Positions 1 through 64,000 of a stretch of 64,000 nt of DNA are shown here, in pieces. The position numbers and the translations under genes are program-made. The stretch is taken from positions 974-64,973 of the forward strand of contig JBBQGV010000015.1 of the NCBI GenBank assembly GCA_038323375.1, read 5' to 3'. Under the pieces are notes generated by a model that saw nothing but the letters and a program-made list of their open reading frames with translations, ran no database searches and was not told where the DNA came from. Source of the stretch: Chitinophagales bacterium (GTDB taxonomy: Bacteria > Bacteroidota > Bacteroidia > Chitinophagales > Saprospiraceae). Every line of letters starts with the position of its first letter. Positions within the stretch are counted from its first letter, which is position 1.

Positions 1-99
1 ATATCCATACCTGTTCTTTTCATCCAAGACCTCCACAAAATACACCCCGCTTGCCCAGTCAACAGTTGAAACAGGAGCGGTATTGCCTGTAACTTCCTT

Positions 100-921
100 T
101 TAGTAAACAATCTTGCCGGTAGTGTCTTTAATGTTAAAACAATACCTGTTGCCAGCATTTTGGAATTCAATGTTAAATTGATCGCGCACAGGGTTGGGGA
201 ACAGTTTGATTCCAAATTGACCATCCGTTTCAGGGTTGTCGCTTGATGATAATAAAGTATTACAGTTAGAGACATAGTTCAATTCTATTTCGTCATCTTT
301 ATAGCACAAAAGCCGGGTGTCCACACCGTCAACTGCTGAATGACAAACATATTCATCGAGAAAAAAATAAGCGCAGGGGAAATCCGTTGGATCAAGTGGA
401 TCAGGTAAACGAGTCATTCCAGCCCCTTCAATAATCTGAAAGGGCAGCGGAAAAACCTCCACATTATCAGGATTATTGACAAACCGACAATGCTGAACAG
501 CACGTGTAGCTCCTTCTATCATAAGTATGCCGGTACTGTCAACAACATAATTTACCATTACCATAATGCCAAATATGAAGCTCTCAAAAGTAATCGTATC
601 CCCGGTAATGGCATCGAAATCGTAAATTTTCTGAAATTGTTGGGTATTGTGGTGGTAGGAATACACTTTATTACCATCTGCATAAGCGAATCGGAAACTT
701 GTCGTGTGATCACGCGTATTAAAAACATTTATGGCTTTGCAAGGCGTTCCAGTTAGGATTGTATCTCCTTGCACGGCAAAATTGAATGTAGTTAACGAGC
801 TCGGAATAAAACTAATGCCAGATTCCACGACCCATCTCTGGCCATCTCTGAGCCATGCGTTTTGTGCATTTGCAGGCGAAAAAATGATGACAAAAAAAGC
901 AAGGGTGAGGTAAGTTCTCAT
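100..921 (-). CDS. secreted protein with T9SS C-terminal sorting domain
   Basis: 273-aa ORF. N-terminal signal peptide MRTYLTLAFFVIIFSPANAQ. C-terminal KLFPNPVRDQFNIEF... is typical of Bacteroidota T9SS CTDs. Confidence 0.6.
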   Translation of the reverse strand: MRTYLTLAFFVIIFSPANAQNAWLRDGQRWVVESGISFIPSSLTTFNFAVQGDTILTGTPCKAINVFNTRDHTTSFRFAYADGNKVYSYHHNTQQFQKIYDFDAITGDTITFESFIFGIMVMVNYVVDSTGILMIEGATRAVQHCRFVNNPDNVEVFPLPFQIIEGAGMTRLPDPLDPTDFPCAYFFLDEYVCHSAVDGVDTRLLCYKDDEIELNYVSNCNTLLSSSDNPETDGQFGIKLFPNPVRDQFNIEFQNAGNRYCFNIKDTTGKIVY

Positions 922-992
922 AAGTTTTGATTTAAAATTAGGGTATTTTTACAAAACAATTGCTTCAATCCGATACGCATAAACCAATAGTG

Positions 993-2417
993 TCAGTCCT
1001 TTGACAATTGCTCAACCCTTTTCAGTAAATTAAACAATATGGCTACATCCGTCCGCGGATTCACCAGCGTCACTCGTAACCACGTCAGCCCCCGCAATTG
1101 CGTTTGCACGATATAAAAATGCCCGTCTTCAACAATTGCTTTTCGGATGCGCGCATTTAGCTGGTTGTTGGCTGCTGCATCGCCCGAGCCGAGGTAGCGA
1201 AAACACACGATGTTGCATTCGGGCTCAACCGCCAATTCAAAATTGGGGTGGTTTTGAATCAATCCCGCAAAAGTGGCGCCCAGGTCGTACATGCGCGTCA
1301 CGAAAGTATCGAACAGCACCGTTCCATGGGTGCGCCAAAGCACATAAACCTTCGCGCCCATCATCACCTTTGTGCACTCGAACGTACGTCGGGCGAGGTT
1401 AAACCACTCCGGATCAGTGGCTTGTCCAAACAAGTATTGCGCTTTTTGATTGAACGTTTGATGGCTGTGCGCCCCGTTTTTAAAAACTAAAGCCGTGGTC
1501 ACCGCAGGTGTGAGGAGCATTTTGTGAAAATCCATCACCACCGAATCGGCCAACGAAATGCCTTTCACCAAATGGCGGTATTTTTGGGAAAAGACCGAAG
1601 CTCCACCGTGCGCGCCATCCACATGAAACCAAAGGTTGTGCTTAGCGCAAAACGCAGCGATTGCTTCCAGGTCATCAAAAGAACCAGTGGACGTGGAGCA
1701 GGCGCTGCCCACCACGGCGATGACTTCCAAACCGCTGTCCATCGCATTTTGGTAGGATTCCTCCAGCAATTCCGTGCGCATTTGAAACCGGTCATTCACC
1801 GGAATTTTGATGATCCCTGCTTCGCCCCAGCCCATGATGCGCGCGGTGCGATCCACGCAATAATGCGCTTCTTCCGACACCATCAATGCCATTGGACGAA
1901 CATTGCCTTCCTGCCAGACATTGGCTTCCGCCCGGATGCTGCGGGCCGCGAGCATGGCCGTCAGGTTGGCTAACGTGCCGCCGGAGGTCAGGAAGCCGTC
2001 TGCTTCCGGTCCAAAACCCATTTGTTTGGCCAAAGCGCGCACCACATTGACTTCGATTGCCGTGCCCGGAATACCCATTTCATAAACCCCCATCCCATTG
2101 TTGAGAAAATCGCCCAACAGGCCCGCCAAAGCAGCAATGGGCGCCGGCGGACTGATCTGATGCCCCATATAGCGTGGGTGGTGCAGTTGAACCGATTCGG
2201 TTAAAATCTCCTGCAATAGATCTACGGCGTCTCCACCCGGCGCCGCAGGGTCGAACTGCCAGCGTTCGAGCGCCTCGTCGGGTTGCCGCCAGGAGATGGC
2301 TTTTTCCGTCAGGCCGTGTTGCGTGTTGCTTAAATGGTTCGCTAAGGTATCAATCAGCCGATGTCCGGCTTCCCGAAAGGCTTCCGGGTCGTAAACTTGC
2401 GACAGTATATCTTCCAT
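993..2417 (-). CDS. group II pyridoxal-phosphate-dependent decarboxylase (diaminobutyrate/aspartate/glutamate decarboxylase-like)
   Basis: 474-aa ORF with HVDGAHGG and the DFHKML PLP-lysine motif. Length and layout fit fold-type I amino-acid decarboxylases. Confidence 0.8.
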   Translation of the reverse strand: MEDILSQVYDPEAFREAGHRLIDTLANHLSNTQHGLTEKAISWRQPDEALERWQFDPAAPGGDAVDLLQEILTESVQLHHPRYMGHQISPPAPIAALAGLLGDFLNNGMGVYEMGIPGTAIEVNVVRALAKQMGFGPEADGFLTSGGTLANLTAMLAARSIRAEANVWQEGNVRPMALMVSEEAHYCVDRTARIMGWGEAGIIKIPVNDRFQMRTELLEESYQNAMDSGLEVIAVVGSACSTSTGSFDDLEAIAAFCAKHNLWFHVDGAHGGASVFSQKYRHLVKGISLADSVVMDFHKMLLTPAVTTALVFKNGAHSHQTFNQKAQYLFGQATDPEWFNLARRTFECTKVMMGAKVYVLWRTHGTVLFDTFVTRMYDLGATFAGLIQNHPNFELAVEPECNIVCFRYLGSGDAAANNQLNARIRKAIVEDGHFYIVQTQLRGLTWLRVTLVNPRTDVAILFNLLKRVEQLSKD

Positions 2418-2498
2418 GATTCATTTGTTTTGAGTTGCAAGATTCATAATTCGGAAAAGATTTCTGAAATATGGTCAGGAATAAATATCTTGCTCTTT

Positions 2499-2633
2499 CT
2501 AATTAGTGTCTGTCCATTTAGTCCTGTGTCTGCTCTTTAGAGTTCGAGAACAAGGCGTGTTTTGCCCTAAACTCCCGATTTTGGGGCAAAACATAACGCA
2601 GCTATCGGACTCTAAAGACAAACACTAATTAAA
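2499..2633. repeat. REP-1 palindromic intergenic element (terminal inverted TAATTAGTGTYTGTC, internal CTTTAGAG/CTCTAAAG)
   Basis: Nested inverted repeats lie between divergent genes. Related copies occur at 21100-21182 and 46690-46740. Confidence 0.6.
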
Positions 2634-2642
2634 ACGAAAACC

Positions 2643-4124
2643 ATGACTTTTGAAGAATACCGCCGCCATGACGCAACTGCGCTGGCCGAACTCGTACGCA
2701 CCCGCGCGCTGAAAGCTTCCGAAATCCTCGAACTCGCCATTGCGCGGTCGGAAGCAGTGAATCCGAAAATCAACGCCATTATCCATCCGACCTACGATCT
2801 GGCGCGGAAAATGGCGGATTCGATCACTCCGGACTTGCCATTTGCGGGAGTACCCCTGCTGATCAAAGACCTGCTGATGGAGGTGGAAGGTCTGCCCATG
2901 CACCAGGGTTGCCGGGGTTTTAAGGGTTATGTTTCCAAACAGGACAGTTATGTGGTCGGAAAGTACCGCCGCGCCGGCATGTTGTTTCTCGGCAAGACCA
3001 ACCTGCCGGAATTCGGTTTGACGCCTTTCACGGAACCGGAACTTTACGGCCCCACGCTCAATCCCTGGGATCTCACCCGTACGACCGGCGGCTCCAGCGG
3101 CGGTTCGGCAGCGGCGGTGGCGGCAGGCATTACGCCGATTGCCACAGCCAACGACGGCGGCGGCTCCATCCGCATTCCGGCTTCCTGTTGCGGGCTTTTT
3201 GGGCTCAAACCCAGTCGCGGGCGGGTCAGCCTGGGCCCGGTGGCCGGAGAGCTCTGGAGTGGTGCCGTTTCGGAAGGCTGCGTCAGTCGCTCGGTGCGCG
3301 ACAGTGCGGCCCTGCTCGACTTGATTCAAGGTGATGGGTTGGGAGAACTGTACCTTACGCAACGGCCCGGCCGGCCTTACGCGGAGGAGGTTCAAGCCAC
3401 GCCGCCACGCCTGCGCATTGGTTTTGCCACCACGCATACGCTGGGGCAACAAACAGAACCAGAATGCATTGCCGCCGTGCAACACACTGCAAAATTGCTG
3501 GAATCGCTGGGCCACGAGGTGGAGGAAGTCCCCCTCCCCTATCGCAAAGAAGACCTGACCAAAATTTTCGTGATGATGGTTTTCGGGGAAGCTGCTGCCG
3601 ACGTCGGGGAGTTGGAATTGTTCCTGGGCCGCAAAGCAAGGCCATCGGATGTGGAGCAAAGTACCTGGGCGCTCTACCTGCTGGGGCGGGCATATTCCGC
3701 CTTGGACTTTGCATTAGCCAAGCGCCAGTGGAATGAAATCGCGCGGCGAGCCGCCGCCTTTCACGAACGATACGACCTGTTGCTGACGCCTACCCTCGCC
3801 ATGAAACCTTTCGTTACCGGTGCCCTGCAACCGACCAAACAGGAACGGTTGTTAATTCGCATCATCAGCACGTTTGGATTAAAAGGGTTGCTGCGCGCCA
3901 ACGTGGACGAATTGGCAGAAAAAATATTTGCCTTCATCCCCTTCACGCCTTTGGCCAATATGACCGGGCAACCTTCCATGTCGGTTCCATTGTACTGGAC
4001 GGAAGACAGCCTTCCGGTGGGGAGTATGTTTACCGCAAATATCGGGCGGGAAGATTTGTTGTTTCAGTTGGCGGGGGAGTTGGAAAAGGCGCAGCCGTGG
4101 TTTGAGCGGATGCCAGTGATTTGA
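2643..4124 (+). CDS. amidase (amidase-signature family)
   Basis: 493-aa ORF with the [14 protein letters not shown] amidase signature and a conserved Ser-cisSer-Lys context. Confidence 0.9.
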
Positions 4125-4698
4125 GTGGTTATTGGTGGGGCTTACTCCATATGTGGTTACTTCTTCCAACATCAGCCACGTTGAAAGAATACGTGATAGC
4201 CAGGAAACAGGAGCCACCACGCTGTTTCTTTTCTACAATTTGTGGGCTGAATGCCGAAACGTCTCACTGGGGAATAATTTATAGAAACCTAATGATAAAA
4301 ACCCCGACAGGGGTTGAACGTGAATAGACGCGGGGTATTGGTTGGCAACCCTGACAGGGGTTGAATGAAAAATAAGTTTAAAGGTTGAGATAGATACACC
4401 GCAAATAGGGCATTATATTCAACCACTTTACGGTTGCCCACGCTACCGACGCATTTCCCTACCTCTGATTGCATCCGAGGCTATTACACATTCAATCCCT
4501 TCGGGATTTCACCCGTACACCGGGATAGAATGAAAGCGGCGAGCAACCGCGATTCTGATGTCGGTAGAAAATCGAATTGTCCCGTTTTGTGCCGTAGGTA
4601 CGTAATATAGCCTCAATATTGCGTACCTACGGCACGCTAACCCATACGAAATGCTCCGGGTTTCGCCGATCCGGAGATCGGCGGTACAAAGTCACGAT

Positions 4699-5070
4699 TT
4701 ACACGAAATCATTCTGTGTATCCTTTGGCGCATGCACATCTTCGGGGAATTTCCCGCAGCGGCCACCCCACCGGCTTTTCCAATGTTCGCGTTCTTCCGC
4801 CGTCATGTTCGCCCAGCGATCGGCCATTTTTTGCTTCCAGTAGTGGTGTCGAGGCCCGCCGCCCCAGCCACCGCCGGGTCGAAAACCACCGGTCAGCAAG
4901 CGTGACAAGACCAATAAACCTAAGGATTGCCCTAAACCAAGCACCGGCAATCCGAATATACCGGGCATGAGCGCATTCCACAACAGCATGGTCGCAAAAC
5001 TTGCGGCCACCAAAAAGAACGCGCCGAAAAACATGAATTTTAAGACTTTAAAAGCTTTGAACCCTTTCAT
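4699..5070 (-). CDS. small membrane protein downstream of an ECF sigma factor (possible anti-sigma or partner)
   Basis: 123-aa ORF starting 11 nt after the sigma-factor stop. Two hydrophobic helices and a Gly/Trp-rich tail; no recognisable family. Confidence 0.45.
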   Translation of the reverse strand: MKGFKAFKVLKFMFFGAFFLVAASFATMLLWNALMPGIFGLPVLGLGQSLGLLVLSRLLTGGFRPGGGWGGGPRHHYWKQKMADRWANMTAEEREHWKSRWGGRCGKFPEDVHAPKDTQNDFV

Positions 5071-5080
5071 TTTTTTGATT

Positions 5081-5686
5081 TTAATCGTTCAACCATTCGT
5101 CGTACAATGCGCGGAGTTGTTCGCGCAGTTCCAGCACTGCATAGCGTTTGCGTGTCAGCAAGGTGTTCACCGGCACGCCGGTTTTTTCGGCAATCGCTTT
5201 AAACGGAATGCCTTCCAGTTCGTGCCAGACAAAAACATCGCGTTGCGCTTCGGGCAGGGTGTCAAGGGCTTCTTCGAGGGCTTCCAGCAACGCTTCCCGG
5301 AAAAGCGTGGCTTCGGCATCGTTGAAATCCGGCGTTAACAAGCTGTCTAACAGGTACAAATCCGCGCGATCTTCAGAACCTTCTACCGTCGGCACCGTCA
5401 ATTCCTGCATCAGCACCGGCTTTTTCTTCCGGTAGCGGTCGGTGATCTTATTGCGGGCCACCGCAAACAACCAGGCCGCGAACTGCTCCACCGGTTTCAT
5501 CAGGCGCTCCATTTCTGACAACTCATAAAAAACATCCTGCACGATGTCTTCCGCATCTTCTAATCGCGGCACCCGGAGGCGCACAAAAGACAGGAGCCTG
5601 CCGCTTTCTTCGCGGAAGACCTCGCTGATTTTGCTGCGCCTTTCAGTGGCGTTGTCCGGTATTGCAGATGCTGTTTTCGACTCCAT
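5081..5686 (-). CDS. RNA polymerase ECF-type sigma-70 factor
   Basis: 201-aa ORF. Region 2 (DIVQDVFYEL...) and a region 4 helix-turn-helix (GIPFKAIAEKTGVPVNTLLTRKRYA). Confidence 0.85.
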   Translation of the reverse strand: MESKTASAIPDNATERRSKISEVFREESGRLLSFVRLRVPRLEDAEDIVQDVFYELSEMERLMKPVEQFAAWLFAVARNKITDRYRKKKPVLMQELTVPTVEGSEDRADLYLLDSLLTPDFNDAEATLFREALLEALEEALDTLPEAQRDVFVWHELEGIPFKAIAEKTGVPVNTLLTRKRYAVLELREQLRALYDEWLND

Positions 5687-5827
5687 ACAATTAGGGAGAC
5701 GAACGAGTGGTGGGGATATTTTAAAAATTGTGGTTATTTTTTAAAATCGGCTTTGGAAAAAACAGGCGCCATCCTGAAATCTATTCCAGAATAGCTCATG
5801 TAAAATTTACAACCAAATAATATCCAA

Positions 5828-6415
5828 TCAGTTGAGAATTATCTTTTTTAAAATTCGTTTTCCATTTGATTGAATGGTGAGGTGATAATTGCCACGGGCA
5901 ATGTCCCGAAGATCAAAAGCAAATTGGTTCTCGCCTTTAGATAAGATCAGGTTTTCACCTAACCGCTTTACTAATCTCCCTGTTCCATCGTAAAGATCAA
6001 TAGATGTTTTTTCTTCTTTTTGAACAAAGAAAGACAAGTAGATTGCATCTTTAGCAGGATTTGGGTAGAGTAGGAAGCTAGTGCCCTCATCCAAAACCGC
6101 ATAATTTTCTTGAGGAAAAATGATTCGTTTAACCGTAAATTCATCCGATCGTGCCTGTAATTGCCCATCATTGCCTTCGATTGGTTCCATGACTAAAGTG
6201 GCGGCAAAAACACCCTCGATGTATAATTGATCCCCAACTAATTCCCAATCAGCAGGCTCCGTTTCAGCCATATTGAAGAAATCCATCGGGCTTGCATAGG
6301 AGACCGCCAAGGTTGTCACATGTTCAGGCAAATTGTTGATCTGCGCGGCTTTGATGCCATCCAGAAAAAGGGACCCTTCTTTGATTTCGACATTGGGGTT
6401 CAAATTGTCGCCCAT
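5828..6415 (-). CDS. T9SS C-terminal-domain protein fragment without a signal peptide; possibly the 3' part of a nonsense-interrupted gene
   Basis: 195-aa ORF ending in a T9SS CTD (LLYPNPAKDAIYLSF...). It has no signal peptide. It is in the same frame as upstream ORF 6449-6658, separated only by a TAG at 6449-6451. Confidence 0.5.
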   Translation of the reverse strand: MGDNLNPNVEIKEGSLFLDGIKAAQINNLPEHVTTLAVSYASPMDFFNMAETEPADWELVGDQLYIEGVFAATLVMEPIEGNDGQLQARSDEFTVKRIIFPQENYAVLDEGTSFLLYPNPAKDAIYLSFFVQKEEKTSIDLYDGTGRLVKRLGENLILSKGENQFAFDLRDIARGNYHLTIQSNGKRILKKIILN

Positions 6416-6448
6416 GATTGCACGCGGGCCATCATCTACACAATCCCA

Positions 6449-6658
6449 CTACCAGTTATCTGATTGTTGAAGCGTCATGTGCCCGCAGCAAGCGTTTATC
6501 ATACTCCCATTTGGCCCAACAGGCAGCGCGGTTATTTCATAGCACCTTGGAGGATTCGTAACGTTTTGCTGATCCCATTTGCATAAAATTAGTTTGGCCT
6601 GTGCTGAATAGGTCATGCTTAGCAAAGCGAGCACAAGGAAAAAAGTAGTCCGTTTCAT
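6449..6658 (-). CDS. signal-peptide-bearing 69-aa ORF; possibly the 5' part of the interrupted T9SS cargo gene
   Basis: Signal peptide MKRTTFFLVLALLSMTYSAQA. In frame with 5828-6415. Confidence 0.4.
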   Translation of the reverse strand: MKRTTFFLVLALLSMTYSAQAKLILCKWDQQNVTNPPRCYEITALPVGPNGSMINACCGHMTLQQSDNW

Positions 6659-6732
6659 AACAACAATTTCAAGGTTAATAAAATACTATTGATGTTTTGA
6701 ATTAAACATCAATCAAAATGATCCTCAACGTA

Positions 6733-6822
6733 TTGTGTCTGAAAATAGTGTTTGAAGTAAGCGTGTGCAAGTTGCAAAAAATGAGGTTGTCAAGACCTTC
6801 TTCATTTTTACAACAACATTAA
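6733..6822. repeat. about 90-bp direct repeat, copy 1 (partner at 7629-7721)
   Basis: TTGTGTYTGAAAATAGTGTTTGAAGTAARCGTGTGCAAGTTGCAAAAAA...TTCATTTTTACAAMAACATTAA is present twice in the same orientation, flanking the AT-rich gene 6895-7413. Confidence 0.7.
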
Positions 6823-6894
6823 GTTTGAAAAACGAAACGGCGTTGCTTCCGATTTGGAAACAACACCGTTCTATATCTATTATTGTTATCCTGA

Positions 6895-7413
6895 TTAATT
6901 ATTACCCCCTGGGGGAGGCGAAGGCTGGCAATCAAATTCTCGAACGGTCATACTACATGGGCATCCTCCATTGCATTGAAACGTGACAGAGCCGTTATGA
7001 ATAGTGCCACTGGGTGTACAGGAGCATTCACCATTACAAGATATGGTATAACATTTATCAGGAGCATCTCTGAAAAAAGAAACCTCTTTTACAAAAATAA
7101 CTTTACTGCTTTTACCTTCATCATTTGAAATTTCGATAAACATAGCTGTTTGATTATCAGCTTCAAGGAAGTTGAAATTAATAATATGGAAATCAGCCCT
7201 TGATTTAAACAATTGAATTACTGAAGGTTTAATAGCCTCTTTCAACGCCCCGATTGACTCCGAAATCCAAACACCATTTGGTGAAATAATTTCTTGAATA
7301 TTTTGTTCTTGCATTTCTTCTATTTTAGGATAGATATCTTTAGAACATGCAAATGCTAATATGCTAATAAAAATTAGCGTAATTTTGGAAAACAAGTTCT
7401 TAAAGTTCATCAC
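6895..7413 (-). CDS. lipoprotein with a Cys-rich C-terminus, function unknown
   Basis: 172-aa ORF. Lipobox ILAFAC|S. The C-terminal 50 aa carry 8 Cys (CYTISCNGECSCTPS...QCNGGCPCS...DC). Visibly AT-rich compared with its neighbours. Confidence 0.5.
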   Translation of the reverse strand: MMNFKNLFSKITLIFISILAFACSKDIYPKIEEMQEQNIQEIISPNGVWISESIGALKEAIKPSVIQLFKSRADFHIINFNFLEADNQTAMFIEISNDEGKSSKVIFVKEVSFFRDAPDKCYTISCNGECSCTPSGTIHNGSVTFQCNGGCPCSMTVREFDCQPSPPPGGNN

Positions 7414-7628
7414 TTTTTTTTAAAAAATTATCCTTTTTTTATTTAAGATGGCTTCAGGAATCCCCATCACTGATATTGGTAGTTATTAAAAAATGTCTCT
7501 AAGAACTTATACTGATATAGTCAATTGTCTAAATGCATCCTAATTAATAAATAGACATTTACTAGCTAATTAACAGCATACTGCACTAATGTGGTAGATG
7601 CTCCTTGTTGCAAACGCCCCCGCAATGT

Positions 7629-7721
7629 TTGTGTTTGAAAATAGTGTTTGAAGTAAACGTGTGCAAGTTGCAAAAAAAAATGAGCTTGTCGAGCCCATAT
7701 TCATTTTTACAAAAACATTAA
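7629..7721. repeat. about 90-bp direct repeat, copy 2
   Basis: See 6733-6822. Confidence 0.7.
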
Positions 7722-7853
7722 CACCAATCTCTCTTTTCGTCCATCAAAATCCACCGTTCGTCGGAAAATGAAAAAAAACGAAAAAAAATCAGGAAACTTT
7801 TGAACCGCCGAAAGTTTCCGCTGTTATTCAGCAAACAAAAAGTAGAAGTAAGC

Positions 7854-8456
7854 ATGTTTGGAATGGAGCAGATATTATCGAAGTGCGAGCAGTATTTTAT
7901 GCGTAACGGACTGAAAAGCACGACGATGGATGATGTATGCCGGTTCATGGGGATTTCTAAAAAAACCCTTTATCAATTCATTGAACAGAAATCCGATCTC
8001 ATCCACCGAATTGTGCAAAGGCGGGTTCAGGAAGAGCAACAAATGGCTAAAGCCATCCTGATCGAATCAGAAAATGCTATTGACGAGTTGATGCGCATCA
8101 GCAGGCATGTGCATGAAAAATTACAACAAACGGCACCAAGCATTTTATATGATCTTCAAAAATACTACCACCGCAGTTGGGAATTGATGGAGCAACACCG
8201 CAAAGATTTTGTGGTGGGAATAATCAAAGCCAACATCGAACGTGGCATGAAAGAAGGGCTTTACCGGAACGATCTTCAGACGGACCTCGTTACAGCGATT
8301 TTTTCATGTGCTTTAGCAGCCATGGTTGATGAAGGTTTTTATGCCGGAAATGAGTACAAACCATCAGAAGCCCATCGGGTTTTTATTGATTACCATATTC
8401 GGGGCATTGCTTCGGAAAGAGGGATGGAGCTGTATGAGGGGTATTTGAGGATTTGA
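7854..8456 (+). CDS. TetR/AcrR family transcriptional regulator
   Basis: N-terminal HTH (GLKSTTMDDVCRFMGISKKTLYQF). The ATG at 7854 is preferred over the TTG at 7800. It lies directly upstream of the efflux operon. Confidence 0.85.
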   Translation: MFGMEQILSKCEQYFMRNGLKSTTMDDVCRFMGISKKTLYQFIEQKSDLIHRIVQRRVQEEQQMAKAILIESENAIDELMRISRHVHEKLQQTAPSILYDLQKYYHRSWELMEQHRKDFVVGIIKANIERGMKEGLYRNDLQTDLVTAIFSCALAAMVDEGFYAGNEYKPSEAHRVFIDYHIRGIASERGMELYEGYLRI

Positions 8457-8641
8457 GCGCGGGCAGAGCCGGTAGGGTGCGCCCCTCGCGGTCGCCCAAA
8501 CACCCGAAATGATTTGAAGATTCGAGGATTTGAGAACAGAACGAACAACGCTCAACGCTCAACGCTCAACCCTTCACAAACCACACAGACCAATTTAATA
8601 CCAATAATAAAAGCACTCATTCAACTTTAACATAACAATTT

Positions 8642-10039
8642 ATGCGCACCAGATTTTTCCCGATCACCCTGCTGTTGTGGAGCCTGCTGACTCTGCTGAC
8701 AGCACAACTAAGCGCGCAACCTCAAAGCTTCAGCCTGAAACAGGCGGTGGAATATGGTTTGGCCAACCACAACTCTATCCGAAGCGCGCGCATGGACGTC
8801 CCTTATGCCGAAGCGGAAATCAAGGAATACAAAGCGATTGGAATGCCCAAATTGGAGGGCAACATCAGCTACCAGTATTTTCTTGAACTGCCCGTTTCTT
8901 TTTTGCCCGACTTCCTCACCCCAGCGGTGGAGAATACGCTGCTGAATTACGACCTGATCACCGAGGACCAACTGACGCCTTCTAACGGAGGCTTGTTCCC
9001 CGCGCAATTCGGTACCAACAACAGCCTATCGGCCAGCCTCAATTTCAGTGCGTTGATCTTCGACGGCGCTTATTTTGTCGGGTTGAAAGCCATAAAAGGC
9101 TTGCGCGAACTACGACAGGTGCAGATCGGCATCCCCGAACAGGATGTGGCTTACAACATCCGCAAAGCTTACCTTGCGGTGTTGGTCACCCGCGAAGGCA
9201 CGGCGTTGGTGAACAAAAACATCACCAATTTAGAAAAACTGCTTGGCGAAACCCGCGAAATCTACAAAAATGGTTTTGCGGAACTGCTGGATGTGGACCG
9301 GCTGGAATTGTCGCTTGCCAACCTGCAAACCGAGCAGGAAGTGCTGCAACGCCAGGAGCAAACAGCGATTACCCTGCTGAAGTTTCAAATGCAGTACCCC
9401 ATCAGCCAACCCCTGGAGTTGACAGATAAAATTGCAGATATGCAGATGGAAGTAGCCGACCCGGCACTGAGCGGCACCTACCTTTTCGACAACCGCGTCG
9501 AATACCAGGTACTCAAAAAAAGTTTTTACCTGAACGAGCTGAACATTGAACGCTTCCGCAAATCGTATTTCCCCTCGGTGGTAGGCTCGGCCTCTTACAG
9601 CCAGTCTTTGCAACGCAACAAACTATTCGACGGCGATGAAGCTGGCTTTTTCCCCACTTCCTTAATGGGTTTGCACATCAACGTTCCGATTTTTGATGGG
9701 TTCGACCGCAGGAGCAAGATCCAGAAAGCCTCGATTGACCGGGACAAAATTGGCCTGCAAATCAGAGACTTCGAACAAGTGATGGCTTTTCAGATCGAAT
9801 CGTCGCGCATTGCTTACCTCAATGCGAACGACCGCCTGAAAGCGCGGCAAAAAACCCTGGAACAGGCAGAACGCATCTTCAATACCACTCAAATTAAGTG
9901 GCGGGAAGGCGTGGGCTCCAGTTTTGAGGTCACCAATGCCGAGCGCGAGGTGTATACCGCGCAAGCCAACCTGCTGAATGCCTGGTACGACCTGGCAAAT
10001 GCAAAAATGGATCTGGAAAAGGCAATGGGCGTGAAGTAA
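8642..10039 (+). CDS. TolC-family outer-membrane efflux protein
   Basis: 465-aa ORF with a signal peptide and the duplicated coiled-coil/OEP repeat architecture. First gene of the efflux operon. Confidence 0.85.
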   Translation: MRTRFFPITLLLWSLLTLLTAQLSAQPQSFSLKQAVEYGLANHNSIRSARMDVPYAEAEIKEYKAIGMPKLEGNISYQYFLELPVSFLPDFLTPAVENTLLNYDLITEDQLTPSNGGLFPAQFGTNNSLSASLNFSALIFDGAYFVGLKAIKGLRELRQVQIGIPEQDVAYNIRKAYLAVLVTREGTALVNKNITNLEKLLGETREIYKNGFAELLDVDRLELSLANLQTEQEVLQRQEQTAITLLKFQMQYPISQPLELTDKIADMQMEVADPALSGTYLFDNRVEYQVLKKSFYLNELNIERFRKSYFPSVVGSASYSQSLQRNKLFDGDEAGFFPTSLMGLHINVPIFDGFDRRSKIQKASIDRDKIGLQIRDFEQVMAFQIESSRIAYLNANDRLKARQKTLEQAERIFNTTQIKWREGVGSSFEVTNAEREVYTAQANLLNAWYDLANAKMDLEKAMGVK

Positions 10040-10169
10040 TAGCCCCCCAACCCCTCCTTCGACTGCCGCTCAGGCGGCAAAAGGGGGAGTTGTCACGATA
10101 GAGGTAACACCTTTTAGAAAGGTGTCACCTCAATTAATCAAAAACTTACAATCAATTAGAATAACCGTT

Positions 10170-11300
10170 ATGAAAAGGACTATCCTATTTTCTATAATCG
10201 CCCTTGCTTTTTCGGCCTGCACGTCAGGCAGCGGCGATGACCTCGCCTCTAAAAGGGCGCAATTGGCTGCTTTTCAGACCCAAAAGAACGAACTGGAAGA
10301 CAAAATTCTGCAATTGGAGGCCGAAATCGCTAAAATGAGCGAAGGTACCGTACAGCGCGAAATCGCCAAAGCAGTGACTTTGGAAACGCTCCAGACTTCT
10401 CCGTTTTCTCACTACATCGAGGTGCGCGGGAACATCGAGGCGAAGCAAAGCCAGAGCGTGAATGCCGGAATGCCCGGTCAGTTGAAAAAGGTCTATGTAG
10501 TAGAGGGCCAACAAGTGTCGAAAGGGCAGTTGATCGCCGAAGTAGACGCCACTTCCATGCGGCAATCCATGCGGCAATTGGAGATCAATATTGAAACGGC
10601 CAAGACCGTGTACGAACGCCAGCAAAAACTGTGGGAGCAAAAAATTGGTAGCGAAATCCAGTACATCCAGGCCAAATCGGGCTACGAGTCGCTCGTTCTA
10701 CAATTGGCTTCCGTGAAAGAGCAGTTTAAATACGCCAGAATTACTGCCCCGATTGGTGGCACGGTTGATGCGGTGTATCTGAAAACGGGTCAATCCGTGG
10801 CACCGGGAATGCCGGTTGTGAACATCGTCAATACGTCTGACCTGCGCGCAGTAGCCAAAGTTCCGGATTCTTACTCAGATAAAGTGCGTGAAGGGTTGTC
10901 GGTAAAAATCATGCTGCCCGACACCAAAGATACCATCAACAGCAAAATCATTCTGGTGAGCAAGGCCATCAACCAAATGTCCAGAACCTTTACGGTAGAA
11001 TGCGCGGTGCCCGCAAGATCAAACATCAAGCCCAATATGTATGCGGTCGTTTCGATCAACGACCAGAACCTGAGCAATGCACTCATCGTGTCGGAAAACA
11101 TCGTTCAGTCGGACGAAAAAGGCAAGTTTATCCTGATTGCGGTCGAAAAAGACGGCAAATCCCGGGCAGAAAAACGCTACGTGGTGACCGGATTGTCGTA
11201 CAACGGCAAAATCCAGATCAAATCAGGTCTCAACGCCGGTGAAAAAATTATTTCGATGGGCTACCAGACGGTGACGGACGGACAGTTGCTGACGCTTTAG
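10170..11300 (+). CDS. efflux RND transporter periplasmic adaptor (HlyD/MFP) lipoprotein
   Basis: Lipobox ALAFSAC, then coiled-coil, lipoyl and beta-barrel segments (ITAPIGGTV). Start taken at the ATG at 10170. Confidence 0.85.
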   Translation: MKRTILFSIIALAFSACTSGSGDDLASKRAQLAAFQTQKNELEDKILQLEAEIAKMSEGTVQREIAKAVTLETLQTSPFSHYIEVRGNIEAKQSQSVNAGMPGQLKKVYVVEGQQVSKGQLIAEVDATSMRQSMRQLEINIETAKTVYERQQKLWEQKIGSEIQYIQAKSGYESLVLQLASVKEQFKYARITAPIGGTVDAVYLKTGQSVAPGMPVVNIVNTSDLRAVAKVPDSYSDKVREGLSVKIMLPDTKDTINSKIILVSKAINQMSRTFTVECAVPARSNIKPNMYAVVSINDQNLSNALIVSENIVQSDEKGKFILIAVEKDGKSRAEKRYVVTGLSYNGKIQIKSGLNAGEKIISMGYQTVTDGQLLTL

Positions 11301-11537
11301 GTTAGCCCCCTAACCCCCAAAGGGGGGAATTCGTTGTTCGTTGTTCGTTAGCGTCAGGATGGATTGAAAGGGATATTCCTAACATAGTTTCTTACGACAC
11401 GATCATCGCTTATTGTCGCATCATCGTTGTCCCCAACGAACAACACTTAACGAACAACGATTCTGACACCAAATCGGCCAATTTTCATTAGTACGGCTCA
11501 AAATCCCCCTTGGGGATTGAGGGCTAAAACACACCTA
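11301..11537. repeat. about 237-bp element with about 50-bp imperfect terminal inverted repeats between the adaptor and pump genes
   Basis: The left end is TTAGCCCCCTAACCCCCAAAGGGGGGAATTCGTTGTTCGTTGTTCGTTA. The right end is its imperfect reverse complement (...TAACGAACAACGA...CCCCCTTGGGGATTGAGGGCTAA). Confidence 0.5.
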
Positions 11538-11538
11538 T

Positions 11539-14500
11539 ATGGATTTCCTAAAACATATAAAAGAATTCAAGCCTACCAGTTGGTCCATCAACAACAAAAC
11601 CAGCGTGTATATCTTTACGATACTCATCACGCTGACGGGGCTTTCCATTTTCATCAGCATTCCCAAAGAGCAGTTTCCCGACGTGGTGATTCCGACGATT
11701 TTCGTTTCGACGATTTATCCGGAAGGTGCGAACCCGGAAGACATTGAAAAGCTCATCACCAAACCCATTGAAAACCAGCTTAAATCCATCAACGGCGTCA
11801 AGCGCGTAACGAGTCGCTCGGTTCCGAACCTTTCTTTGGTCACCGTTGAATTCAACACCGACGTGGAGACTGCCGAAGCCAAACAAAAGGTAAGCGACGC
11901 GGTGGATAAGGCCAAAAACGACCTGCCTACCGACCTCGACCAGGATCCCCAGATTCAGGAAGTGGACATTTCGGAGCAACCCATCATGCAGGTGAATATT
12001 GTGGGCGATTTGCCGCTGACGCAATTGAACAAATACGCTAAAGACCTGGAGGATAAGATTGAAGGTCTCAAAGAAATCACCCGGGTAGATGTCATCGGCG
12101 CACCCAAGCGCGAAATTCAGGTGAATATTGATTTGTACAAAATGCAAATGTCGGGCTTTTCTTTTTCCGACATTGAAAGCGCCATTGCCGGCCAGAACGT
12201 AAACATTTCGGCAGGGGAATTGCGCATCAATGAATTGCGGCGCACGCTGCGGGTCATTGGCGAGTTCAAGAACATGAGCGATATTGAGAACATCATGGTG
12301 CGTTCATTCCGGGGCAATGCCGCTTTTTTGAGAGACATCGCTACGGTGACTGACGGGTTTGAAGAAAAACAGGATTTTGCACGCCTTGACGGCAAAGCGG
12401 TCATTACCCTCAGTGTCATCAAACGCGCAGGCCAGAACCTAATTGGCGCATCCGAAAAAATTGTGGCCATCACGGACGAATACCAACGCACCAAGCTGCC
12501 ACCGGGCGCAGGCATCACGATCACCGGCGATACAGCCGATCAAACCAAAGTGCAGCTCAATGACCTGATCAATACCGTCATTCTGGGCTTTTTGTTCGTT
12601 TTCTTTATCCTGCTGTTTTTTATGGGACTGGAAAGCGCTTTTTTTGTGGCTTTGGCAGTACCGTTGTCCACCATGCTTGCTTTCCTCTTCATGCCTTCGC
12701 TGGGTTTCACGCTGAACATCATGGTTTTGTTCTCGTTGCTGCTGGCGTTGGGGATTATTGTGGACGACGCCATTGTGGTCATTGAAAATACGCACCGGAT
12801 TTTTCATCAGCATCCGGAAATTGACATCAAAACGGCAGCCAAAGCGGCGGCGGGTGAGGTGTTTGCCCCGGTATTGGCAGGTACCCTGACCACGATTGCG
12901 CCGTTTTTCCCGTTACTTTTCTGGCCGGGCATTGCCGGTAAGTTCATGAAGTTTCTGCCGATGACCCTGATCATCACCTTGTTTGCATCCTTGTTCGTCG
13001 CCTTCATCATGAACCCCGTTTTTGCGGTGGATACCATGAAACGCGAAGATGCAGTTAGGAAATCGAAATTTCGGAGAACGTTGCGCCCCATGGCTATTTT
13101 CGGCGTTTTGGCCCTGATTTCTTATTTGGCGGGCAGTCTGCTGATGGGGAACTTAGCCATGGTTTTAGTTTTTTCGGTACCTTTATACATCTTCATCATC
13201 CAACCCGTTGCAGAAGGATTCCAGTTAGGGGCATGGCCAGCTTTCATCCGCGGCTACCGAAATGTGTTGAATTTCCTGGTCAACCGCCGGGGTATGCCTT
13301 ATGTGGCTATTTTCAGCACGGTGGTGTTGTTGTTCCTGTCCATCGGTTTATTTGTTGCCTCCAATCCCAAAGTGGAATTTTTCCCGGAAGGGCAACCCAA
13401 TTTTGCGTTTGTCTATTGTAAATTGCCGGTAGGAACCGATGCCAGCGTAACCGACTCGTTGACCAAATTGATCGAAAAGAAGGTGTACGAAGTCATTGGG
13501 CAAAACAACCCGAACGTCAAATCGGTGATCACCAACGTCGGCATCGGCGCAGGCGACCCGATGGATCCCGACCGCGTTGTGACGCCGCACAAGAGCAAGG
13601 TGGCCGTGGCTTTCGTTCCGTTCGAAAAGCGCCGCGATTTCAATACCGCTGAAACCCTGAATAAAATCAGGGAAAACATCAAAGGCATCCCGGGCGCTGA
13701 AATTTCTGTGGAAAAAGAACCCAGCGGCCCGCCCGTAGGCAAGCCGATTACCGTTGAAATTGGCGGCGACGACTACGAAACCCTGGCAGGGATTCAGACC
13801 GAAGTGATTAATAAAATTGCAGCCGCAGGGATTGAAGGCATTGAAGATTTGCGCTCCGACCTCGTGCGCAACAAGCCAGAAATCCTGATCAAGGTGGATG
13901 TGCCCAAAGCGCAGGCCGACGGATTGAGCAGTGCCCAGATCGTGTTAGACATCCGAAAAGCGCTTTTTGGTTCGGAAGCCTCCAAGTTCCGCGACGCTGA
14001 AGAAGATGAAGATACGCCCATTATGGTGCGCCTTGATCCGGTTTACCGCGACCGACTGGAGGACTTGATGAACATGGAAATTGCCTTTATGGATATGGGT
14101 TCGGGCATGTTCAAACAAGTTCCGATTTCCGCTTACGCTACCATTGAATACACCACAACCTTCACCGGCATCAACCGCAAAGGCTTCCGACGGGTGGTGA
14201 CGTTGGGCTCGAATGTGTTGGGCGGTTACAATGCCAACGAAATTGTAGGGCAAATCAACCAGGTCATTTCTACCCTCGATTTGCCGGAAGGCTACGACGT
14301 GAAGATGACCGGCGAGCAGGAAGACCAGGCGGAAACCACCGGCTTCCTTGGTTCGGCGTTCCTCGGCGCACTGGCGCTAATGTTCCTGATCATGGTGACG
14401 CAGTTTAACAGCGGCTCCAAACCGTTCATCATTTTTTCAACCGTTTTGTTCAGCCTCATCGGGGTGTTCCTCGGGCACGCCATCACCGGCATGACCATGT

Positions 14501-14961
14501 CCATCATCATGACCGGGGTCGGGATTTTTGCCCTTTCGGGAATTGTGATCCGAAACGGGATTCTGCTGCTGGAATTTGCGGACGTGTTGCAACAACGCGG
14601 CGTCCCATTCCGGGAAGCCATCATCGAAGCCGGTACCACCAGGATCACGCCGGTATTCCTGACGGCCATCTGTTCCATCGCAGGGTTGATTCCGTTAGCC
14701 ATCGGCTTGAATATGAGTTTCTCCAGCCTGCTGACCACCGGGCATGCACATTTTTACCTCGGCGGCGACAACGTTGCGTTCTGGGGCCCACTGGCGTGGA
14801 CGATGATTTTTGGTCTGATTGTAGCCACCTTCCTGACGTTGCTGGTGGTGCCTTGTATGCTGTATGCTTATGAAAGCTTCCGCAAAGGGGTATCGAACGT
14901 GCTCGGCCGTAGCCTTGTACGCAAGAAAGAACCGCAGGTAGAAGAATACCTATCAGAATAA
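11539..14961 (+). CDS. efflux RND transporter permease (AcrB/AcrD/AcrF family)
   Basis: 1140-aa ORF with a 12-TM layout, two large periplasmic loops and conserved RND motifs (VDDAIVVIEN). Confidence 0.95.
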   Translation: MDFLKHIKEFKPTSWSINNKTSVYIFTILITLTGLSIFISIPKEQFPDVVIPTIFVSTIYPEGANPEDIEKLITKPIENQLKSINGVKRVTSRSVPNLSLVTVEFNTDVETAEAKQKVSDAVDKAKNDLPTDLDQDPQIQEVDISEQPIMQVNIVGDLPLTQLNKYAKDLEDKIEGLKEITRVDVIGAPKREIQVNIDLYKMQMSGFSFSDIESAIAGQNVNISAGELRINELRRTLRVIGEFKNMSDIENIMVRSFRGNAAFLRDIATVTDGFEEKQDFARLDGKAVITLSVIKRAGQNLIGASEKIVAITDEYQRTKLPPGAGITITGDTADQTKVQLNDLINTVILGFLFVFFILLFFMGLESAFFVALAVPLSTMLAFLFMPSLGFTLNIMVLFSLLLALGIIVDDAIVVIENTHRIFHQHPEIDIKTAAKAAAGEVFAPVLAGTLTTIAPFFPLLFWPGIAGKFMKFLPMTLIITLFASLFVAFIMNPVFAVDTMKREDAVRKSKFRRTLRPMAIFGVLALISYLAGSLLMGNLAMVLVFSVPLYIFIIQPVAEGFQLGAWPAFIRGYRNVLNFLVNRRGMPYVAIFSTVVLLFLSIGLFVASNPKVEFFPEGQPNFAFVYCKLPVGTDASVTDSLTKLIEKKVYEVIGQNNPNVKSVITNVGIGAGDPMDPDRVVTPHKSKVAVAFVPFEKRRDFNTAETLNKIRENIKGIPGAEISVEKEPSGPPVGKPITVEIGGDDYETLAGIQTEVINKIAAAGIEGIEDLRSDLVRNKPEILIKVDVPKAQADGLSSAQIVLDIRKALFGSEASKFRDAEEDEDTPIMVRLDPVYRDRLEDLMNMEIAFMDMGSGMFKQVPISAYATIEYTTTFTGINRKGFRRVVTLGSNVLGGYNANEIVGQINQVISTLDLPEGYDVKMTGEQEDQAETTGFLGSAFLGALALMFLIMVTQFNSGSKPFIIFSTVLFSLIGVFLGHAITGMTMSIIMTGVGIFALSGIVIRNGILLLEFADVLQQRGVPFREAIIEAGTTRITPVFLTAICSIAGLIPLAIGLNMSFSSLLTTGHAHFYLGGDNVAFWGPLAWTMIFGLIVATFLTLLVVPCMLYAYESFRKGVSNVLGRSLVRKKEPQVEEYLSE

Positions 14962-15002
14962 CGCAACAGCAAGACCTCTTTCTGAACCGGAATTTATGAT
15001 TA

Positions 15003-15039
15003 GCGGTCCTGCGACTTGGAGTTGCAGGACCGCTTTTTT
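15003..15039. terminator. bidirectional Rho-independent-type hairpin between convergent genes
   Basis: GCGGTCCTGC-N11-GCAGGACCGC followed by TTTTTT. Confidence 0.6.
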
Positions 15040-15041
15040 GT

Positions 15042-16577
15042 CTATTCCAGCACCACAAACTTCTGCAATGGCAATGGCCCCCGCTCTGATTGGACGGACA
15101 AAAAATAAATACCCGCTGACAAGCCGCTTATGGCCATGCCCGCCACGCCGCCATTAAATTCCAGCATGTCCTGTTTCACTAGCTTGCCCAGCGCGTCATA
15201 AATCCGTACCGAGGTTCGGTGCAGCCCGGGTTCCCCAGTTTCTACCGACACCCGATCGCGGGCAGGGTTGGGATAAATGTTCAGGGCCTCCCAAAGTGGC
15301 AGCGCCTCCTCCACCCCCACCACCAACTCACAAGGTGGCGCAGGCGTTTCCCCCTCCACCAAAGGCCCAAGGCGGTAATTGGGAAAATGCGGCATACTCC
15401 GAAACATCGGATAAGGCAATTGAATAGCGTGCTGCTCCACGCCACAAGCCAACCCTGGCTCATCCGGATAGTGGATGACGTGAATGACGTCACAACTGTT
15501 GCAATAGCAGTACATGCGGCAGTCGGGGCCTAATTGAAGCCGTTCAAACCAGGTTTCAAACGGCGAAACGTATCCATCATATTCTGCCACTACCTGCACA
15601 CTACCTGCAATGTCTTCCACTTCCGTATCGAACTGCATCATCGTTTCTGAAGTGGTGATGTAGAGATAGCGGGAATTCGGGGAAAACGCCGCGCCGCCCA
15701 CCGGGTAATCGTCGTTTTCAATGGGGATATACTGAAAATTGCTCAACAAACCCGTGCTGCGGTCAAAATCATATAAATGGATGCCGTCTATCGGGGAATA
15801 ATTGACATATTTACTGCCATCGGGGGAGAAGTTGGCTTGACCGGAACCTTGGCCTAATCGCGTAGAAGAATCCCCTATTGTTTGTAAAAAAGGCCCATGT
15901 AGTCCAGTTTCGTCTAACAATAAATGATAATGTTTGTTAGATAAATATTCTCTGGTGAAAATCCACCAAATTTCACCATTTGCATGTTTTACTGCGGTCA
16001 ATTCTCCAAAATTAAGAGTATCTTCAATTACTGGTTCGTTTTTAATGATAACTCGTCCCAAACCCTCATTAGCATTCATGTCTATTTCGGTGACATACAA
16101 TACATTAGTTAAAACATCGAAAACAGGGTTTGTTACATATATGATTCCTAAATGCAGTAAGTAATACTGATTAGAACTACTTGGACTTGGAAGCGCTAAG
16201 ACACTTTGGCGACCTGCCGTATATCCGCCTAACGATCCGTCGCATTGAGCTGAGTGTACTTGTCCCGGATTTAAATTGTTTCCATTTTCCATCAACCCAT
16301 GATTGGCATTTGCTATTTGACAACCATTTGTATAAAACGCAAGATCGCCCGTAGCACTACTCATTATTGCTACGCTACCAAAAAGGCTTAGCAAGAGATT
16401 TCTACTTCCAGTTATAACGGTAGATTCATTAAAATCGAGAAAAGAGCCTTCAATTCCAGGAATCGTATCGTTATAATCATAGCCAAAAAGCCAGATGTAG
16501 TCATGTTTTTGAGCAATCAACTTAGCACTGAAAATAAAAAGCATGATGAGAAAGAAGTATTTCTTTTTCATGACCAA
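15042..16577 (-). CDS. secreted T9SS C-terminal-domain protein
   Basis: 511-aa ORF. Signal peptide MVMKKKYFFLIMLFIFSAKLIAQ. C-terminal NIYPNPARDRVSVE... CTD. Confidence 0.65.
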   Translation of the reverse strand: MVMKKKYFFLIMLFIFSAKLIAQKHDYIWLFGYDYNDTIPGIEGSFLDFNESTVITGSRNLLLSLFGSVAIMSSATGDLAFYTNGCQIANANHGLMENGNNLNPGQVHSAQCDGSLGGYTAGRQSVLALPSPSSSNQYYLLHLGIIYVTNPVFDVLTNVLYVTEIDMNANEGLGRVIIKNEPVIEDTLNFGELTAVKHANGEIWWIFTREYLSNKHYHLLLDETGLHGPFLQTIGDSSTRLGQGSGQANFSPDGSKYVNYSPIDGIHLYDFDRSTGLLSNFQYIPIENDDYPVGGAAFSPNSRYLYITTSETMMQFDTEVEDIAGSVQVVAEYDGYVSPFETWFERLQLGPDCRMYCYCNSCDVIHVIHYPDEPGLACGVEQHAIQLPYPMFRSMPHFPNYRLGPLVEGETPAPPCELVVGVEEALPLWEALNIYPNPARDRVSVETGEPGLHRTSVRIYDALGKLVKQDMLEFNGGVAGMAISGLSAGIYFLSVQSERGPLPLQKFVVLE

Positions 16578-16637
16578 ATATGTTAACAGGCGATAACCGA
16601 CAAGGAGGCTATCGCCTGAGTGATTGAAGGAATAATG

Positions 16638-17414
16638 TTATCTGACTACGGAAAACTTGGCCGCGGGCAATGTAAGGTTTTCTCCTTCTACTTGCAGAAA
16701 GTAGATGCCCGGCAAAAGATCGTTTACGTCAAATGAAGCAGTACCGGATTCCAAAGCTAATGTCGCAGTCTTCAGCTTTTTGCCAAGTACATTGTAAATC
16801 ACCACATCCACTTGCGTTGTCTCTTTGAGATTGGTTGTTAATGCAATCCAGTCAGCCGCAGGGTTAGGATATAGGCTAATCGAAGGCAATGCTGCCGGCG
16901 ACGGCTGGCGGCGCAAAGGCACAGCAATGGTACACAAGACGGAGTCTTCGTAAGTGGTGTCCGGAGCAACCAAAGCGTACAGGCTGCGCGCAAAATAAAC
17001 CGCTTGCCCCCCTTCCAACGGGCACATTGTGGCGATGGCCAGCAGGGTATCTTTTTGGGTATTCGTGAAGGTATCTATACCCGAAGCAATGGAATTAAAA
17101 AACAGGCGGTTGACAATCTGAAGCATTTCGGCGGGCGTCTCCGTCGTCGTAATGGCGTCGTTATCCGTTTTTAGTGCGGCAAGGCCGGCTTCTGAGTCTT
17201 CCAAAATCCGAATCCCAAGCGTATCTAAGGAGAAACCAATAGCCGATGCAGCGGCAACAATCGCTGCTTTCAACCCCAGCAGGCTGTCCGCTTCGGCTTC
17301 TGTGGAAGCGGTGTTGGCCTGAATACTGAGGCTGAGTAAGGCTTCAAATTTTGTTACCAACAGGCTATCGTACGCTGCGAGGTCTTCCAGGTCTTTTTCT
17401 GCGGGTATCAACAC
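16638..17414 (-). CDS. T9SS CTD-bearing ORF without a signal peptide; probably the 3' part of a frameshifted gene
   Basis: 258-aa ORF with a GTG start and a C-terminal SLYPNPAADWIALT... CTD. It overlaps the upstream ORF by 7 nt in a different frame. Confidence 0.5.
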   Translation of the reverse strand: MLIPAEKDLEDLAAYDSLLVTKFEALLSLSIQANTASTEAEADSLLGLKAAIVAAASAIGFSLDTLGIRILEDSEAGLAALKTDNDAITTTETPAEMLQIVNRLFFNSIASGIDTFTNTQKDTLLAIATMCPLEGGQAVYFARSLYALVAPDTTYEDSVLCTIAVPLRRQPSPAALPSISLYPNPAADWIALTTNLKETTQVDVVIYNVLGKKLKTATLALESGTASFDVNDLLPGIYFLQVEGENLTLPAAKFSVVR

Positions 17415-19336
17415 CGCTTGAGCAGGCCAATGTAGTGGTCTTTGAATTCGTTGCCGCGGAGCAAGGAGCCTTCGTTCAGCCCAAAAAACTGGATGCCAAG
17501 TTCGGTTTCATCCATGATGTTGCAGGTTACATTGCTGCTTGTGGAGTTGGCACCGAAAATCCCCTTTGTTTCGGTAAAGGAGACGGCGTCCGGTTCGATA
17601 ATTTCATTGCAACTCACTAAGGGTTTCCAGGAACCCAAAAAACGAATGCCATCGTATTCGACATTGTCATCTGCCATAAAAATGGTATTGTTGACTATTT
17701 TGATAAAACTGCCTGAAGTAACCTGAATGCCGGTACGGGCATTCGACAGGGCAATGAAATTATCCAGAACTTTGTAAACACCCTCAAATCCGATCGGGGT
17801 TTCATTTATCCGTATTCCGATGGCATCCGGAAGCGTACCCACTTCATCCATAGATATATCGTTGTTTTGGATGGTAGCGTAACTTGGTATGTTTTCCAGC
17901 AAATGAATACCTGCCTGAGAAGCTTCTATTACATTATTATAAATATTGAAGCGCCCACTAAAGTTCACCCTCACTCCGTAAATAACATTCGTCATATAGT
18001 TGTCTGTAACTGTCAGGCGGGTTCCGGAGCAACTAATTGCACCGAAGCAGTTAATAAATGTTGGAGCATAGTCTTTGCCTAAGCCTTTTTGCTGAAAAAG
18101 CCGTTGACCAGTTGAACCGCCGGTGGTGCGAATAGCATAACCTGAGCCCGGAGTGCCCGCAGTTACGATGTTTTCAAAGCTGTTGTAATTGCAAACTACA
18201 TTACTTTCATAAGAAAGGATGCCGTTGCGCAGGTTTTTGAAATGGTTTTTTAATGTTTTATTAGGCGCTGAAATATCAATAGCCGAAAGGTTGGAGAGTG
18301 ATATCCCTGTTAGTCCTTTTTGGCCTGCATAAGGTGGCAACAGGCCGCCTTCTATTAAAAAAGTATTGTTGGACAAGCGGGTAACATTTACAGCGCCAAA
18401 TTCATTCTTGCTTTGGGCACGAAGACTGATCAGGTTATTGATAAAATCCGTATTCGCTATATTCAGTGTTGACCCTGCCCCGGCGAATATCGCATCTTTG
18501 CCATCCCGTATAGTGCAATTAATAACCACCAATTCGCCGCCTGGTTTGACTTCAATAGCATCCCACATGGCTTCGCAGCCATAAATTTCTACGTTGATCA
18601 GGGTAAGTTTTTGGCCGTTCAATACAATGATTTTTGCGTTTTCTTTCATAATGATGGTCCCTGGAGCAATAAAGGATCGAAAACAATAGTCTTCATCAAC
18701 AATTAATGTACCGTCAATTACAAGATTATCCATCTGGCACTCATTCTCATTCACGCAGCATACCTCAACGAGAGGAGCGTCCGGGTCAACGATGCTTTGC
18801 TGAGCTTCCGATACCTCAACTGTACCTTCAATGATACCAAAATCGCCTAAGAGAACTATATTACCTGCAGCATCACCTGAACCAGGAACACCAACAACAC
18901 CTGCTTCTACTGAAACCGGTACGTTTCCTGAGAGAGGTAATGTCTCCTCACTAAGTCTAAGTTGAAAATAATAAATCTTGGTTTCGTTCGCCGCAAAAGA
19001 TGCAGTTCTGTCTATTTTTACATAGGTAAGTGGCGGGAATTCTTCAGTATAAGGCGTTCCAAAACCTGGAGCGGTACATATTTCCAGTGTTGACTCTACA
19101 AATGCAATGGTAATTTCTACTGTAGCAGCAGCGCCTAAATTTTTGACCTCTGCTGTAAATTCGATGCACCCGCAGTAACGATTATCCAACGTATTCGAAT
19201 TGTTACTTAACGACACGTCTATGACAGGCGTAAATACCGGGGTAGAAGCAGTTGCGTGATTAGTCATGAGTAAGCAGGAAAAAAGTAAAAGAGTGATCAG
19301 GTAGACGGTAGACGGTAGACGTCTCCCAGATTGCAA
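17408..19336 (-). CDS. secreted right-handed beta-helix repeat protein; probably the 5' part of a frameshifted T9SS cargo gene
   Basis: 642-aa ORF with a signal peptide and repetitive N-x-I/V beta-helix-like repeats. It has no CTD of its own. Confidence 0.55.
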   Translation of the reverse strand: MQSGRRLPSTVYLITLLLFSCLLMTNHATASTPVFTPVIDVSLSNNSNTLDNRYCGCIEFTAEVKNLGAAATVEITIAFVESTLEICTAPGFGTPYTEEFPPLTYVKIDRTASFAANETKIYYFQLRLSEETLPLSGNVPVSVEAGVVGVPGSGDAAGNIVLLGDFGIIEGTVEVSEAQQSIVDPDAPLVEVCCVNENECQMDNLVIDGTLIVDEDYCFRSFIAPGTIIMKENAKIIVLNGQKLTLINVEIYGCEAMWDAIEVKPGGELVVINCTIRDGKDAIFAGAGSTLNIANTDFINNLISLRAQSKNEFGAVNVTRLSNNTFLIEGGLLPPYAGQKGLTGISLSNLSAIDISAPNKTLKNHFKNLRNGILSYESNVVCNYNSFENIVTAGTPGSGYAIRTTGGSTGQRLFQQKGLGKDYAPTFINCFGAISCSGTRLTVTDNYMTNVIYGVRVNFSGRFNIYNNVIEASQAGIHLLENIPSYATIQNNDISMDEVGTLPDAIGIRINETPIGFEGVYKVLDNFIALSNARTGIQVTSGSFIKIVNNTIFMADDNVEYDGIRFLGSWKPLVSCNEIIEPDAVSFTETKGIFGANSTSSNVTCNIMDETELGIQFFGLNEGSLLRGNEFKDHYIGLLKRC

Positions 19337-19788
19337 GGCAATGCGTTTGGTTTTTTCATAATTATTAGAAATTTGGTTAAATGATGGTCGTAATTTAATT
19401 GATTCAAATTAATTATCCAAATTTATACAGTTAATTTGTAAGACATTATACAAAAAAACATATCCATCCTGCGACTTGAAGCCGCTGGGCCGCTTTTCGT
19501 TCCTCCATTATTTTAGCCGGTTTGTGCTCCATGGAAAAACACGAAGCATTCTACCTCCTTGAGAGAAGTCAGCATCCAGACTTTTACTGAAAAAGTCGTA
19601 GTACCACTTTTGTTGACTTACTTCATAGTTATTTAGACCAATTACATGTTTCACAAAAGGATAAAAAAGTAGTAACATTTTCAGCCAACTTCCGTTTGAC
19701 CATTTTACAGGGTTAATCAGTTTTTCATAACCTGTAGGCTATTTCACACACACGATACTTATTCCACGAACTTGAAAAGACATTTTAT

Positions 19789-21105
19789 ATGCGTAAGACT
19801 TACTTAGTTTTTTTCACAATTATGGCATTTATATTTGCCTGCAAGCATGAGTCTTTTGGTACCCTTGACCTGGAGATGACGCAACTCATCGGAGACTTGA
19901 AGCAATATCGCCTCCCCAACAGCGATGATTACGCCAATATTCCACAATCTTCGGCAAATCCGCTCACGGCAAACAAAGTGAGCCTCGGCAAAATGTTGTT
20001 CTTTGAGCCGGGCTTCGGCGTAGAGGCCACGCACGCTGAAAACAGGCGGACTTTTACTTGTGCTTCCTGCCATATTCCTTCCGCCGGATTCCGTCCCGGG
20101 CGCTTTCAGGGCATTGCCGATGGCGGCCTGGGCATCGGACTTAACGGCGAAGGCCGGATGATGTCTTCCATTTACGTTCCCAGCGAAATTGACGCGCAAG
20201 GTGCCCGCCCGCTAAGCGTGCTGAATGTGGCTTTTGTAAGCAATACCATGTGGAACGGATCTTTTGGCTCGGAGGGGGTTAACGTGGGTACAGAAGCCCG
20301 CTGGGGGGTAGCCGACCCGGGCACGGCCATCAACCACGAACGATTGGGTGCCCTGGAAGGCCAGAATATTGAAGGGTTAAAAGTCCACCGACTGCTATAT
20401 ACCAAAGAACTCGTGGAAGCGAACGGCTACAAACAGTTCTTCGATGAAGCCTTTCCGGATGTGCCCACAGCCGAGCGCTACACCCGCAAAACGGCCAGCT
20501 TTGCCATCTCTGCCTACCTGCGTTCGCTGCTGACTACCGAAGCGCCGTTTCAGCGTTGGCTGAAAGGAGACCGGGCAGCTATGAGCGACGATCAAAAACG
20601 CGGCGCCATTGCATTTTTTGGAAAAGCCGGCTGCAACCGCTGCCACAATGAGCCAAACCTTGGTTCTGTAACCTTTCAGGCGCTCGGCGTAGAAGATTTG
20701 TTTGAAAACGGCGGCTTAAAAACTTCGGAAGCAGACCTGCGCAATCTGGGCCGCGGCGGCTTCACCGGAAATCCGGAAGATTTATATAAATTCCGGGTTC
20801 CGCAGCTTTATAACCTGGGCGATTCCGGCCCCTATTTCCACGGCAGCAGCAAACAAACGCTGGAAGAAGTGGTCGAATACTTCAACAATGGCGTCCACGA
20901 AAATCCGAGGGTGCCCGTGAGCCAGATTTCGCCTTTTTTCCACCCGCTCGGCTTGAACGAAGAAGAGAAAAAAGACTTAGTTGCTTTTATCCGCGACGGG
21001 TTGAGGGATCCGAATTTGCAGCGGTACGTTCCTGAGCAAATCATGTCTGGTTTGTGTTTTCCGAATAATGACTATGTGTCGCAGGCGCAAACGGGTTGTA
21101 ATTAG
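19789..21105 (+). CDS. di-haem cytochrome c peroxidase
   Basis: 438-aa ORF with two CxxCH motifs (CASCH, CNRCH) and an N-terminal lipoprotein/signal sequence. Confidence 0.85.
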   Translation: MRKTYLVFFTIMAFIFACKHESFGTLDLEMTQLIGDLKQYRLPNSDDYANIPQSSANPLTANKVSLGKMLFFEPGFGVEATHAENRRTFTCASCHIPSAGFRPGRFQGIADGGLGIGLNGEGRMMSSIYVPSEIDAQGARPLSVLNVAFVSNTMWNGSFGSEGVNVGTEARWGVADPGTAINHERLGALEGQNIEGLKVHRLLYTKELVEANGYKQFFDEAFPDVPTAERYTRKTASFAISAYLRSLLTTEAPFQRWLKGDRAAMSDDQKRGAIAFFGKAGCNRCHNEPNLGSVTFQALGVEDLFENGGLKTSEADLRNLGRGGFTGNPEDLYKFRVPQLYNLGDSGPYFHGSSKQTLEEVVEYFNNGVHENPRVPVSQISPFFHPLGLNEEEKKDLVAFIRDGLRDPNLQRYVPEQIMSGLCFPNNDYVSQAQTGCN

Positions 21106-21182
21106 TGTCTGTCTTTAGAGTGCGATAGCGGTGTTGTGCTCGAACGCTAAAGAGCAGACACGGGATTAAAAAGACAGACAGC
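21100..21182. repeat. REP-1 palindromic element copy
   Basis: ATTAGTGTCTGTCTTTAGAGTGCGATAGCGGTGTTGTG...CTAAAGAGCAGACAC, overlapping the peroxidase stop codon. Confidence 0.6.
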
Positions 21183-21642
21183 AAATAAGGGTGTCACTCG
21201 AAGTGTAATGTCGTCAACTTAGCGAACGATTACCACGAAGTGGTTGAAAATGAATAGGGGGTTGTGTAAAGAGGCAAAAGGCAAAGTGCAAAAGGCAATT
21301 TTGTTTCATAACACCTGTTGCTTTTGAAAACAAACAGAACGACTTTTTGAAATCATCCAATTTCGCAGAATTATTGCCTTTTGCACTTTGCACCTTAGTA
21401 CACAGCCCCGTAGGTCGCATAAACGAAATGTAACGCGCAACCCCGAATGGGGTTGAATCTTAATACGCCACATGCCATGGTCAGCAAATTGAAGCCAGTG
21501 CCGGGCAAAGTGCATTGGTAAATACGTCACAGTGGCCTGCAGGTATATATTTCTGCATCCTCTACGAAGATGCCGGACAGGCAAATAACCAATCGGCGCA
21601 TCACGCCAGCTTATTGCCGTTTACGATGGCTTCCTGTCTTTT

Positions 21643-22158
21643 TTGCCCACTACTTTTTTTGAGCACATGCTGGCTCCTGACGGTAAAATTTACGTTACCT
21701 CCACCAACGGGGTTAACCGCTTGCATGTCATCCACAACCCCAACGAGCCGGGTGCAGCCTGCAATCTGGAACAGCATGGCATTCGGCTACCCACTTTTCA
21801 TGCCTTTGCGGCACCCAATTTTCCGCATTTCCGGCTCTACGACCTTCCGGGCAGCCCGTGCGATACGCTGGGCATTTCTACGGCTGATCAGGAACCGGAA
21901 CCGCAGGAAGAAGGGATCAAGATTTTTCCTAATCCAGCGGATGGAATGGTGTATATCCAACTGCCCCCGGATGTTGCTGGGAAACTGCGGGTGTGGAATG
22001 CCGCAGGCCAAGTGATGTTCCACGAGGAAATCCGGGAGCGTGCCGGGCAACGCCTGTCAATAAATACTGCGCAGTGGCCTGCGGGGATATATTTTTGTAC
22101 GCTGCAAAGCGATGGCGGCAGGGCAAGCCGACGGGTTGCTTTTGTTGTGAATCATTGA
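21643..22158 (+). pseudogene. 5'-truncated paralogue of the 15042-16577 T9SS cargo gene
   Basis: The 171-aa ORF aligns by eye with only the C-terminal third of the 511-aa protein (VIHxPxEPGxACxxEQHxIxLP...FPxxRL, then the CTD). It has no signal peptide. A second orphan CTD tail (VNTSQWPAGIYFCIL) lies just upstream at about 21515-21560. Confidence 0.55.
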
Positions 22159-22289
22159 GCACTTTTGCATCGCAATAAGACCTGATGTGTGGGTATTTCA
22201 AAAATTAAACCACTCCTTCGGCAATAATCCCCTGCTATATTGTAGTTTTAAGGTCTCTCTTATTGTGTTTAAAAAATCGCCGATAACGA

Positions 22290-23843
22290 ATGGACAAAAT
22301 CAAAATCCTGTGGGCAGACGACGAGATTGACCTGCTGAAACCTCAGTTGCTGTTTTTAGAAAAAAAAGGATACGAAGTCATAACCGTCACCAACGGTTTC
22401 GATGCGCTGGAAGAAGTGGAAAATATACACGACATTGATGTGGTTTTTCTGGACGAGAGTATGCCCGGGATTACCGGCCTGGAAACTTTAGTCAAAATCA
22501 AAGCCACGAATCCGCTGCTGCCCGTGGTGATGATCACCAAAAACGAAGCCGAGCACATCATGGAAGAAGCGCTGGGTTCCCAGATTTCCGACTACCTCAT
22601 CAAGCCCGTCAATCCGAATCAGATTTTGCTTACGCTGAAAAAAATCATTGACAACAAACGCTTGGTGCGCGAAAAAACCAGTTCCAACTACCAGCAGGAT
22701 TTTCGCCAGATTTTCATGCAAATCAACAGCGGGCTGAGCTTTGAGGAATGGGTAGACGTGTACCGGAAAATCATCAACTGGGAAATCAAAATTGACGAAT
22801 CGCAGTCGGTGGAAATGCGCGACATCCTGTCCAGTCAAAAGCAGGAAGCCAACAACGCTTTCAGCAAATTCATCGCCAAAAACTATATAGACTGGGTGCA
22901 AAAAGGCAATGGCCCCGTGATGTCGAACACGCTGTTGCGCAGCAAAGTGTTCCCGAAAATGAGCGACGACATCCCCACCGTGGTGCTGTTGTTGGACAAC
23001 CTGCGCTACGACCAGTGGAAAGCCATTGAGCCAACCATCACCGAATTGTTTCGGGTGGAAAAGGAAGACTATTTTTACAGCATTTTGCCTACTTCTACCC
23101 AATACAGCCGCAACTCAATCTTTGCTGGTCTGCTGCCGCTTGAAATCGAAAAACGCTACCCTGACTGGTGGAAAAACGACAACGACGAAGGCGGCAAAAA
23201 CCTGCATGAGCACGATTTGTTAGGGGAACAAATCAAGCGCACGTTTCGCAAAGAATTGCGCTTCGATTACGTCAAAATAACCACCGTGGCTCAGGCGCGG
23301 CAGCTTCAGGACAACATCTTCAACTACCTGCAGAGCAACTTGATGGTAATTGTTTACAACTTCATAGACATGCTTTCGCACGCCCGCACGGAAATGGAGG
23401 TCTTGAAAGAATTAGCCGGCGATGAAAAGGCGTACCGTTCGCTCACACGCTCTTGGTTTGTGAATTCTCCGCTGTGGGCAGCCCTGCAAAAGGCGGCAGA
23501 ACGCGACATCCAATTGGTCGTGCTCACCGACCACGGCACCATTCGCGTCAATACGCCGTCAAGGGTAGTTGGCGACCGGGAAACGACCACCAACCTACGG
23601 TATAAAGTTGGCCGCAACCTGCAATACGAGCGCCGCGACGTACTCGAAGTACGCGAGCCGGAAAAAGCAGGTCTGCCGCGCCCCAATGTGAGTTCGGCGT
23701 TTATTTTTGCCAAAGAGGATGCGTTTTTCCTCTATCCGAACAACTACAACCACTACCACAATTATTACAAAAACACATTCCAGCACGGCGGTATTTCGCT
23801 GGAGGAGATTATTTGTCCGGTTATTCATTTGAGAACAAAATAA
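22290..23843 (+). CDS. porX: PorX-type response regulator (CheY receiver + PglZ/alkaline-phosphatase-superfamily domain)
   Basis: 517-aa ORF. Receiver domain (ILWADDE...VVFLDESMPGITG...KP) followed by PglZ motifs (LLLDNLRYDQW, HGGISLEE). Length and architecture match T9SS PorX. Confidence 0.8.
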   Translation: MDKIKILWADDEIDLLKPQLLFLEKKGYEVITVTNGFDALEEVENIHDIDVVFLDESMPGITGLETLVKIKATNPLLPVVMITKNEAEHIMEEALGSQISDYLIKPVNPNQILLTLKKIIDNKRLVREKTSSNYQQDFRQIFMQINSGLSFEEWVDVYRKIINWEIKIDESQSVEMRDILSSQKQEANNAFSKFIAKNYIDWVQKGNGPVMSNTLLRSKVFPKMSDDIPTVVLLLDNLRYDQWKAIEPTITELFRVEKEDYFYSILPTSTQYSRNSIFAGLLPLEIEKRYPDWWKNDNDEGGKNLHEHDLLGEQIKRTFRKELRFDYVKITTVAQARQLQDNIFNYLQSNLMVIVYNFIDMLSHARTEMEVLKELAGDEKAYRSLTRSWFVNSPLWAALQKAAERDIQLVVLTDHGTIRVNTPSRVVGDRETTTNLRYKVGRNLQYERRDVLEVREPEKAGLPRPNVSSAFIFAKEDAFFLYPNNYNHYHNYYKNTFQHGGISLEEIICPVIHLRTK

Positions 23844-23844
23844 T

Positions 23845-24384
23845 ATGTCGCGTTCCAATATCATTTACCTCGTCGTCATCCTGGCTGTGCTGGGATTTCT
23901 GGCCGGGCGTCATTTCTACATGCAGCCTAAATTCATCAACGGGGAGCGGGCACCGGACTTTTCGGGGACAACCTTAGCTGGCTATCCGATGCAATTGTCG
24001 CAATTGCGCGGCCAATATGTGCTCGTTGATTTTTGGGGGAGCTGGTGCGGCCCCTGCCGTGCGGAAAACCCAAAGTTGGCGGAAGTGTACGAACAGTTTC
24101 GCAATGCGACTTTTAAAGATGGCACAGGGTTCACCATCGTCAGCATCGGCATCGAACGCGATTCTTTGCCCTGGCGACGCGCCGTTCGCGATGACCGCAT
24201 GCGCTGGCCTTACCACTTGATAGAATACACGCCCAACCTCAAGTTTTTTGACGCGCCGATTGCCAACCTGTATCGCGTGAAGCAGGTGCCCACCAAATAC
24301 CTGCTCAACGGCGACGGCGTCATCATCAGCGTGAATCCGGATACCGGGGCGTTGGAAAAAGTCCTTCGGGAACGGGTGAAGTAG
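23845..24384 (+). CDS. TlpA-family thiol:disulfide oxidoreductase
   Basis: 179-aa ORF with an N-terminal membrane anchor and a WGSWCGPC thioredoxin active site. Confidence 0.85.
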   Translation: MSRSNIIYLVVILAVLGFLAGRHFYMQPKFINGERAPDFSGTTLAGYPMQLSQLRGQYVLVDFWGSWCGPCRAENPKLAEVYEQFRNATFKDGTGFTIVSIGIERDSLPWRRAVRDDRMRWPYHLIEYTPNLKFFDAPIANLYRVKQVPTKYLLNGDGVIISVNPDTGALEKVLRERVK

Positions 24385-24385
24385 A

Positions 24386-24478
24386 AGGGGCAAGTTTGCA
24401 AGCAGGCAAATTGGCAAGGGGCAAACTCGCAAGTTTGCAAACTTGCCCCTTGCCAATTTGCAAACTTGCCCCTTGCAA
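24386..24478. repeat. compound palindromic repeat and probable terminator (GGGGCAAGTTTGCAA units)
   Basis: GCAAATTGGCAAGGGGCAA ... TTGCCCCTTGCCAATTTGC plus repeated AGGGGCAAGTTTGCAA/TTGCAAACTTGCCCCT units between the tlpA-like gene and grpE. Confidence 0.5.
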
Positions 24479-24562
24479 CAAACATCTGCCATTTTGACGC
24501 ATCCCCCACCTCTGGCAAAGAAATTGCTATTCAACATAAGATTATTAAAATTCAAGGCGGTA

Positions 24563-25141
24563 ATGAACGATAAAGAATTAGAAGTAAATCTGGAATCCAC
24601 GATGGAGGAACTGGAGCAGTCGGAAGTTACAGACCTGAACGAGGAGGCTGTGGAAAACGAGCAAACGCAGGACGCGCAAGCTTCTTCAGGCCAGGAACTG
24701 GAAAATTTAAAAATGCAACACGAGGAATTGAAAGACAAATACCTGCGTCTGTACGCAGAATTTGAAAACTACAAAAAACGCGCCCTCAAGGAAAAAATTG
24801 ACTACATGGCTACAGCCGCACAAGACACCTTGACAGCGTTGTTGCCTGTTTTGGACGATTTTGACAGGGCTAAAAAAGCGGCTGATGCCGAAAACAGCCC
24901 GGAACCGTTCAGCGAAGGCGTTACTTTGGTGTACCACAAATTAAACACCACCTTGAAAAACAAGGGATTGACGGCAATGGAATCAACCGGCAAGGCTTTT
25001 GACCCCGAATTTCATGAGGCCGTCGTGGAAATTCCCGCGCCAAGCGAAGACAGGAAAGGCAAAGTCATGGACACCATTGAAACCGGGTACCAATTGAAAG
25101 ATAAAATAATCCGCTACGCCAAGGTAGTGGTAGGCAAATAA
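24563..25141 (+). CDS. grpE: nucleotide exchange factor GrpE
   Basis: Acidic N-terminus, then LKDKYLRLYAEFENYKKR and a C-terminal beta-domain. The ATG at 24563 is preferred over the ORF-track start, which lies inside the palindromic repeat. Confidence 0.9.
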   Translation: MNDKELEVNLESTMEELEQSEVTDLNEEAVENEQTQDAQASSGQELENLKMQHEELKDKYLRLYAEFENYKKRALKEKIDYMATAAQDTLTALLPVLDDFDRAKKAADAENSPEPFSEGVTLVYHKLNTTLKNKGLTAMESTGKAFDPEFHEAVVEIPAPSEDRKGKVMDTIETGYQLKDKIIRYAKVVVGK

Positions 25142-25147
25142 GCACTA

Positions 25148-26311
25148 ATGGCAAAAAGAGACTTTTATGAAGTGCTTGGCGTGACCAAAATCGCAAGCGC
25201 AGATGAAATCAAAAAGGCATACCGAAAGCAGGCCCTTGAGCACCACCCGGACCGCAACCCCAACAACAAAGCAGCGGAGGACAAGTTCAAGGAAGCGGCC
25301 GAGGCTTATGAGGTGTTGAGCGACGCCGACAAAAAGGCGCGCTACGATCGCTATGGCCATGCCGGCGTCAGCGATCAGGGCGGCGGCGGATACAGCAGCA
25401 GTGGCGGCATGACGATGGAGGACATCCTGCGCCAGTTTGGAAGCATGTTTGGCGACAGCGGCGGATTTGGCGAAGATCCCTTTGGCAGGAGCGGCGGCGC
25501 ACAGCGACCCGCAGGCGGCCAACGCGGCTCCAACCTGCGCATCAAAGTCAGCTTGTCGCTCGAAGAAATTTCAAGCGGCGTTACCAAAAAAATCAAAGTC
25601 AGGAAACACGTCACTTGCAATGTGTGCAGCGGCAGCGGAGCCAAAGACAGCAGTTCGGTAAAAACCTGCGGCACTTGTCGCGGTTCGGGCTATGTGCGCC
25701 AGGTGCGCAATACGTTTCTGGGGCAAATGCAAACCACTTCGCCGTGTCCGACCTGTAGTGGTTCGGGAACGGTGATTTCTGCTTTTTGCGGCAATTGCAA
25801 AGGCGATGGCCGCATGTACGCCGAAGAAACCATAGACATTGAGATCCCCGGTGGCGTGGAAGAAAACATGCAGCTTTCGATGCGGGGCAAAGGCAACGCC
25901 GGCGTCAAAGGCGGTCCGGCAGGCGATTTGCTCATCAGCATCGAAGAGACGAAACATGAAGCGCTCCAACGCGACGGCATGAACCTGATTTACGACCTGT
26001 ACATCAACTTCGCCGATGCTGCTTTGGGCACCTCAATTGAAGTACCGACTATTGATGGCCGGGTGAAAATCAAAATTCCGTCCGGCACCCAATCAGGCAA
26101 GATGTTCCGCCTGAAAGATAAAGGTTTACCTTCGGTGCAAAGCCACGGGCGCGGCGACCAGATCGTTCACGTGAACGTTTGGACGCCGAAAAAACTGAAC
26201 GACGAAGAAAAGCGCCTGTTGGAAAAATTGCGCGAAATGCCCAACCTGCAACCGCAGCCGGGAAAGGATGATCGCGGTTTTTTTGACCGGATGAAAGATT
26301 ATTTTAAGTGA
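25148..26311 (+). CDS. dnaJ: molecular chaperone DnaJ
   Basis: J domain with HPD, a G/F-rich linker and four CxxCxGxG zinc-finger repeats. Confidence 0.95.
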
Positions 26312-26397
26312 TTGGTGATTGATGTGGCACGTACCTCATCAATTCAGAGGTAACTATTTAGCACATAAAAATGGAATAAGCAGGCATCTACAGGAAG

Positions 26398-26476
26398 TGG
26401 ACTAAAGCCCGCGAAACGGAGCAGCACACGCGCCACGCGTTTGGTCGGTTCTTCGTTTCGCGGGCTTTAGTCCGCC
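26398..26476. repeat. REP-2 hairpin (GGACTAAAGCCCGCGAAACG / CGTTTCGCGGGCTTTAGTCC), likely dnaJ terminator
   Basis: Perfect 20-bp inverted repeat separated by about 38 nt. The same motif is amplified at 45218-45850 and 46764-46806. Confidence 0.65.
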
Positions 26477-26596
26477 TAAGTTAATCGTCGTATGCGAATG
26501 AGCGCATCTTCAAACGCATCGTTGTTTGCTCTACGGACGCTGTGGGTAAACAGTTACATTCAGAAAATGGATTTTTGCGGTAAAAAGTTAAGAACA

Positions 26597-27076
26597 ATGA
26601 ATAAATTCCTTCCAGCAATCTTTGCCTTCGCCTCAATGTTCCTCTATGGCTGCGGCCCGAATTATTTGCTGGAAGGCCGGCACGATTTCCCCGACACCCA
26701 ATGGACTTATGCCGATTCGCTGCGTTTTGAATTCGAGGTCGAAGATACGACCCGCATTTACAACCTGTATGCAGAACTTACACACAGCGTAGACTACAGT
26801 TTTCAGAACCTCTACACCCATATCCACACGATCATGCCTTCCGGCCAACGCCTGACCAAATTGGTCTCCTTAGAGCTAACCAACAAACTTGGGATATGGT
26901 CGGGCGATTGCAACAGCAAAACCTGCGAGATTCGCCTGCCCGTTCAGGAAGACCTTTATTTCAACCAGATGGGCCATTACACCATTGTAGTGGAGCAATT
27001 TATGCGCCAGGATCAACTGCCCGGGCTGGATAATTTTTCGTTGCTGATTGAAGAATTGGAAAAGAAAAGGCAGTAA
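26597..27076 (+). CDS. gldH: GldH-like gliding-motility/T9SS lipoprotein
   Basis: About 159 aa from the ATG at 26597. Lipobox FLYGC. The spacing of W..D...F.F, YN, Y.FQNLY, GxWSG and Y...V.Q.MR recalls GldH. This is recognition by eye only. Confidence 0.55.
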   Translation: MNKFLPAIFAFASMFLYGCGPNYLLEGRHDFPDTQWTYADSLRFEFEVEDTTRIYNLYAELTHSVDYSFQNLYTHIHTIMPSGQRLTKLVSLELTNKLGIWSGDCNSKTCEIRLPVQEDLYFNQMGHYTIVVEQFMRQDQLPGLDNFSLLIEELEKKRQ

Positions 27077-27100
27077 GAGGTAGCCATTCAATTCAAAATT

Positions 27101-27526
27101 TCACCACCTGCCTGTATACCTCATTCTGTTCTTGTCATAGGCTTGCAACTGGTAAATCCCGCCGGGTAACCACGACAAGTGTACTTCATCCGGGGTTTCA
27201 AAACTTTGAATACTGTATACTAACTGCCCTGTTGCGTTGAAAACCATCATTTCATTGAAGGAAATATCCTCTGCTCCAGCAATTTTCACCAGTCCGTGTG
27301 AAGGGTTTGGAGAAATGGCTAAAGGAACTGCGCCTATGTGCTCTTCAGTATCAGTAGTGATCCAGTAGCAAGGAGTATAATCAGGAGCCTTGTGCGGCTT
27401 GAATCTAAGTCCATAAATAGCTTGGGCTCCTAACCCTTCAACCTCCCTTTGAACGCCTACTACAGGGCTAATCCCCGATAGTGCTTCTGCTGTTAGTTCA
27501 AAAGAATAAGAGCTTTGACTGGCCAT
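27101..27526 (-). CDS. T9SS CTD-bearing ORF without a signal peptide; possibly the 3' part of a nonsense-interrupted gene
   Basis: 141-aa ORF with a C-terminal ISPNPSHGLVKI... CTD. It is in frame with 27581-27847 and separated from it by a single TAA. Confidence 0.45.
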   Translation of the reverse strand: MASQSSYSFELTAEALSGISPVVGVQREVEGLGAQAIYGLRFKPHKAPDYTPCYWITTDTEEHIGAVPLAISPNPSHGLVKIAGAEDISFNEMMVFNATGQLVYSIQSFETPDEVHLSWLPGGIYQLQAYDKNRMRYTGRW

Positions 27527-27580
27527 ACATGCACATATAGGAGGAAATCCATCCAGATCAAAGGGATCTGTTACATCTAT

Positions 27581-27847
27581 TTAGTGATTACTTAGAAAAG
27601 AGCCGCAAATACACACATTGTTAAGAAAGTATGCACTATCCCACGACACAGGAATAGGCTGATATTTAGACCAGACAAAAATGAAAATTAATGAACCGGA
27701 ATAGCAATTATGGGCTGGAATAAACTGGCCGTATTCTATGATAACTTTTGACAAGGCATTGTTGAAAGAAAGAGCAGCCTGTTGGCTATAAAGATGACTG
27801 ACAGGAACAAAGCATGACCATATAATTAGCATTGCTTTCGTTTTCAT
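27581..27847 (-). CDS. signal-peptide-bearing 88-aa ORF; possibly the 5' part of the interrupted gene
   Basis: Signal peptide MKTKAMLIIWSCFVPVSHLYSQQ. Same frame as 27101-27526. Confidence 0.4.
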   Translation of the reverse strand: MKTKAMLIIWSCFVPVSHLYSQQAALSFNNALSKVIIEYGQFIPAHNCYSGSLIFIFVWSKYQPIPVSWDSAYFLNNVCICGSFLSNH

Positions 27848-27850
27848 GGC

Positions 27851-28681
27851 TTAAATCTTTAGGGTAGTTCTTGAAATAATCACTCCATCCAGAATTAAGA
27901 CTAAAAAGTAGGTTCCCGTAGGAACTGCGCTTGTATTCAGTACTTCCTGATATGAGCCTGATTGGGAAACATATTCGGAAGACAACAGTATTTCGTTGCC
28001 CGAACCTGCAGGAAACAGGAAAACGTCCATCTTTCCTGTTACTTCGGTGTCATATTCTACCGTGAGCGAATTTTCAAAAGGATTGGGATAATAGCCCGTT
28101 AATTCATAATGAGGCGCTGTTTCCACGAGGCAGCCGCCGCTTGGCAAAGCAGGCAAACGAAACGTATATTCCTCTACAGCCTCCGTTTCGCAAGGACTTA
28201 TTAACGATAGTCGGAGTTTGTAATTGGTATTAGCTTGCAAGCCGTACATGTACGCGCTGGAATATTTGGGGTTCCGCGAAATACAAAATGTTCGGGCTTC
28301 ATCCGGTGTGCATCCATGATCGTAAATCAGATTGTCATTCATGGTCAGAATTTCAACTTTGTATTTGTCTTCGTTCATGGAAGCCATTAATTGAAAACAG
28401 TAACTACAATCTTCTGATACAGATTCATCAGGGAATACATGAATATTGGCCATCGGGGGTGGGCAATCACCGCCAACCTGTGCGATATAAGGGCAATATC
28501 CTTGTTCGCTTAATTTTGAAAGCATTCTATTTATCTGACAGGCTGTGAAAGCTCCATCATTTGGAAAGCCTTGCTCACTGAACGATTCTTCGGTATTTCC
28601 GCAGGAGCGAAGTCCAGCGCCCTCCTGAGCCGAGAGACTATAGAAATAAGGATTAATCAAAACAAACAACATCGGTGCCAA
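27851..28681 (-). CDS. secreted T9SS C-terminal-domain protein
   Basis: 276-aa ORF with a hydrophobic N-terminus and a C-terminal YYPNPFENSLTVEY... CTD. Confidence 0.6.
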   Translation of the reverse strand: MAPMLFVLINPYFYSLSAQEGAGLRSCGNTEESFSEQGFPNDGAFTACQINRMLSKLSEQGYCPYIAQVGGDCPPPMANIHVFPDESVSEDCSYCFQLMASMNEDKYKVEILTMNDNLIYDHGCTPDEARTFCISRNPKYSSAYMYGLQANTNYKLRLSLISPCETEAVEEYTFRLPALPSGGCLVETAPHYELTGYYPNPFENSLTVEYDTEVTGKMDVFLFPAGSGNEILLSSEYVSQSGSYQEVLNTSAVPTGTYFLVLILDGVIISRTTLKI

Positions 28682-28860
28682 TTTATTAACGTTTTTGATA
28701 ATCCCCCCCCTTGACCATCAGGGGCATACGGCAAAAAAGCATGGTAATTTTTCTCATAAACTCATTCGTTTTGAGGTAAATAGAACTGTTTCGTCCTGTG
28801 CAAGTTACAGAAATTTTCATTAAAAAAAAACTGGTAATTGAACTGTAATCAATGCAGCTA

Positions 28861-29036
28861 TAAGAGCTTGTTTGGGTTTTCGTGATCGAGCGAGGCGAGG
28901 AGATTTTGTTTTAGACAAAACGGATTTTGCCCCGACCGCGGTCGGGGTAACCGGCAGCTACGGCGAAAAAATCCAATGCCGTATAAAATAAAATTTGCCG
29001 CCCGTAGCCGATTGACGGAAATCCAAACAAGCTCTA
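28861..29036. repeat. about 175-bp MITE-like element with terminal inverted repeats AGAGCTTGTTTGG / CCAAACAAGCTCT
   Basis: 13-bp perfect termini plus internal hairpins (GCCCCGACCGCGGTCGGGG). The flanks read ...CTATA|AG and CT|AAG..., so a TSD is not clean. Confidence 0.4.
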
Positions 29037-29093
29037 AGTATCATTTATTGCAGCAGGCTTCGTATTTTGGGCGCAACCAAACCCGCTCCTGCC

Positions 29094-30863
29094 ATGACGA
29101 CAGATATTGCCATTGTTCTCTCCATCATTTTCGTAGCCGTTGTCTTGTTTATCTGGGAGCGCTTTTCCGTAGATACCGTTTCCATTTTGGTCATGATCGC
29201 GTTGATGGCCACAGGCATTCTCAGCCCGGGGGAAGGCTTTGCCGGTTTCAGTAACCCTGCCACGCTCACCGTAGGCGCTATGTTTGTGATCAGTACTGCC
29301 GTATTCAAAAGCGGCATCATGAACAATATCAGTCAGATATTGATTAAAGCGGGGCGTACGAATTTCAGCTTATGCCTGCTGTTCATTATGCTGATCGCGG
29401 GTGCATTGTCTGCTTTCATTAATGATACAGCTGTGGTTGCGCTGTTGATGCCGGTGGTCATTCAGGTAGCCAAAGAATCCAAAATCAGCCCGTCCAAACT
29501 CCTCATGCCCCTGTCTTTTGGTGCGCTGCTCGGTGGCATTTGCACGCTAATCGGGACGTCTACCAATATTTTGGTAAGCGGTATTGCTGAAAAGCAGGGT
29601 TTGCCTGCATTTGGCATGTTTGAAATGGCGCCTGCGGGGATTTGTTTTTTAGCTGCCGGAATCATTTACATTTTGGTAGCCGGTCAATTTTTACTCCCCA
29701 GCCGCAAAGCCAACCTCGATCCTGCCGACGATTTTGAAATGGGAAAATATTTGGCCGAAATCATTTTGTTGTCCAATTCCAAATCCGCCGGAAAAACCAT
29801 CGAAGCCTGTCCGCTGACCAAAGATTTTGATATTGAAATCCTGCAGGTCACCCGCGAAGACGGTGTCGTTGAATTTCCAAGCCCACACACCATGCTTCGT
29901 GCCGGCGACCTGCTCAAAGTGCGCTGTAATATTGACCGACTCAAGCAATTGGCTGTCCGCGAAGGCATTCAGGTCAAAGGCGATACCTTGCACGAAGCTG
30001 CTAAAAACCTGGCGCTGTACGAAACCTTAGTGACGCCGGATTCTCAATTCATTGACCAATCTCTGGCCGAATTACAATTCAAACAAACTTATACTGGTGC
30101 CAGCGTATTGGCCATTCGCAGCCACGGGAACATCATCCACGAAAAAATTGCCCACACCCAACTCAAATCCGGCGACATCCTGCTCTTGCGCTCTGACAAG
30201 CAAGCCATTCGCCTGCTGAGCCAAAGCAAAAACCTGCTTATTCTCAATGAATTTGAACAAAAAAAGACCAATTATACAAAAGTTATAGCCACCTTGTCCA
30301 TCGTATTTGCAGCCATGACTGTTGCAGCAACAGGCGCTATGCCCATTGTACTCAGTGCAGCCATTGGGATCATTTTGCTGATTATACTGGGTATTTTAAA
30401 ACCCGAAGAAGCCTATCAGGCCATCGAATGGAAAGTAATTTTTATGCTGGCCGGCGTGCTTTCGATGGGGGCGGCGTTGGAAAAAACCGGCGCTGCGGCC
30501 CTGCTTGGGCAAGGCATCAACGACACCATCGGCAGTTACGGCCCCGTAGCTGTGCTGTCTGCCTTTTTTATCATTACCAGCCTGCTCACCAACATCATGT
30601 CGAACAACGCCACCTCAGCCCTGCTGGCGCCCATTGCCATTGTCACAGCGGAGAGTATGGGCATCAGTTCGCGCCCGTTGCTGATGGCAGTTGTTTTTGC
30701 TGCGTCCATGAGTTTTATGACGCCGATTGGTTACCAGACCAATACCATGATTTACGGTCCCGGCAATTATAAATTCAAGGACTATTTGTTAGTTGGCACG
30801 CCGCTGAATATTCTAGTATGGCTGCTGGCGATGTTTTTGCTGCCGAAGATGTTTCCGTTTTGA
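29094..30863 (+). CDS. SLC13/DASS-family anion permease with two central TrkA-C domains
   Basis: Multi-TM N- and C-terminal halves flank two TrkA-C-like repeats (EIILLSNS...GKTI; ETLVTPDS...). The ATG at 29094 is preferred over the TTG at 29067. Confidence 0.85.
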   Translation: MTTDIAIVLSIIFVAVVLFIWERFSVDTVSILVMIALMATGILSPGEGFAGFSNPATLTVGAMFVISTAVFKSGIMNNISQILIKAGRTNFSLCLLFIMLIAGALSAFINDTAVVALLMPVVIQVAKESKISPSKLLMPLSFGALLGGICTLIGTSTNILVSGIAEKQGLPAFGMFEMAPAGICFLAAGIIYILVAGQFLLPSRKANLDPADDFEMGKYLAEIILLSNSKSAGKTIEACPLTKDFDIEILQVTREDGVVEFPSPHTMLRAGDLLKVRCNIDRLKQLAVREGIQVKGDTLHEAAKNLALYETLVTPDSQFIDQSLAELQFKQTYTGASVLAIRSHGNIIHEKIAHTQLKSGDILLLRSDKQAIRLLSQSKNLLILNEFEQKKTNYTKVIATLSIVFAAMTVAATGAMPIVLSAAIGIILLIILGILKPEEAYQAIEWKVIFMLAGVLSMGAALEKTGAAALLGQGINDTIGSYGPVAVLSAFFIITSLLTNIMSNNATSALLAPIAIVTAESMGISSRPLLMAVVFAASMSFMTPIGYQTNTMIYGPGNYKFKDYLLVGTPLNILVWLLAMFLLPKMFPF

Positions 30864-30876
30864 CGGAGTGCAGGAA

Positions 30877-32721
30877 TTAAGTCAGCAAATACCCAAACTC
30901 CTGCAAACGGCGTTTCACAGCCGCATAATTCCCTTTGGGGATAATGACCATAAAGCCCTCTGCTTTGATGATCAATGGCTTAAGAACAGGGTCTTGCGCC
31001 ACTAACTGGATCAGAGCCTTGTTGTCGGGCGGTATTTGCAGTACTTTGGGTTCATCTACCTGCTCGAAGGGGTTGATCTTATGGATCATATCCTGAAAGA
31101 AGGCTTGCCAGTTGGGCGGCAGTTTTTCGCCGATGATTTGTTTGAACAGGGCAATTTTGCCTTCCAATTCCTTTTTCGACCGAATATTTTTGAGAAAAAT
31201 CTGGCTGTCGGTGCGAAACCGGTTGGCACCAAGCCGTTCGGTGTAAGGCTCCAGAATCGCAGCGGCAGAGGCATCGGAAGCATCGGTCATGATGAGCAGG
31301 GTATCGGGAGAAAGTATAATATGGGTATCGGAGGCGATGCCGGAACTGTCGTAAACCTTGGTGATCCCACAAACAAAATCACCGAGTTTGGTGCGCCGCA
31401 CGTAGCGCAACCCATCCCAGGAGGAGTAGCAATCGCGCCCCATGGTTTCCAGGCCAGGATGGTCGTAGGCAATGTCGCACAGGCCAAATGCTGCGAAGAG
31501 GAAAAAAGAACCGCGCAGGAAGGGAATATCAACCGCCAGGCCAATCTGAGCGGACGTAATAAAGTGCTTGTTATTATAGAAATTTACCTCCGGATCCGTC
31601 CGGTCTAAATATTCATAGTAGAGCTTGTTGGTAATGTAGTAATTCGCCATAGGCCGAATGTCAATCAGGTTGAACCGCACGAAGTGGCGGATATTCTCAA
31701 AAGGAACCCATTCGCCAGCAGGCAGTGCCGCCAGTAGGTTGCGTATTTCAAGCTCTTTATGTTTTGTCACATCGTAGTTTTCCACAGTGGCCATACCTTT
31801 GAGATCGGGTAGTACGAGTGGCGCAGAAGGGATCAATGTGGGGTATTTTTTTTCAAACAAATCCTGAATCATTTGCGGGGTGTCGGCTGCATTTTTCGTG
31901 CTATTGCCATAAACGGCAAAACCCGCCAACAAGGCCGTACGCAGGGTACGCATCTTTTTATCCGCAGCATCGGGGAAGAACTCCTGAAGGCTAAGGCTGC
32001 GGTTCATTTTGGGCAAACTGATATGTGTCGGGCGGTTTTTGGCGGTATATCCTATCTGCCCCTGTTGCTTGTATGACAGTACCCGGGGCCATTCGAGCAG
32101 AATATCGCGTTCACCGGTGGTATAGGTATGTTGAGTAGGTTCGGGGGCGGCTATCGGGCTTAGTTTTGCGTAGTCGGGCAGGTCATAATAGCCGGCCAGC
32201 AATTGGCGCAAGGCAGGCGGCAGGCCGAGATTGAGCTTAACAGGAGTCGCGTAATAATAACCATAGCTGTGGTTCATCCGTTCGTCATAAAGCAAGTTAA
32301 ATTGGGGCAGTATGATTTTCTTTTCTTCTATTCTGTCGTAATAGGTTTTATGGCGCTCTAGTGAATAAACTTTCACACCAAATCGCTTTTCGATCTCTAC
32401 ATCGTCCAATTGTTCTTCCCAAATCATTGTTTGCCATACTTTTTCAACGTCTTCTGGCAAAAACCGCAGAAAGGCCTCGTAAATTTTTCTTGAACCGAAT
32501 GGCAATGCACAAATCTTCGTCATTGGTTCTTTCGGAAGGGTTTTCGCGTTCGTCGCTAATTTTAGCAATTCTGCATCAGCCCCTTCAGCAATGAGCATAT
32601 CGGCGTACTTCGCTATGAATTTTTTAGCTAACCCCCAATACCGCGAAGTCAGATCATCTTTGGTGAAACTTCCCCCAAGGATAGCGACTACTGATGTTAA
32701 TTGCTTTGTAAATGCGTTCAT
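30877..32721 (-). CDS. hypothetical protein translationally coupled to the SNF2 helicase
   Basis: 614-aa ORF. Its start overlaps the SNF2 stop by 4 nt (ATGA). No family recognised and no SWIM CxCxnCxH motif seen. Confidence 0.6.
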   Translation of the reverse strand: MNAFTKQLTSVVAILGGSFTKDDLTSRYWGLAKKFIAKYADMLIAEGADAELLKLATNAKTLPKEPMTKICALPFGSRKIYEAFLRFLPEDVEKVWQTMIWEEQLDDVEIEKRFGVKVYSLERHKTYYDRIEEKKIILPQFNLLYDERMNHSYGYYYATPVKLNLGLPPALRQLLAGYYDLPDYAKLSPIAAPEPTQHTYTTGERDILLEWPRVLSYKQQGQIGYTAKNRPTHISLPKMNRSLSLQEFFPDAADKKMRTLRTALLAGFAVYGNSTKNAADTPQMIQDLFEKKYPTLIPSAPLVLPDLKGMATVENYDVTKHKELEIRNLLAALPAGEWVPFENIRHFVRFNLIDIRPMANYYITNKLYYEYLDRTDPEVNFYNNKHFITSAQIGLAVDIPFLRGSFFLFAAFGLCDIAYDHPGLETMGRDCYSSWDGLRYVRRTKLGDFVCGITKVYDSSGIASDTHIILSPDTLLIMTDASDASAAAILEPYTERLGANRFRTDSQIFLKNIRSKKELEGKIALFKQIIGEKLPPNWQAFFQDMIHKINPFEQVDEPKVLQIPPDNKALIQLVAQDPVLKPLIIKAEGFMVIIPKGNYAAVKRRLQEFGYLLT

Positions 32722-35700
32722 TTTCCGAGCAACAATTTAATGTCATCCTCTGAAAGCGCTTTCAAAGAAGCGCCATCAGCGGAAATGATGTTATCGAAGA
32801 GTTCTTTTTTGAGTTGTTGCAACTGCAGTATTTTTTCCTCGATACTGCCCTGTGCTATGAGCTTGTAAGCCAGCACTTTGTTTGTTTGGCCAATGCGGTG
32901 CGCCCGGTCTATGGCCTGATTTTCAGCAGCCACATTCCACCAGGGGTCATAAATAAAAATGGTGTCGGCAGCGGTGAGGTTAAGCCCTACCCCACCGGTT
33001 TTCAACGTCATTAAAAATACGCGGCAGTCGGGGTCGTTCTGGAAGCGATTGACGAGCGATTCGCGGTCGCGGGTAGCACCCGTCATGGACACATAGCCCA
33101 CCCCGGCATCATCCAAACGCGAAGAGATGCTCTCTATGGCCGCCAGGAAATTGACAAAAATAAGCGCTTTGTGCCCATTGGCAAGCGCGTCCATGAGTTG
33201 TTCTTCCAGCAGTTCCAGCTTGGCGCTCTCCACGCGGCCTTCGGTAAGCGCTTCCGGCACCGTGGCTATTTGTCGCAATTCGCTCAATGCCTGAAACACA
33301 AAAAACTGGGCACCTGCCACGCCTTTTTCTTTGATCTGCGTGTTGACCGCTTCTGCAAAGTACTGCCGGCGTTGCTCGTAGAGGCGTTTTTGCGCTTCGC
33401 CCATTTCCACATAAAGGGTTTGCTCTATTTTGTCGGGCAGGTCGGCCAACACGTCCCTTTTGAGGCGGCGCAGCACGAAGGGGTATATTTTGCGCCGCAG
33501 TTGGAGCGTGGCTGCTTTGTCGTTATGCTTTTGGATGGGCACAAGGTAGTCCTCATTGAACTGAGCAGCCGAGCCGAACATCGCAGGGTTGAGGAAGTGA
33601 AACAGCGCGTACAACTCACCGAGGTTGTTTTCAATGGGCGTGCCGCTGAGCGCTAACCTATATTTTCCGCGCAACAACAGCGCCGCTTTGGTGGTTTGGG
33701 TGGTCAGGTTTTTGATGTTCTGCGATTCGTCGAGGATGACGTAGTAAAACGGCTCCTCTTTGAGTTTTTCAATCTCGTTGCGCATGGTGGCGTACGTAGT
33801 AAACACGAGGTTGGAGCTGCGCATGGCCTCGTATTCCCGACTCAATCCGTAAAAAGTATACGTGCTGAGTTGTGGGGCAAACCGCTTCACCTCGCGCTCC
33901 CAGTTGAAAAGCAGACTGCGGGGCATCACGATGAGCGTAGGCGTTTTTTCTTTGGGATAAATGGTGGCCAGCAAAGCAATGGCTTGCAACGTTTTACCAA
34001 GCCCCATATCATCGGCTAAGCAGCCGCCGAGTTGTTGCTCGTGCAGGTAACTCAGCCATTTGAATCCCTGTTCCTGATAGGGACGGAGTTTGGCGTCTAA
34101 TTTTGGCAGTTTGGCCTTTTGGGCGCTGAGTCCGTTGAATCCCTCAAAAATATTGCGCGAACGCTCAAATACCTTGTCTTTGGCGGCCTCCTCCAAAAGT
34201 TCGTCCATGAGCGGCAAATCGAAAAAAGAGAGCTGTGCTTTTTTCCCCTTTTTTTTGAATAGCCGTTCTAAGCGCCGGACGTAAGCTTCATTAAGCAGGG
34301 CATGGGTGCCGTCATTGAGTTGAATGTAGCGGTTTTTGTTGTATTGAGCTAAGGCATCGAACAGGCTGATTTTTTCGCCCTCGAAATCCAATTCCACGCT
34401 GCCCTCGAAAAAGTCAATGGAGTGACTGAGGTTGAGCTGGAGTTTGGGCGAACGGGTATTAATCTTGTAAGACCGCAATTTTTCTGCGCCGAACACGGTG
34501 TAAGTCGCCAGCAGATTCGGCAATTCGGAATAAATAAAAGCGGCAGCAGTTTCTTCAGGAACGACGAAGAGGCTGCCGTCAAGCATGATCTCATCGCGGT
34601 CGTTTTTCCGCTTTTTAGGTTCGTGCTTGCGCAGCAAATGCAGGATATTGCCTGCGAGTACCTCGGTTGGTGCCTGATCTATGTACTTCACCGTGACCGT
34701 GAGCGCCATGTCGTTGATTTCGGCATAGCGGTAGAGGTCAAATTGCTCTAATGCGTTAAAATCTAAGTCGGCCAGGCTTTGGCCTACGCGCAGGTAGAGG
34801 GCATTGTCATCGCCTATTTTTTCAAAAATCAGACAAGGAGCCGCCTTGATTTTATCGTCGGGGCGCGACACAAGTTGGTAGCCCTGATACAAAAGGTCGA
34901 GGTTTTCGAGGTAAGAAAAAACCAACGCGAGAAACAAAGGCAGGTCGCGGCGCGCTACTTCCGTATTAAACCAGGAAATAGCTGCAAAATTACTGCCCGT
35001 TGGTGCCACTTCTATGAGTTGGTTGGCCGCTATAACAAACTGCTCGGTCACTACCCTGAAATCGTCCAGTTGATTTGCATTGTGTTGTAAGGACAGGCGC
35101 GAACGAAGAAACCCTTCGCGGTCGGAAGCCGTGAGATGCAGACGCAATTGGCCGGGCAAGTCCGAAAATTCCAGCGGTTTCAAAGCGGCATCCACCACAT
35201 TATCGCAATGACGCAGGGCTTCCAACAGGAATGGATGCTGTGCCAAATAGGTCTTGTCTGCCGGGTGTTCCCAGTTGATGACGAAGCTGTTCTTTTCCTG
35301 AATTTGCTCCAACACGCGCAGCACGTTCCGCACGGCACCACCATAATTGAGGTAGCTGGTTTCCACGGTGCGGCCTTTTGCATTCACCACCAGGAGAAAA
35401 GCACCAAACTCATCAAAATTGATCTGAAAAAACACCTCAGCATAAGCGCGCGACGTTTTTTGCTGAAAGGTGGTGCGCTTAAACCGCTCAAAAGAAAATG
35501 GCTGGCGATCCGAAACAACCGGAGGTGTTGCAGCAGGCATCGGGCTATCCGAACTGGCTGATCTCGCTACGGTCGTTTTTTTCTTTTCAGGCTTAACATC
35601 CGCAGCTTTTATTACACCACCGGGTTTTCTGCCCCGCTGCTTGAATAATGGCGCAGGTAATATCATTATGTCTCCTTTTTCAGCCAGCTCAATATCTGTC

Positions 35701-35933
35701 AGAAAAAGGTTCATTTCATCAAAATCATACCCATCCCGAAGACTCGCCCGGACAAAAGTCGTCGGCATTTTTTCCAGGGTTTCGAAATTCCATTTTATCG
35801 TGACAAGCGTTTCTTCTCCGGGCATTTCATCAATACGCGTGATGTAGCCCTGCCATCCGCTTAGGTCGTATTTCTCCATATCAGGGTCTTTAACGCCTGA
35901 TTTTATCCTGACAAAATCGTTAATTTTAAACAT
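32718..35933 (-). CDS. SNF2/Rad54-family helicase with a large N-terminal extension
   Basis: 1071-aa ORF. Motif I LADDMGLGKTLQ, motif II ILDESQNIKN, motif III LSGTPIENNLGELYALFHFLNP, motifs V/VI LKTGGVGLNLTAADTIFIYDPWWN...QAIDRAHRIGQ. Confidence 0.9.
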   Translation of the reverse strand: MFKINDFVRIKSGVKDPDMEKYDLSGWQGYITRIDEMPGEETLVTIKWNFETLEKMPTTFVRASLRDGYDFDEMNLFLTDIELAEKGDIMILPAPLFKQRGRKPGGVIKAADVKPEKKKTTVARSASSDSPMPAATPPVVSDRQPFSFERFKRTTFQQKTSRAYAEVFFQINFDEFGAFLLVVNAKGRTVETSYLNYGGAVRNVLRVLEQIQEKNSFVINWEHPADKTYLAQHPFLLEALRHCDNVVDAALKPLEFSDLPGQLRLHLTASDREGFLRSRLSLQHNANQLDDFRVVTEQFVIAANQLIEVAPTGSNFAAISWFNTEVARRDLPLFLALVFSYLENLDLLYQGYQLVSRPDDKIKAAPCLIFEKIGDDNALYLRVGQSLADLDFNALEQFDLYRYAEINDMALTVTVKYIDQAPTEVLAGNILHLLRKHEPKKRKNDRDEIMLDGSLFVVPEETAAAFIYSELPNLLATYTVFGAEKLRSYKINTRSPKLQLNLSHSIDFFEGSVELDFEGEKISLFDALAQYNKNRYIQLNDGTHALLNEAYVRRLERLFKKKGKKAQLSFFDLPLMDELLEEAAKDKVFERSRNIFEGFNGLSAQKAKLPKLDAKLRPYQEQGFKWLSYLHEQQLGGCLADDMGLGKTLQAIALLATIYPKEKTPTLIVMPRSLLFNWEREVKRFAPQLSTYTFYGLSREYEAMRSSNLVFTTYATMRNEIEKLKEEPFYYVILDESQNIKNLTTQTTKAALLLRGKYRLALSGTPIENNLGELYALFHFLNPAMFGSAAQFNEDYLVPIQKHNDKAATLQLRRKIYPFVLRRLKRDVLADLPDKIEQTLYVEMGEAQKRLYEQRRQYFAEAVNTQIKEKGVAGAQFFVFQALSELRQIATVPEALTEGRVESAKLELLEEQLMDALANGHKALIFVNFLAAIESISSRLDDAGVGYVSMTGATRDRESLVNRFQNDPDCRVFLMTLKTGGVGLNLTAADTIFIYDPWWNVAAENQAIDRAHRIGQTNKVLAYKLIAQGSIEEKILQLQQLKKELFDNIISADGASLKALSEDDIKLLLGK

Positions 35934-36650
35934 TGCTGGCTGGTTTCATGATGGCAAACCTAAGCAAGATGACAGATATTTTTCGGATTTTTTAAACCAA
36001 ATCCTCCAGCGGCAACACCTTTTCCACCAATCCACCTCTCCAACTCCAACAACTCCTGCTTATATTCAAATAATACGGCACATTTTCCGCCACCACAATG
36101 TCGGGGGGAGGTAGTGGATTAGCATCGAAGGCATCTTAATAATTTTATAACTTTGCTAAAAATATCCCGATTACCTTACATCAAGCAGCCATGAATACGC
36201 AGGTTTTAAAGTATCAACTGAAGTCATTAGAAAAGCTTCCGGTCAAGATTTGGGACGACTCTAAGGAAGCTTCGGTGCATCTTGCGCGCTCCATTGCCTT
36301 AGCCGTTCGGCAAAAACAACAAGATGGTGAAAAGATCATGCTTGACATAGGAGCGTGTCGTAAATAACTTACCTGTTTGACCACATTGACATCCAGCGGA
36401 AAAACATCCACATTCCAAGCGGCGTCATTCCGATGGATCAGGTCGAAGCTTATTGCAAAAACTATGAAAAACTGGTCTAGGAGCACGGCGGAATTGACAT
36501 CCAATTGCTGGGCATTAGGCGCACCGGGCATATCGGCTTCAACGGGCCGGGCAACTACAAATTCCGGGATTACCTGACCGTGGGCACGCCCCTGAATATC
36601 CTGGTTTGGCTGCTGGCGATGTTTTTGCTGCCGAAGGTGTTTCCGTTTTA
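35930..36650. pseudogene. mosaic scar of duplicated fragments: SNF2-upstream spacer + nagB-upstream region + decayed nagB 5' CDS + solo MITE-A end + last 32 codons of an SLC13 paralogue
   Basis: By eye, 35930-36030 matches 41320-41350 plus 41536-41607. 36040-36350 matches 46822-47120. 36351-36375 is a MITE-A terminus. 36376-36553 matches 47288-47465. 36553-36650 matches 30765-30863. Stop codons and deletions are present throughout. Confidence 0.7.
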
Positions 36651-36759
36651 AAATTCCATCAAAAATTCACCCCAATTCGCCCCTTTCCTCCCCTGATTCA
36701 TCCGTTTCCATTGGTGATCGCCTTCATGGACGCCTACTTTTGTAAGAAAAAAGAACGTC

Positions 36760-39160
36760 ATGAGTAAAAAATTATGCTTATTAGGCTTATTCGTATTAGG
36801 AATGTATGGAAGTATCCGGAGTCAGAGTGCCATCAGTGGCCGGGTTATTGACCAGCAGGGAGCTGCTGTGGACTTCGCCAATATTCTATTACTGAATTCA
36901 AAAGACTCTTCTTTGATAAAAGGAGAATTGAGTGATGAAAATGGCCAATGGACTATGCAGATTCCTTTCACCGGAACGTTTATCCTGCGCGTAACGATGC
37001 TGGGATATAGCGATTACGATTACCCGCCATTTACCATCAGGAAAACTGAAGAAGCCATGCAGTTGCCGGAAGCGCGGCTGCAATCCAGTTCCATTCAGCT
37101 TGCGGCTGTAGAAATAACGGCGCGCAAACCTTTCCTCGAACAACGCGCAGGCAAGCTGGTCGTCAATGTAGACCAAAGCATTACCGGACAAGGTGGCACG
37201 TTGGTAGATGTGCTGATGAAAGCGCCGGGGCTGGTGGTCATGAATGGCAAATTGAAAATAGGCAGGCCGTTCGGGTGTTACGATCCTGATAGATGGCAAA
37301 CCGACGCGGTATATGGACATTGAAGCCCTGCTCCGCGAAATGCCAGCAGACAACATCGAACGCATAGAAATCATACACCAGCCTGACGCCAGTTACGATG
37401 CGGACGGCACCGGAGGCGTCATCAACGTCATCCTGAAGAAAAATGTCCTGCTGGGCACTAATGGCAGCTTCTTGCTGGCGGGTGGTATGGGCAAACTTCC
37501 CAAATACCGCACGGCTATGGCGATCAACCACGGTGCCGGCCCCTGGAAAATGTCCTTCAACGGCGGTTATATGTATCGTTCCAATTATGAAGAATTGCAC
37601 CTCAACCGCATTGTGGGCGATTCAGAATTTGACCAAAGCAATTTTAAACCTTCCACCCCCTACACGGGCTATTTCCGATCCAATATTGACTGGAACCCGT
37701 CGAAACGCCATGTTTTTGGATTATCGCTCGGCTATACCGCCACCACGAACAACCGCCTGCACACCAATACGACAGCCATCGGATTTACAGGGTCAACCCC
37801 CTATATTGAATTGGAAACAAAAAACCAGCTCAACAAAAAAACCAATCAGTACATCACGGGCGGCAACTACACGTTCCTAATTGATACCAGCGGGCAAAAA
37901 TTAGAAGCAGACCTGAGTTGGATCGGGTTTAACCGACAGGGGTCGAGCCTTGCCAACACGGCAGTTACCATGGGTGAAAATGTTCCTTATCCATCCTGGC
38001 GAAATGAGGAGCCTTCCTTAACCAATATCACGGTGGCAAGAGTGGATTATACCCGCCCCATCACAGAAGCCATCAAGGTGCAGGCAGGCGTAAAATACAG
38101 CTATGCAGGTATTGACAACAACCTAAAATCGTGGAATGAAAACAGCGGCGAATGGATGAGAAATCCACAGCAAACCAACCATTTCTTGTACACGGAACAT
38201 ACCGGAGCAGCGTACCTGAATGCCAGTTATGTTCATAAAAACTGGGAAGCCAATGTGGGGCTGCGTTATGAAGACAATTACGCAAAAGGGCGTTCACTGA
38301 CGCTGGATTCTACCAAAACCCGGCACTTGCAGCAACTGTTCCCAAGCTTCAGTCTGGCCGCTCCCATGGGCAAACACTTCGGATTGTCGGCTTCCTACAG
38401 CTACCGGATTGAGCGCCCCAACTATCAGACCCTGAATCCATTTATCTACTATTACGATCCGTATACTTTTGAAAAAGGCAATACCGACCTGCTTCCCGAA
38501 CTGACGCACTCTGGTAAACTGACACTGACTTACGACAAACACCCGTTCATCGCCCTGGAATATTCGCACACCAAAGACATCATTACGCTGGTGACTGAGC
38601 AGGACGACGCAACTGGCGCAGCGTATGCCGCTACCGTGAACCTGGATTACCTGCAACGCTACGGCGGTAGTGTGTTTTTCCCGATGGAATTTGCGAAGGG
38701 CCTCTCCGGATACGGCAGTTTGATGTTGTTTTACAACCGCTATTCGTCGGATTACCTCGGCGGCAATTTCGACCGCGATGTGCTGTCGTTCTCCGCTTAC
38801 CTCCAGGTAGCTTACAAAATCGGCAGCGGCTGGTCGGCAGAACTCTCCGGCTGGTATCAGGGCGAAGGCATAGAAGGCATTATGAATTACAAGCCATTTT
38901 ATTCGGCAAGCATGGGCATCCAAAAGAAACTGCTGGACAACCGCGCCAATGTGCGGCTCTCTTATGACGCCTTCGCTTTCCGCAACTGGCGGGGAACGCT
39001 CGAATACCAGAATATGGACATGGAAGTGACCTCCATCTGGGAAACCCGCGTAGTGCAGGCCACGTTTACCTGGCAGTTTGGAAGCCGTTTTCTGAGCAAA
39101 GACCGCCAGCGCGCCAACAGTAGTGCAGAAGAAACATCCAGAGCAGGCCGAAAAGATTAA
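36760..39160 (+). pseudogene. TonB-dependent-receptor-like outer-membrane beta-barrel protein (CarboxypepD_reg + OMP_b-brl_3 type), frameshifted
   Basis: ORFs 36760-37323 and 37313-39160 are in different frames. The expected GVTILIDGKPTRYMDIE continuation is readable in the second frame from about 37275. Confidence 0.7.
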
Positions 39161-39322
39161 TATTCCGAATACAGTCGCATCATCTACAGGGGTTGTGTAA
39201 GAGGAGGCTGACTCATAAGGCAAGTTGCCACTTATGAGACCCCTTCTTTACACAACCACCTGCTCCTTGTTTTTGGCTCACCCTGAAAGCTTTTTTTATC
39301 TTTTTCTGAAAGTTTCAAAGGA

Positions 39323-40400
39323 TTGCTTATGTTAGTGTCCGCATTTTCACCGGAAAACATCATTCGGATGCTTAGTTTGAGGGAATTGTTCAGGTTTGGT
39401 TTGCGACAGCCTTCGCGCAGCGACTGGTTTGTCACGTTAGCCTATTGGATAGGTGCCTCGCCTTTTATCCTGAGCAGTTATCTTGGTGACAGCCCTTTCT
39501 TACAGGCCATCGGTGGGATGGTGTTTACCATTCTTTTCGATACTACGTCCGTATTTATCCTGGTCTTCGGCATTTTTGCCACGTACATTCCAAGGCGACA
39601 ATACTTAGCTTTATTGGTGGCTACTGTTGCGCTGTTTGCCGTCAATTCATTAGTTTACAATTACGGCTACGGCATCATTTTTGGGTGGGAATACCGGTCG
39701 CCAAGTTTCGAGTTATTGCTTTGGGGGGTGCTGCGGCATGCCCAGAGTTACGGCATCCTGGCAGCCATCATGATCGGAAAGCAGTTTTTCGACATCCAGA
39801 AGCAGTTTTTTGAGTTGGAAAAAGAGAAGCGCGAGAATGAACTAAAAATGCTCAAGTCGCAGATTGACCCGCATTTTTTTGTTCAACAACCTCAATATCC
39901 TGGATGTCCTGATCGAACGCGATCCGGCGGCAGCCCGGGTTTATCTCAACCACCTGGCTTCCCTTTACCGCTACCTCATCCGGCACAAAGACGAAGAAGT
40001 AGTGTCGCTGTACGACGAGTAGGCTTTCGCTAAAGACTATATTTACTTGTTGCAACAACGCTTTGGAGACGCCTTCAAGTTTGATCTTCAGGGCAATGCC
40101 GCTGATATGCAGACCTTTTTTATTCCGCCCGGCGCCATGCAAACGGTTATTGAAAACGTCGTCAAACACAATGAGGGCGACGATCATCAGCCCATCATGG
40201 TGTCTATTTTGTTGGAAAATGACGCAATTCTGGTGCGCAATACACTGCGACCAAAATTGGAAAGCGCCGAAAGCAATGGTACAGGCTTAGCCAACCTGCA
40301 GGCGCGTTATCGTTTATTAGTTGATCAAACCCCCGATATCCGGCGCGACAACGGCGAATTCGCTGTGCGTTTGCCGCTGATCCGGGGCGTAAAAGCCTGA
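39323..40400 (+). pseudogene. LytS/YehU-type sensor histidine kinase, inactivated by a T7 homopolymer frameshift and an in-frame TAG
   Basis: A multi-TM N-terminus is followed by LKSQIDPHF. After the T run at 39874-39880 the expected LFNNLNILDVLIE reads in the +1 frame. A TAG at 40020-40022 then precedes the HATPase part (ORF 40047-40400). Confidence 0.7.
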
Positions 40401-40405
40401 ACCGT

Positions 40406-41176
40406 ATGCGCGTATTTATCCTGGAGGATGAAGCGCTTGCCGCACAACGACTGATGGAATTCATCCGGATTGCACATCCGGATGCCCAGATTGTGGGGTG
40501 GGAAAAAACAATCCGGCAGGGCATGTTATGGCTGCAACAAAATGAGGAACCCGACCTCCTGTTTTCCGACATTGAACTGCTGGACGGCAATGTATTCCGA
40601 CTCTATGAGGCGCACCGTGTCAATTGTCCCGTCATTTTCACCACCGCTTACGACCAGTTTCTCCTTCAGGCTTTTCAAGTCAACGGCATTGCTTACCTGC
40701 TAAAGCCTTACGATCTGGAACAGTTCAAACAGGCCATTGCTAAATACAACCGCTTATTTGGCACTCCCACAGCGCCGGTGCTGACAGAAGCGGTGCTGGC
40801 ACAACTGAAGCAGGCTTTCCAGCCCGCGTTTGCACAATACAAGCAGCGCTTCACCGTGCGCATGGGCGGCGGCATTTATCTCCTGAATACCGAAGACATT
40901 CAATGCTTTACTGCTGAGGACAAATTGGTGCTGGCCTGCACCGCCGAAGGCAAACGCTACCCGCTCAACCAAACAATTGCTGAATTAGAAGGTATGCTTG
41001 ACCCGCGTCGTTTTTTTAAAATCAACCGCGGCGACATCGTCAACATCATAGCCATTCGGAAAATTGAACCCCATTTTAACGACCGGCTGGCAGTTACAGT
41101 GGTGGGGATTCCAAGTTTTTTGGTAACGAGCGCAGCACGCACGTCGGAGTTTCGGAAGTGGCTGGAGGAGGGTTAG
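40406..41176 (+). CDS. LytR/AlgR-family response regulator (receiver + LytTR DNA-binding domain)
   Basis: 256-aa ORF. Receiver (ILEDE...LLFSDIELLDG...KP) and LytTR (FFKINRGDIVNI). Confidence 0.9.
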   Translation: MRVFILEDEALAAQRLMEFIRIAHPDAQIVGWEKTIRQGMLWLQQNEEPDLLFSDIELLDGNVFRLYEAHRVNCPVIFTTAYDQFLLQAFQVNGIAYLLKPYDLEQFKQAIAKYNRLFGTPTAPVLTEAVLAQLKQAFQPAFAQYKQRFTVRMGGGIYLLNTEDIQCFTAEDKLVLACTAEGKRYPLNQTIAELEGMLDPRRFFKINRGDIVNIIAIRKIEPHFNDRLAVTVVGIPSFLVTSAARTSEFRKWLEEG

Positions 41177-41233
41177 TGGTTGTGTAAAAAGACCTGGCAC
41201 TTATCTATTAGTATGGCAGACAAGTCTTGCATC

Positions 41234-41323
41234 TTATTCCCTCCTAAACTCGTTATCGCATTTTCCCGTATCTGGATCTTCAACCCCGGGTTTCACCTTG
41301 ACAAGGTCGTTTATTTTAAACAT
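41234..41323 (-). pseudogene. remnant of the first about 18 codons of an SNF2-helicase paralogue
   Basis: It translates to MFKINDLVKVKPGVEDPD..., compared with MFKINDFVRIKSGVKDPD at the start of 32718-35933. The upstream spacer is also duplicated. Confidence 0.6.
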
Positions 41324-41355
41324 TGCTGGCTGGTTTCATGATGGGCAAACCTAAG

Positions 41356-41535
41356 AAGCGTGTCGTGAATAACTTACCGGTTTGCGCGGTGGCTTTTTCC
41401 ATCATGCAGCGTTGATCGTCGGTCGCGTAGCTTAGGCTATACTCCCTTCTCGCGCCTTGCCTGATGAAAAAATCTGACATGCTGAGCCTGTCGAAGCACC
41501 TCGCCCAATTCACGCAACTTATTTACGACACGCTC
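41356..41535. mobile_element. MITE-A (180 bp), 20-bp imperfect TIRs, 5-bp TSD CTAAG
   Basis: Left end AAGCGTGTCGTGAATAACTT. Reverse complement of the right end GAGCGTGTCGTAAATAAGTT. CTAAG occurs at 41351-41355 and 41536-41540. The uninterrupted paralogous site at 35957-35963 reads AACCTAAGCAAG. Confidence 0.75.
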
Positions 41536-41733
41536 CTAAGCAAGATGACGGATATTTTTCGGAATTTTTAAAACAAATCCTCCAGCGTCAACACCTTTTC
41601 CACCAACCCGAGGCTGTGCAGGTTGTGTTTCAAGCCAAAAGTGGTCACCATCGTCAACATCAGGTGTTTTCGGGTTTGGGTGACCCTGTGAAAAACCCAC
41701 ATTTTGTTTCGTGAAGTTATTGGTGGCGGAATA

Positions 41734-41780
41734 GCGGGTTACGTGTCGGACACTTTGAAAGTGTCCGACACGTAACCCGC
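41734..41780 (-). terminator. long perfect hairpin immediately after the stop of the 191-aa gene
   Basis: GCGGGTTACGTGTCGGACACTT-TGA-AAGTGTCCGACACGTAACCCGC, a stem of about 22 bp, 3 nt downstream of the TGA at 41784-41786. There is no obvious U-tract. Confidence 0.55.
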
Positions 41781-41783
41781 TAT

Positions 41784-42359
41784 TCAACGCGCAAGGTTCT
41801 TGATCTGCTCTTTCAGTTCATAAGCCTGCACTGCCGTTCGCCGGAGAACGCGGTTTTCTCTCAAGACCTCCAGACTTGCTTCCATGCGCTCCGTAGAAAG
41901 CCCTTCCGGGAAAATTTGCCGAAAGCTTTGCTGCACCGCTTCCGTCGTAAAAGCCTTCCCCGGTAATTTGGAAATGGCATAAATCACTTGCGCTTCCTGA
42001 TCCGTGAACTGAATTTTCAGTTTGGGATAAAAATCAATCAATAACATGACGAAGCCGTAGATGATCTTTTTCACCGTTTCATCAAACAGCGCAATGCCCG
42101 CGTATTGGCCGATGAACTTCAGGATCTCTTCGGTGGAAAGCCGCGCAATATTGGTTAGTTTAAATGACTCGGCGCTGTGTTTGCCAGAGGAGTCCTGCTC
42201 CTGCCTGATAGAACGCGTTTCTTTGCTTTCGGCGATGGGGCGTGGAACAAGCTGAATGTTTTCGTGTAAGATGTCGAGCGTGGCTTCATCCAGCGCCATG
42301 CCGTGCTTTTCCAATGCGGCTGTAAGGTAAGCCGCCAAAATGTCTCTTTGATTTTCCAT
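41784..42359 (-). CDS. hypothetical 191-aa protein, last gene of the Roc-CHAT module
   Basis: It starts 13 nt after the stop of the 957-aa gene. It is helical, with a possible C-terminal winged-helix (LEVLRENRVLRR). No family recognised. Confidence 0.6.
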   Translation of the reverse strand: MENQRDILAAYLTAALEKHGMALDEATLDILHENIQLVPRPIAESKETRSIRQEQDSSGKHSAESFKLTNIARLSTEEILKFIGQYAGIALFDETVKKIIYGFVMLLIDFYPKLKIQFTDQEAQVIYAISKLPGKAFTTEAVQQSFRQIFPEGLSTERMEASLEVLRENRVLRRTAVQAYELKEQIKNLAR

Positions 42360-42372
42360 GATCCTGCGTTTT

Positions 42373-45216
42373 TTATTGAGGGTAGATGCGCTGGCCGTTG
42401 TAGTAGGCTTCGATTAGCTTGGGAATATCCTTATCGGATAGGTTTGCCCGGCTTATCCCCCGCCTAATTGACTGTTCGAGGCTTTTATTTTTAACTAAAT
42501 TCCGATAAACCCCGGCTGCAAAAATACGCGCTGTTTCGGAAAATATCTCTTTGGTGGTACCAATGGTAAAAATACCAACCTTGCTGATAGCTACCGCTTG
42601 TTCGCGGCTGTGACAGGCGTTGAGAAATACCAACTTGAGTTGAGGCAAGTCTTCTTTGAAGTTGCGAAAAAGGACTTCCAGTTGCTCGGATGACAGGACT
42701 TCTTTTCCATTTTTTCCATTACTGTGCAGCACTAACCCCGCAGGTTGCTTGATGATGCCTTCGGGATCCATGTCTCCCTCCTCCTGCCCATGTCCGCAAA
42801 AGTGTAAAATAGACGGCTCATGACGCTCAATTGCATCGTGCATATCACTTAGACTTGCCTGTTCACATATCTCTATACAAAACTCCCCTTCCCCTTGAAC
42901 GCTATCTTTAAGGCTGCTCCTGATGGATTCGCTCTCGATCTCCCAACTTATTAGTTTTTCCGTTGGATTGGCTTGCAAAAACAATAATGTCACTTTCTCC
43001 TGCCCAAATTCCAGTGGGGGAATGGGTATGGATAAAGACTGTTCAGCCCCCAGCTTTTCCACCCCCAATTTCTGAATTAAGCGCTCGGTTTGGGCTTGGT
43101 GTGCTTCTTTTGGAAGCTCCAATTTACCCTGATCCCGGCGTCCCAAAAATATTTTCAGATCTTCAACGGCCACCAGTGTGTCATTTTCGGCGGGTATCCG
43201 GTCTTGTTGCCAATTTTTCAACTTGGACATATTTACATAATCCTGACCATTGAGACTCACCCACTCTTGCACAGCTTCACCTTGCAGTTCTTCGATTGTG
43301 TTGCGGATTTTATCCATCAACCCCAGGTTATGCTTGTCGCAAAGGATATTGATGTCGTAGGCGTGCCTGCCACGATGAGTAGCGCGCTGCACGGTTACCA
43401 TCGCATAGTGCCCGGATTCTTTGACGACAATGCCATGTTGCCAGATGTCTTTGGTATCGGCTAATGACTGCGCTCTGACAATAAACCGCTGCATGGTGCC
43501 CTGATGCAGGAAATCGTGCCGGTATTGTATATACAGCATTTTCGACAAGCCCTGTACTACCTCAACAATGGAAGGCTCATCTTTCGGCAACAGTTGTGGT
43601 GCTATAAACTGCCGTTCTGCCAGAGGAACTTGGCGGTATTTATCTTCTTCCTTCTGTTCAGTAACTTCAAAACAAAGTTCGCAACTGATCATGAAGCTGA
43701 TAAAAAGTTCCTGTTCTGCCGGCGACGGCTGTTTTTTTGACCATATTTCCTGTAAGTTAGCACCTGAAAAACGGCCTTTGAGCGTATCCCGCAGGTAATG
43801 ATACTGCAACTTATTATTCCGGTTAAACACAGCATAAACCGCCTCAATAGCCCAGCTTTGATCCAGCATAACGGCGTTGCCAAAATAACCTTCCCGATAA
43901 AATACCACCCCGGTTTGTGCGAGCCATTTGAGCACATCCATTGGGTGTTCGATATGGTAATCTCCTGCAATGTCAAAATACTCATCCAAAGGCAGGGCTT
44001 TAGTCCCGGATCGCAACAGATCGCGCAGATGTTGTCTAAGGTTAGCCCAGGTTAAAGGCAGTTGTTTTTCGATACCCAGCCGTCGTTCAATGGCTTCCTT
44101 AACCGTAAACAGCAGCTTATTGCAGCCGTTGTTTCTTTTATCTGATATGAAAGAGTCTATCTGAAGAAAATCCATAGGTTTGTATCGCTGATCCAAAGCG
44201 TATTCGTCCGGGTGGCGGCTATTGTCTGCCTGGCTTTTGGTTTTTACGACAATTACGGGACTGTTACCACCCTGATGACGGATATAATGCAGCCAATAGT
44301 CTAATGAGAAATTCTCGTATTGACGTTCTTCGCCATCCTCTTGAATGGGACTCTCAGGATTTTGGCGCGTCTCCTCATCCCATAGAGCCAGATACACCGC
44401 ATTGACCTGCATAAACAGCCGGTGAGTAGCATGGTAGATGTCCTGCCCGCCAAAGTCCCAAAGATTCAGAATGAACGGAAAATCCGAAGGCTGTTCGCGA
44501 GGATATTGCTCCAGCACCACGCCATGAGTGGACAAATGGCGCTGCTCAAAGGTCTCATACACTAAGCGCTCTACCAGACAACTCTTCCCTACGCCTCCGT
44601 TACCCACCAGCAGTACTTTAAATTCCTTGTTTTCAGTCTCTCCATTGCCCAACTCCTGCAGAAAGCGTTGCATAAAAGGCAAACTGCTACCACTCACATC
44701 AGCGGCCTGCCTTTTAGCGCTGGTGAGTGGATTGCCTTTGAGAAAAAATTGTACCAATTTGGGAAAGCGAACCAGCAAATGGGCCGAAAATTCATTCAGT
44801 TGATTGTCACTGAGATCCAGGTGGCGCAGTTGAGCCAATTGCCCCACCAGTATAAAAGTCTTTAGTTTATTTCTGCTCGCATCCAACCAGCGCAGCCTGT
44901 CAAAGCCTGCGGGGAACTTCAGTTCGCCCTCCAGGCCGCTGTCGCTCACATCTAAGTGTTCCAGCGCGGGCAGCGCTGCCTGAAATTCCAGTTTTTTAAG
45001 CTGCTCATTGTTGCCAAGATTGAGGTATTGCAAATCCGGTAGTGCCGGCAAACTCAATTCCCCCACATCCAGCTTCGTGGCGCAAATACCAATGACCTCC
45101 CTCGCCTTGTTACAGCAAAAGGCATTCGGCGCAAAAAATTGCCGCAGCGCCGTCAAATCCGACTGCTCCTCAAAACTGACCCCAAAAAGGGTTTTCAAAA
45201 ATTGTTCTGGTTCCAT
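42373..45216 (-). CDS. LRR-Roc(GTPase)-COR protein with a C-terminal CHAT/caspase-like protease domain
   Basis: LRRs (LQYLNLGNNEQL, LEHLDVSDSGL, LRWLDASRNKL, LRHLDLSDNQL). Roc G1 LLVGNGGVGKS, G3 LWDFGGQ, G4-like VVKTKSQAD. A long COR-like middle region. C-terminal His/Cys dyad context ILHFCGHG ... LVFLNACHS. The ATG at 45216 is preferred; the ORF track extends to 45246. Confidence 0.8.
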   Translation of the reverse strand: MEPEQFLKTLFGVSFEEQSDLTALRQFFAPNAFCCNKAREVIGICATKLDVGELSLPALPDLQYLNLGNNEQLKKLEFQAALPALEHLDVSDSGLEGELKFPAGFDRLRWLDASRNKLKTFILVGQLAQLRHLDLSDNQLNEFSAHLLVRFPKLVQFFLKGNPLTSAKRQAADVSGSSLPFMQRFLQELGNGETENKEFKVLLVGNGGVGKSCLVERLVYETFEQRHLSTHGVVLEQYPREQPSDFPFILNLWDFGGQDIYHATHRLFMQVNAVYLALWDEETRQNPESPIQEDGEERQYENFSLDYWLHYIRHQGGNSPVIVVKTKSQADNSRHPDEYALDQRYKPMDFLQIDSFISDKRNNGCNKLLFTVKEAIERRLGIEKQLPLTWANLRQHLRDLLRSGTKALPLDEYFDIAGDYHIEHPMDVLKWLAQTGVVFYREGYFGNAVMLDQSWAIEAVYAVFNRNNKLQYHYLRDTLKGRFSGANLQEIWSKKQPSPAEQELFISFMISCELCFEVTEQKEEDKYRQVPLAERQFIAPQLLPKDEPSIVEVVQGLSKMLYIQYRHDFLHQGTMQRFIVRAQSLADTKDIWQHGIVVKESGHYAMVTVQRATHRGRHAYDINILCDKHNLGLMDKIRNTIEELQGEAVQEWVSLNGQDYVNMSKLKNWQQDRIPAENDTLVAVEDLKIFLGRRDQGKLELPKEAHQAQTERLIQKLGVEKLGAEQSLSIPIPPLEFGQEKVTLLFLQANPTEKLISWEIESESIRSSLKDSVQGEGEFCIEICEQASLSDMHDAIERHEPSILHFCGHGQEEGDMDPEGIIKQPAGLVLHSNGKNGKEVLSSEQLEVLFRNFKEDLPQLKLVFLNACHSREQAVAISKVGIFTIGTTKEIFSETARIFAAGVYRNLVKNKSLEQSIRRGISRANLSDKDIPKLIEAYYNGQRIYPQ

Positions 45217-45217
45217 A

Positions 45218-45486
45218 CGCTTTGTTTCGCGGGCTTCGTTTCGCACGCTTCGTTTCGCACGCTTTGTTTCGCACGCTTTGTTTCGCGGGCTTCAGTCCGC
45301 TTTGTTCCACACGCTTTGTTTCGCGGGCTTCAGTCCGCTTTGTTTCGCACGCTTTGTTTCGCGGGCTTTGTTTCGCGGGCTTCAGTCCGCTTTGTTTCGC
45401 ACGCTTCGTTTCGCACGCTTTGTTTCGCGGGCTTCAGTCCGCTTTGTTTCGCACGCTTCGTTTCGCACGCTTCAGTCCGCTTTGTT
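45218..45486. repeat. degenerate 12-14-nt tandem array built from REP-2 half-sites (GCTTYGTTTCGCRS / GCTTCAGTCCGC), minus orientation
   Basis: About 20 consecutive units begin 2 nt upstream of the Roc-CHAT start codon. Confidence 0.8.
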
Positions 45487-45580
45487 ACCCCCACAGTTCA
45501 ACTGTTCATTCATATATATCATTAGGTAGTTCATATAGCCAGGCTGTAGTGTGGATAGCCTACAAAATTTTCTTTTCTTT

Positions 45581-45835
45581 TGACAGCGGACTAAAGCCCG
45601 CGAAACAAAGGAAACAAAGCACACGAAGCGAACCCGTGAAATAAACGCTTTACGCTTTTGACAGCGGACTAAAGCCCGCGAAACAAAGCACACGAAGCGA
45701 ACCCGTGAAATAAACGCTTTACGCTTTTGACAGCGGACTAAAGCCCGCGAAACAAAGGAAACAAAGCACACGAAGCAAACCCGTGAAATAAATGCTTTAC
45801 GCTTTTGACAGCGGACTAAAGCCCGCGAAACAAAG
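45581..45835. repeat. tandem 78/69/78-nt repeats plus a partial unit, each containing GCGGACTAAAGCCCGCGAAAC (REP-2, plus orientation)
   Basis: Units start at 45581, 45659, 45728 and 45806. The 9-nt length difference is a GAAACAAAG duplication. The array is inverted relative to 45218-45486. Confidence 0.85.
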
Positions 45836-45892
45836 CCGCGACTCCCCGCGACACAAAAAAATAAAGGGTAAAAGGGTAAAAGTGACCAAGGG

Positions 45893-46636
45893 TTAGTACC
45901 GAGCCAGGCGAAAACCGATATTGAGGCTCCTGTTAACAGCATTGAAGAGGAAGTAGCGGTAGGACACCCGACAGAAGTCATCGTTGATGTTCCAGGACCC
46001 GCCACGAACCACGCGGCCAGCGCCATTGCTCTCTGCCCAGGCGCTGCCGTCCTGTGGCGCCTTTTTGTAATCATCCTGCCAATGATCCGCACACCATTCC
46101 CATACGTTGCCGCTCATGTCGTACAAACACAGTTCGTTGGGCAATTTCAGTCCGACGGGCTTTGTGGCACGGTGGCTGTTTTGCCTGAACCAACCCACCT
46201 CTTTCAACTGGTGGCTGCCCGCGTAAGGAAAGCCCAGACTCTGTCGCCCGCCCCGGGCTGCGTATTCCCATTGTGCTTCCGTTGGCAGGCGAAACCGGCG
46301 GCCATCCTGCTCATTTAGCTGCTGGATGTTGGGCAGGGCATTGAGTTTTTCCAGAAAAAGCCGGGTGTCGTCCCATGAAATCTGCTCGACGGGCAGGTCA
46401 GCACCTTTAAAGTGGGAAGGATTGTCCTGCATCACGCCCTGCCATAGTGCCTGGGTCACCGGGTATTGGCCGATCTCAAAAGATGCGATCTTGACGGGGT
46501 GGATGGGATTTTCATTGCGATATGCATCACGGCCCATCATAAAATCGCCGCCCTCCACGGTTACCATCGGAATGGATAAGCCATCGGCTATGGGGATATT
46601 CAGGATAGGAACAAGCGGTTTGTTTTGCACGAGCAC
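45893..46636 (-). CDS. formylglycine-generating-enzyme (SUMF1/FGE-sulfatase) family protein without a signal peptide
   Basis: 247-aa ORF. MVTVEGGDFMMG, RLPTEAQWEYAARGG, GNVWEWCAD, RVVRGGSW. GTG start at 46636, or a downstream ATG. Confidence 0.85.
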   Translation of the reverse strand: MLVQNKPLVPILNIPIADGLSIPMVTVEGGDFMMGRDAYRNENPIHPVKIASFEIGQYPVTQALWQGVMQDNPSHFKGADLPVEQISWDDTRLFLEKLNALPNIQQLNEQDGRRFRLPTEAQWEYAARGGRQSLGFPYAGSHQLKEVGWFRQNSHRATKPVGLKLPNELCLYDMSGNVWEWCADHWQDDYKKAPQDGSAWAESNGAGRVVRGGSWNINDDFCRVSYRYFLFNAVNRSLNIGFRLARY

Positions 46637-46689
46637 AGGGTTTGTTTTTGAGTTGGCGGCTTCAAAACGGCATAAAGCTAAGGTTTTTT

Positions 46690-46806
46690 TTAATGTCTGT
46701 CTTTATAGTCCGATAGCTGCGTTGTGCGAAGGCTCAAAACTGGTCATTTACACGAGTAACCTACGGCGGACTGAAGCCCGCGAAACAAAGCACACGCGAA
46801 ACGAAA
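46690..46806. repeat. REP-1 half-copy (46690-46740) followed by a REP-2 half-site (46764-46806)
   Basis: TAATGTCTGTCTTTATAGTCCGATAGCTGCGTTGTG and GGCGGACTGAAGCCCGCGAAACAAAGCACACG. Confidence 0.55.
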
Positions 46807-46966
46807 CCCTACACCACCAACTCCAACGACTCCTGCTTATTCAAGTAATACGGCACATTTTCCGCCACCACAATGTCGGGGGGGAGGTAGTGGATTAGCA
46901 TCGAAGGCATCTTAATAATTTTATAACTTTGCTAAAAATATCGCGATCACGTTACATCAAACAGCC

Positions 46967-48886
46967 ATGAATACGCAGGTTTTAAAGTATCAGTTGAAGT
47001 CATTAGAAAAGCTTCCAGTCAAGATTTGGGACGACTCTAAGGAAGCTTCGGTGCACATTGCGCGCTCCATTGCCTTAGCCGTTCGGCAAAAGCAGCAGGA
47101 CGGCGAAAAAATTGTACTTGGTCTGGCAACAGGCTCCTCCCCCATCAAGGTTTACGAAGAATTGGTGCGCATTCACAAGGAAGAAAAACTAAGTTTTTCC
47201 AATGTAGTCACCTTCAACTTAGATGAATACTATCCCATGGATCCCGGCGCGCAACAAAGCTATGTGCGCTTTATGAACGAATACCTGTTTGACCACATTG
47301 ACATCCAGCGGGAAAACATCCACATCCCAAGCGGTGTCATTCCGATGGATCAGGTGGAAGCTTATTGCAAAAACTATGAAAAACTGATCGAGGACCACGG
47401 CGGAATTGACATCCAATTGCTGGGGATTGGGCGCACCGGGCATATCGGCTTCAACGAGCCAGGCTCCTGGGAAGACTCCGAAACCCGGATGGTGCGTTTA
47501 GACACCCTTACCCGCCGCGACGCCATCAAGGATTTCATTTATGAAGATGCAGTACCCTATCGTGCTATCACAATGGGCATTGCCACCATCATGAAGTCGA
47601 AAACGATCTACCTGATGGCCTGGGGCAGCCACAAAGCCGCCATTGTTAAAGAAGCGGTAGAAGGTTCGATCACTACATCTGTTCCGGCTACCTACCTCCA
47701 AAAACATCCCAACATCAAGGTTTATGTGGACGCCAGCGCCTCCACCGAGTTATCCCGCATCAACACGCCGTGGTTAGTAGGCATTTGCAACTGGAACGAA
47801 GACCTGGTTTGCAAAGCCGTGGTCTGGCTGTCGCTGAAAACTGGCAAACCCATCCTGAAACTGACCGACGAAGATTATAGCGAAAACCACCTGAGCGACC
47901 TGACCATAGAATACGACGACGCTTATAACATCAACATCAAAATTTTCAACCGCCTGCAACACACCATCAGCGGCTGGCCAGGCGGCAAACCCAACGCCGA
48001 CGACACCCACCGGCCCGAACGCGCCAAACCGGCCAAAAAGCGCTGCATCATCTTCAGTCCGCACCCCGACGACGATGTCATTTCGATGGGCGGCACGTTC
48101 CTGCGCTTGGTAGACCAGGGGCACGAGGTACACGTGGCCTACCAGACTTCGGGCAATATTGCGGTGCACGACCACGACGCCCTGCGCTATGCAGAGTTTT
48201 TGAAAGAACTTTCTGAATTTACCGGGCCTGCCGACGACAAATTGCACACGCTCAGCAAAAAGGTCATCCAGTTTCTCGGGGAAAAACAACCCGATCAGTC
48301 GGACATTGCCGAAGTGCGTCAGATGAAGGGCCTCGTAAGAAGAGGAGAAGCGCGCGCAGGTGCTCGTTTTTGCGGCTTACAAGACCACCACATCCACTTC
48401 CTCGACATGCCATTTTACGAAACCGGGCGCACACGCAAAAAACCGGTGGGGGAAGCAGACATTCAGCTTCTCGTGGACTTATTGGTGAAAGTAAAGCCGC
48501 ACCAGGTTTACGCAGCCGGAGATCTCGCCGATCCGCACGGCACGCACCGGGTATGTCTGGAAGCGATTTTCGAGGCATTCAGGCGCTTGCAGGACGCTGC
48601 CTGGATGAAAGACTGCTGGCTTTGGCTGTACCGGGGTGCCTGGCACGAATGGTCAATTGACGAAATTGAAATGGCGGTTCCCATCAGCCCGAAAGAAATG
48701 GATCGCAAGCGCAAGGCCATTTTTATGCACCAAAGTCAAAAAGACCGGCCGCCTTTCCCCGGCGACGACAATCGCGAATTCTGGCAGCGCGCCGAAGAGC
48801 GCAACCGCGAAACGGCCAACCTCTACCGGGCGTTGGGGCTGGCGGAATATGAGGCGATGGAGGCGTTTCGGAGGTGGAAGTTTTAG
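46967..48886 (+). CDS. nagB: long-form glucosamine-6-phosphate deaminase (NagB domain fused to an LmbE/PIG-L-like domain)
   Basis: 639-aa ORF. N-terminal [29 protein letters not shown]-terminal FSPHPDDDVISMGG. Confidence 0.85.
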   Translation: MNTQVLKYQLKSLEKLPVKIWDDSKEASVHIARSIALAVRQKQQDGEKIVLGLATGSSPIKVYEELVRIHKEEKLSFSNVVTFNLDEYYPMDPGAQQSYVRFMNEYLFDHIDIQRENIHIPSGVIPMDQVEAYCKNYEKLIEDHGGIDIQLLGIGRTGHIGFNEPGSWEDSETRMVRLDTLTRRDAIKDFIYEDAVPYRAITMGIATIMKSKTIYLMAWGSHKAAIVKEAVEGSITTSVPATYLQKHPNIKVYVDASASTELSRINTPWLVGICNWNEDLVCKAVVWLSLKTGKPILKLTDEDYSENHLSDLTIEYDDAYNINIKIFNRLQHTISGWPGGKPNADDTHRPERAKPAKKRCIIFSPHPDDDVISMGGTFLRLVDQGHEVHVAYQTSGNIAVHDHDALRYAEFLKELSEFTGPADDKLHTLSKKVIQFLGEKQPDQSDIAEVRQMKGLVRRGEARAGARFCGLQDHHIHFLDMPFYETGRTRKKPVGEADIQLLVDLLVKVKPHQVYAAGDLADPHGTHRVCLEAIFEAFRRLQDAAWMKDCWLWLYRGAWHEWSIDEIEMAVPISPKEMDRKRKAIFMHQSQKDRPPFPGDDNREFWQRAEERNRETANLYRALGLAEYEAMEAFRRWKF

Positions 48887-49220
48887 TAACTTATTTTTTT
48901 TGATGCACCGGCGGCGGCCACGCCGATTTGGTGCTGCCCTGAAACATGGTGCAAGTGCGCGTAAAACTGAGCCGCTGAGACAGCAACCACGGCCTCGTGC
49001 TACCGGGCGAAGGCAAAGGCAATTTTGAACCGTTGCCCTCCGTAGCAAGCGGCATCCGCCTGAAAGGAGAAGTGTGGGCAGTGAAAATGGCCAGGCTTGG
49101 CTCCCGCGTACTCTTGCGTTTATCTTCTAATCATCAAAAGTCTCAAAAAGTCGCCTCAAAAAGCAACAATTCAGAAAATAAGGCGTTTTGTTGCGAATAA
49201 TTCGCAAAAACCCTCTTATT

Positions 49221-50137
49221 ATGCTGCTTCAATTTTCAGTTCGGAATTTTAGAACCTTCAAAGACAAAGCCTCTTTGAGCCTGATTGCTTCTAATTATGA
49301 CAAAGAGACTAGAGCAAGGGATTAGTTAGGAATAATGCCTTGTTACTCTCCGTTGCTGCGCAATTTAATGATAACATTTCCGAAAACGTTATTACCTGGT
49401 TTAACAGCTTAAAAACCATTTCAGGGCTAAGGGAAGAAGAGTATCAAGGCTATACAATGAATAGAACTCAAGATTCCCAATACAAAGATAAAATACTTGA
49501 TTTGCTTAAGTTCGCAGACATAGGGATTCATGATATAAAGCTCAAAATGCTTAATATTGATCAACTCCCCAAAGATATGCCCGATGAATTAAAACAATTA
49601 TTAACCAAAATAGCCAGAGAAAATGAAACTGAAATTTTTTCTGATATTTTAACTTCCCATAAAAAATTTGATGGATCAAAAAAATATGTCGGAGATACTA
49701 TATTGTCTTTAATTGACGATGAATCCTCCGGTACACGAAAATTTTTTGCTTTAACAGGGCTTATTTTAGACTCTATTGAAAACGGGCATACCTTAATTGT
49801 TGATGAACTGGATGCCAAACTGCATCCAAATTTAGTCTGTGAGATTGTTGCTCTTTTCAACTCTGGAAAATCCAATGCCAATAATGCACAACTCATTTTC
49901 AATACGCACGATACGAATCTCTTAAGCTCAGGTTTATTTAGGAGAGACCAAATCTGGTTTACAGAAAAAGATAAATTTGGAGCAGCAAAGTTGTATTCCA
50001 TGGCAGATTTTAAATCTGATGAGGTAAGGAAAAATGAAGCATTTGAGGAAACCTACCTTAGAGGAAAATATGGAGCTGTTCCTTTTTTGACGCACTTTGA
50101 TGAATTGACACTACAGAAACCTATTCCTGCAAAATGA
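49221..50137 (+). pseudogene. AAA_21-type ATPase (RloA/abortive-infection-like) with an internal deletion removing the Walker A region
   Basis: 49221-49325 encodes MLLQFSVRNFRTFKDKASLSLIASNYDKE... and then stops. ORF 49340-50137 carries the distal half (DESSGTRKFF, Walker B LIVDELDAKLHP, IFNTHD, RRDQIWFTEKD). No GxxGxGKS is present. Confidence 0.65.
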
Positions 50138-50534
50138 AAAACAAACAAGCAGATCAAATTGCGGCCAAAAAAAGACATCATGTTCAATTAAAAGAGAAAC
50201 GAAGAAGCGAACCTTTGCTGGAAAGAAATGGATCATTCTCCATCTTGAGGATCATTAGGGAGGCGGGATGAACAGAAGTGATTATGATGCTAAAATCAAC
50301 AACCTTTTAAGACCTTATAACCTTGTTTACGATGGAAAGAATAGTAAAATCATCACAGATGATTTTTTTGATCTGCTTGATGGCGTAGATGAAAAAACGA
50401 ATAAAGAGAGAAAGCTTTTAGCAATCAAGCGGGCTAAAAGGACTTATGATTTGTTTGATCATACAAATCCGGCAAGTGAAGAATCCTCAACGACTGTATT
50501 CAGGCTCGTTGAAGAATTATTGAAATATATTTAA
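50134..50534 (+). pseudogene. RloB-like (Toprim-type partner) remnant
   Basis: The start overlaps the ATPase stop (ATGA). A KWIILHLEDH-like motif is out of frame. Only a C-terminal 88-aa ORF (50268-50534) remains intact. Confidence 0.4.
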
Positions 50535-50554
50535 TACAACAAACCACACCCTCC

Positions 50555-50916
50555 ATGCCCACTTCCCGCCGCAAATTCATCCGCCAAACTGCTGCTGCCG
50601 CCATGGGTACCGGTTTTACAACCATGTTGCCTTTGGACGCCATTGCACAAATGAGGTGCCGCGTTTCTGCCAATGACAAAATCAATGTTGGCCTCATTGG
50701 CTGCAAAGGCATGGGGTGGTCGAACCTGAGCACCTTGTTGATAAACGTACCCGAAGCCGAGTGCATCGCTTTAGCCGACGTGGATCAAAGCGTGCTGGAC
50801 GAACGGGCAGAAAAGTCTATTGGGATGCGGCATCAGGTGCGTTCAAAAACGATACAGAAGCGAATGCTTTGCTCAAAGCAAATTATCAAAATGGCTGGAA
50901 ATTGCCAAAGAGTTAA
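50555..50916 (+). pseudogene. Gfo/Idh/MocA-family oxidoreductase with a Tat signal, internally deleted
   Basis: A twin-arginine leader SRRKFIRQTAAAAMG and Rossmann start INVGLIGCKGMG join directly, with a frame change, to the extreme C-terminus (VYWDAASGAFKNDTEANALLKANYQNGWKLP). Confidence 0.65.
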
Positions 50917-50987
50917 CCATTTTTCAACAAGACCAACCAAGCGCTTGTTATAGCATTCGTCGCCCCAAAATTAATGTAAGCTGATTT

Positions 50988-51881
50988 ATGATACCGAACT
51001 TCAATTTTCAAAAAAAGAGACTGACGCTGCCTGATCAAACGACCGTGGCTTACTTAGATACCGGGCACGATGCGGCTAAGCCTACCCTCGTCATGGTGCA
51101 TGGCTTAGGCAACAATGCTTCTGTTTGGCTCAGGCTGATGGCGCAAATTCAGGGTCAGTACCGCTGTATTGCCTTAGATTTGCCTGCTCATGGAGATTCG
51201 CAAGCCTGCACCCAAGCGTGTGGAATTAATTATTTTTCAGCAACCGTTGAGGGTCTTATTGAAGGCTTACAATTAGGCCAGGTGATGCTCATGGGCCACT
51301 CTATGGGTGGGTTGGTTTCGATCAAAACTATTTTGCGAAAGCCCACAGTCGTCAAGCAGTGCATTTTACTTGCCCCTGCTGGTTTTGAAACCTTTACGCT
51401 CAAGGAAAAAGCCTGGTTAAAAGCCATTTATGCGGTATGGATGCTCAAAAAGATGAGTGCAGCACGTATGGAACAGCAAACCAGAGAAAGTTTTTTCCGA
51501 TTCCCGCCTGATTTTGAGTTTGCCGTACAGGAAATTATCGCCATTCGCGAATCTCCGGAGGCATTCGAGGCGTACTGCGAAACGCTGTCTTTGTGCATGA
51601 ACAGCCTGCTTAATGAGTCGGTTTTTGATACCCTTTCCACCATTAGTCTGCCGTGCACTGTATTTTTTGGCATAGAAGACCTGACCATTCCCAACAAAGT
51701 CCTTCATCCGAACCTCACAGCCATCGAAGTAGCCGAGCAGGGGACGCGGAAAATTCCCAATGCCACCCTGCACTTGATTCCTGAATGCGGCCATACCCTC
51801 CAATGGGAGGCAGCTGATCAGATTGCTGATTTTTTACTAAATTTGGTTAGCTACTCTTCTTCCGCAGGTTCCGGACGCTGA
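50988..51881 (+). CDS. alpha/beta-fold hydrolase
   Basis: 297-aa ORF. HGLGNN oxyanion region, GHSMGG nucleophile elbow and a C-terminal CGH. Confidence 0.85.
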   Translation: MIPNFNFQKKRLTLPDQTTVAYLDTGHDAAKPTLVMVHGLGNNASVWLRLMAQIQGQYRCIALDLPAHGDSQACTQACGINYFSATVEGLIEGLQLGQVMLMGHSMGGLVSIKTILRKPTVVKQCILLAPAGFETFTLKEKAWLKAIYAVWMLKKMSAARMEQQTRESFFRFPPDFEFAVQEIIAIRESPEAFEAYCETLSLCMNSLLNESVFDTLSTISLPCTVFFGIEDLTIPNKVLHPNLTAIEVAEQGTRKIPNATLHLIPECGHTLQWEAADQIADFLLNLVSYSSSAGSGR

Positions 51882-53052
51882 CCTCTTCCCAAGAACGGCA
51901 ACCGGCTAATCCCAGGGTCAGGTCAATGTCTGCCAACAAATTCGTGATGACCTCGCGAACGCCTGCTTCCCCGCCTACCGCCAGCGCTAAGGCATAAGGC
52001 CGTGCCACCAGTACCGCCTTTGCGCCTAAGGCCATCGCTTTGAATACGTCTGCGCCACGTCGGATGCCGCTGTCGAACAAGACGGTCAGTTCATCCCCGA
52101 CGGCATTGGCAATTTCCGGCAATACCACCAATGAGCCTACCGCACCATCTACCTGCCTTCCGCCATGATTGGAAACTACGATGCCATCCACGCCATAATC
52201 CAACGCTTTTCGGGCATCGTCTATGTGCTGAATGCCTTTGAGTATGATGGGCATCCGGGTGCAATTCCGGATAACGGACAAGTCGTTCCAAGTTAGGCCC
52301 GGCCCGGTAAATACCTTCGTAAAATGGCGGATGGCTTTGAATTTATTTTGCTCAGGGTCGCCGCCTACGGCCTCCCGGAATACCGGATCGCCGAAGTAAT
52401 TGGCCAAGCCGTGGCCGTGCAAAAATGGCAGGTATCCCAGCTGAATATCACGTTCGCGCCAAGCCAAAACCGGGGTATCAAGAGTCACCACTAAGGCCGA
52501 ATACCCGGCCTCTTCTGCCCTCCGAATGACACTCCTTGTAAAATCGTGGTCGCGCCCCCAATACAACTGAAACCAATGTGGGTTTTCTGCGTTTTCCCGG
52601 GCGATGTCTTCCATAGGCATAGATGACACGTTGCTAACCACTTGTGGCACCTTCATGGAACGCGCAGCACGGGCAACCGCCAATTCAGCTTCCGGGTGTG
52701 CAATGGACAATACACCTACCGGCCCGAGTAATAAGGGAGAAGGCAAGCGCTGTCCAAACAGTGTAACGCCCATATCTGCATTAGAAATATCCACCAACAT
52801 ACGTGGCACAATTTGCCAATCATCCAGCGCCTCCTGATTGTTGCGCATAGTTGTTTCCCCGCCAGCGCCGCCTGCAATGTAGGCAAAGGCTTCGGGTGTC
52901 ATTTTTTCCGAGGCTTCTTGAAGTAAGTCTTCATAAGAAACCGGAAATTTATTTTTCCGGTTGAACAGGCCATTCAGGTAAATGTGCATCTGTCGCTCTA
53001 CACCAAAGGAAGGGCGCTCCATTTGTAAGGTATCACCGGTTCTATTTTTCAT
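51847..53052 (-). CDS. FMN-dependent alpha-hydroxy-acid oxidase/dehydrogenase (lactate oxidase/LldD-like)
   Basis: 401-aa ORF with VVSNHGGRQVDG, ILKGI and DSGIRRGADVFKA motifs. Confidence 0.85.
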   Translation of the reverse strand: MKNRTGDTLQMERPSFGVERQMHIYLNGLFNRKNKFPVSYEDLLQEASEKMTPEAFAYIAGGAGGETTMRNNQEALDDWQIVPRMLVDISNADMGVTLFGQRLPSPLLLGPVGVLSIAHPEAELAVARAARSMKVPQVVSNVSSMPMEDIARENAENPHWFQLYWGRDHDFTRSVIRRAEEAGYSALVVTLDTPVLAWRERDIQLGYLPFLHGHGLANYFGDPVFREAVGGDPEQNKFKAIRHFTKVFTGPGLTWNDLSVIRNCTRMPIILKGIQHIDDARKALDYGVDGIVVSNHGGRQVDGAVGSLVVLPEIANAVGDELTVLFDSGIRRGADVFKAMALGAKAVLVARPYALALAVGGEAGVREVITNLLADIDLTLGLAGCRSWEEVSVRNLRKKSS

Positions 53053-53054
53053 AA

Positions 53055-54347
53055 TTAAAATAGTTTATTTAAATAAAAAACTGCCTGAATAAAATTAATT
53101 TCTAATTGATCAAAATGGTATCGTTTGCCTCCTGTTTGCTCGTTTTGCAGCGTGAGGCCGGGGAAATAGCGAACATTGGTGCGCAGTAAAAAGGATTGGA
53201 GGCGATTGGGGCGGATGTCCCATCCAAAAATATACCCCAATTTCCACTGGTCTTCTTTAGCCTGAAAAGCGGTGCCAGGGTTTAGTGCATCCCCGCCAAT
53301 GGCCTCCAACCGTTCCCAGCCCGGGCTTATTCCAATAAAAGGAACAAACCCCTTGTAATCAAACAAAGATTTGCAAAGGTCTAATGACAAGGCTTTGCGG
53401 CGAAACTCCAGCGTACTGCCATAAGCGCTAATTTCACTGTTGATGCTCCGGTAAGACAGGTTGAGGTGCGCGTCTAATTTGTGGTGATAATAGCCTGCGC
53501 CCCATTCTATAAAAACATTCCCCCCCCTGTGTCGGCCCATATAAGGTGCTACATCGGTTGATTCCTTCAGGAAAAAAGTAGAAGAAACGCCCACTGCTGC
53601 TGAAAAGGTATTGAGTTTACCTGCTTTCCCGAGGCGATCCTCCAGCTCTTTGGTACGGCCATTGAGCAAGTCTTCTTCTGCCGAAACCGTCGTGTCCAGT
53701 AAATAACGGTATCCTATTCTGAATTGAAGTGGGGGCAAACGGAGTGTCGAGGCAGCAACCCGATCGAAATAATAAGTAGCCTTGTTGTTGTACATCCACG
53801 TGGCTGACAATTCAAAATAGTGCTTTTTATTGGCAATGGTGCTTACCCCGGCATGAATTGGGTAGCTCACTTTATTGTAATTGGAGCCGTCGTCGCTTTT
53901 GTCGTCTGTTTTACCGAGGTATCTAAAATTCAACGAATTGAAAGACATGCCCACAAAAGGGCTAATTTTTGCGGTATAAGGCGTTTTCCACAAAAAATAT
54001 CGGAAACCGGTTTCTGTGCCGGTAGCATAATCCGTTGTTCGTGTGCCTGATTGCAAATTGAGGATGGGAATGTTGATAAAAAAATCCACTTTCCCCCAAA
54101 AATGCATACCGGAAATATTCAGGTGCGTCGCCGAACGCGGTGCAAAAGAAAGTTTGTCAGGCTCGCTGCCTGCCACACCCGACACCTTCGTTTCCCATGC
54201 GGGGGCATATCCGGTATAGATCCCGAAGCCACTCTGGGCAAAACGGTGTTGGGTTTTAGGAGAAATAACCTCCGAGTTTTCTTGTCCAATGATTATGGTA
54301 TTGGACACAAACAGCAGGCAGCAGAGCGAGACAAATAGACGCATCAT
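53055..54347 (-). CDS. outer-membrane beta-barrel protein, function unknown
   Basis: 430-aa ORF with a signal peptide, alternating aromatic/hydrophilic strands and a terminal ...YLNKLF. It starts 8 nt after the KS-like gene and ends 2 nt before the oxidase gene. Confidence 0.55.
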   Translation of the reverse strand: MMRLFVSLCCLLFVSNTIIIGQENSEVISPKTQHRFAQSGFGIYTGYAPAWETKVSGVAGSEPDKLSFAPRSATHLNISGMHFWGKVDFFINIPILNLQSGTRTTDYATGTETGFRYFLWKTPYTAKISPFVGMSFNSLNFRYLGKTDDKSDDGSNYNKVSYPIHAGVSTIANKKHYFELSATWMYNNKATYYFDRVAASTLRLPPLQFRIGYRYLLDTTVSAEEDLLNGRTKELEDRLGKAGKLNTFSAAVGVSSTFFLKESTDVAPYMGRHRGGNVFIEWGAGYYHHKLDAHLNLSYRSINSEISAYGSTLEFRRKALSLDLCKSLFDYKGFVPFIGISPGWERLEAIGGDALNPGTAFQAKEDQWKLGYIFGWDIRPNRLQSFLLRTNVRYFPGLTLQNEQTGGKRYHFDQLEINFIQAVFYLNKLF

Positions 54348-54355
54348 GATTGAAT

Positions 54356-55621
54356 TTAATTATATCGACTTAAAATAATGGAAGTTGTATTTCCACCAGC
54401 CTGGATGGAGTTGACCATCACCTTTTCCAAAGGTACGTGTTCCAATGTTTCTCCCGGAATGGTCACCCTGGCATTGGTGGGGTTATTAAAATAACTACCA
54501 GCCCAGCCCGTTCCAAGCACTTCTTCGTTTTGCATCATCAGCGCAGCCGCTACCAGCGAAGTTTGGCCCGAAGCCCCAAAAGTTTCCCCAATAAATGGTT
54601 TTATTGTGGTGTAGTAGAGGTCTTCATTTTTCCAGATTTCATCAATTGCCTTTCCTTCGTATTCGTTGTACTGCCAAGGCAGGCAAGAAGCCCCCACGAC
54701 ACAGTCGATATCCGAAGGCGCAAGCCCTGACAATTTTAAGCTTTCCTCCATTACGTGTTTGAAGTCGGCCTCATTTTTTTCAAAGAAGAAATTGTCGTGA
54801 GCGCCGTCAAAGCCGGTATTGTAATTGAGTACTTCTGCATAAATATCGGCACCTCTTTCCAGTGCATGGTCTAATTTTTCCAGAACCACAAAGGCCGCAG
54901 CTTCGCCAATAACGGTTTTTCGCTCGTTTTTTGCATAGTCGAGGGCACGTTTGAGGGCCGTTTCCGCAGTTGTATCGGCATTCTCCGAAGGGCAGTCAAG
55001 CAAATATCCGCTTTCGTTATAAAAAATCAAATGAATGTCCCTTATTTCATCAAAACCACCACAAATAATGATGTCGGCATCGTCATTTTTCAGGAGGTCG
55101 AAGCCGTAGCAAACGCTGTCTTCCCCCATCAGCAAAGAGCTTGAACCCCTGAATTTATAGTACCGCGTGGTGTCGCCCAAGACTGTATTCGACACCGTTT
55201 TTGTGAAGTCGAAAGGACTGGCTTTGCGCGGACCTTCGCGAAACAGCTTTTCCAGATAGGCTTCAACGGCTGCATTGGCCGCCATTGACGTATTCAGAAT
55301 CAGGCCAATCCGATCTGGTGAAAGCTGGTTGCCTTCCAGTTTGGCACTTTTGACTGCCGTTTGGCACCCCAACATGGCGAGTTGGGAGTACCGGAGTGGA
55401 AATGGCGCTTTCAAATCGGCAAAATATTCTTTGATGTTGATTTCCGGACACGGATAAAAATATGTCTGATCCAGCCCTGATTCGTTCCAGGTGTTTTTGA
55501 TAACGACCCCACTTTGTCCGGACTTGAGGCTTTGGTAATAAGTTTCAGCGCCAATGCCGATGCTGGAGACCATGCCTACTCCTGTGATAACGATGCGTTC
55601 ATTTTGTGGTATAGATTTCAT
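54356..55621 (-). CDS. ketosynthase-like protein lacking catalytic residues (chain-length-factor-like)
   Basis: The 421-aa thiolase-fold ORF is colinear with the KS at 62693-63898. The active-site TACASG position reads SLLMGED, and the two His motifs (HGTAT, GHALGAAG) are replaced (GASCLPW, GETFGASG). Confidence 0.75.
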   Translation of the reverse strand: MKSIPQNERIVITGVGMVSSIGIGAETYYQSLKSGQSGVVIKNTWNESGLDQTYFYPCPEINIKEYFADLKAPFPLRYSQLAMLGCQTAVKSAKLEGNQLSPDRIGLILNTSMAANAAVEAYLEKLFREGPRKASPFDFTKTVSNTVLGDTTRYYKFRGSSSLLMGEDSVCYGFDLLKNDDADIIICGGFDEIRDIHLIFYNESGYLLDCPSENADTTAETALKRALDYAKNERKTVIGEAAAFVVLEKLDHALERGADIYAEVLNYNTGFDGAHDNFFFEKNEADFKHVMEESLKLSGLAPSDIDCVVGASCLPWQYNEYEGKAIDEIWKNEDLYYTTIKPFIGETFGASGQTSLVAAALMMQNEEVLGTGWAGSYFNNPTNARVTIPGETLEHVPLEKVMVNSIQAGGNTTSIILSRYN

Positions 55622-55626
55622 AATAT

Positions 55627-56112
55627 TTAGCTAGGTTTGGTAAGGTGAACGGTAATATTTCCTTTAGCGACTACTTCGTTTTGTGCATCCAGTACTTTTC
55701 CGTCATATACCGAAAAGTCCATGAATTTTTGCTTAATGAATACAACTATTGTAAGCTCTGAATTCGGAAAAACCGGTTTAACAAAGGTGGTTTTATCAAT
55801 TTTAATGGCCCGGCCCATCATTTTTTTATCCGATATATTTTCTCCCGATGCAGTACCGATCTGGTTTTCGATCATTTCCATCCGGCCAAAAAGACCGCAT
55901 GTTTGGAACATCATTTCTACCAGAATAACCCCCGGCAGCATGGGATAACCCGGAAAATGGCCCTTAAAAAAAGGCATGTCGGCGTTTACCTGTGTTTTGG
56001 CGGTGAGCGAGACACCGGGTTCGTAGCTTACAATTTCGTCCACCAGCAACATGGGTGGGCGGTGTGGCAATAAAGTTGCCGGTTTGGGAAAAGTCAAGGT
56101 ATTCGTACTCAT
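55627..56112 (-). CDS. FabZ/FabA-like 3-hydroxyacyl-ACP dehydratase (hot-dog fold)
   Basis: 161-aa ORF with HFPGYPMLPGVILVEMMFQ. Confidence 0.8.
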   Translation of the reverse strand: MSTNTLTFPKPATLLPHRPPMLLVDEIVSYEPGVSLTAKTQVNADMPFFKGHFPGYPMLPGVILVEMMFQTCGLFGRMEMIENQIGTASGENISDKKMMGRAIKIDKTTFVKPVFPNSELTIVVFIKQKFMDFSVYDGKVLDAQNEVVAKGNITVHLTKPS

Positions 56113-56885
56113 ATTGTTTGTAATATTTTTGTAGATACTGAAATTTGATCTAATATAGAACGAGACAAATCTGCTTCTGAAAAATGTCGAACATCCATTA
56201 AAAATTGATTTTTACTGGCTACCCAGCATAAATAATCCCTGTCTATTTGTACCGATTTAAGTATGTATTCCTTGCGGCTGGTCAAGGCTGCGTCCATATC
56301 CCGAAGCCCTTTGCCCGAGCATTTCACCTGTGCTTCTAATGCTGTCCAGTCTTCTATGTTGATGGAATCTGCGTGCGTAGTCAGCCCTTTGACGGCTTGT
56401 CCGAAGCGCAAAAAACTGCTTCGGTCTTTTTTGCACTGTACGTCAATGCCTACAATGCCTTCGTAGTTGATGGCACAAGCAATCAAATCCCGGGAATGAG
56501 ACAGGTTAAAGTCAAAATCCCCTACCCGGATAAATGGCCGTCCAAGTGCATCGTATTGCATCGGAAAACTGGCAGGCGATGCATCGGGATATACTTCGCG
56601 GAGGCCTTCGTACACCAACAATTTACTCAGGATCGATTTTAGCCGGTCAGCATGTTTTAAGTAGCGACTCCACCGATTCCGGATGGCTTCCGGAAACAAA
56701 GTCGCGTATGCCAGTAACAGATCCTGAAAAGAATTACTTTTTTCATAATAAGCATAACATAATAAATTCGCCAAAGGTAACTTGCCGTTGCTCTTCAATG
56801 AGTGCCGTACAATTGGCAAGAGACCGGTGCTTGTCGCGAAATACCTGAACGAAGTCTTTCTGTACAATTTCTGAATATTCTGCAA
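56109..56885 (-). CDS. Sfp-type 4'-phosphopantetheinyl transferase
   Basis: 258-aa ORF. FNLSHSRDL, GIDVQ, WTALEAQVKCSGKG. It overlaps the dehydratase start by 4 nt. Confidence 0.75.
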   Translation of the reverse strand: MQNIQKLYRKTSFRYFATSTGLLPIVRHSLKSNGKLPLANLLCYAYYEKSNSFQDLLLAYATLFPEAIRNRWSRYLKHADRLKSILSKLLVYEGLREVYPDASPASFPMQYDALGRPFIRVGDFDFNLSHSRDLIACAINYEGIVGIDVQCKKDRSSFLRFGQAVKGLTTHADSINIEDWTALEAQVKCSGKGLRDMDAALTSRKEYILKSVQIDRDYLCWVASKNQFLMDVRHFSEADLSRSILDQISVSTKILQTI

Positions 56886-56915
56886 GTTTGTAGCTATAAG
56901 TATCCATTGATCTAT

Positions 56916-58127
56916 CTATTTATGAATTTCCAAAACGCCTATATTCAGTAGGTCTCTAATAAAAATTGATTCAAAGCCTTCTTCTTCCATCTCTTGTTTG
57001 AGCTTTATTGACATTTTAAAAAGGCTTTTAAAGCAAGGCTCTGTCAGTTGAAAACACTGGTATGTGCGCTTGTTCAATAAAAAACAGTCATTTTCAATCA
57101 TAAATAAGCCAAAATTGGTTTTATTAAACTTCAATTGGGTATTAGCTGGTAAATCTGCATAATTAGCGGTGCTAATGTCTCGGGTAGTACTCACTTCCGG
57201 CGGTAAATATTTGTGCAGATAAAGCCATGTTTCCCATTGATCGTAGTATTGTATCAGATATTTTTCCAGCTCACTGTATAACTTGCGGGTTACTTCCGGG
57301 ATGTATTCTTTGGGAGCTCCGGCCCACTCTTTGGGGTCTATTTTAGGCAAAAGCAAGACTTTTGGAGGTTTTCTTTCCTCATCCGGATAATAAGAAATCA
57401 CGGGAATAATCGGGCGTTTGTTCATCCAGGAAATGGCTGCAATCCCTTTTCGGGAATTGATTTCCTGGCCAAAAAATGGAATTCTTAAATGAAACTGTTC
57501 TGACTTGTGGAAAATACCGCCCCCACCAGTATTGCCGTCAATGTAGGCAATAATGGATTTGCCTTCATAAAGGCATTTTGAAAGCGTCATGGCAATATTA
57601 GGCGACTCTGCGTTCAAAAGATCAAAAAACGCAGTTACTCCAAATGCTTTGTGTATCTCGGCCACCTTTTTCCGGATGCTGTCTCCCTGACGATGGTAGG
57701 TGTTTTCATCTACAATCAAAACAAAATCAAGACCTTTACTTGCCACAATGCCGATAACCGACCGATAAGACCCCAGGTGGTAGGTACAAATAACCGCCGG
57801 GAAATTTTCGGGTGCTAAAGCAGCTTCTGCACCGACTACGTCCAAGCGGTCAATTAATTCCGGCATCCCGGTTTCTTCATTGAGCAGGGCACGGCCGTAA
57901 AGCAGCTTCAAATAAATATCTTCGTATGCTGACGCTGGTATGTGGGGCAAAAATCGTTCCAGATTTGCCGTCAGAAATGTAAAATCCTTTAGTTGTAGCT
58001 GATCGAATTTCCGCTGTTCCCGCAATTGGATTTCTTGCCTCAACCCTTTGTAGCTCTCCACGTGTGGAAGGACGTTCGGGCTTTTATTTGAACCAGATTG
58101 AAATACAGGTATCGTTTCGACTGTCAT
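56916..58127 (-). CDS. LpxL/HtrB-type (lipid A biosynthesis-like) acyltransferase with an extra C-terminal domain of about 90 aa
   Basis: 403-aa ORF. YHLGSY (Hx4-type motif), a FFGQEINSRKGIAAISWMNKRPIIPV block and QWETWLYLHKY. The tail (FGLFMIENDCFLLNKRTYQCFQLTEP...FIRDLLNIGVLE) resembles a PqqD-like peptide-binding fold. Judged by eye. Confidence 0.55.
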   Translation of the reverse strand: MTVETIPVFQSGSNKSPNVLPHVESYKGLRQEIQLREQRKFDQLQLKDFTFLTANLERFLPHIPASAYEDIYLKLLYGRALLNEETGMPELIDRLDVVGAEAALAPENFPAVICTYHLGSYRSVIGIVASKGLDFVLIVDENTYHRQGDSIRKKVAEIHKAFGVTAFFDLLNAESPNIAMTLSKCLYEGKSIIAYIDGNTGGGGIFHKSEQFHLRIPFFGQEINSRKGIAAISWMNKRPIIPVISYYPDEERKPPKVLLLPKIDPKEWAGAPKEYIPEVTRKLYSELEKYLIQYYDQWETWLYLHKYLPPEVSTTRDISTANYADLPANTQLKFNKTNFGLFMIENDCFLLNKRTYQCFQLTEPCFKSLFKMSIKLKQEMEEEGFESIFIRDLLNIGVLEIHK

Positions 58128-58141
58128 ACGTATTGCTATTT

Positions 58142-59443
58142 TTAATTTAAAACTTCCGTAGCCAACTGCTCTCTTCCTACCTCCTCGCAGTTAAAATTAT
58201 TGAGTGTAAAAAGATTAATGATGTTCAATATCAGCTCAACAGAGGTTTGCATAGTACGATCCTGCATATCCATATCCGGGTTCACCTCAACCAGGTCAAT
58301 GCCAATGATTCGGCGGTCCGTCAGCACCAATTGCAGCAGTTGAATCAGCTCCGAAAGATCCAGGCCATTGGCAACGGGGGTAGCGGTAGCAGGCGCAACA
58401 ACAGGATCTAGTACATCAATGTCAATGGTCAAATAGACTTGTGCGTCCATTGGAATGAAAGACAAGTCGAGTTCATCATGGATGGATTTTTTCAGGTCGC
58501 TGCACCAGAAAACATGCTGTTTCGAATTATGGGGCCGCCCCATGAGGTTAAATATCCCCCTGATTCCCATCTGATAAATGCCTTTTACTTTCGAAATTTC
58601 GAGGCACCGGCTGGCAAAATTGCCGTGATGGTGTACTTTTTCAGCGTGATTAAGACTGTCATACTTAGAGGTATAGGTATCCGTATGGGCGTCCATGTGT
58701 ACGATGTAAATGTCATCAAACACCGCCGATGCAGCTTTTACAATCGGATAGGTTACAGAGTGGTCGCCTCCAAGAAAAAACGGAATATTCCCTTGTTGGA
58801 AAATCTGGAGCGCTGTTTTTTCTATTTTCCGGTAGATATAGGATTTAGATTCGTGGATGCTGACAAATAAATTGCCCAGATCTTTGATTAAATCCTTTTG
58901 CAAAAGTTCGAAAAAACAAGAGTTACTTGAGTCAATGCCTACCGCTTCAAGGCTGTAATTCCCAGCGCTTGCTGCATCTAAGTGCAACTTGTATTCGTTG
59001 GTGTACTCCCGGAGTTTTTCCGGAAAATGCGCACAGCCCACTGATTTGGGATTGCCCCCGCCATAAGGAATTCCGACAAAGCATAAATTGGCAAAATGCG
59101 GGTTTGTTTCGTCGTTCAATCCAAAAAGCGTATGTTTTAGTCTTGTCAGTATAACGAGCTGGTCTTCGAGAATGTCATTCTGAAATACGAGCCCGCGACT
59201 TACAAAAGAAGACAATGCTTGTTGTAGATCACCTGTGGGGTACTGTGGGAAAGCGGCCATAAGACCTTCAAACGTTTTGGGGATTTCCAGAAACCGCAAA
59301 ATGCTCATTGCTGTTTCTTTTACCTGAAATACCTTCCCCGACAGGGTGTTGTACAATTTATGTGCTGCATCTTCTCCTTTTTCGCGCTCTATGAGCAAGT
59401 AAGGCGAAATGATGTAGTTGGTAATTACTTTATTGTTTTCCAT
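58142..59443 (-). CDS. arginase/agmatinase-family ureohydrolase fused to an N-terminal PqqD/RRE-like domain (candidate peptide arginase)
   Basis: 433-aa ORF. C-terminal GGDHSVTYP, HMDAHTD, TIDIDVLDP and DLVEVNP Mn-binding motifs. The N-terminal 90 aa (LYNTLSGKVFQVKETAMSILRFLEIPKTFEGLM...LSSFVSRGLV) are RRE-like. Confidence 0.8.
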   Translation of the reverse strand: MENNKVITNYIISPYLLIEREKGEDAAHKLYNTLSGKVFQVKETAMSILRFLEIPKTFEGLMAAFPQYPTGDLQQALSSFVSRGLVFQNDILEDQLVILTRLKHTLFGLNDETNPHFANLCFVGIPYGGGNPKSVGCAHFPEKLREYTNEYKLHLDAASAGNYSLEAVGIDSSNSCFFELLQKDLIKDLGNLFVSIHESKSYIYRKIEKTALQIFQQGNIPFFLGGDHSVTYPIVKAASAVFDDIYIVHMDAHTDTYTSKYDSLNHAEKVHHHGNFASRCLEISKVKGIYQMGIRGIFNLMGRPHNSKQHVFWCSDLKKSIHDELDLSFIPMDAQVYLTIDIDVLDPVVAPATATPVANGLDLSELIQLLQLVLTDRRIIGIDLVEVNPDMDMQDRTMQTSVELILNIINLFTLNNFNCEEVGREQLATEVLN

Positions 59444-60731
59444 CGCGTCTATTTCTTATCAGGTTTTTAATACTATTCCGCACAATGCCTGAATTATGTT
59501 GATAACGCTTGTAAAAAATAAATGAGAATATGGTCGTAGCAAGTGCTGTTTTTCCCATTGATTCAATGGCACAGACAGAAAAATCGAGCTGATAAATGTT
59601 GTAAAAAACTTGTTTCCATGCATAAAATGCTTGTCCGATAAATTTGATAACGACATAAGCAATATATCCCCAAAATACGTAGCTGCAAATAGAATAAATT
59701 GCCAAAAAAGGGTTCTTTACATTCACTAACTGCCGCGTTCTTTCAGAAACCTGGAATGGCAGGCTGGGAAAAATGCGCTTTAGGAACAAAGTCCACCAAG
59801 CATCTGACTGCAACCGCAGGTTCGGAAGCTTAAATAAATCGCTATAAATCCAGTAGCCGTCAAACCGGAAGAAGGGGTTAAAATTAATGAATATGGTTAC
59901 TGTATTGATAACGATCAGACTCCTGAGTATACTGATGGTTTCCATATCGTAGGAGTTTTTAACCCAGTAAATCAACCCAAGATTAATCAATAACTGGAAA
60001 AATATTCCTCCAAAATTCACAATAATGCGTTTGAGGCGGCTGAGTTTCCAGGTTTCAGTTACATCCGTATATAATACTGGAAAAATAAAATAGAAGCCAA
60101 AACCGATACTTTTGGGTGGCGCTTTGAACAAGTATGAGGAGGCCGCATGCCCCAGTTCATGGATAAAAAGAATGAAAATTGCTACCGGGTAATAGATAAA
60201 AATATGCCCCAAATTTTTTAGGCACTCGGTACCCGAACTGGCAAATGTCCCGCCGGCTGCCGCTGCATCGTTGTATTGCGAAAATTGCTGGATATAATAA
60301 TAATTCAAACCCGCACCCGCCAACAGAAGCGTAAAAAAAGGTATCGGATAAAAAAAGTATTTCAGTATTTCAAGGAGCCATTTAAGCTGCTCAAACCGAA
60401 AAACATCCCAATGGCCAGTAAACCCGGACAGCATTCTGTCGGTTTTGTTTTTTTCCAGGCTTTCATCGTGTATGACCTCACCTGCTTCATTAAATATTTT
60501 AAGAGGTTTAATTTTTTCTTCGATAATTTGGGCAACGGTTTCTTCTGTAAATTCATATTGACCACGAGACCAGTTGTTTAGGCTAACCGTAATTTCCGGT
60601 TTTGTCTTTTTCTCTGTCAGTTGATCTATGATGATACGCAACAATTCTCCTATGTAATAATTGGTGCCATTGATCTGCAACAGGTACTGTTTATTGTCGT
60701 TACCGGTTTCTACTTCTTGTATGGTGTACAT
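59430..60731 (-). CDS. polytopic membrane zinc metalloprotease (M50/site-2-protease-like, HELGH)
   Basis: 433-aa ORF with multiple TM helices and HELGHAASSY inside a helix. Its soluble N-terminal domain of about 110 aa could bind peptide. Confidence 0.65.
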   Translation of the reverse strand: MYTIQEVETGNDNKQYLLQINGTNYYIGELLRIIIDQLTEKKTKPEITVSLNNWSRGQYEFTEETVAQIIEEKIKPLKIFNEAGEVIHDESLEKNKTDRMLSGFTGHWDVFRFEQLKWLLEILKYFFYPIPFFTLLLAGAGLNYYYIQQFSQYNDAAAAGGTFASSGTECLKNLGHIFIYYPVAIFILFIHELGHAASSYLFKAPPKSIGFGFYFIFPVLYTDVTETWKLSRLKRIIVNFGGIFFQLLINLGLIYWVKNSYDMETISILRSLIVINTVTIFINFNPFFRFDGYWIYSDLFKLPNLRLQSDAWWTLFLKRIFPSLPFQVSERTRQLVNVKNPFLAIYSICSYVFWGYIAYVVIKFIGQAFYAWKQVFYNIYQLDFSVCAIESMGKTALATTIFSFIFYKRYQHNSGIVRNSIKNLIRNRRDGKQ

Positions 60732-60790
60732 AATATATTATTTTAATTTTAAATAGAGCTTGGTATAAAAGCGTTGCCGTTAACGCGATA

Positions 60791-60837
60791 ACAAAAAGGG
60801 GCCGGGATATTGAATATGATAACCCCATCCCAGCCCC
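60791..60837 (-). terminator. Rho-independent-type hairpin between the last precursor gene and the protease gene (possible attenuator)
   Basis: Minus-strand RNA reads GGGGCUGGGAU-N18-AUCCCGGCCCC followed by UUUUU. Confidence 0.6.
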
Positions 60838-60939
60838 TTATACGCAATCAAACTAAGTGACTACTAAATTGCAGTTGCAAGAACTACTACAAGGCGTTTT
60901 TCAGTTCTACATGCTGCATGATCGTAAAAAAATCAGGTA

Positions 60940-61080
60940 CTATCCAGCTGCGGGTGGCGCGGCGGGTGTTTTCACTGTGTTGCCACTGCAGCGTGCGGTA
61001 TCCACAGCCGCTACCGTCATTTCAAAACGGCCTTCCAATTCAACTACGGACAATGCATCTTTGATTTCAAAATTGTTCAT
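60940..61080 (-). CDS. candidate RiPP precursor peptide, 46 aa (variant core)
   Basis: Manual translation: MNNFEIKDALSVVELEGRFEMTVAAVDTARCSGNTVKTPAAPPAAG. It shares the conserved 31-aa N-terminal region with the three genes at 61752-62308. Confidence 0.6.
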   Translation of the reverse strand: MNNFEIKDALSVVELEGRFEMTVAAVDTARCSGNTVKTPAAPPAAG

Positions 61081-61161
61081 AATAAGTAAATTTTGGTAAT
61101 TAGAAAATTAGAAAATAAAAATCTCAGTCATTAGCAGTAAACAAAAGTCGGTCATACTAAG

Positions 61162-61323
61162 GGTCGCTGAAATAATAACTGTTCACTTTTCCAGGAGGTC
61201 TTTTGCTCCTACTCTGCGTTGGAGAACCACCTCCCTTAGCTATGGCTAAGGTCGGGAACCCCCGCCTCGGTTAGCCACAAAATGCCTTGCCTGGCAAAAG
61301 CGACACTTGTTAATTCAGCGCCC
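61162..61323. mobile_element. MITE-B copy 1 (162 bp), TIR GGTCGCTGAAATAATAAC / GGGCGCTGAATTAACAAG, TSD CTAAG
   Basis: CTAAG occurs at 61157-61161 and 61324-61328. It is near-identical in length and sequence to copy 2. Confidence 0.75.
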
Positions 61324-61473
61324 CTAAGGAATCAAACAGGATAAAGATGTATTTACCAGATCCATTCTATTGATGTGTATCATTTATAAGTTAGATACCA
61401 TTCGTGAGTTGCCAATCGGTTACAAGTATCTTTATTCCTGCTTTTTTCAGCAATTACTGGCTGTACTTTTCAA

Positions 61474-61574
61474 TTAGTTAGCCAAGGTCCTGGACTCATC
61501 GGAAACCGATTTGTTGATCTTGCTGTCGTTGCAACGTGCAGTATCCACGGCAGCTACGGTCAGTTCAAAACGAT
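61474..61574 (-). pseudogene. 5'-truncated precursor-peptide gene
   Basis: It encodes only ...RFELTVAAVDTARCNDSKINKSVSDESRTLAN. The N-terminal half and spacer are replaced by the junction ...AAAACGAT|ATAATTACGCTTAG next to MITE-B copy 2. Confidence 0.6.
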
Positions 61575-61588
61575 ATAATTACGCTTAG

Positions 61589-61750
61589 GGTCACTGAAAT
61601 AATAACTGTCCACTTTTCCAGGAGACCTTTTGCGCCTACCCTTCATTGAAGAACCGCCTCCCTTAGCTTTGGCAAAGGTCGTGAACCCCCGCCTTGATTA
61701 GCCACAAAATGCCTTGCCTGGCAAAAGCGACACTTATTAATTCAGCGCCC
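61589..61750. mobile_element. MITE-B copy 2 (162 bp), TSD CTTAG
   Basis: CTTAG occurs at 61584-61588 and 61751-61755. The right-hand TSD overlaps the stop codon of the 61752-61898 precursor gene. Confidence 0.75.
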
Positions 61751-61751
61751 C

Positions 61752-61898
61752 TTAGTTGGCCTGAGCAGGTTCAGAAGAGGCCTTCACATCTGCTTTGTTG
61801 TCGTTGCAACGTGCAGTGTCTACAGCGGCTACGGTCAGTTCAAAACGATTTTCGAGTTCTACCACTGACAGGGCATCTTTAGTGTCAAAATTGCTCAT
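61752..61898 (-). CDS. candidate RiPP precursor peptide, 48 aa
   Basis: Manual translation: MSNFDTKDALSVVELENRFELTVAAVDTARCNDNKADVKASSEPAQAN. Confidence 0.65.
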   Translation of the reverse strand: MSNFDTKDALSVVELENRFELTVAAVDTARCNDNKADVKASSEPAQAN

Positions 61899-61956
61899 GA
61901 TAAAAAGATTGATTGATTAAAAAATAGAATTAAGAGACGGCTTAAAATAATTACGC

Positions 61957-62103
61957 TCAGTTGGCCTGAGCAGGCTCAGAAGAGACCTTCACATCTGCTT
62001 TGTTGTCGCTGCACCGTGCAGTGTCCACAGCGGCTACGGTCAGTTCAAAACGATTTTCGAGTTCTACCACTGACAGGGCATCCTTAGTGTCAAAATTGCT
62101 CAT
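61957..62103 (-). CDS. candidate RiPP precursor peptide, 48 aa
   Basis: Manual translation: MSNFDTKDALSVVELENRFELTVAAVDTARCSDNKADVKVSSEPAQAN. Confidence 0.65.
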   Translation of the reverse strand: MSNFDTKDALSVVELENRFELTVAAVDTARCSDNKADVKVSSEPAQAN

Positions 62104-62161
62104 GATAAAAAGATTGATTGGTTAAAAAATAGAATTAAGAAATGGCTCAAAATGATTACGC

Positions 62162-62308
62162 TTAGTTGGCTTGAGCAGGCTCAGAAGAAGCCTTCACATC
62201 TGCTTTGTTGCCATCGCAGCGCGCAGTATCAACAGCGGCCACGGTAAGTTCAAAACGCTCTTCGAGTTCTACTGAGGACAGCGCATCTTTGATTTGAAAA
62301 GTTGACAT
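62162..62308 (-). CDS. candidate RiPP precursor peptide, 48 aa
   Basis: Manual translation: MSTFQIKDALSSVELEERFELTVAAVDTARCDGNKADVKASSEPAQAN. Confidence 0.65.
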   Translation of the reverse strand: MSTFQIKDALSSVELEERFELTVAAVDTARCDGNKADVKASSEPAQAN

Positions 62309-62387
62309 ACTTAAAAATTTAAATGGTTAAAAAATATGAATGAATTAGATTTTGCAAAAAGCGCTAATACCCTGATTGTGTGTTTAA

Positions 62388-62669
62388 TTAGTCTTCTGCT
62401 TCCACCAGCAGGTTGCGCTGAATCATCGCGCTCAGTGTCTCTACGTTCTGGAAGGATTCTTCGTTAAATTCCGTAGGAATGATTCCGAATTCTTCGCCGA
62501 GGCGGGTAGAGATTTCAAGGACAGCGAGGGAATCCTGAATAATTCCGGGATCTTCATCAGTCCCGAAAAACGGCGCATCGTTTTTGATGTCTGCTGCCGT
62601 AATGTCTTCCAATTCCAATACATCAATAATGCATTGTTTTACTTTTTCCTGAATTGCATTGAGTTCCAT
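62388..62669 (-). CDS. acyl carrier protein
   Basis: 93-aa acidic ORF with a DSL phosphopantetheine-attachment motif (IIQDSLAVLEI). Confidence 0.85.
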   Translation of the reverse strand: MELNAIQEKVKQCIIDVLELEDITAADIKNDAPFFGTDEDPGIIQDSLAVLEISTRLGEEFGIIPTEFNEESFQNVETLSAMIQRNLLVEAED

Positions 62670-62692
62670 AATCTTCTATTTTTATAAATTAA

Positions 62693-63898
62693 TTAATTAA
62701 AATTTCTGATTGCTACCGAGGCCATATTCCCTGAAAACCCGAAGGAGTTGGACAGTGCCAGGTTAATTTTATAGTCAATGGCTTTTCCTTCTACCAACCG
62801 AATGTTATCAGGAGTGACAATGGACTCTTTCACGTTAATGGAAGGGGGGACGAAGTTTTTGTAAACCCCCAAAGTTGTAGCGACAAACTCTACACTGCCC
62901 GCTGCCCCCAGCGCATGACCAATCAGTGATTTGGTAGAGCTGACATACACCGGGTGCCCATCTACCAATTGTTCGATGGCCCTGATCTCCATCTTGTCGT
63001 TCGCCAGCGTAGCGGTACCGTGTGCATTGATATAATCTACCTGACTGGGCGTAGCACCGGACATTTTAAGTGCATTGAACATGGCCTGCTTGGCAAAAAT
63101 GCCATCCGGGTGAGGCGCTGTGGCGTGATAAGCTTCGTTGACAATCGAATATCCTGAAACTTCTGCCAGAATCGGCGCATTCCTTTTTTGAGCCGACTCC
63201 AGGCTTTCCATTACTACGTAGGCAGCAGCATCGCCAAGGTTCAAGCCATCCCGGCCTTTATCGAAGGGCTGGCAAGCACCTTTCGACAGGGCAAACAGCG
63301 AGTTAAATCCGCTGTAAGTCAGGTAAGTAAATATATCAACCCCACCTGCAATCATACAATCTACCCGGTTACTCCGGATCAGATCGAAGGCTCTTCCGAT
63401 CGAGTTGGTGCCCGAAGCACAAGCTGTGGAGATCGTAGATAATGGGCCGCGTATGCCAAAATGGGCTGCGATTCGGGAAGTGATATTGGGCGTGATGTGC
63501 AACAACAACGCATAATCCCGCTCTTCGCCTTTAATTTTGTTTTTCACCCAATCCATAAAGGGATAACTTCCTCCAACCGACGTGCCAAGACAAAGCCCCA
63601 CGCGTCTGGGATCGGTGCTACTCAAGTCTAAATTTGCCCTTTCAAGCGCCTCACCGATCGCCCGCACCGACAATTCGCCAAGGATCGTAACGTCTTTTTC
63701 ACGGGCCGCTTCGTAAATACCCTGGTCAATGGTACATCCCTGGCGGCTTCTGAAGAACTCGTCAGACAAGTCAAAGCGTTGAGTAGAAATGTCTTTGAGG
63801 CCAGATTTGCCTTCACGCAGGTTTTGTTCAAATTCATCCAGATTATTGCCGATGGAGCAAATGACGCCCAAACCGGTCACAACTACTTTAGATGCCAT
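62693..63898 (-). CDS. beta-ketoacyl-ACP synthase (FabF/KAS II-like), catalytically complete
   Basis: 401-aa ORF with the Cys-His-His triad context STACASGTNS, NAHGTATLAND and GHALGAAG. Confidence 0.9.
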   Translation of the reverse strand: MASKVVVTGLGVICSIGNNLDEFEQNLREGKSGLKDISTQRFDLSDEFFRSRQGCTIDQGIYEAAREKDVTILGELSVRAIGEALERANLDLSSTDPRRVGLCLGTSVGGSYPFMDWVKNKIKGEERDYALLLHITPNITSRIAAHFGIRGPLSTISTACASGTNSIGRAFDLIRSNRVDCMIAGGVDIFTYLTYSGFNSLFALSKGACQPFDKGRDGLNLGDAAAYVVMESLESAQKRNAPILAEVSGYSIVNEAYHATAPHPDGIFAKQAMFNALKMSGATPSQVDYINAHGTATLANDKMEIRAIEQLVDGHPVYVSSTKSLIGHALGAAGSVEFVATTLGVYKNFVPPSINVKESIVTPDNIRLVEGKAIDYKINLALSNSFGFSGNMASVAIRNFN

Positions 63899-64000
63899 AA
63901 AACTATTTTTTTAGACTACTTGTCAATTAATCGCTGTTCTCAAAATTAGCCAGGAAGTATCTATCTTATTTTTTGCTATTTAAACCCTGGTTTTATACGC

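Follow-up and report, generated by a model that had tools for sequence, protein, structure and literature searches.

The minus strand of the 64,000-nt stretch of Chitinophagales DNA analysed here (the window) carries, at positions 60940–62308, four intact genes for peptides of 46 to 48 amino acids and what is left of a fifth, truncated at its 5' end. The sequence and its list of open reading frames (ORFs) bear out the initial annotation in this respect, and its peptide translations match those of the ORFs exactly. Gene 1 (62162..62308; 48 aa, MSTFQIKDALSSVELEERFELTVAAVDTARCDGNKADVKASSEPAQAN) encodes the same peptide as public protein P0002, gene 2 (61957..62103; 48 aa, ending in ARCSDNKADVKVSSEPAQAN) the same as public protein P0001, and gene 3 (61752..61898; 48 aa) ends in ARCNDNKADVKASSEPAQAN. 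Genes 1 to 3, the upstream copies, repeat in tandem with a unit of 205 nt. They are followed by the remnant (61474..61575), which lacks a start codon and reads YRFELTVAAVDTARCNDSKINKSVSDESRTLAN up to its stop, and by gene 5 (60940..61080; 46 aa, MNNFEIKDALSVVELEGRFEMTVAAVDTARCSGNTVKTPAAPPAAG). A related locus, L009, carries five intact genes in its array, compared to four and a remnant in the window. The genes had been described as absent from the ORF track, which is true of the track used at the time but not of public records, where gene callers report all four intact genes; in the NCBI annotation, at least two carry the name "hypothetical protein" (SH848_03895/03900).

These mini-genes are real coding genes under purifying selection. 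The initial annotation had argued so from an enrichment of synonymous differences, and the substitutions are indeed unevenly spread over codon positions: pairwise comparison of the 31-codon N-region gave 12–14 differences at third positions versus 3–6 at first and second positions, and dN/dS values among the copies were 0.06–0.21 (Nei-Gojobori, pairwise, 31 codons). When all six frames of the same DNA were compared, the proposed frame alone combined a low ratio (0.11) with zero stops. One antisense frame had a ratio of 0.22 but carries a stop; its low ratio probably arises because it shares wobble positions with the sense frame. The remaining four frames had ratios of 1.7–3.7 and 4–14 stops.

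Two copies of a MITE-like element are found within the array. Copy a (172 nt, 61584..61755), with terminal inverted repeats and TAAG flanks, has inserted at the gene 3 stop codon, and copy b (61157..61328), with TTAG flanks, is 90% identical to it. Copy a folds into a single long hairpin (-75 kcal/mol, z -5.6), and the element had zero matches in Rfam. We considered whether the inserted repeat itself had cut the fifth peptide gene and rejected this, as a neighbouring deletion took the 5' part. Between the array and the protease gene that follows it, a GC-rich hairpin with a U-run (60791..60839, minus strand) resembles a terminator or attenuator, and the 111-nt stretch containing it has a folding energy of -39.7 kcal/mol (z -3.6), a value reached by 0 of 200 shuffled sequences. 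Only loci L013 and L014 had clear equivalents, and the hairpin is therefore weak evidence.

A profile search of 1.84 billion protein representatives returned 25 matches at E <= 1e-3, about 21 of which are proteins of 37–76 aa with a common block. Once scans of genomes and metagenomes and look-ups of contigs were added, the set comprised 91 unique peptides, encoded at about 20 loci in tandem arrays of 2–7 genes in Saprospiraceae, Lewinella, Spirosoma, Arcicella, Pseudarcicella and Pedobacter. Homologous small ORFs thus exist in related genomes, and they always lie within biosynthetic clusters. The peptides consist of a variable N-terminal stretch, a block of 26 residues, AL(S/T)(I/V)VELE(E/D)RFE.T.AA.D..(R/K)C..N, and a variable tail of 5–21 residues; a GG motif is absent. 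None of the NCBIfam and Pfam leader models matched, nor does any curated family model recognise the peptides, which look like a previously undescribed family of ribosomal peptides of Bacteroidota.

The family also refines the proposed division into a conserved region of 31 residues and a variable tail. A conserved block does exist, but it ends at RC..N rather than at RC. The Arg-Cys pair, said to be invariant, is so in the window (5/5), but family-wide the junction carries Arg in 66/91 peptides, Lys in 17/91 and Cys in 79/91, and the Asn three residues beyond the Cys is conserved in 69/91. Since the boundary between conserved and variable residues falls after RC..N, the pair probably belongs to the region that is modified rather than marking a cleavage boundary.

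One could still regard the small ORFs as non-functional, that is, as a tandem DNA repeat or as regulatory leader or attenuator ORFs open by chance. The 205-nt repeat, the truncated copy, the MITE-like elements and the missing family model all fit such a view. The comparative data effectively refute it: a single open frame shows the third-position excess and low dN/dS, 91 unique intact homologues from several bacterial families share 26 conserved residues in front of variable tails, and at the recovered HExxH-type loci the peptide genes run in the same direction as the adjoining genes for an acyl carrier protein (ACP) and a protease.

The genes around the array, like the array itself, are on the minus strand. 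Directly upstream lies the gene for a 93-aa ACP (62388..62669; PP-binding 2.3e-4; NF006617 3.5e-8, under cutoff), and an ACP gene takes this position in most loci, the exceptions being L019/L020 and L024/L025. In the window it is preceded by a beta-ketoacyl-ACP synthase gene (KS1, 62693..63898) that accompanies the peptides in most loci. KS1 keeps the active-site Cys (TACASG) and matches the Pfam ketoacyl-synt pair (N and C domains, 1.7e-38 and 7.5e-33) and a FabF-like NCBIfam model (7.7e-100, under the curated cutoff). Further downstream are a 4'-phosphopantetheinyl transferase (PPTase, 56109..56774; AASDHPPT_N 9.3e-6; HetI/AcpT-like), a FabZ/FabA-fold dehydratase (DH, 55627..56112; FabA 5.9e-20; FabZ 2.6e-25, under cutoff) with ApeP-like and ApeI-like precomputed matches, and a second ketosynthase homologue (KS2, 54356..55621) without the active-site Cys (NTSMAANA), which resembles a chain-length-factor partner. 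The ketoreductase (KR) of the cluster is FabG/FlxB-like, with a FlxB-like (flexirubin) match. A 430-aa conserved protein (53055..54347), kept in L009, L011, L012 and L021, has weak matches to outer-membrane beta-barrels (OMP_b-brl 0.017, PorG 0.007). An FMN-dependent alpha-hydroxy-acid dehydrogenase/oxidase (51847..53052; LldD/MftD-like; FMN_dh 9.6e-126; MftD-like 8.8e-68, under cutoff), also present inside the L019 and L020 clusters, is a possible member. No enoyl reductase was seen among the annotated conserved genes, and no GNAT among the scanned cluster proteins.

The gene partnership of the peptide family is conserved. By tblastn mapping, the peptides occur with ACP, KS1, KS2, KR, DH, AMP-ligase, PPTase, a 403-aa protein, an HExxH protease, an arginase and a SusC-like 725-aa protein, and this set is kept despite shuffled gene order in Saprospiraceae, Lewinella, Spirosoma, Arcicella and Pseudarcicella. 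In the window, the AMP-dependent ligase is reduced to a remnant of 48 codons (56764..56907) by a deletion of about 1.43 kb, owing to which the PPTase start codon is now TTG; sibling contigs and most of the related loci retain the full gene (497 aa, AMP-binding 1.5e-45). Given this deletion, the truncated peptide gene and the two MITE-like elements in the array, the copy of the pathway in this particular genome may be impaired. Among the constant partners, the lipid genes and the acyltransferase, the latter in an ORF without annotation, had been missed by the initial annotation.

The arginase-family enzyme (58142..59443) carries a PF00491 domain (2.3e-52, residues 119–408) preceded by an extra N-terminal domain of about 100 aa that is RRE-like, and it is a candidate peptide arginase. 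Its active site is intact: the Mn ligands H228, D251, H253, D255, D341 and D343 are invariant in 56 homologues, and its motifs are GGDHS, DAHTD and DIDVLD. The AF2 model (pLDDT 91.8) has four strands and then three helices in the N-domain, and it matches E. coli agmatinase in Foldseek (1.5e-22, TM 0.82 on target). The binuclear Mn site with six His/Asp ligands and the alpha-beta-alpha fold are those of PF00491 enzymes. The OspR-type peptide arginases belong to pfam12640 (PMC12703449; PMC10028609), and we rejected such an identity for this enzyme; OspR (8BRP) was neither among the 60 of 71 sequence matches listed nor among the best 50 fold matches.

The presence of the arginase tracks Arg in the peptide. 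In HExxH-type clusters, all peptides have Arg at the junction in 11/11 loci with an arginase, and Lys or Val takes its place in 3/3 loci without one (L018 VC, L019 KF, L032 KC), the 14 loci being counted without regard to phylogeny. In these three arginase-less loci the 725-aa gene directly follows the protease gene. Loci L024/L025 retain RC with no arginase within ±10 kb, and junction Arg is therefore not universally paired with the enzyme. We consider it fairly likely that the arginase converts the peptide Arg to ornithine.

Alternatively, the enzyme could be an amidinohydrolase of small molecules that, for example, strips the amidino group from a guanidino-acyl starter or product, a step known from some polyketide pathways, with the peptide Arg serving for recognition or cleavage only. 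Its nearest relatives among the sequence and structure matches listed, i.e., agmatinase, guanidinobutyrase, guanidinopropionase and proclavaminate amidinohydrolase, act on small molecules, it falls outside the OspR-type family, and the conserved AMP-ligase could load an unusual acid. We nevertheless find this explanation quite improbable. It does not sit well with an enzyme that follows Arg versus Lys or Val at one position in 14/14 HExxH-type loci, whose N-domain is RRE-like in topology and profile-related to domains on two other maturases, and which has a homologue in a lanthipeptide cluster where RC peptides occur without PKS genes. In addition, KgrD of the enteropeptin pathway is a PF00491 Mn-dependent arginase that acts on a peptide, converting an Arg next to a Cys to ornithine in a RiPP pathway (PMC12703449). 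By comparison with this published description of KgrD, the Arg studied here likewise adjoins a near-invariant Cys. KgrD requires a radical-SAM-made thiomorpholine between Cys and Arg (PMC12703449), whereas a radical SAM enzyme is absent from the window cluster, whose arginase carries the extra RRE-like domain.

The 403-aa protein (56916..58127), an "unknown" in the window, is by its predicted fold an LpxL/PatA-type (LPLAT) acyltransferase with a C-terminal RRE-like domain, and thus a candidate peptide acyltransferase. PF03279 is matched by 36/50 of its homologues, the window protein itself falling below detection. The AF2 model (pLDDT 90.4) matches PatA (5e-12) and LpxM (5e-11) in Foldseek, with probability 1.0. 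H117 and D197-G-N199 are among the residues that are invariant in the homologues. The catalytic His of the LPLAT family is classically found in an HX4(D/E) motif, and in PatA the acid is supplied by a distant Glu. H117 lies within HLGSYR (HX4R), and the catalytic acid could come from the near-invariant E174 or from D197.

The C-domain of this protein matches the TbiB1-leader complex (5v1v_A) with a Foldseek probability of 0.99, E 0.043 and TM 0.56 on target. Pairwise hhalign relates the arginase N-domain to it (87%, E 3.9e-6) and to the N-domain of the protease (92% probability, E 6.7e-7); the acyltransferase and protease domains are not significantly related to each other (1.8%). The order of secondary structure is identical in the arginase and acyltransferase domain models; known RREs are PqqD-like winged helices of three strands and three helices. 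The profile of the acyltransferase C-domain gave 0 PDB matches and only noise in Pfam, with no PqqD. We call these domains RRE-like, an assignment made from one Foldseek match, topology and pairwise hhalign and without support from sequence profiles. The arginase N-domain had been suggested to read the peptide, which agrees with its high-confidence unit of four strands and three helices and its profile relation to the acyltransferase C-domain.

The protease gene (59430..60731), immediately downstream of the peptide genes in most loci, encodes a polytopic membrane metalloprotease of 433 aa with an HExxH (HELGH) motif, a candidate leader peptidase. It matches Peptidase_M50 (1.5e-5) and, far under the cutoffs, the NCBIfam models daptide_HExxH (1.2e-21, 77.3 bits, cutoff 300) and YydH/LiaK (4.8e-14, 52.6 bits, cutoff 225), which places it by sequence in a clade related to, but distinct from, the daptide and YydH-LiaK proteases. 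It resembles the daptide (MpaP-type) and epipeptide (YydH/LiaK) HExxH membrane proteases in these matches, and its position right after the precursor genes is that expected of a leader peptidase. The other components of those systems, namely the daptide aminotransferase and methyltransferase genes and the YydG epimerase, are missing from the cluster. The N-terminal residues of the protease (about 75) are related to the arginase N-domain.

Two variant clusters show the peptides with other enzymes. L024/L025 contain a C39 cleavage/export ABC transporter and two radical SAM enzymes, which match radical SAM/SPASM peptide-maturase models under the cutoffs, with a SPASM domain in one. In a Pedobacter lanthipeptide cluster (L029), six identical ELEARLE...RC peptides are found with LanB/LanC, arginase, acyltransferase and protease, and there are no KS, KR or DH genes within 10 kb on either side of the arginase gene. 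The peptides thus have the general traits of RiPP precursors: short coding genes under purifying selection, a conserved region with a variable tail, and genomic association with modifying enzymes and a leader protease or exporter. The leader/core layout put forward in the initial annotation is supported by the conserved family, its biosynthetic-cluster setting, the HExxH protease, the radical SAM and C39 proteins and LanB/LanC, and the peptides are very likely RiPP precursors.

Whether the lipid genes serve these peptides is a separate matter. The usual acceptors of LPLAT enzymes are lipids or sugars, and aryl-polyene clusters contain such enzymes too; the acyltransferase of the window might thus have a lipid as its acceptor. 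Two adjacent, chemically independent systems could then be imagined. The peptides, HExxH protease and arginase would yield an unlipidated RiPP, and the ACP, KS, CLF, KR, DH, AMP-ligase and LPLAT genes an aryl-polyene- or flexirubin-like envelope lipid, whose acyl chain the LPLAT enzyme would join to a lipid anchor as in aryl-polyene clusters. The ApeI/ApeP-like and FlxB-like matches, the KS/CLF-like pair typical of polyene systems, the lack of an enoyl reductase among the annotated conserved genes, the classical acylation of lipid A or glycolipids by PF03279 enzymes (PatA, LpxM) and the conserved outer-membrane-like proteins are consistent with this. Aryl-polyene and flexirubin clusters resemble the present one in having a KS with a Cys-less partner, a FabG/FlxB-like KR, an ApeI/ApeP-like DH, an ACP, an AMP-ligase, an LPLAT-family acyltransferase and envelope-associated proteins. 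To our knowledge, no such cluster has been reported to contain tandem precursor peptides, RRE-like domains, an arginase or an HExxH protease. Two independent systems appear unlikely to us, as the gene sets are kept together through extensive reshuffling and through the swap to radical SAM enzymes and a C39 exporter, the peptide genes and the ACP gene are usually direct neighbours, and the Pedobacter acyltransferase is found beside arginase, protease and LanB in a neighbourhood that lacks KS, KR and DH. Moreover, the acyltransferase C-domain matches a leader-bound RRE and is profile-related to the arginase N-domain, and an RRE-like domain on an LPLAT enzyme suggests action on a leader-bearing precursor. 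We regard the chances that this enzyme acylates the peptide as about even.

On balance, we favour a single lipo-RiPP pathway with Arg-to-ornithine conversion, ACP-dependent acylation and leader removal. The peptides would probably receive an ornithine and a lipid tail from enzyme types unreported for such peptides. The route that we infer, including every chemical step, the acylation and cleavage sites and the export, would run as follows. The 26-residue block would be the region of recognition and modification, and the ELE.RFE part of the leader would be bound by the RRE-like domains fused to the arginase (N-terminus) and the acyltransferase (C-terminus); the protease N-terminus probably carries a leader-binding domain of this kind too. 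The initial annotation had proposed the ELExRFE segment as an RRE-binding helix; leaders bound by RREs are usually beta-strands. The Mn-dependent arginase would hydrolyse Arg30 (the R of RC) to ornithine. An acyl chain would be made on the peptide-adjacent ACP by a dedicated type-II PKS/FAS-like set comprising the AMP-ligase (starter unit), KS, Cys-less CLF-like KS, KR, DH and PPTase, and the LpxL/PatA-type enzyme would transfer it to the peptide. The likeliest acceptor is the side-chain amine of Orn (or Lys), possibly aided by the neighbouring Cys. The L018 peptides have neither R nor K, and such an amine therefore cannot be the universal acceptor. Finally, the membrane HExxH protease would cut off the leader and the lipopeptide would reach the cell envelope. 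The SusC-like 725-aa protein and proteins with weak matches to outer-membrane barrels are conserved partners.

The proposed logic is that of the selidamides (kamptornamide, phaeornamide, nostolysamides), RiPP lipopeptides with side-chain-acylated Orn or Lys (PMC13647313; PMC12703449), in which a pathway arginase makes Orn and the amine is then fatty-acylated. In selidamides, natural Lys variants replace the arginase-made Orn and need no arginase (PMC13647313), and the same pattern of R with and K without arginase is seen here. The components are different, however. Selidamide arginases are of the OspR type, compared to PF00491 with an N-domain in this family; their acyltransferases are GNATs, whereas the candidate here is LpxL/PatA-type and the scanned proteins include no GNAT; and their NHLP/Nif11 precursors have Gly-Gly sites, unlike the unrelated ELEERFE leader. 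Characterised selidamide GNATs use endogenous host fatty acids (PMC13647313), in contrast to the cluster-encoded ACP/KS/KR/DH, and selidamides come from cyanobacteria and proteobacteria rather than Bacteroidota.

Lipoavitides, goadvionins and lipolanthines offer a second comparison, as their RiPP clusters have their own FAS/PKS-type enzymes and an acyltransferase that joins the chain to the peptide; GdvG of goadvionin requires an ACP-bound acyl donor (bioRxiv 10.1101/2023.10.25.564083). In these actinobacterial compounds, which contain (amino)vinyl-cysteine or avionin rings, GNAT-superfamily enzymes acylate the N-terminus once the leader is removed. The present candidate has instead an LPLAT fold and an RRE-like domain, and the window cluster has no lanthionine/AviCys machinery. 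In the reviews consulted, GNATs are the only lipidating acyltransferases named for characterised RiPP lipopeptides, and the compounds discussed are mostly from actinobacteria, cyanobacteria and proteobacteria (PMC13647313; bioRxiv 10.1101/2023.10.25.564083).

More tentatively, and with somewhat less than even confidence, we propose a new RiPP class, with the present system as its founding example, in which an RRE-fused PF00491 arginase unmasks an amine (Arg to Orn) and an RRE-bearing LPLAT enzyme adds a polyene-like chain, built on the cluster-encoded ACP, directly to the ribosomal peptide. The recognition module would consist of an ELE.R.E leader and of a protease, an arginase and an acyltransferase that are each fused to an RRE, and it could move between pathways, plugging into lanthipeptide and radical-SAM systems. 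If true, Bacteroidota would have a ribosomal way of making polyketide-peptide conjugates anchored in the envelope. The family described here would add a new precursor and leader family, a further acyltransferase fold for the lipidation of peptides, unrelated to the first and using ACP-bound donors, and a PF00491 arginase apparently guided by the leader, as opposed to the pre-formed thiomorpholine needed by KgrD. It would also mean that one recognition module is reused in at least three RiPP chemistries. Interest in ribosomal lipopeptides stems from the search for genetically encodable replacements for NRPS drugs, daptomycin and polymyxin among them. Functions are hereby proposed for proteins widely annotated just as "hypothetical", "agmatinase" or "lauroyl acyltransferase". 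The family is carried by the cultured strains Spirosoma validum BT704, S. terrae KCTC 52035, Pseudarcicella hirudinis and Pedobacter sp. PAMC26386, and the predictions are therefore open to direct testing.

The small genes of the array are real and selected, they belong to a conserved family, and they keep a conserved partnership with lipid-building genes. The four intact and one truncated minus-strand genes proposed at 60940-62308 were recovered with translations exactly as in the initial annotation: peptide genes 1 (62308..62162), 2 (62103..61957) and 3 (61898..61752) encode 48 aa each, peptide gene 5 (61080..60940) encodes 46 aa, and a start-less remnant occupies 61575..61474. A 205-nt tandem unit accounts for the three upstream genes. 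A window-type precursor is exemplified by MSNFDTKDALSVVELENRFELTVAAVDTARCNDNKADVKASSEPAQAN, with ALSVVELEERFELT as leader part. The enrichment of differences at synonymous sites also held up, as pairwise comparisons of the 31-codon N-region gave 12-14 third-position against 3-6 first/second-position differences, and dN/dS among the copies (Nei-Gojobori, same region) was 0.06-0.21. When the array DNA was read in six frames, the proposed frame alone paired a low dN/dS (0.11) with zero stops, and it is for this reason that we regard the peptide genes as real and constrained. One antisense frame had a dN/dS of 0.22, as would be expected from the wobble positions it has in common with the sense frame, but has a stop within it; the remaining four frames gave values of 1.7-3.7 with 4-14 stops. 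The reported absence of these genes from the ORF track does not extend to public gene callers, which already call them, all four being called on sibling contigs. Copies 1 and 2 are identical to NCBI entries [quoted passage not shown]. The 5' end of one peptide gene was lost through an adjacent deletion; the related locus L009 has five intact genes.

Homologous small ORFs, sought by HMM as the initial annotation had suggested, were found in related Bacteroidota clusters. A word-indexed homology search with one peptide returned nothing beyond the two proteins of the window itself. An exhaustive HMM search with a profile of the four copies against 1.84 billion cluster representatives (E <= 1e-3) gave 25 matches, about 21 of them proteins of 37-76 aa sharing the conserved block. 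Three very large matches (P0004, P0018 and P0025) are repeat artefacts that lie outside the family. P0004 (2073 aa) and P0018 (916 aa) match the profile 29 and 13 times, respectively, because of a recurring "VELEIRFHSVTVAVDM" unit; their appearance is that of repetitive DNA read as protein, unrelated to the peptides, which is a warning for automated mining with the peptide motif. One-genome-per-species scans, metagenome scans and contig look-ups together yielded about 20 loci, each with 2-7 tandem peptide genes, in Saprospiraceae, Lewinella/Neolewinella, Spirosoma validum, S. terrae, Arcicella, Pseudarcicella hirudinis as well as an uncultured Cytophagales genome. Cultured carriers of the family include S. 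validum BT704, S. terrae KCTC 52035, P. hirudinis LMG 26720 and Pedobacter sp. PAMC26386.

Taken over 91 unique peptides, the consensus of the conserved block is AL(S/T)(I/V)VELE(E/D)RFE(T/M/L)T(V/A)AA.D..(R/K)C..N. Within its ELE.RFE motif, E-L-E, R and the final E are invariant, and F is present in 88 of the 91. The split into conserved and variable parts is present family-wide. Its boundary, originally drawn directly after Arg-Cys, belongs three residues further downstream, because information content collapses only past the conserved Asn (69/91). Nor is the Arg-Cys junction invariant: it is strongly conserved across the family, yet Arg is found in 66/91 and Cys in 79/91 peptides, with Lys at the junction in 17/91. 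The variable tails are 5-21 aa long and rich in A, V, N, S, D and T, and alternate positions favour hydrophobic residues. Pfam and NCBIfam (June 2026) hold no model for the peptides, and NCBIfam matches to encapsulin or DkgB (E 0.007-0.1) were dismissed as noise. A double-glycine/C39-type leader was likewise rejected, as the spacing of conserved residues fits the canonical motif poorly and the window cluster is without a C39 peptidase, which only variant L025 has.

Every gene from 63898 to 51847 lies on the minus strand, in the order KS1, ACP, peptides, HExxH protease (59430..60731), arginase (58142..59443), 403-aa protein (56916..58127), PPTase, FabZ/ApeI/ApeP-like dehydratase, KS2, a 430-aa protein with weak outer-membrane-barrel matches (53055-54347) and an FMN-dependent dehydrogenase. 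The HELGH membrane protease that follows the peptides matches daptide_HExxH (1.2e-21) and YydH/LiaK (4.8e-14), both below cutoff, and the PF00491 arginase carries about 118 additional N-terminal residues. KS2 has NTSMAANA at the position of the ketosynthase catalytic Cys and is therefore chain-length-factor-like. No enoyl reductase was detected among the annotated conserved cluster genes. On sibling contigs the cluster extends upstream of the window with a FabG/FlxB-like KR, paralogous 210- and 232-aa proteins and a 725-aa SusC-like protein, and a 497-aa AMP-dependent ligase stands between the 403-aa gene and the PPTase. By tblastn, every locus of sufficient length has the whole gene set together with the peptides, despite a reshuffled gene order between Saprospiraceae and Spirosomataceae. 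Direct Pfam/PDB sequence searches with the 430-aa protein, the 403-aa protein and the arginase N-domain were empty.

In L001 (4010-7545, upstream of the window end), a locus in which, as in Spirosoma validum, the ligase is intact, the 725-aa SusC-like protein consists of a CarboxypepD_reg domain with a weak Plug match, and the 210- and 232-aa proteins show faint TPR signals. Taken together with the 430-aa protein, these partners hint at an envelope destination or an export route. The FMN-dependent alpha-hydroxy-acid dehydrogenase occurs in three clusters (window 51847-53052; L019 6476-7636; L020 6679-7842). It is LldD-like, also resembles the mycofactocin enzyme MftD, and is a possible candidate for starter-unit chemistry or peptide oxidation.

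Many homologues of the 403-aa protein carry PF03279, the lipid A lauroyl/myristoyl acyltransferase family, and 36 of 50 aligned members match that model. In their alignment H117 (within HLGSYR) is an invariant His, and the blocks DGN.G and R.G do not vary either. Modelled with AlphaFold2 (mean pLDDT 90.4), the 403-aa protein retrieved PatA (E 5e-12) and LpxM (E 5e-11) by Foldseek, both with probability 1.0. On these grounds this "unknown" is an LPLAT-fold acyltransferase. Acyl-ACP is the donor for LpxL/LpxM-type members of the family. In the model the last ~80 residues (322-403) fold into a unit of their own, with four strands and three helices, which Foldseek aligned with the RiPP recognition element (RRE) TbiB1 in its leader-bound form (5v1v_A; probability 0.99, E 0.043, TM 0.56 on the target). 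As a sequence profile of this domain had no matches in PDB or Pfam, its assignment as RRE-like is structural and provisional.

The active site of the arginase is intact, its six Mn ligands being invariant in 56 homologues, and the enzyme is a candidate peptide arginase. In its model (pLDDT 91.8) the catalytic domain resembles agmatinase (7lba, 1.5e-22) and follows an N-domain of residues 1-100 (strands 9-42, helices 43-82) with the same order of elements as the acyltransferase C-domain. Profile-profile comparison linked this N-domain to the acyltransferase C-domain (87%, E 3.9e-6, 60 columns) and to the N-terminal ~75 residues of the HExxH protease (92%, E 6.7e-7); compared directly in the same way, the acyltransferase C-domain and the protease N-region gave no significant match. 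Hhalign with single sequences was of no help for the putative RRE domains; only profile-versus-profile alignment worked. In a fold search with the full arginase model, ureohydrolase matches dominated and none was assigned to the N-domain. An OspR-type peptide arginase was ruled out, since those enzymes belong to pfam12640 and have their own motifs and a dimerisation-domain insert (PMC10028609, PMC12703449). Within PF00491 the published precedent comes from the enteropeptin pathway, whose enzyme KgrD has as its substrate an Arg that adjoins a Cys (PMC12703449). The fusion architecture was found in 286 cluster representatives (E <= 1e-20), mostly of 390-440 aa, and all named members are Bacteroidota.

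The way in which Arg and arginase track each other among loci is the best evidence that the arginase probably acts on the peptide Arg and that a side-chain amine matters; the loci compared do not represent independent lineages (L012 and L021 are near-duplicates). Eleven HExxH-protease clusters have an arginase (window, L009, L011-L017, L021 and L022), and RC peptides and an arginase also co-occur in Pedobacter (L029); the junction is Arg in all peptides of these loci. In three loci without arginase, the 725-aa gene directly follows the protease, and the junctions are Val-Cys (L018), Lys-Phe (L019) and Lys-Cys (L032, 6/6), L018 thus having no basic residue whatsoever at this site. In selidamides, an encoded Lys takes the place of arginase-made Orn (PMC13647313). 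A simple rule by which Arg at the junction implies arginase was rejected, because L024 and L025 keep RC with no arginase within 10 kb.

These last two loci combine the same leader with two-Cys tails (…ALRCGDNNSCTIVAQAPSAE) and share the ACP/KS/KR/DH/ligase/PPTase/acyltransferase set with the window cluster. In L025 (4149-12706), and also in L024, two radical SAM enzymes and a C39-peptidase ABC exporter replace protease and arginase. The best NCBIfam matches of these enzymes are radical SAM/SPASM RiPP-maturase models, below cutoff, and Pfam finds a SPASM domain in one of the two. A 308-aa unknown protein and a LuxR-type response regulator are also encoded there. The Pedobacter sp. PAMC26386 locus (CP060294.1, 4040822-4062045) is a class I lanthipeptide-type cluster with LanB and a LanC-like protein. 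The arginase fusion, the HExxH protease and the acyltransferase (LPLAT with an RRE-like domain) all have homologues there, six identical 52-aa peptides (…GLDILELEARLETVQIGDAASGSIRCDSESALEN) carry an ELEARLE...RC motif, and there is a TonB-dependent receptor too. By their gene content, these variants appear to confirm the RiPP nature of the family, and because the leader and the putatively RRE-bearing enzymes recur within them, the two seem to act as a portable module. In the Lys-Cys variant L032 (1972-7130), a 542-aa Lant_dehydr_N protein, a thioesterase, a DUF2141 protein and an AMP-ligase all lie upstream of six peptide genes, which suggests a further tailoring combination.

It is reasonable to propose a pathway in which RRE-like domains would bind the leader and Arg30, the Arg of the junction, would be converted to Orn. 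An acyl chain, primed by the AMP-ligase, would be assembled on the adjacent ACP by the KS/CLF-like, KR and DH system and transferred to the peptide, with the Orn/Lys amine as favoured acceptor. The HExxH protease would then remove the leader, and the product would be delivered to the envelope. Full-text literature searches, including RiPP with ACP/KS, LpxL/LPLAT, Bacteroidota, and Pedobacter with arginase, turned up no account of the cluster; the motif ELEERFE retrieved nothing but an unrelated lentivirus paper, and the peptide-arginase paper mentions neither Bacteroidota nor ACP genes. Characterised RiPP lipopeptides (selidamides, lipolanthines, goadvionins, lipoavitides and aphotorhaptins) are lipidated by GNAT acyltransferases, according to reviews (PMC13647313; bioRxiv 10.1101/2023.10.25.564083). 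As a general kind, RiPP/fatty-acid and RiPP/polyketide hybrid lipopeptides that have Orn or Lys as their handle are already known. What appears to be new in this pathway, whose chemistry is predicted, is the precursor family, the PF00491 arginase fusion, the LPLAT-type acyltransferase with its RRE-like domain, and the phylum.

The copy of the pathway in the window may be partly decayed. Compared to five sibling contigs from other metagenomes, the window is missing 1.43 kb, which reduces the AMP-ligase gene to 48 codons (56764-56907) and turns the PPTase start from ATG to TTG. Imperfect direct repeats of 17 nt bound the deletion (junction 56764-56780), and the loss may reflect strain variation or a collapse in the assembly. 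Within the array, what looks like an invading MITE is present as two 172-nt copies, 90% identical, at 61157-61328 (TTAG flanks) and 61584-61755 (TAAG flanks), with terminal inverted repeats GGGGCGCTGAATTAA... / ...TTATTATTTCAGYGACCC. One of the two lies precisely on the stop codon of peptide gene 3. Folded, the element is a single long hairpin (-75 kcal/mol, z -5.6); it matches nothing in Rfam, and the 64 kb contain no further copy. Over the array region Rfam gave nothing meaningful (sok scored 18.9 bits, with the gathering score at 59). A terminator after the array was discarded as a conserved feature, being clear in just 3 of 13 arrays examined (window, L013 and L014). In the window, a GC-rich hairpin followed by UUUUU (60791-60839, minus strand) separates the last peptide gene from the protease gene, which is consistent with an attenuator that raises the ratio of precursor to enzyme.
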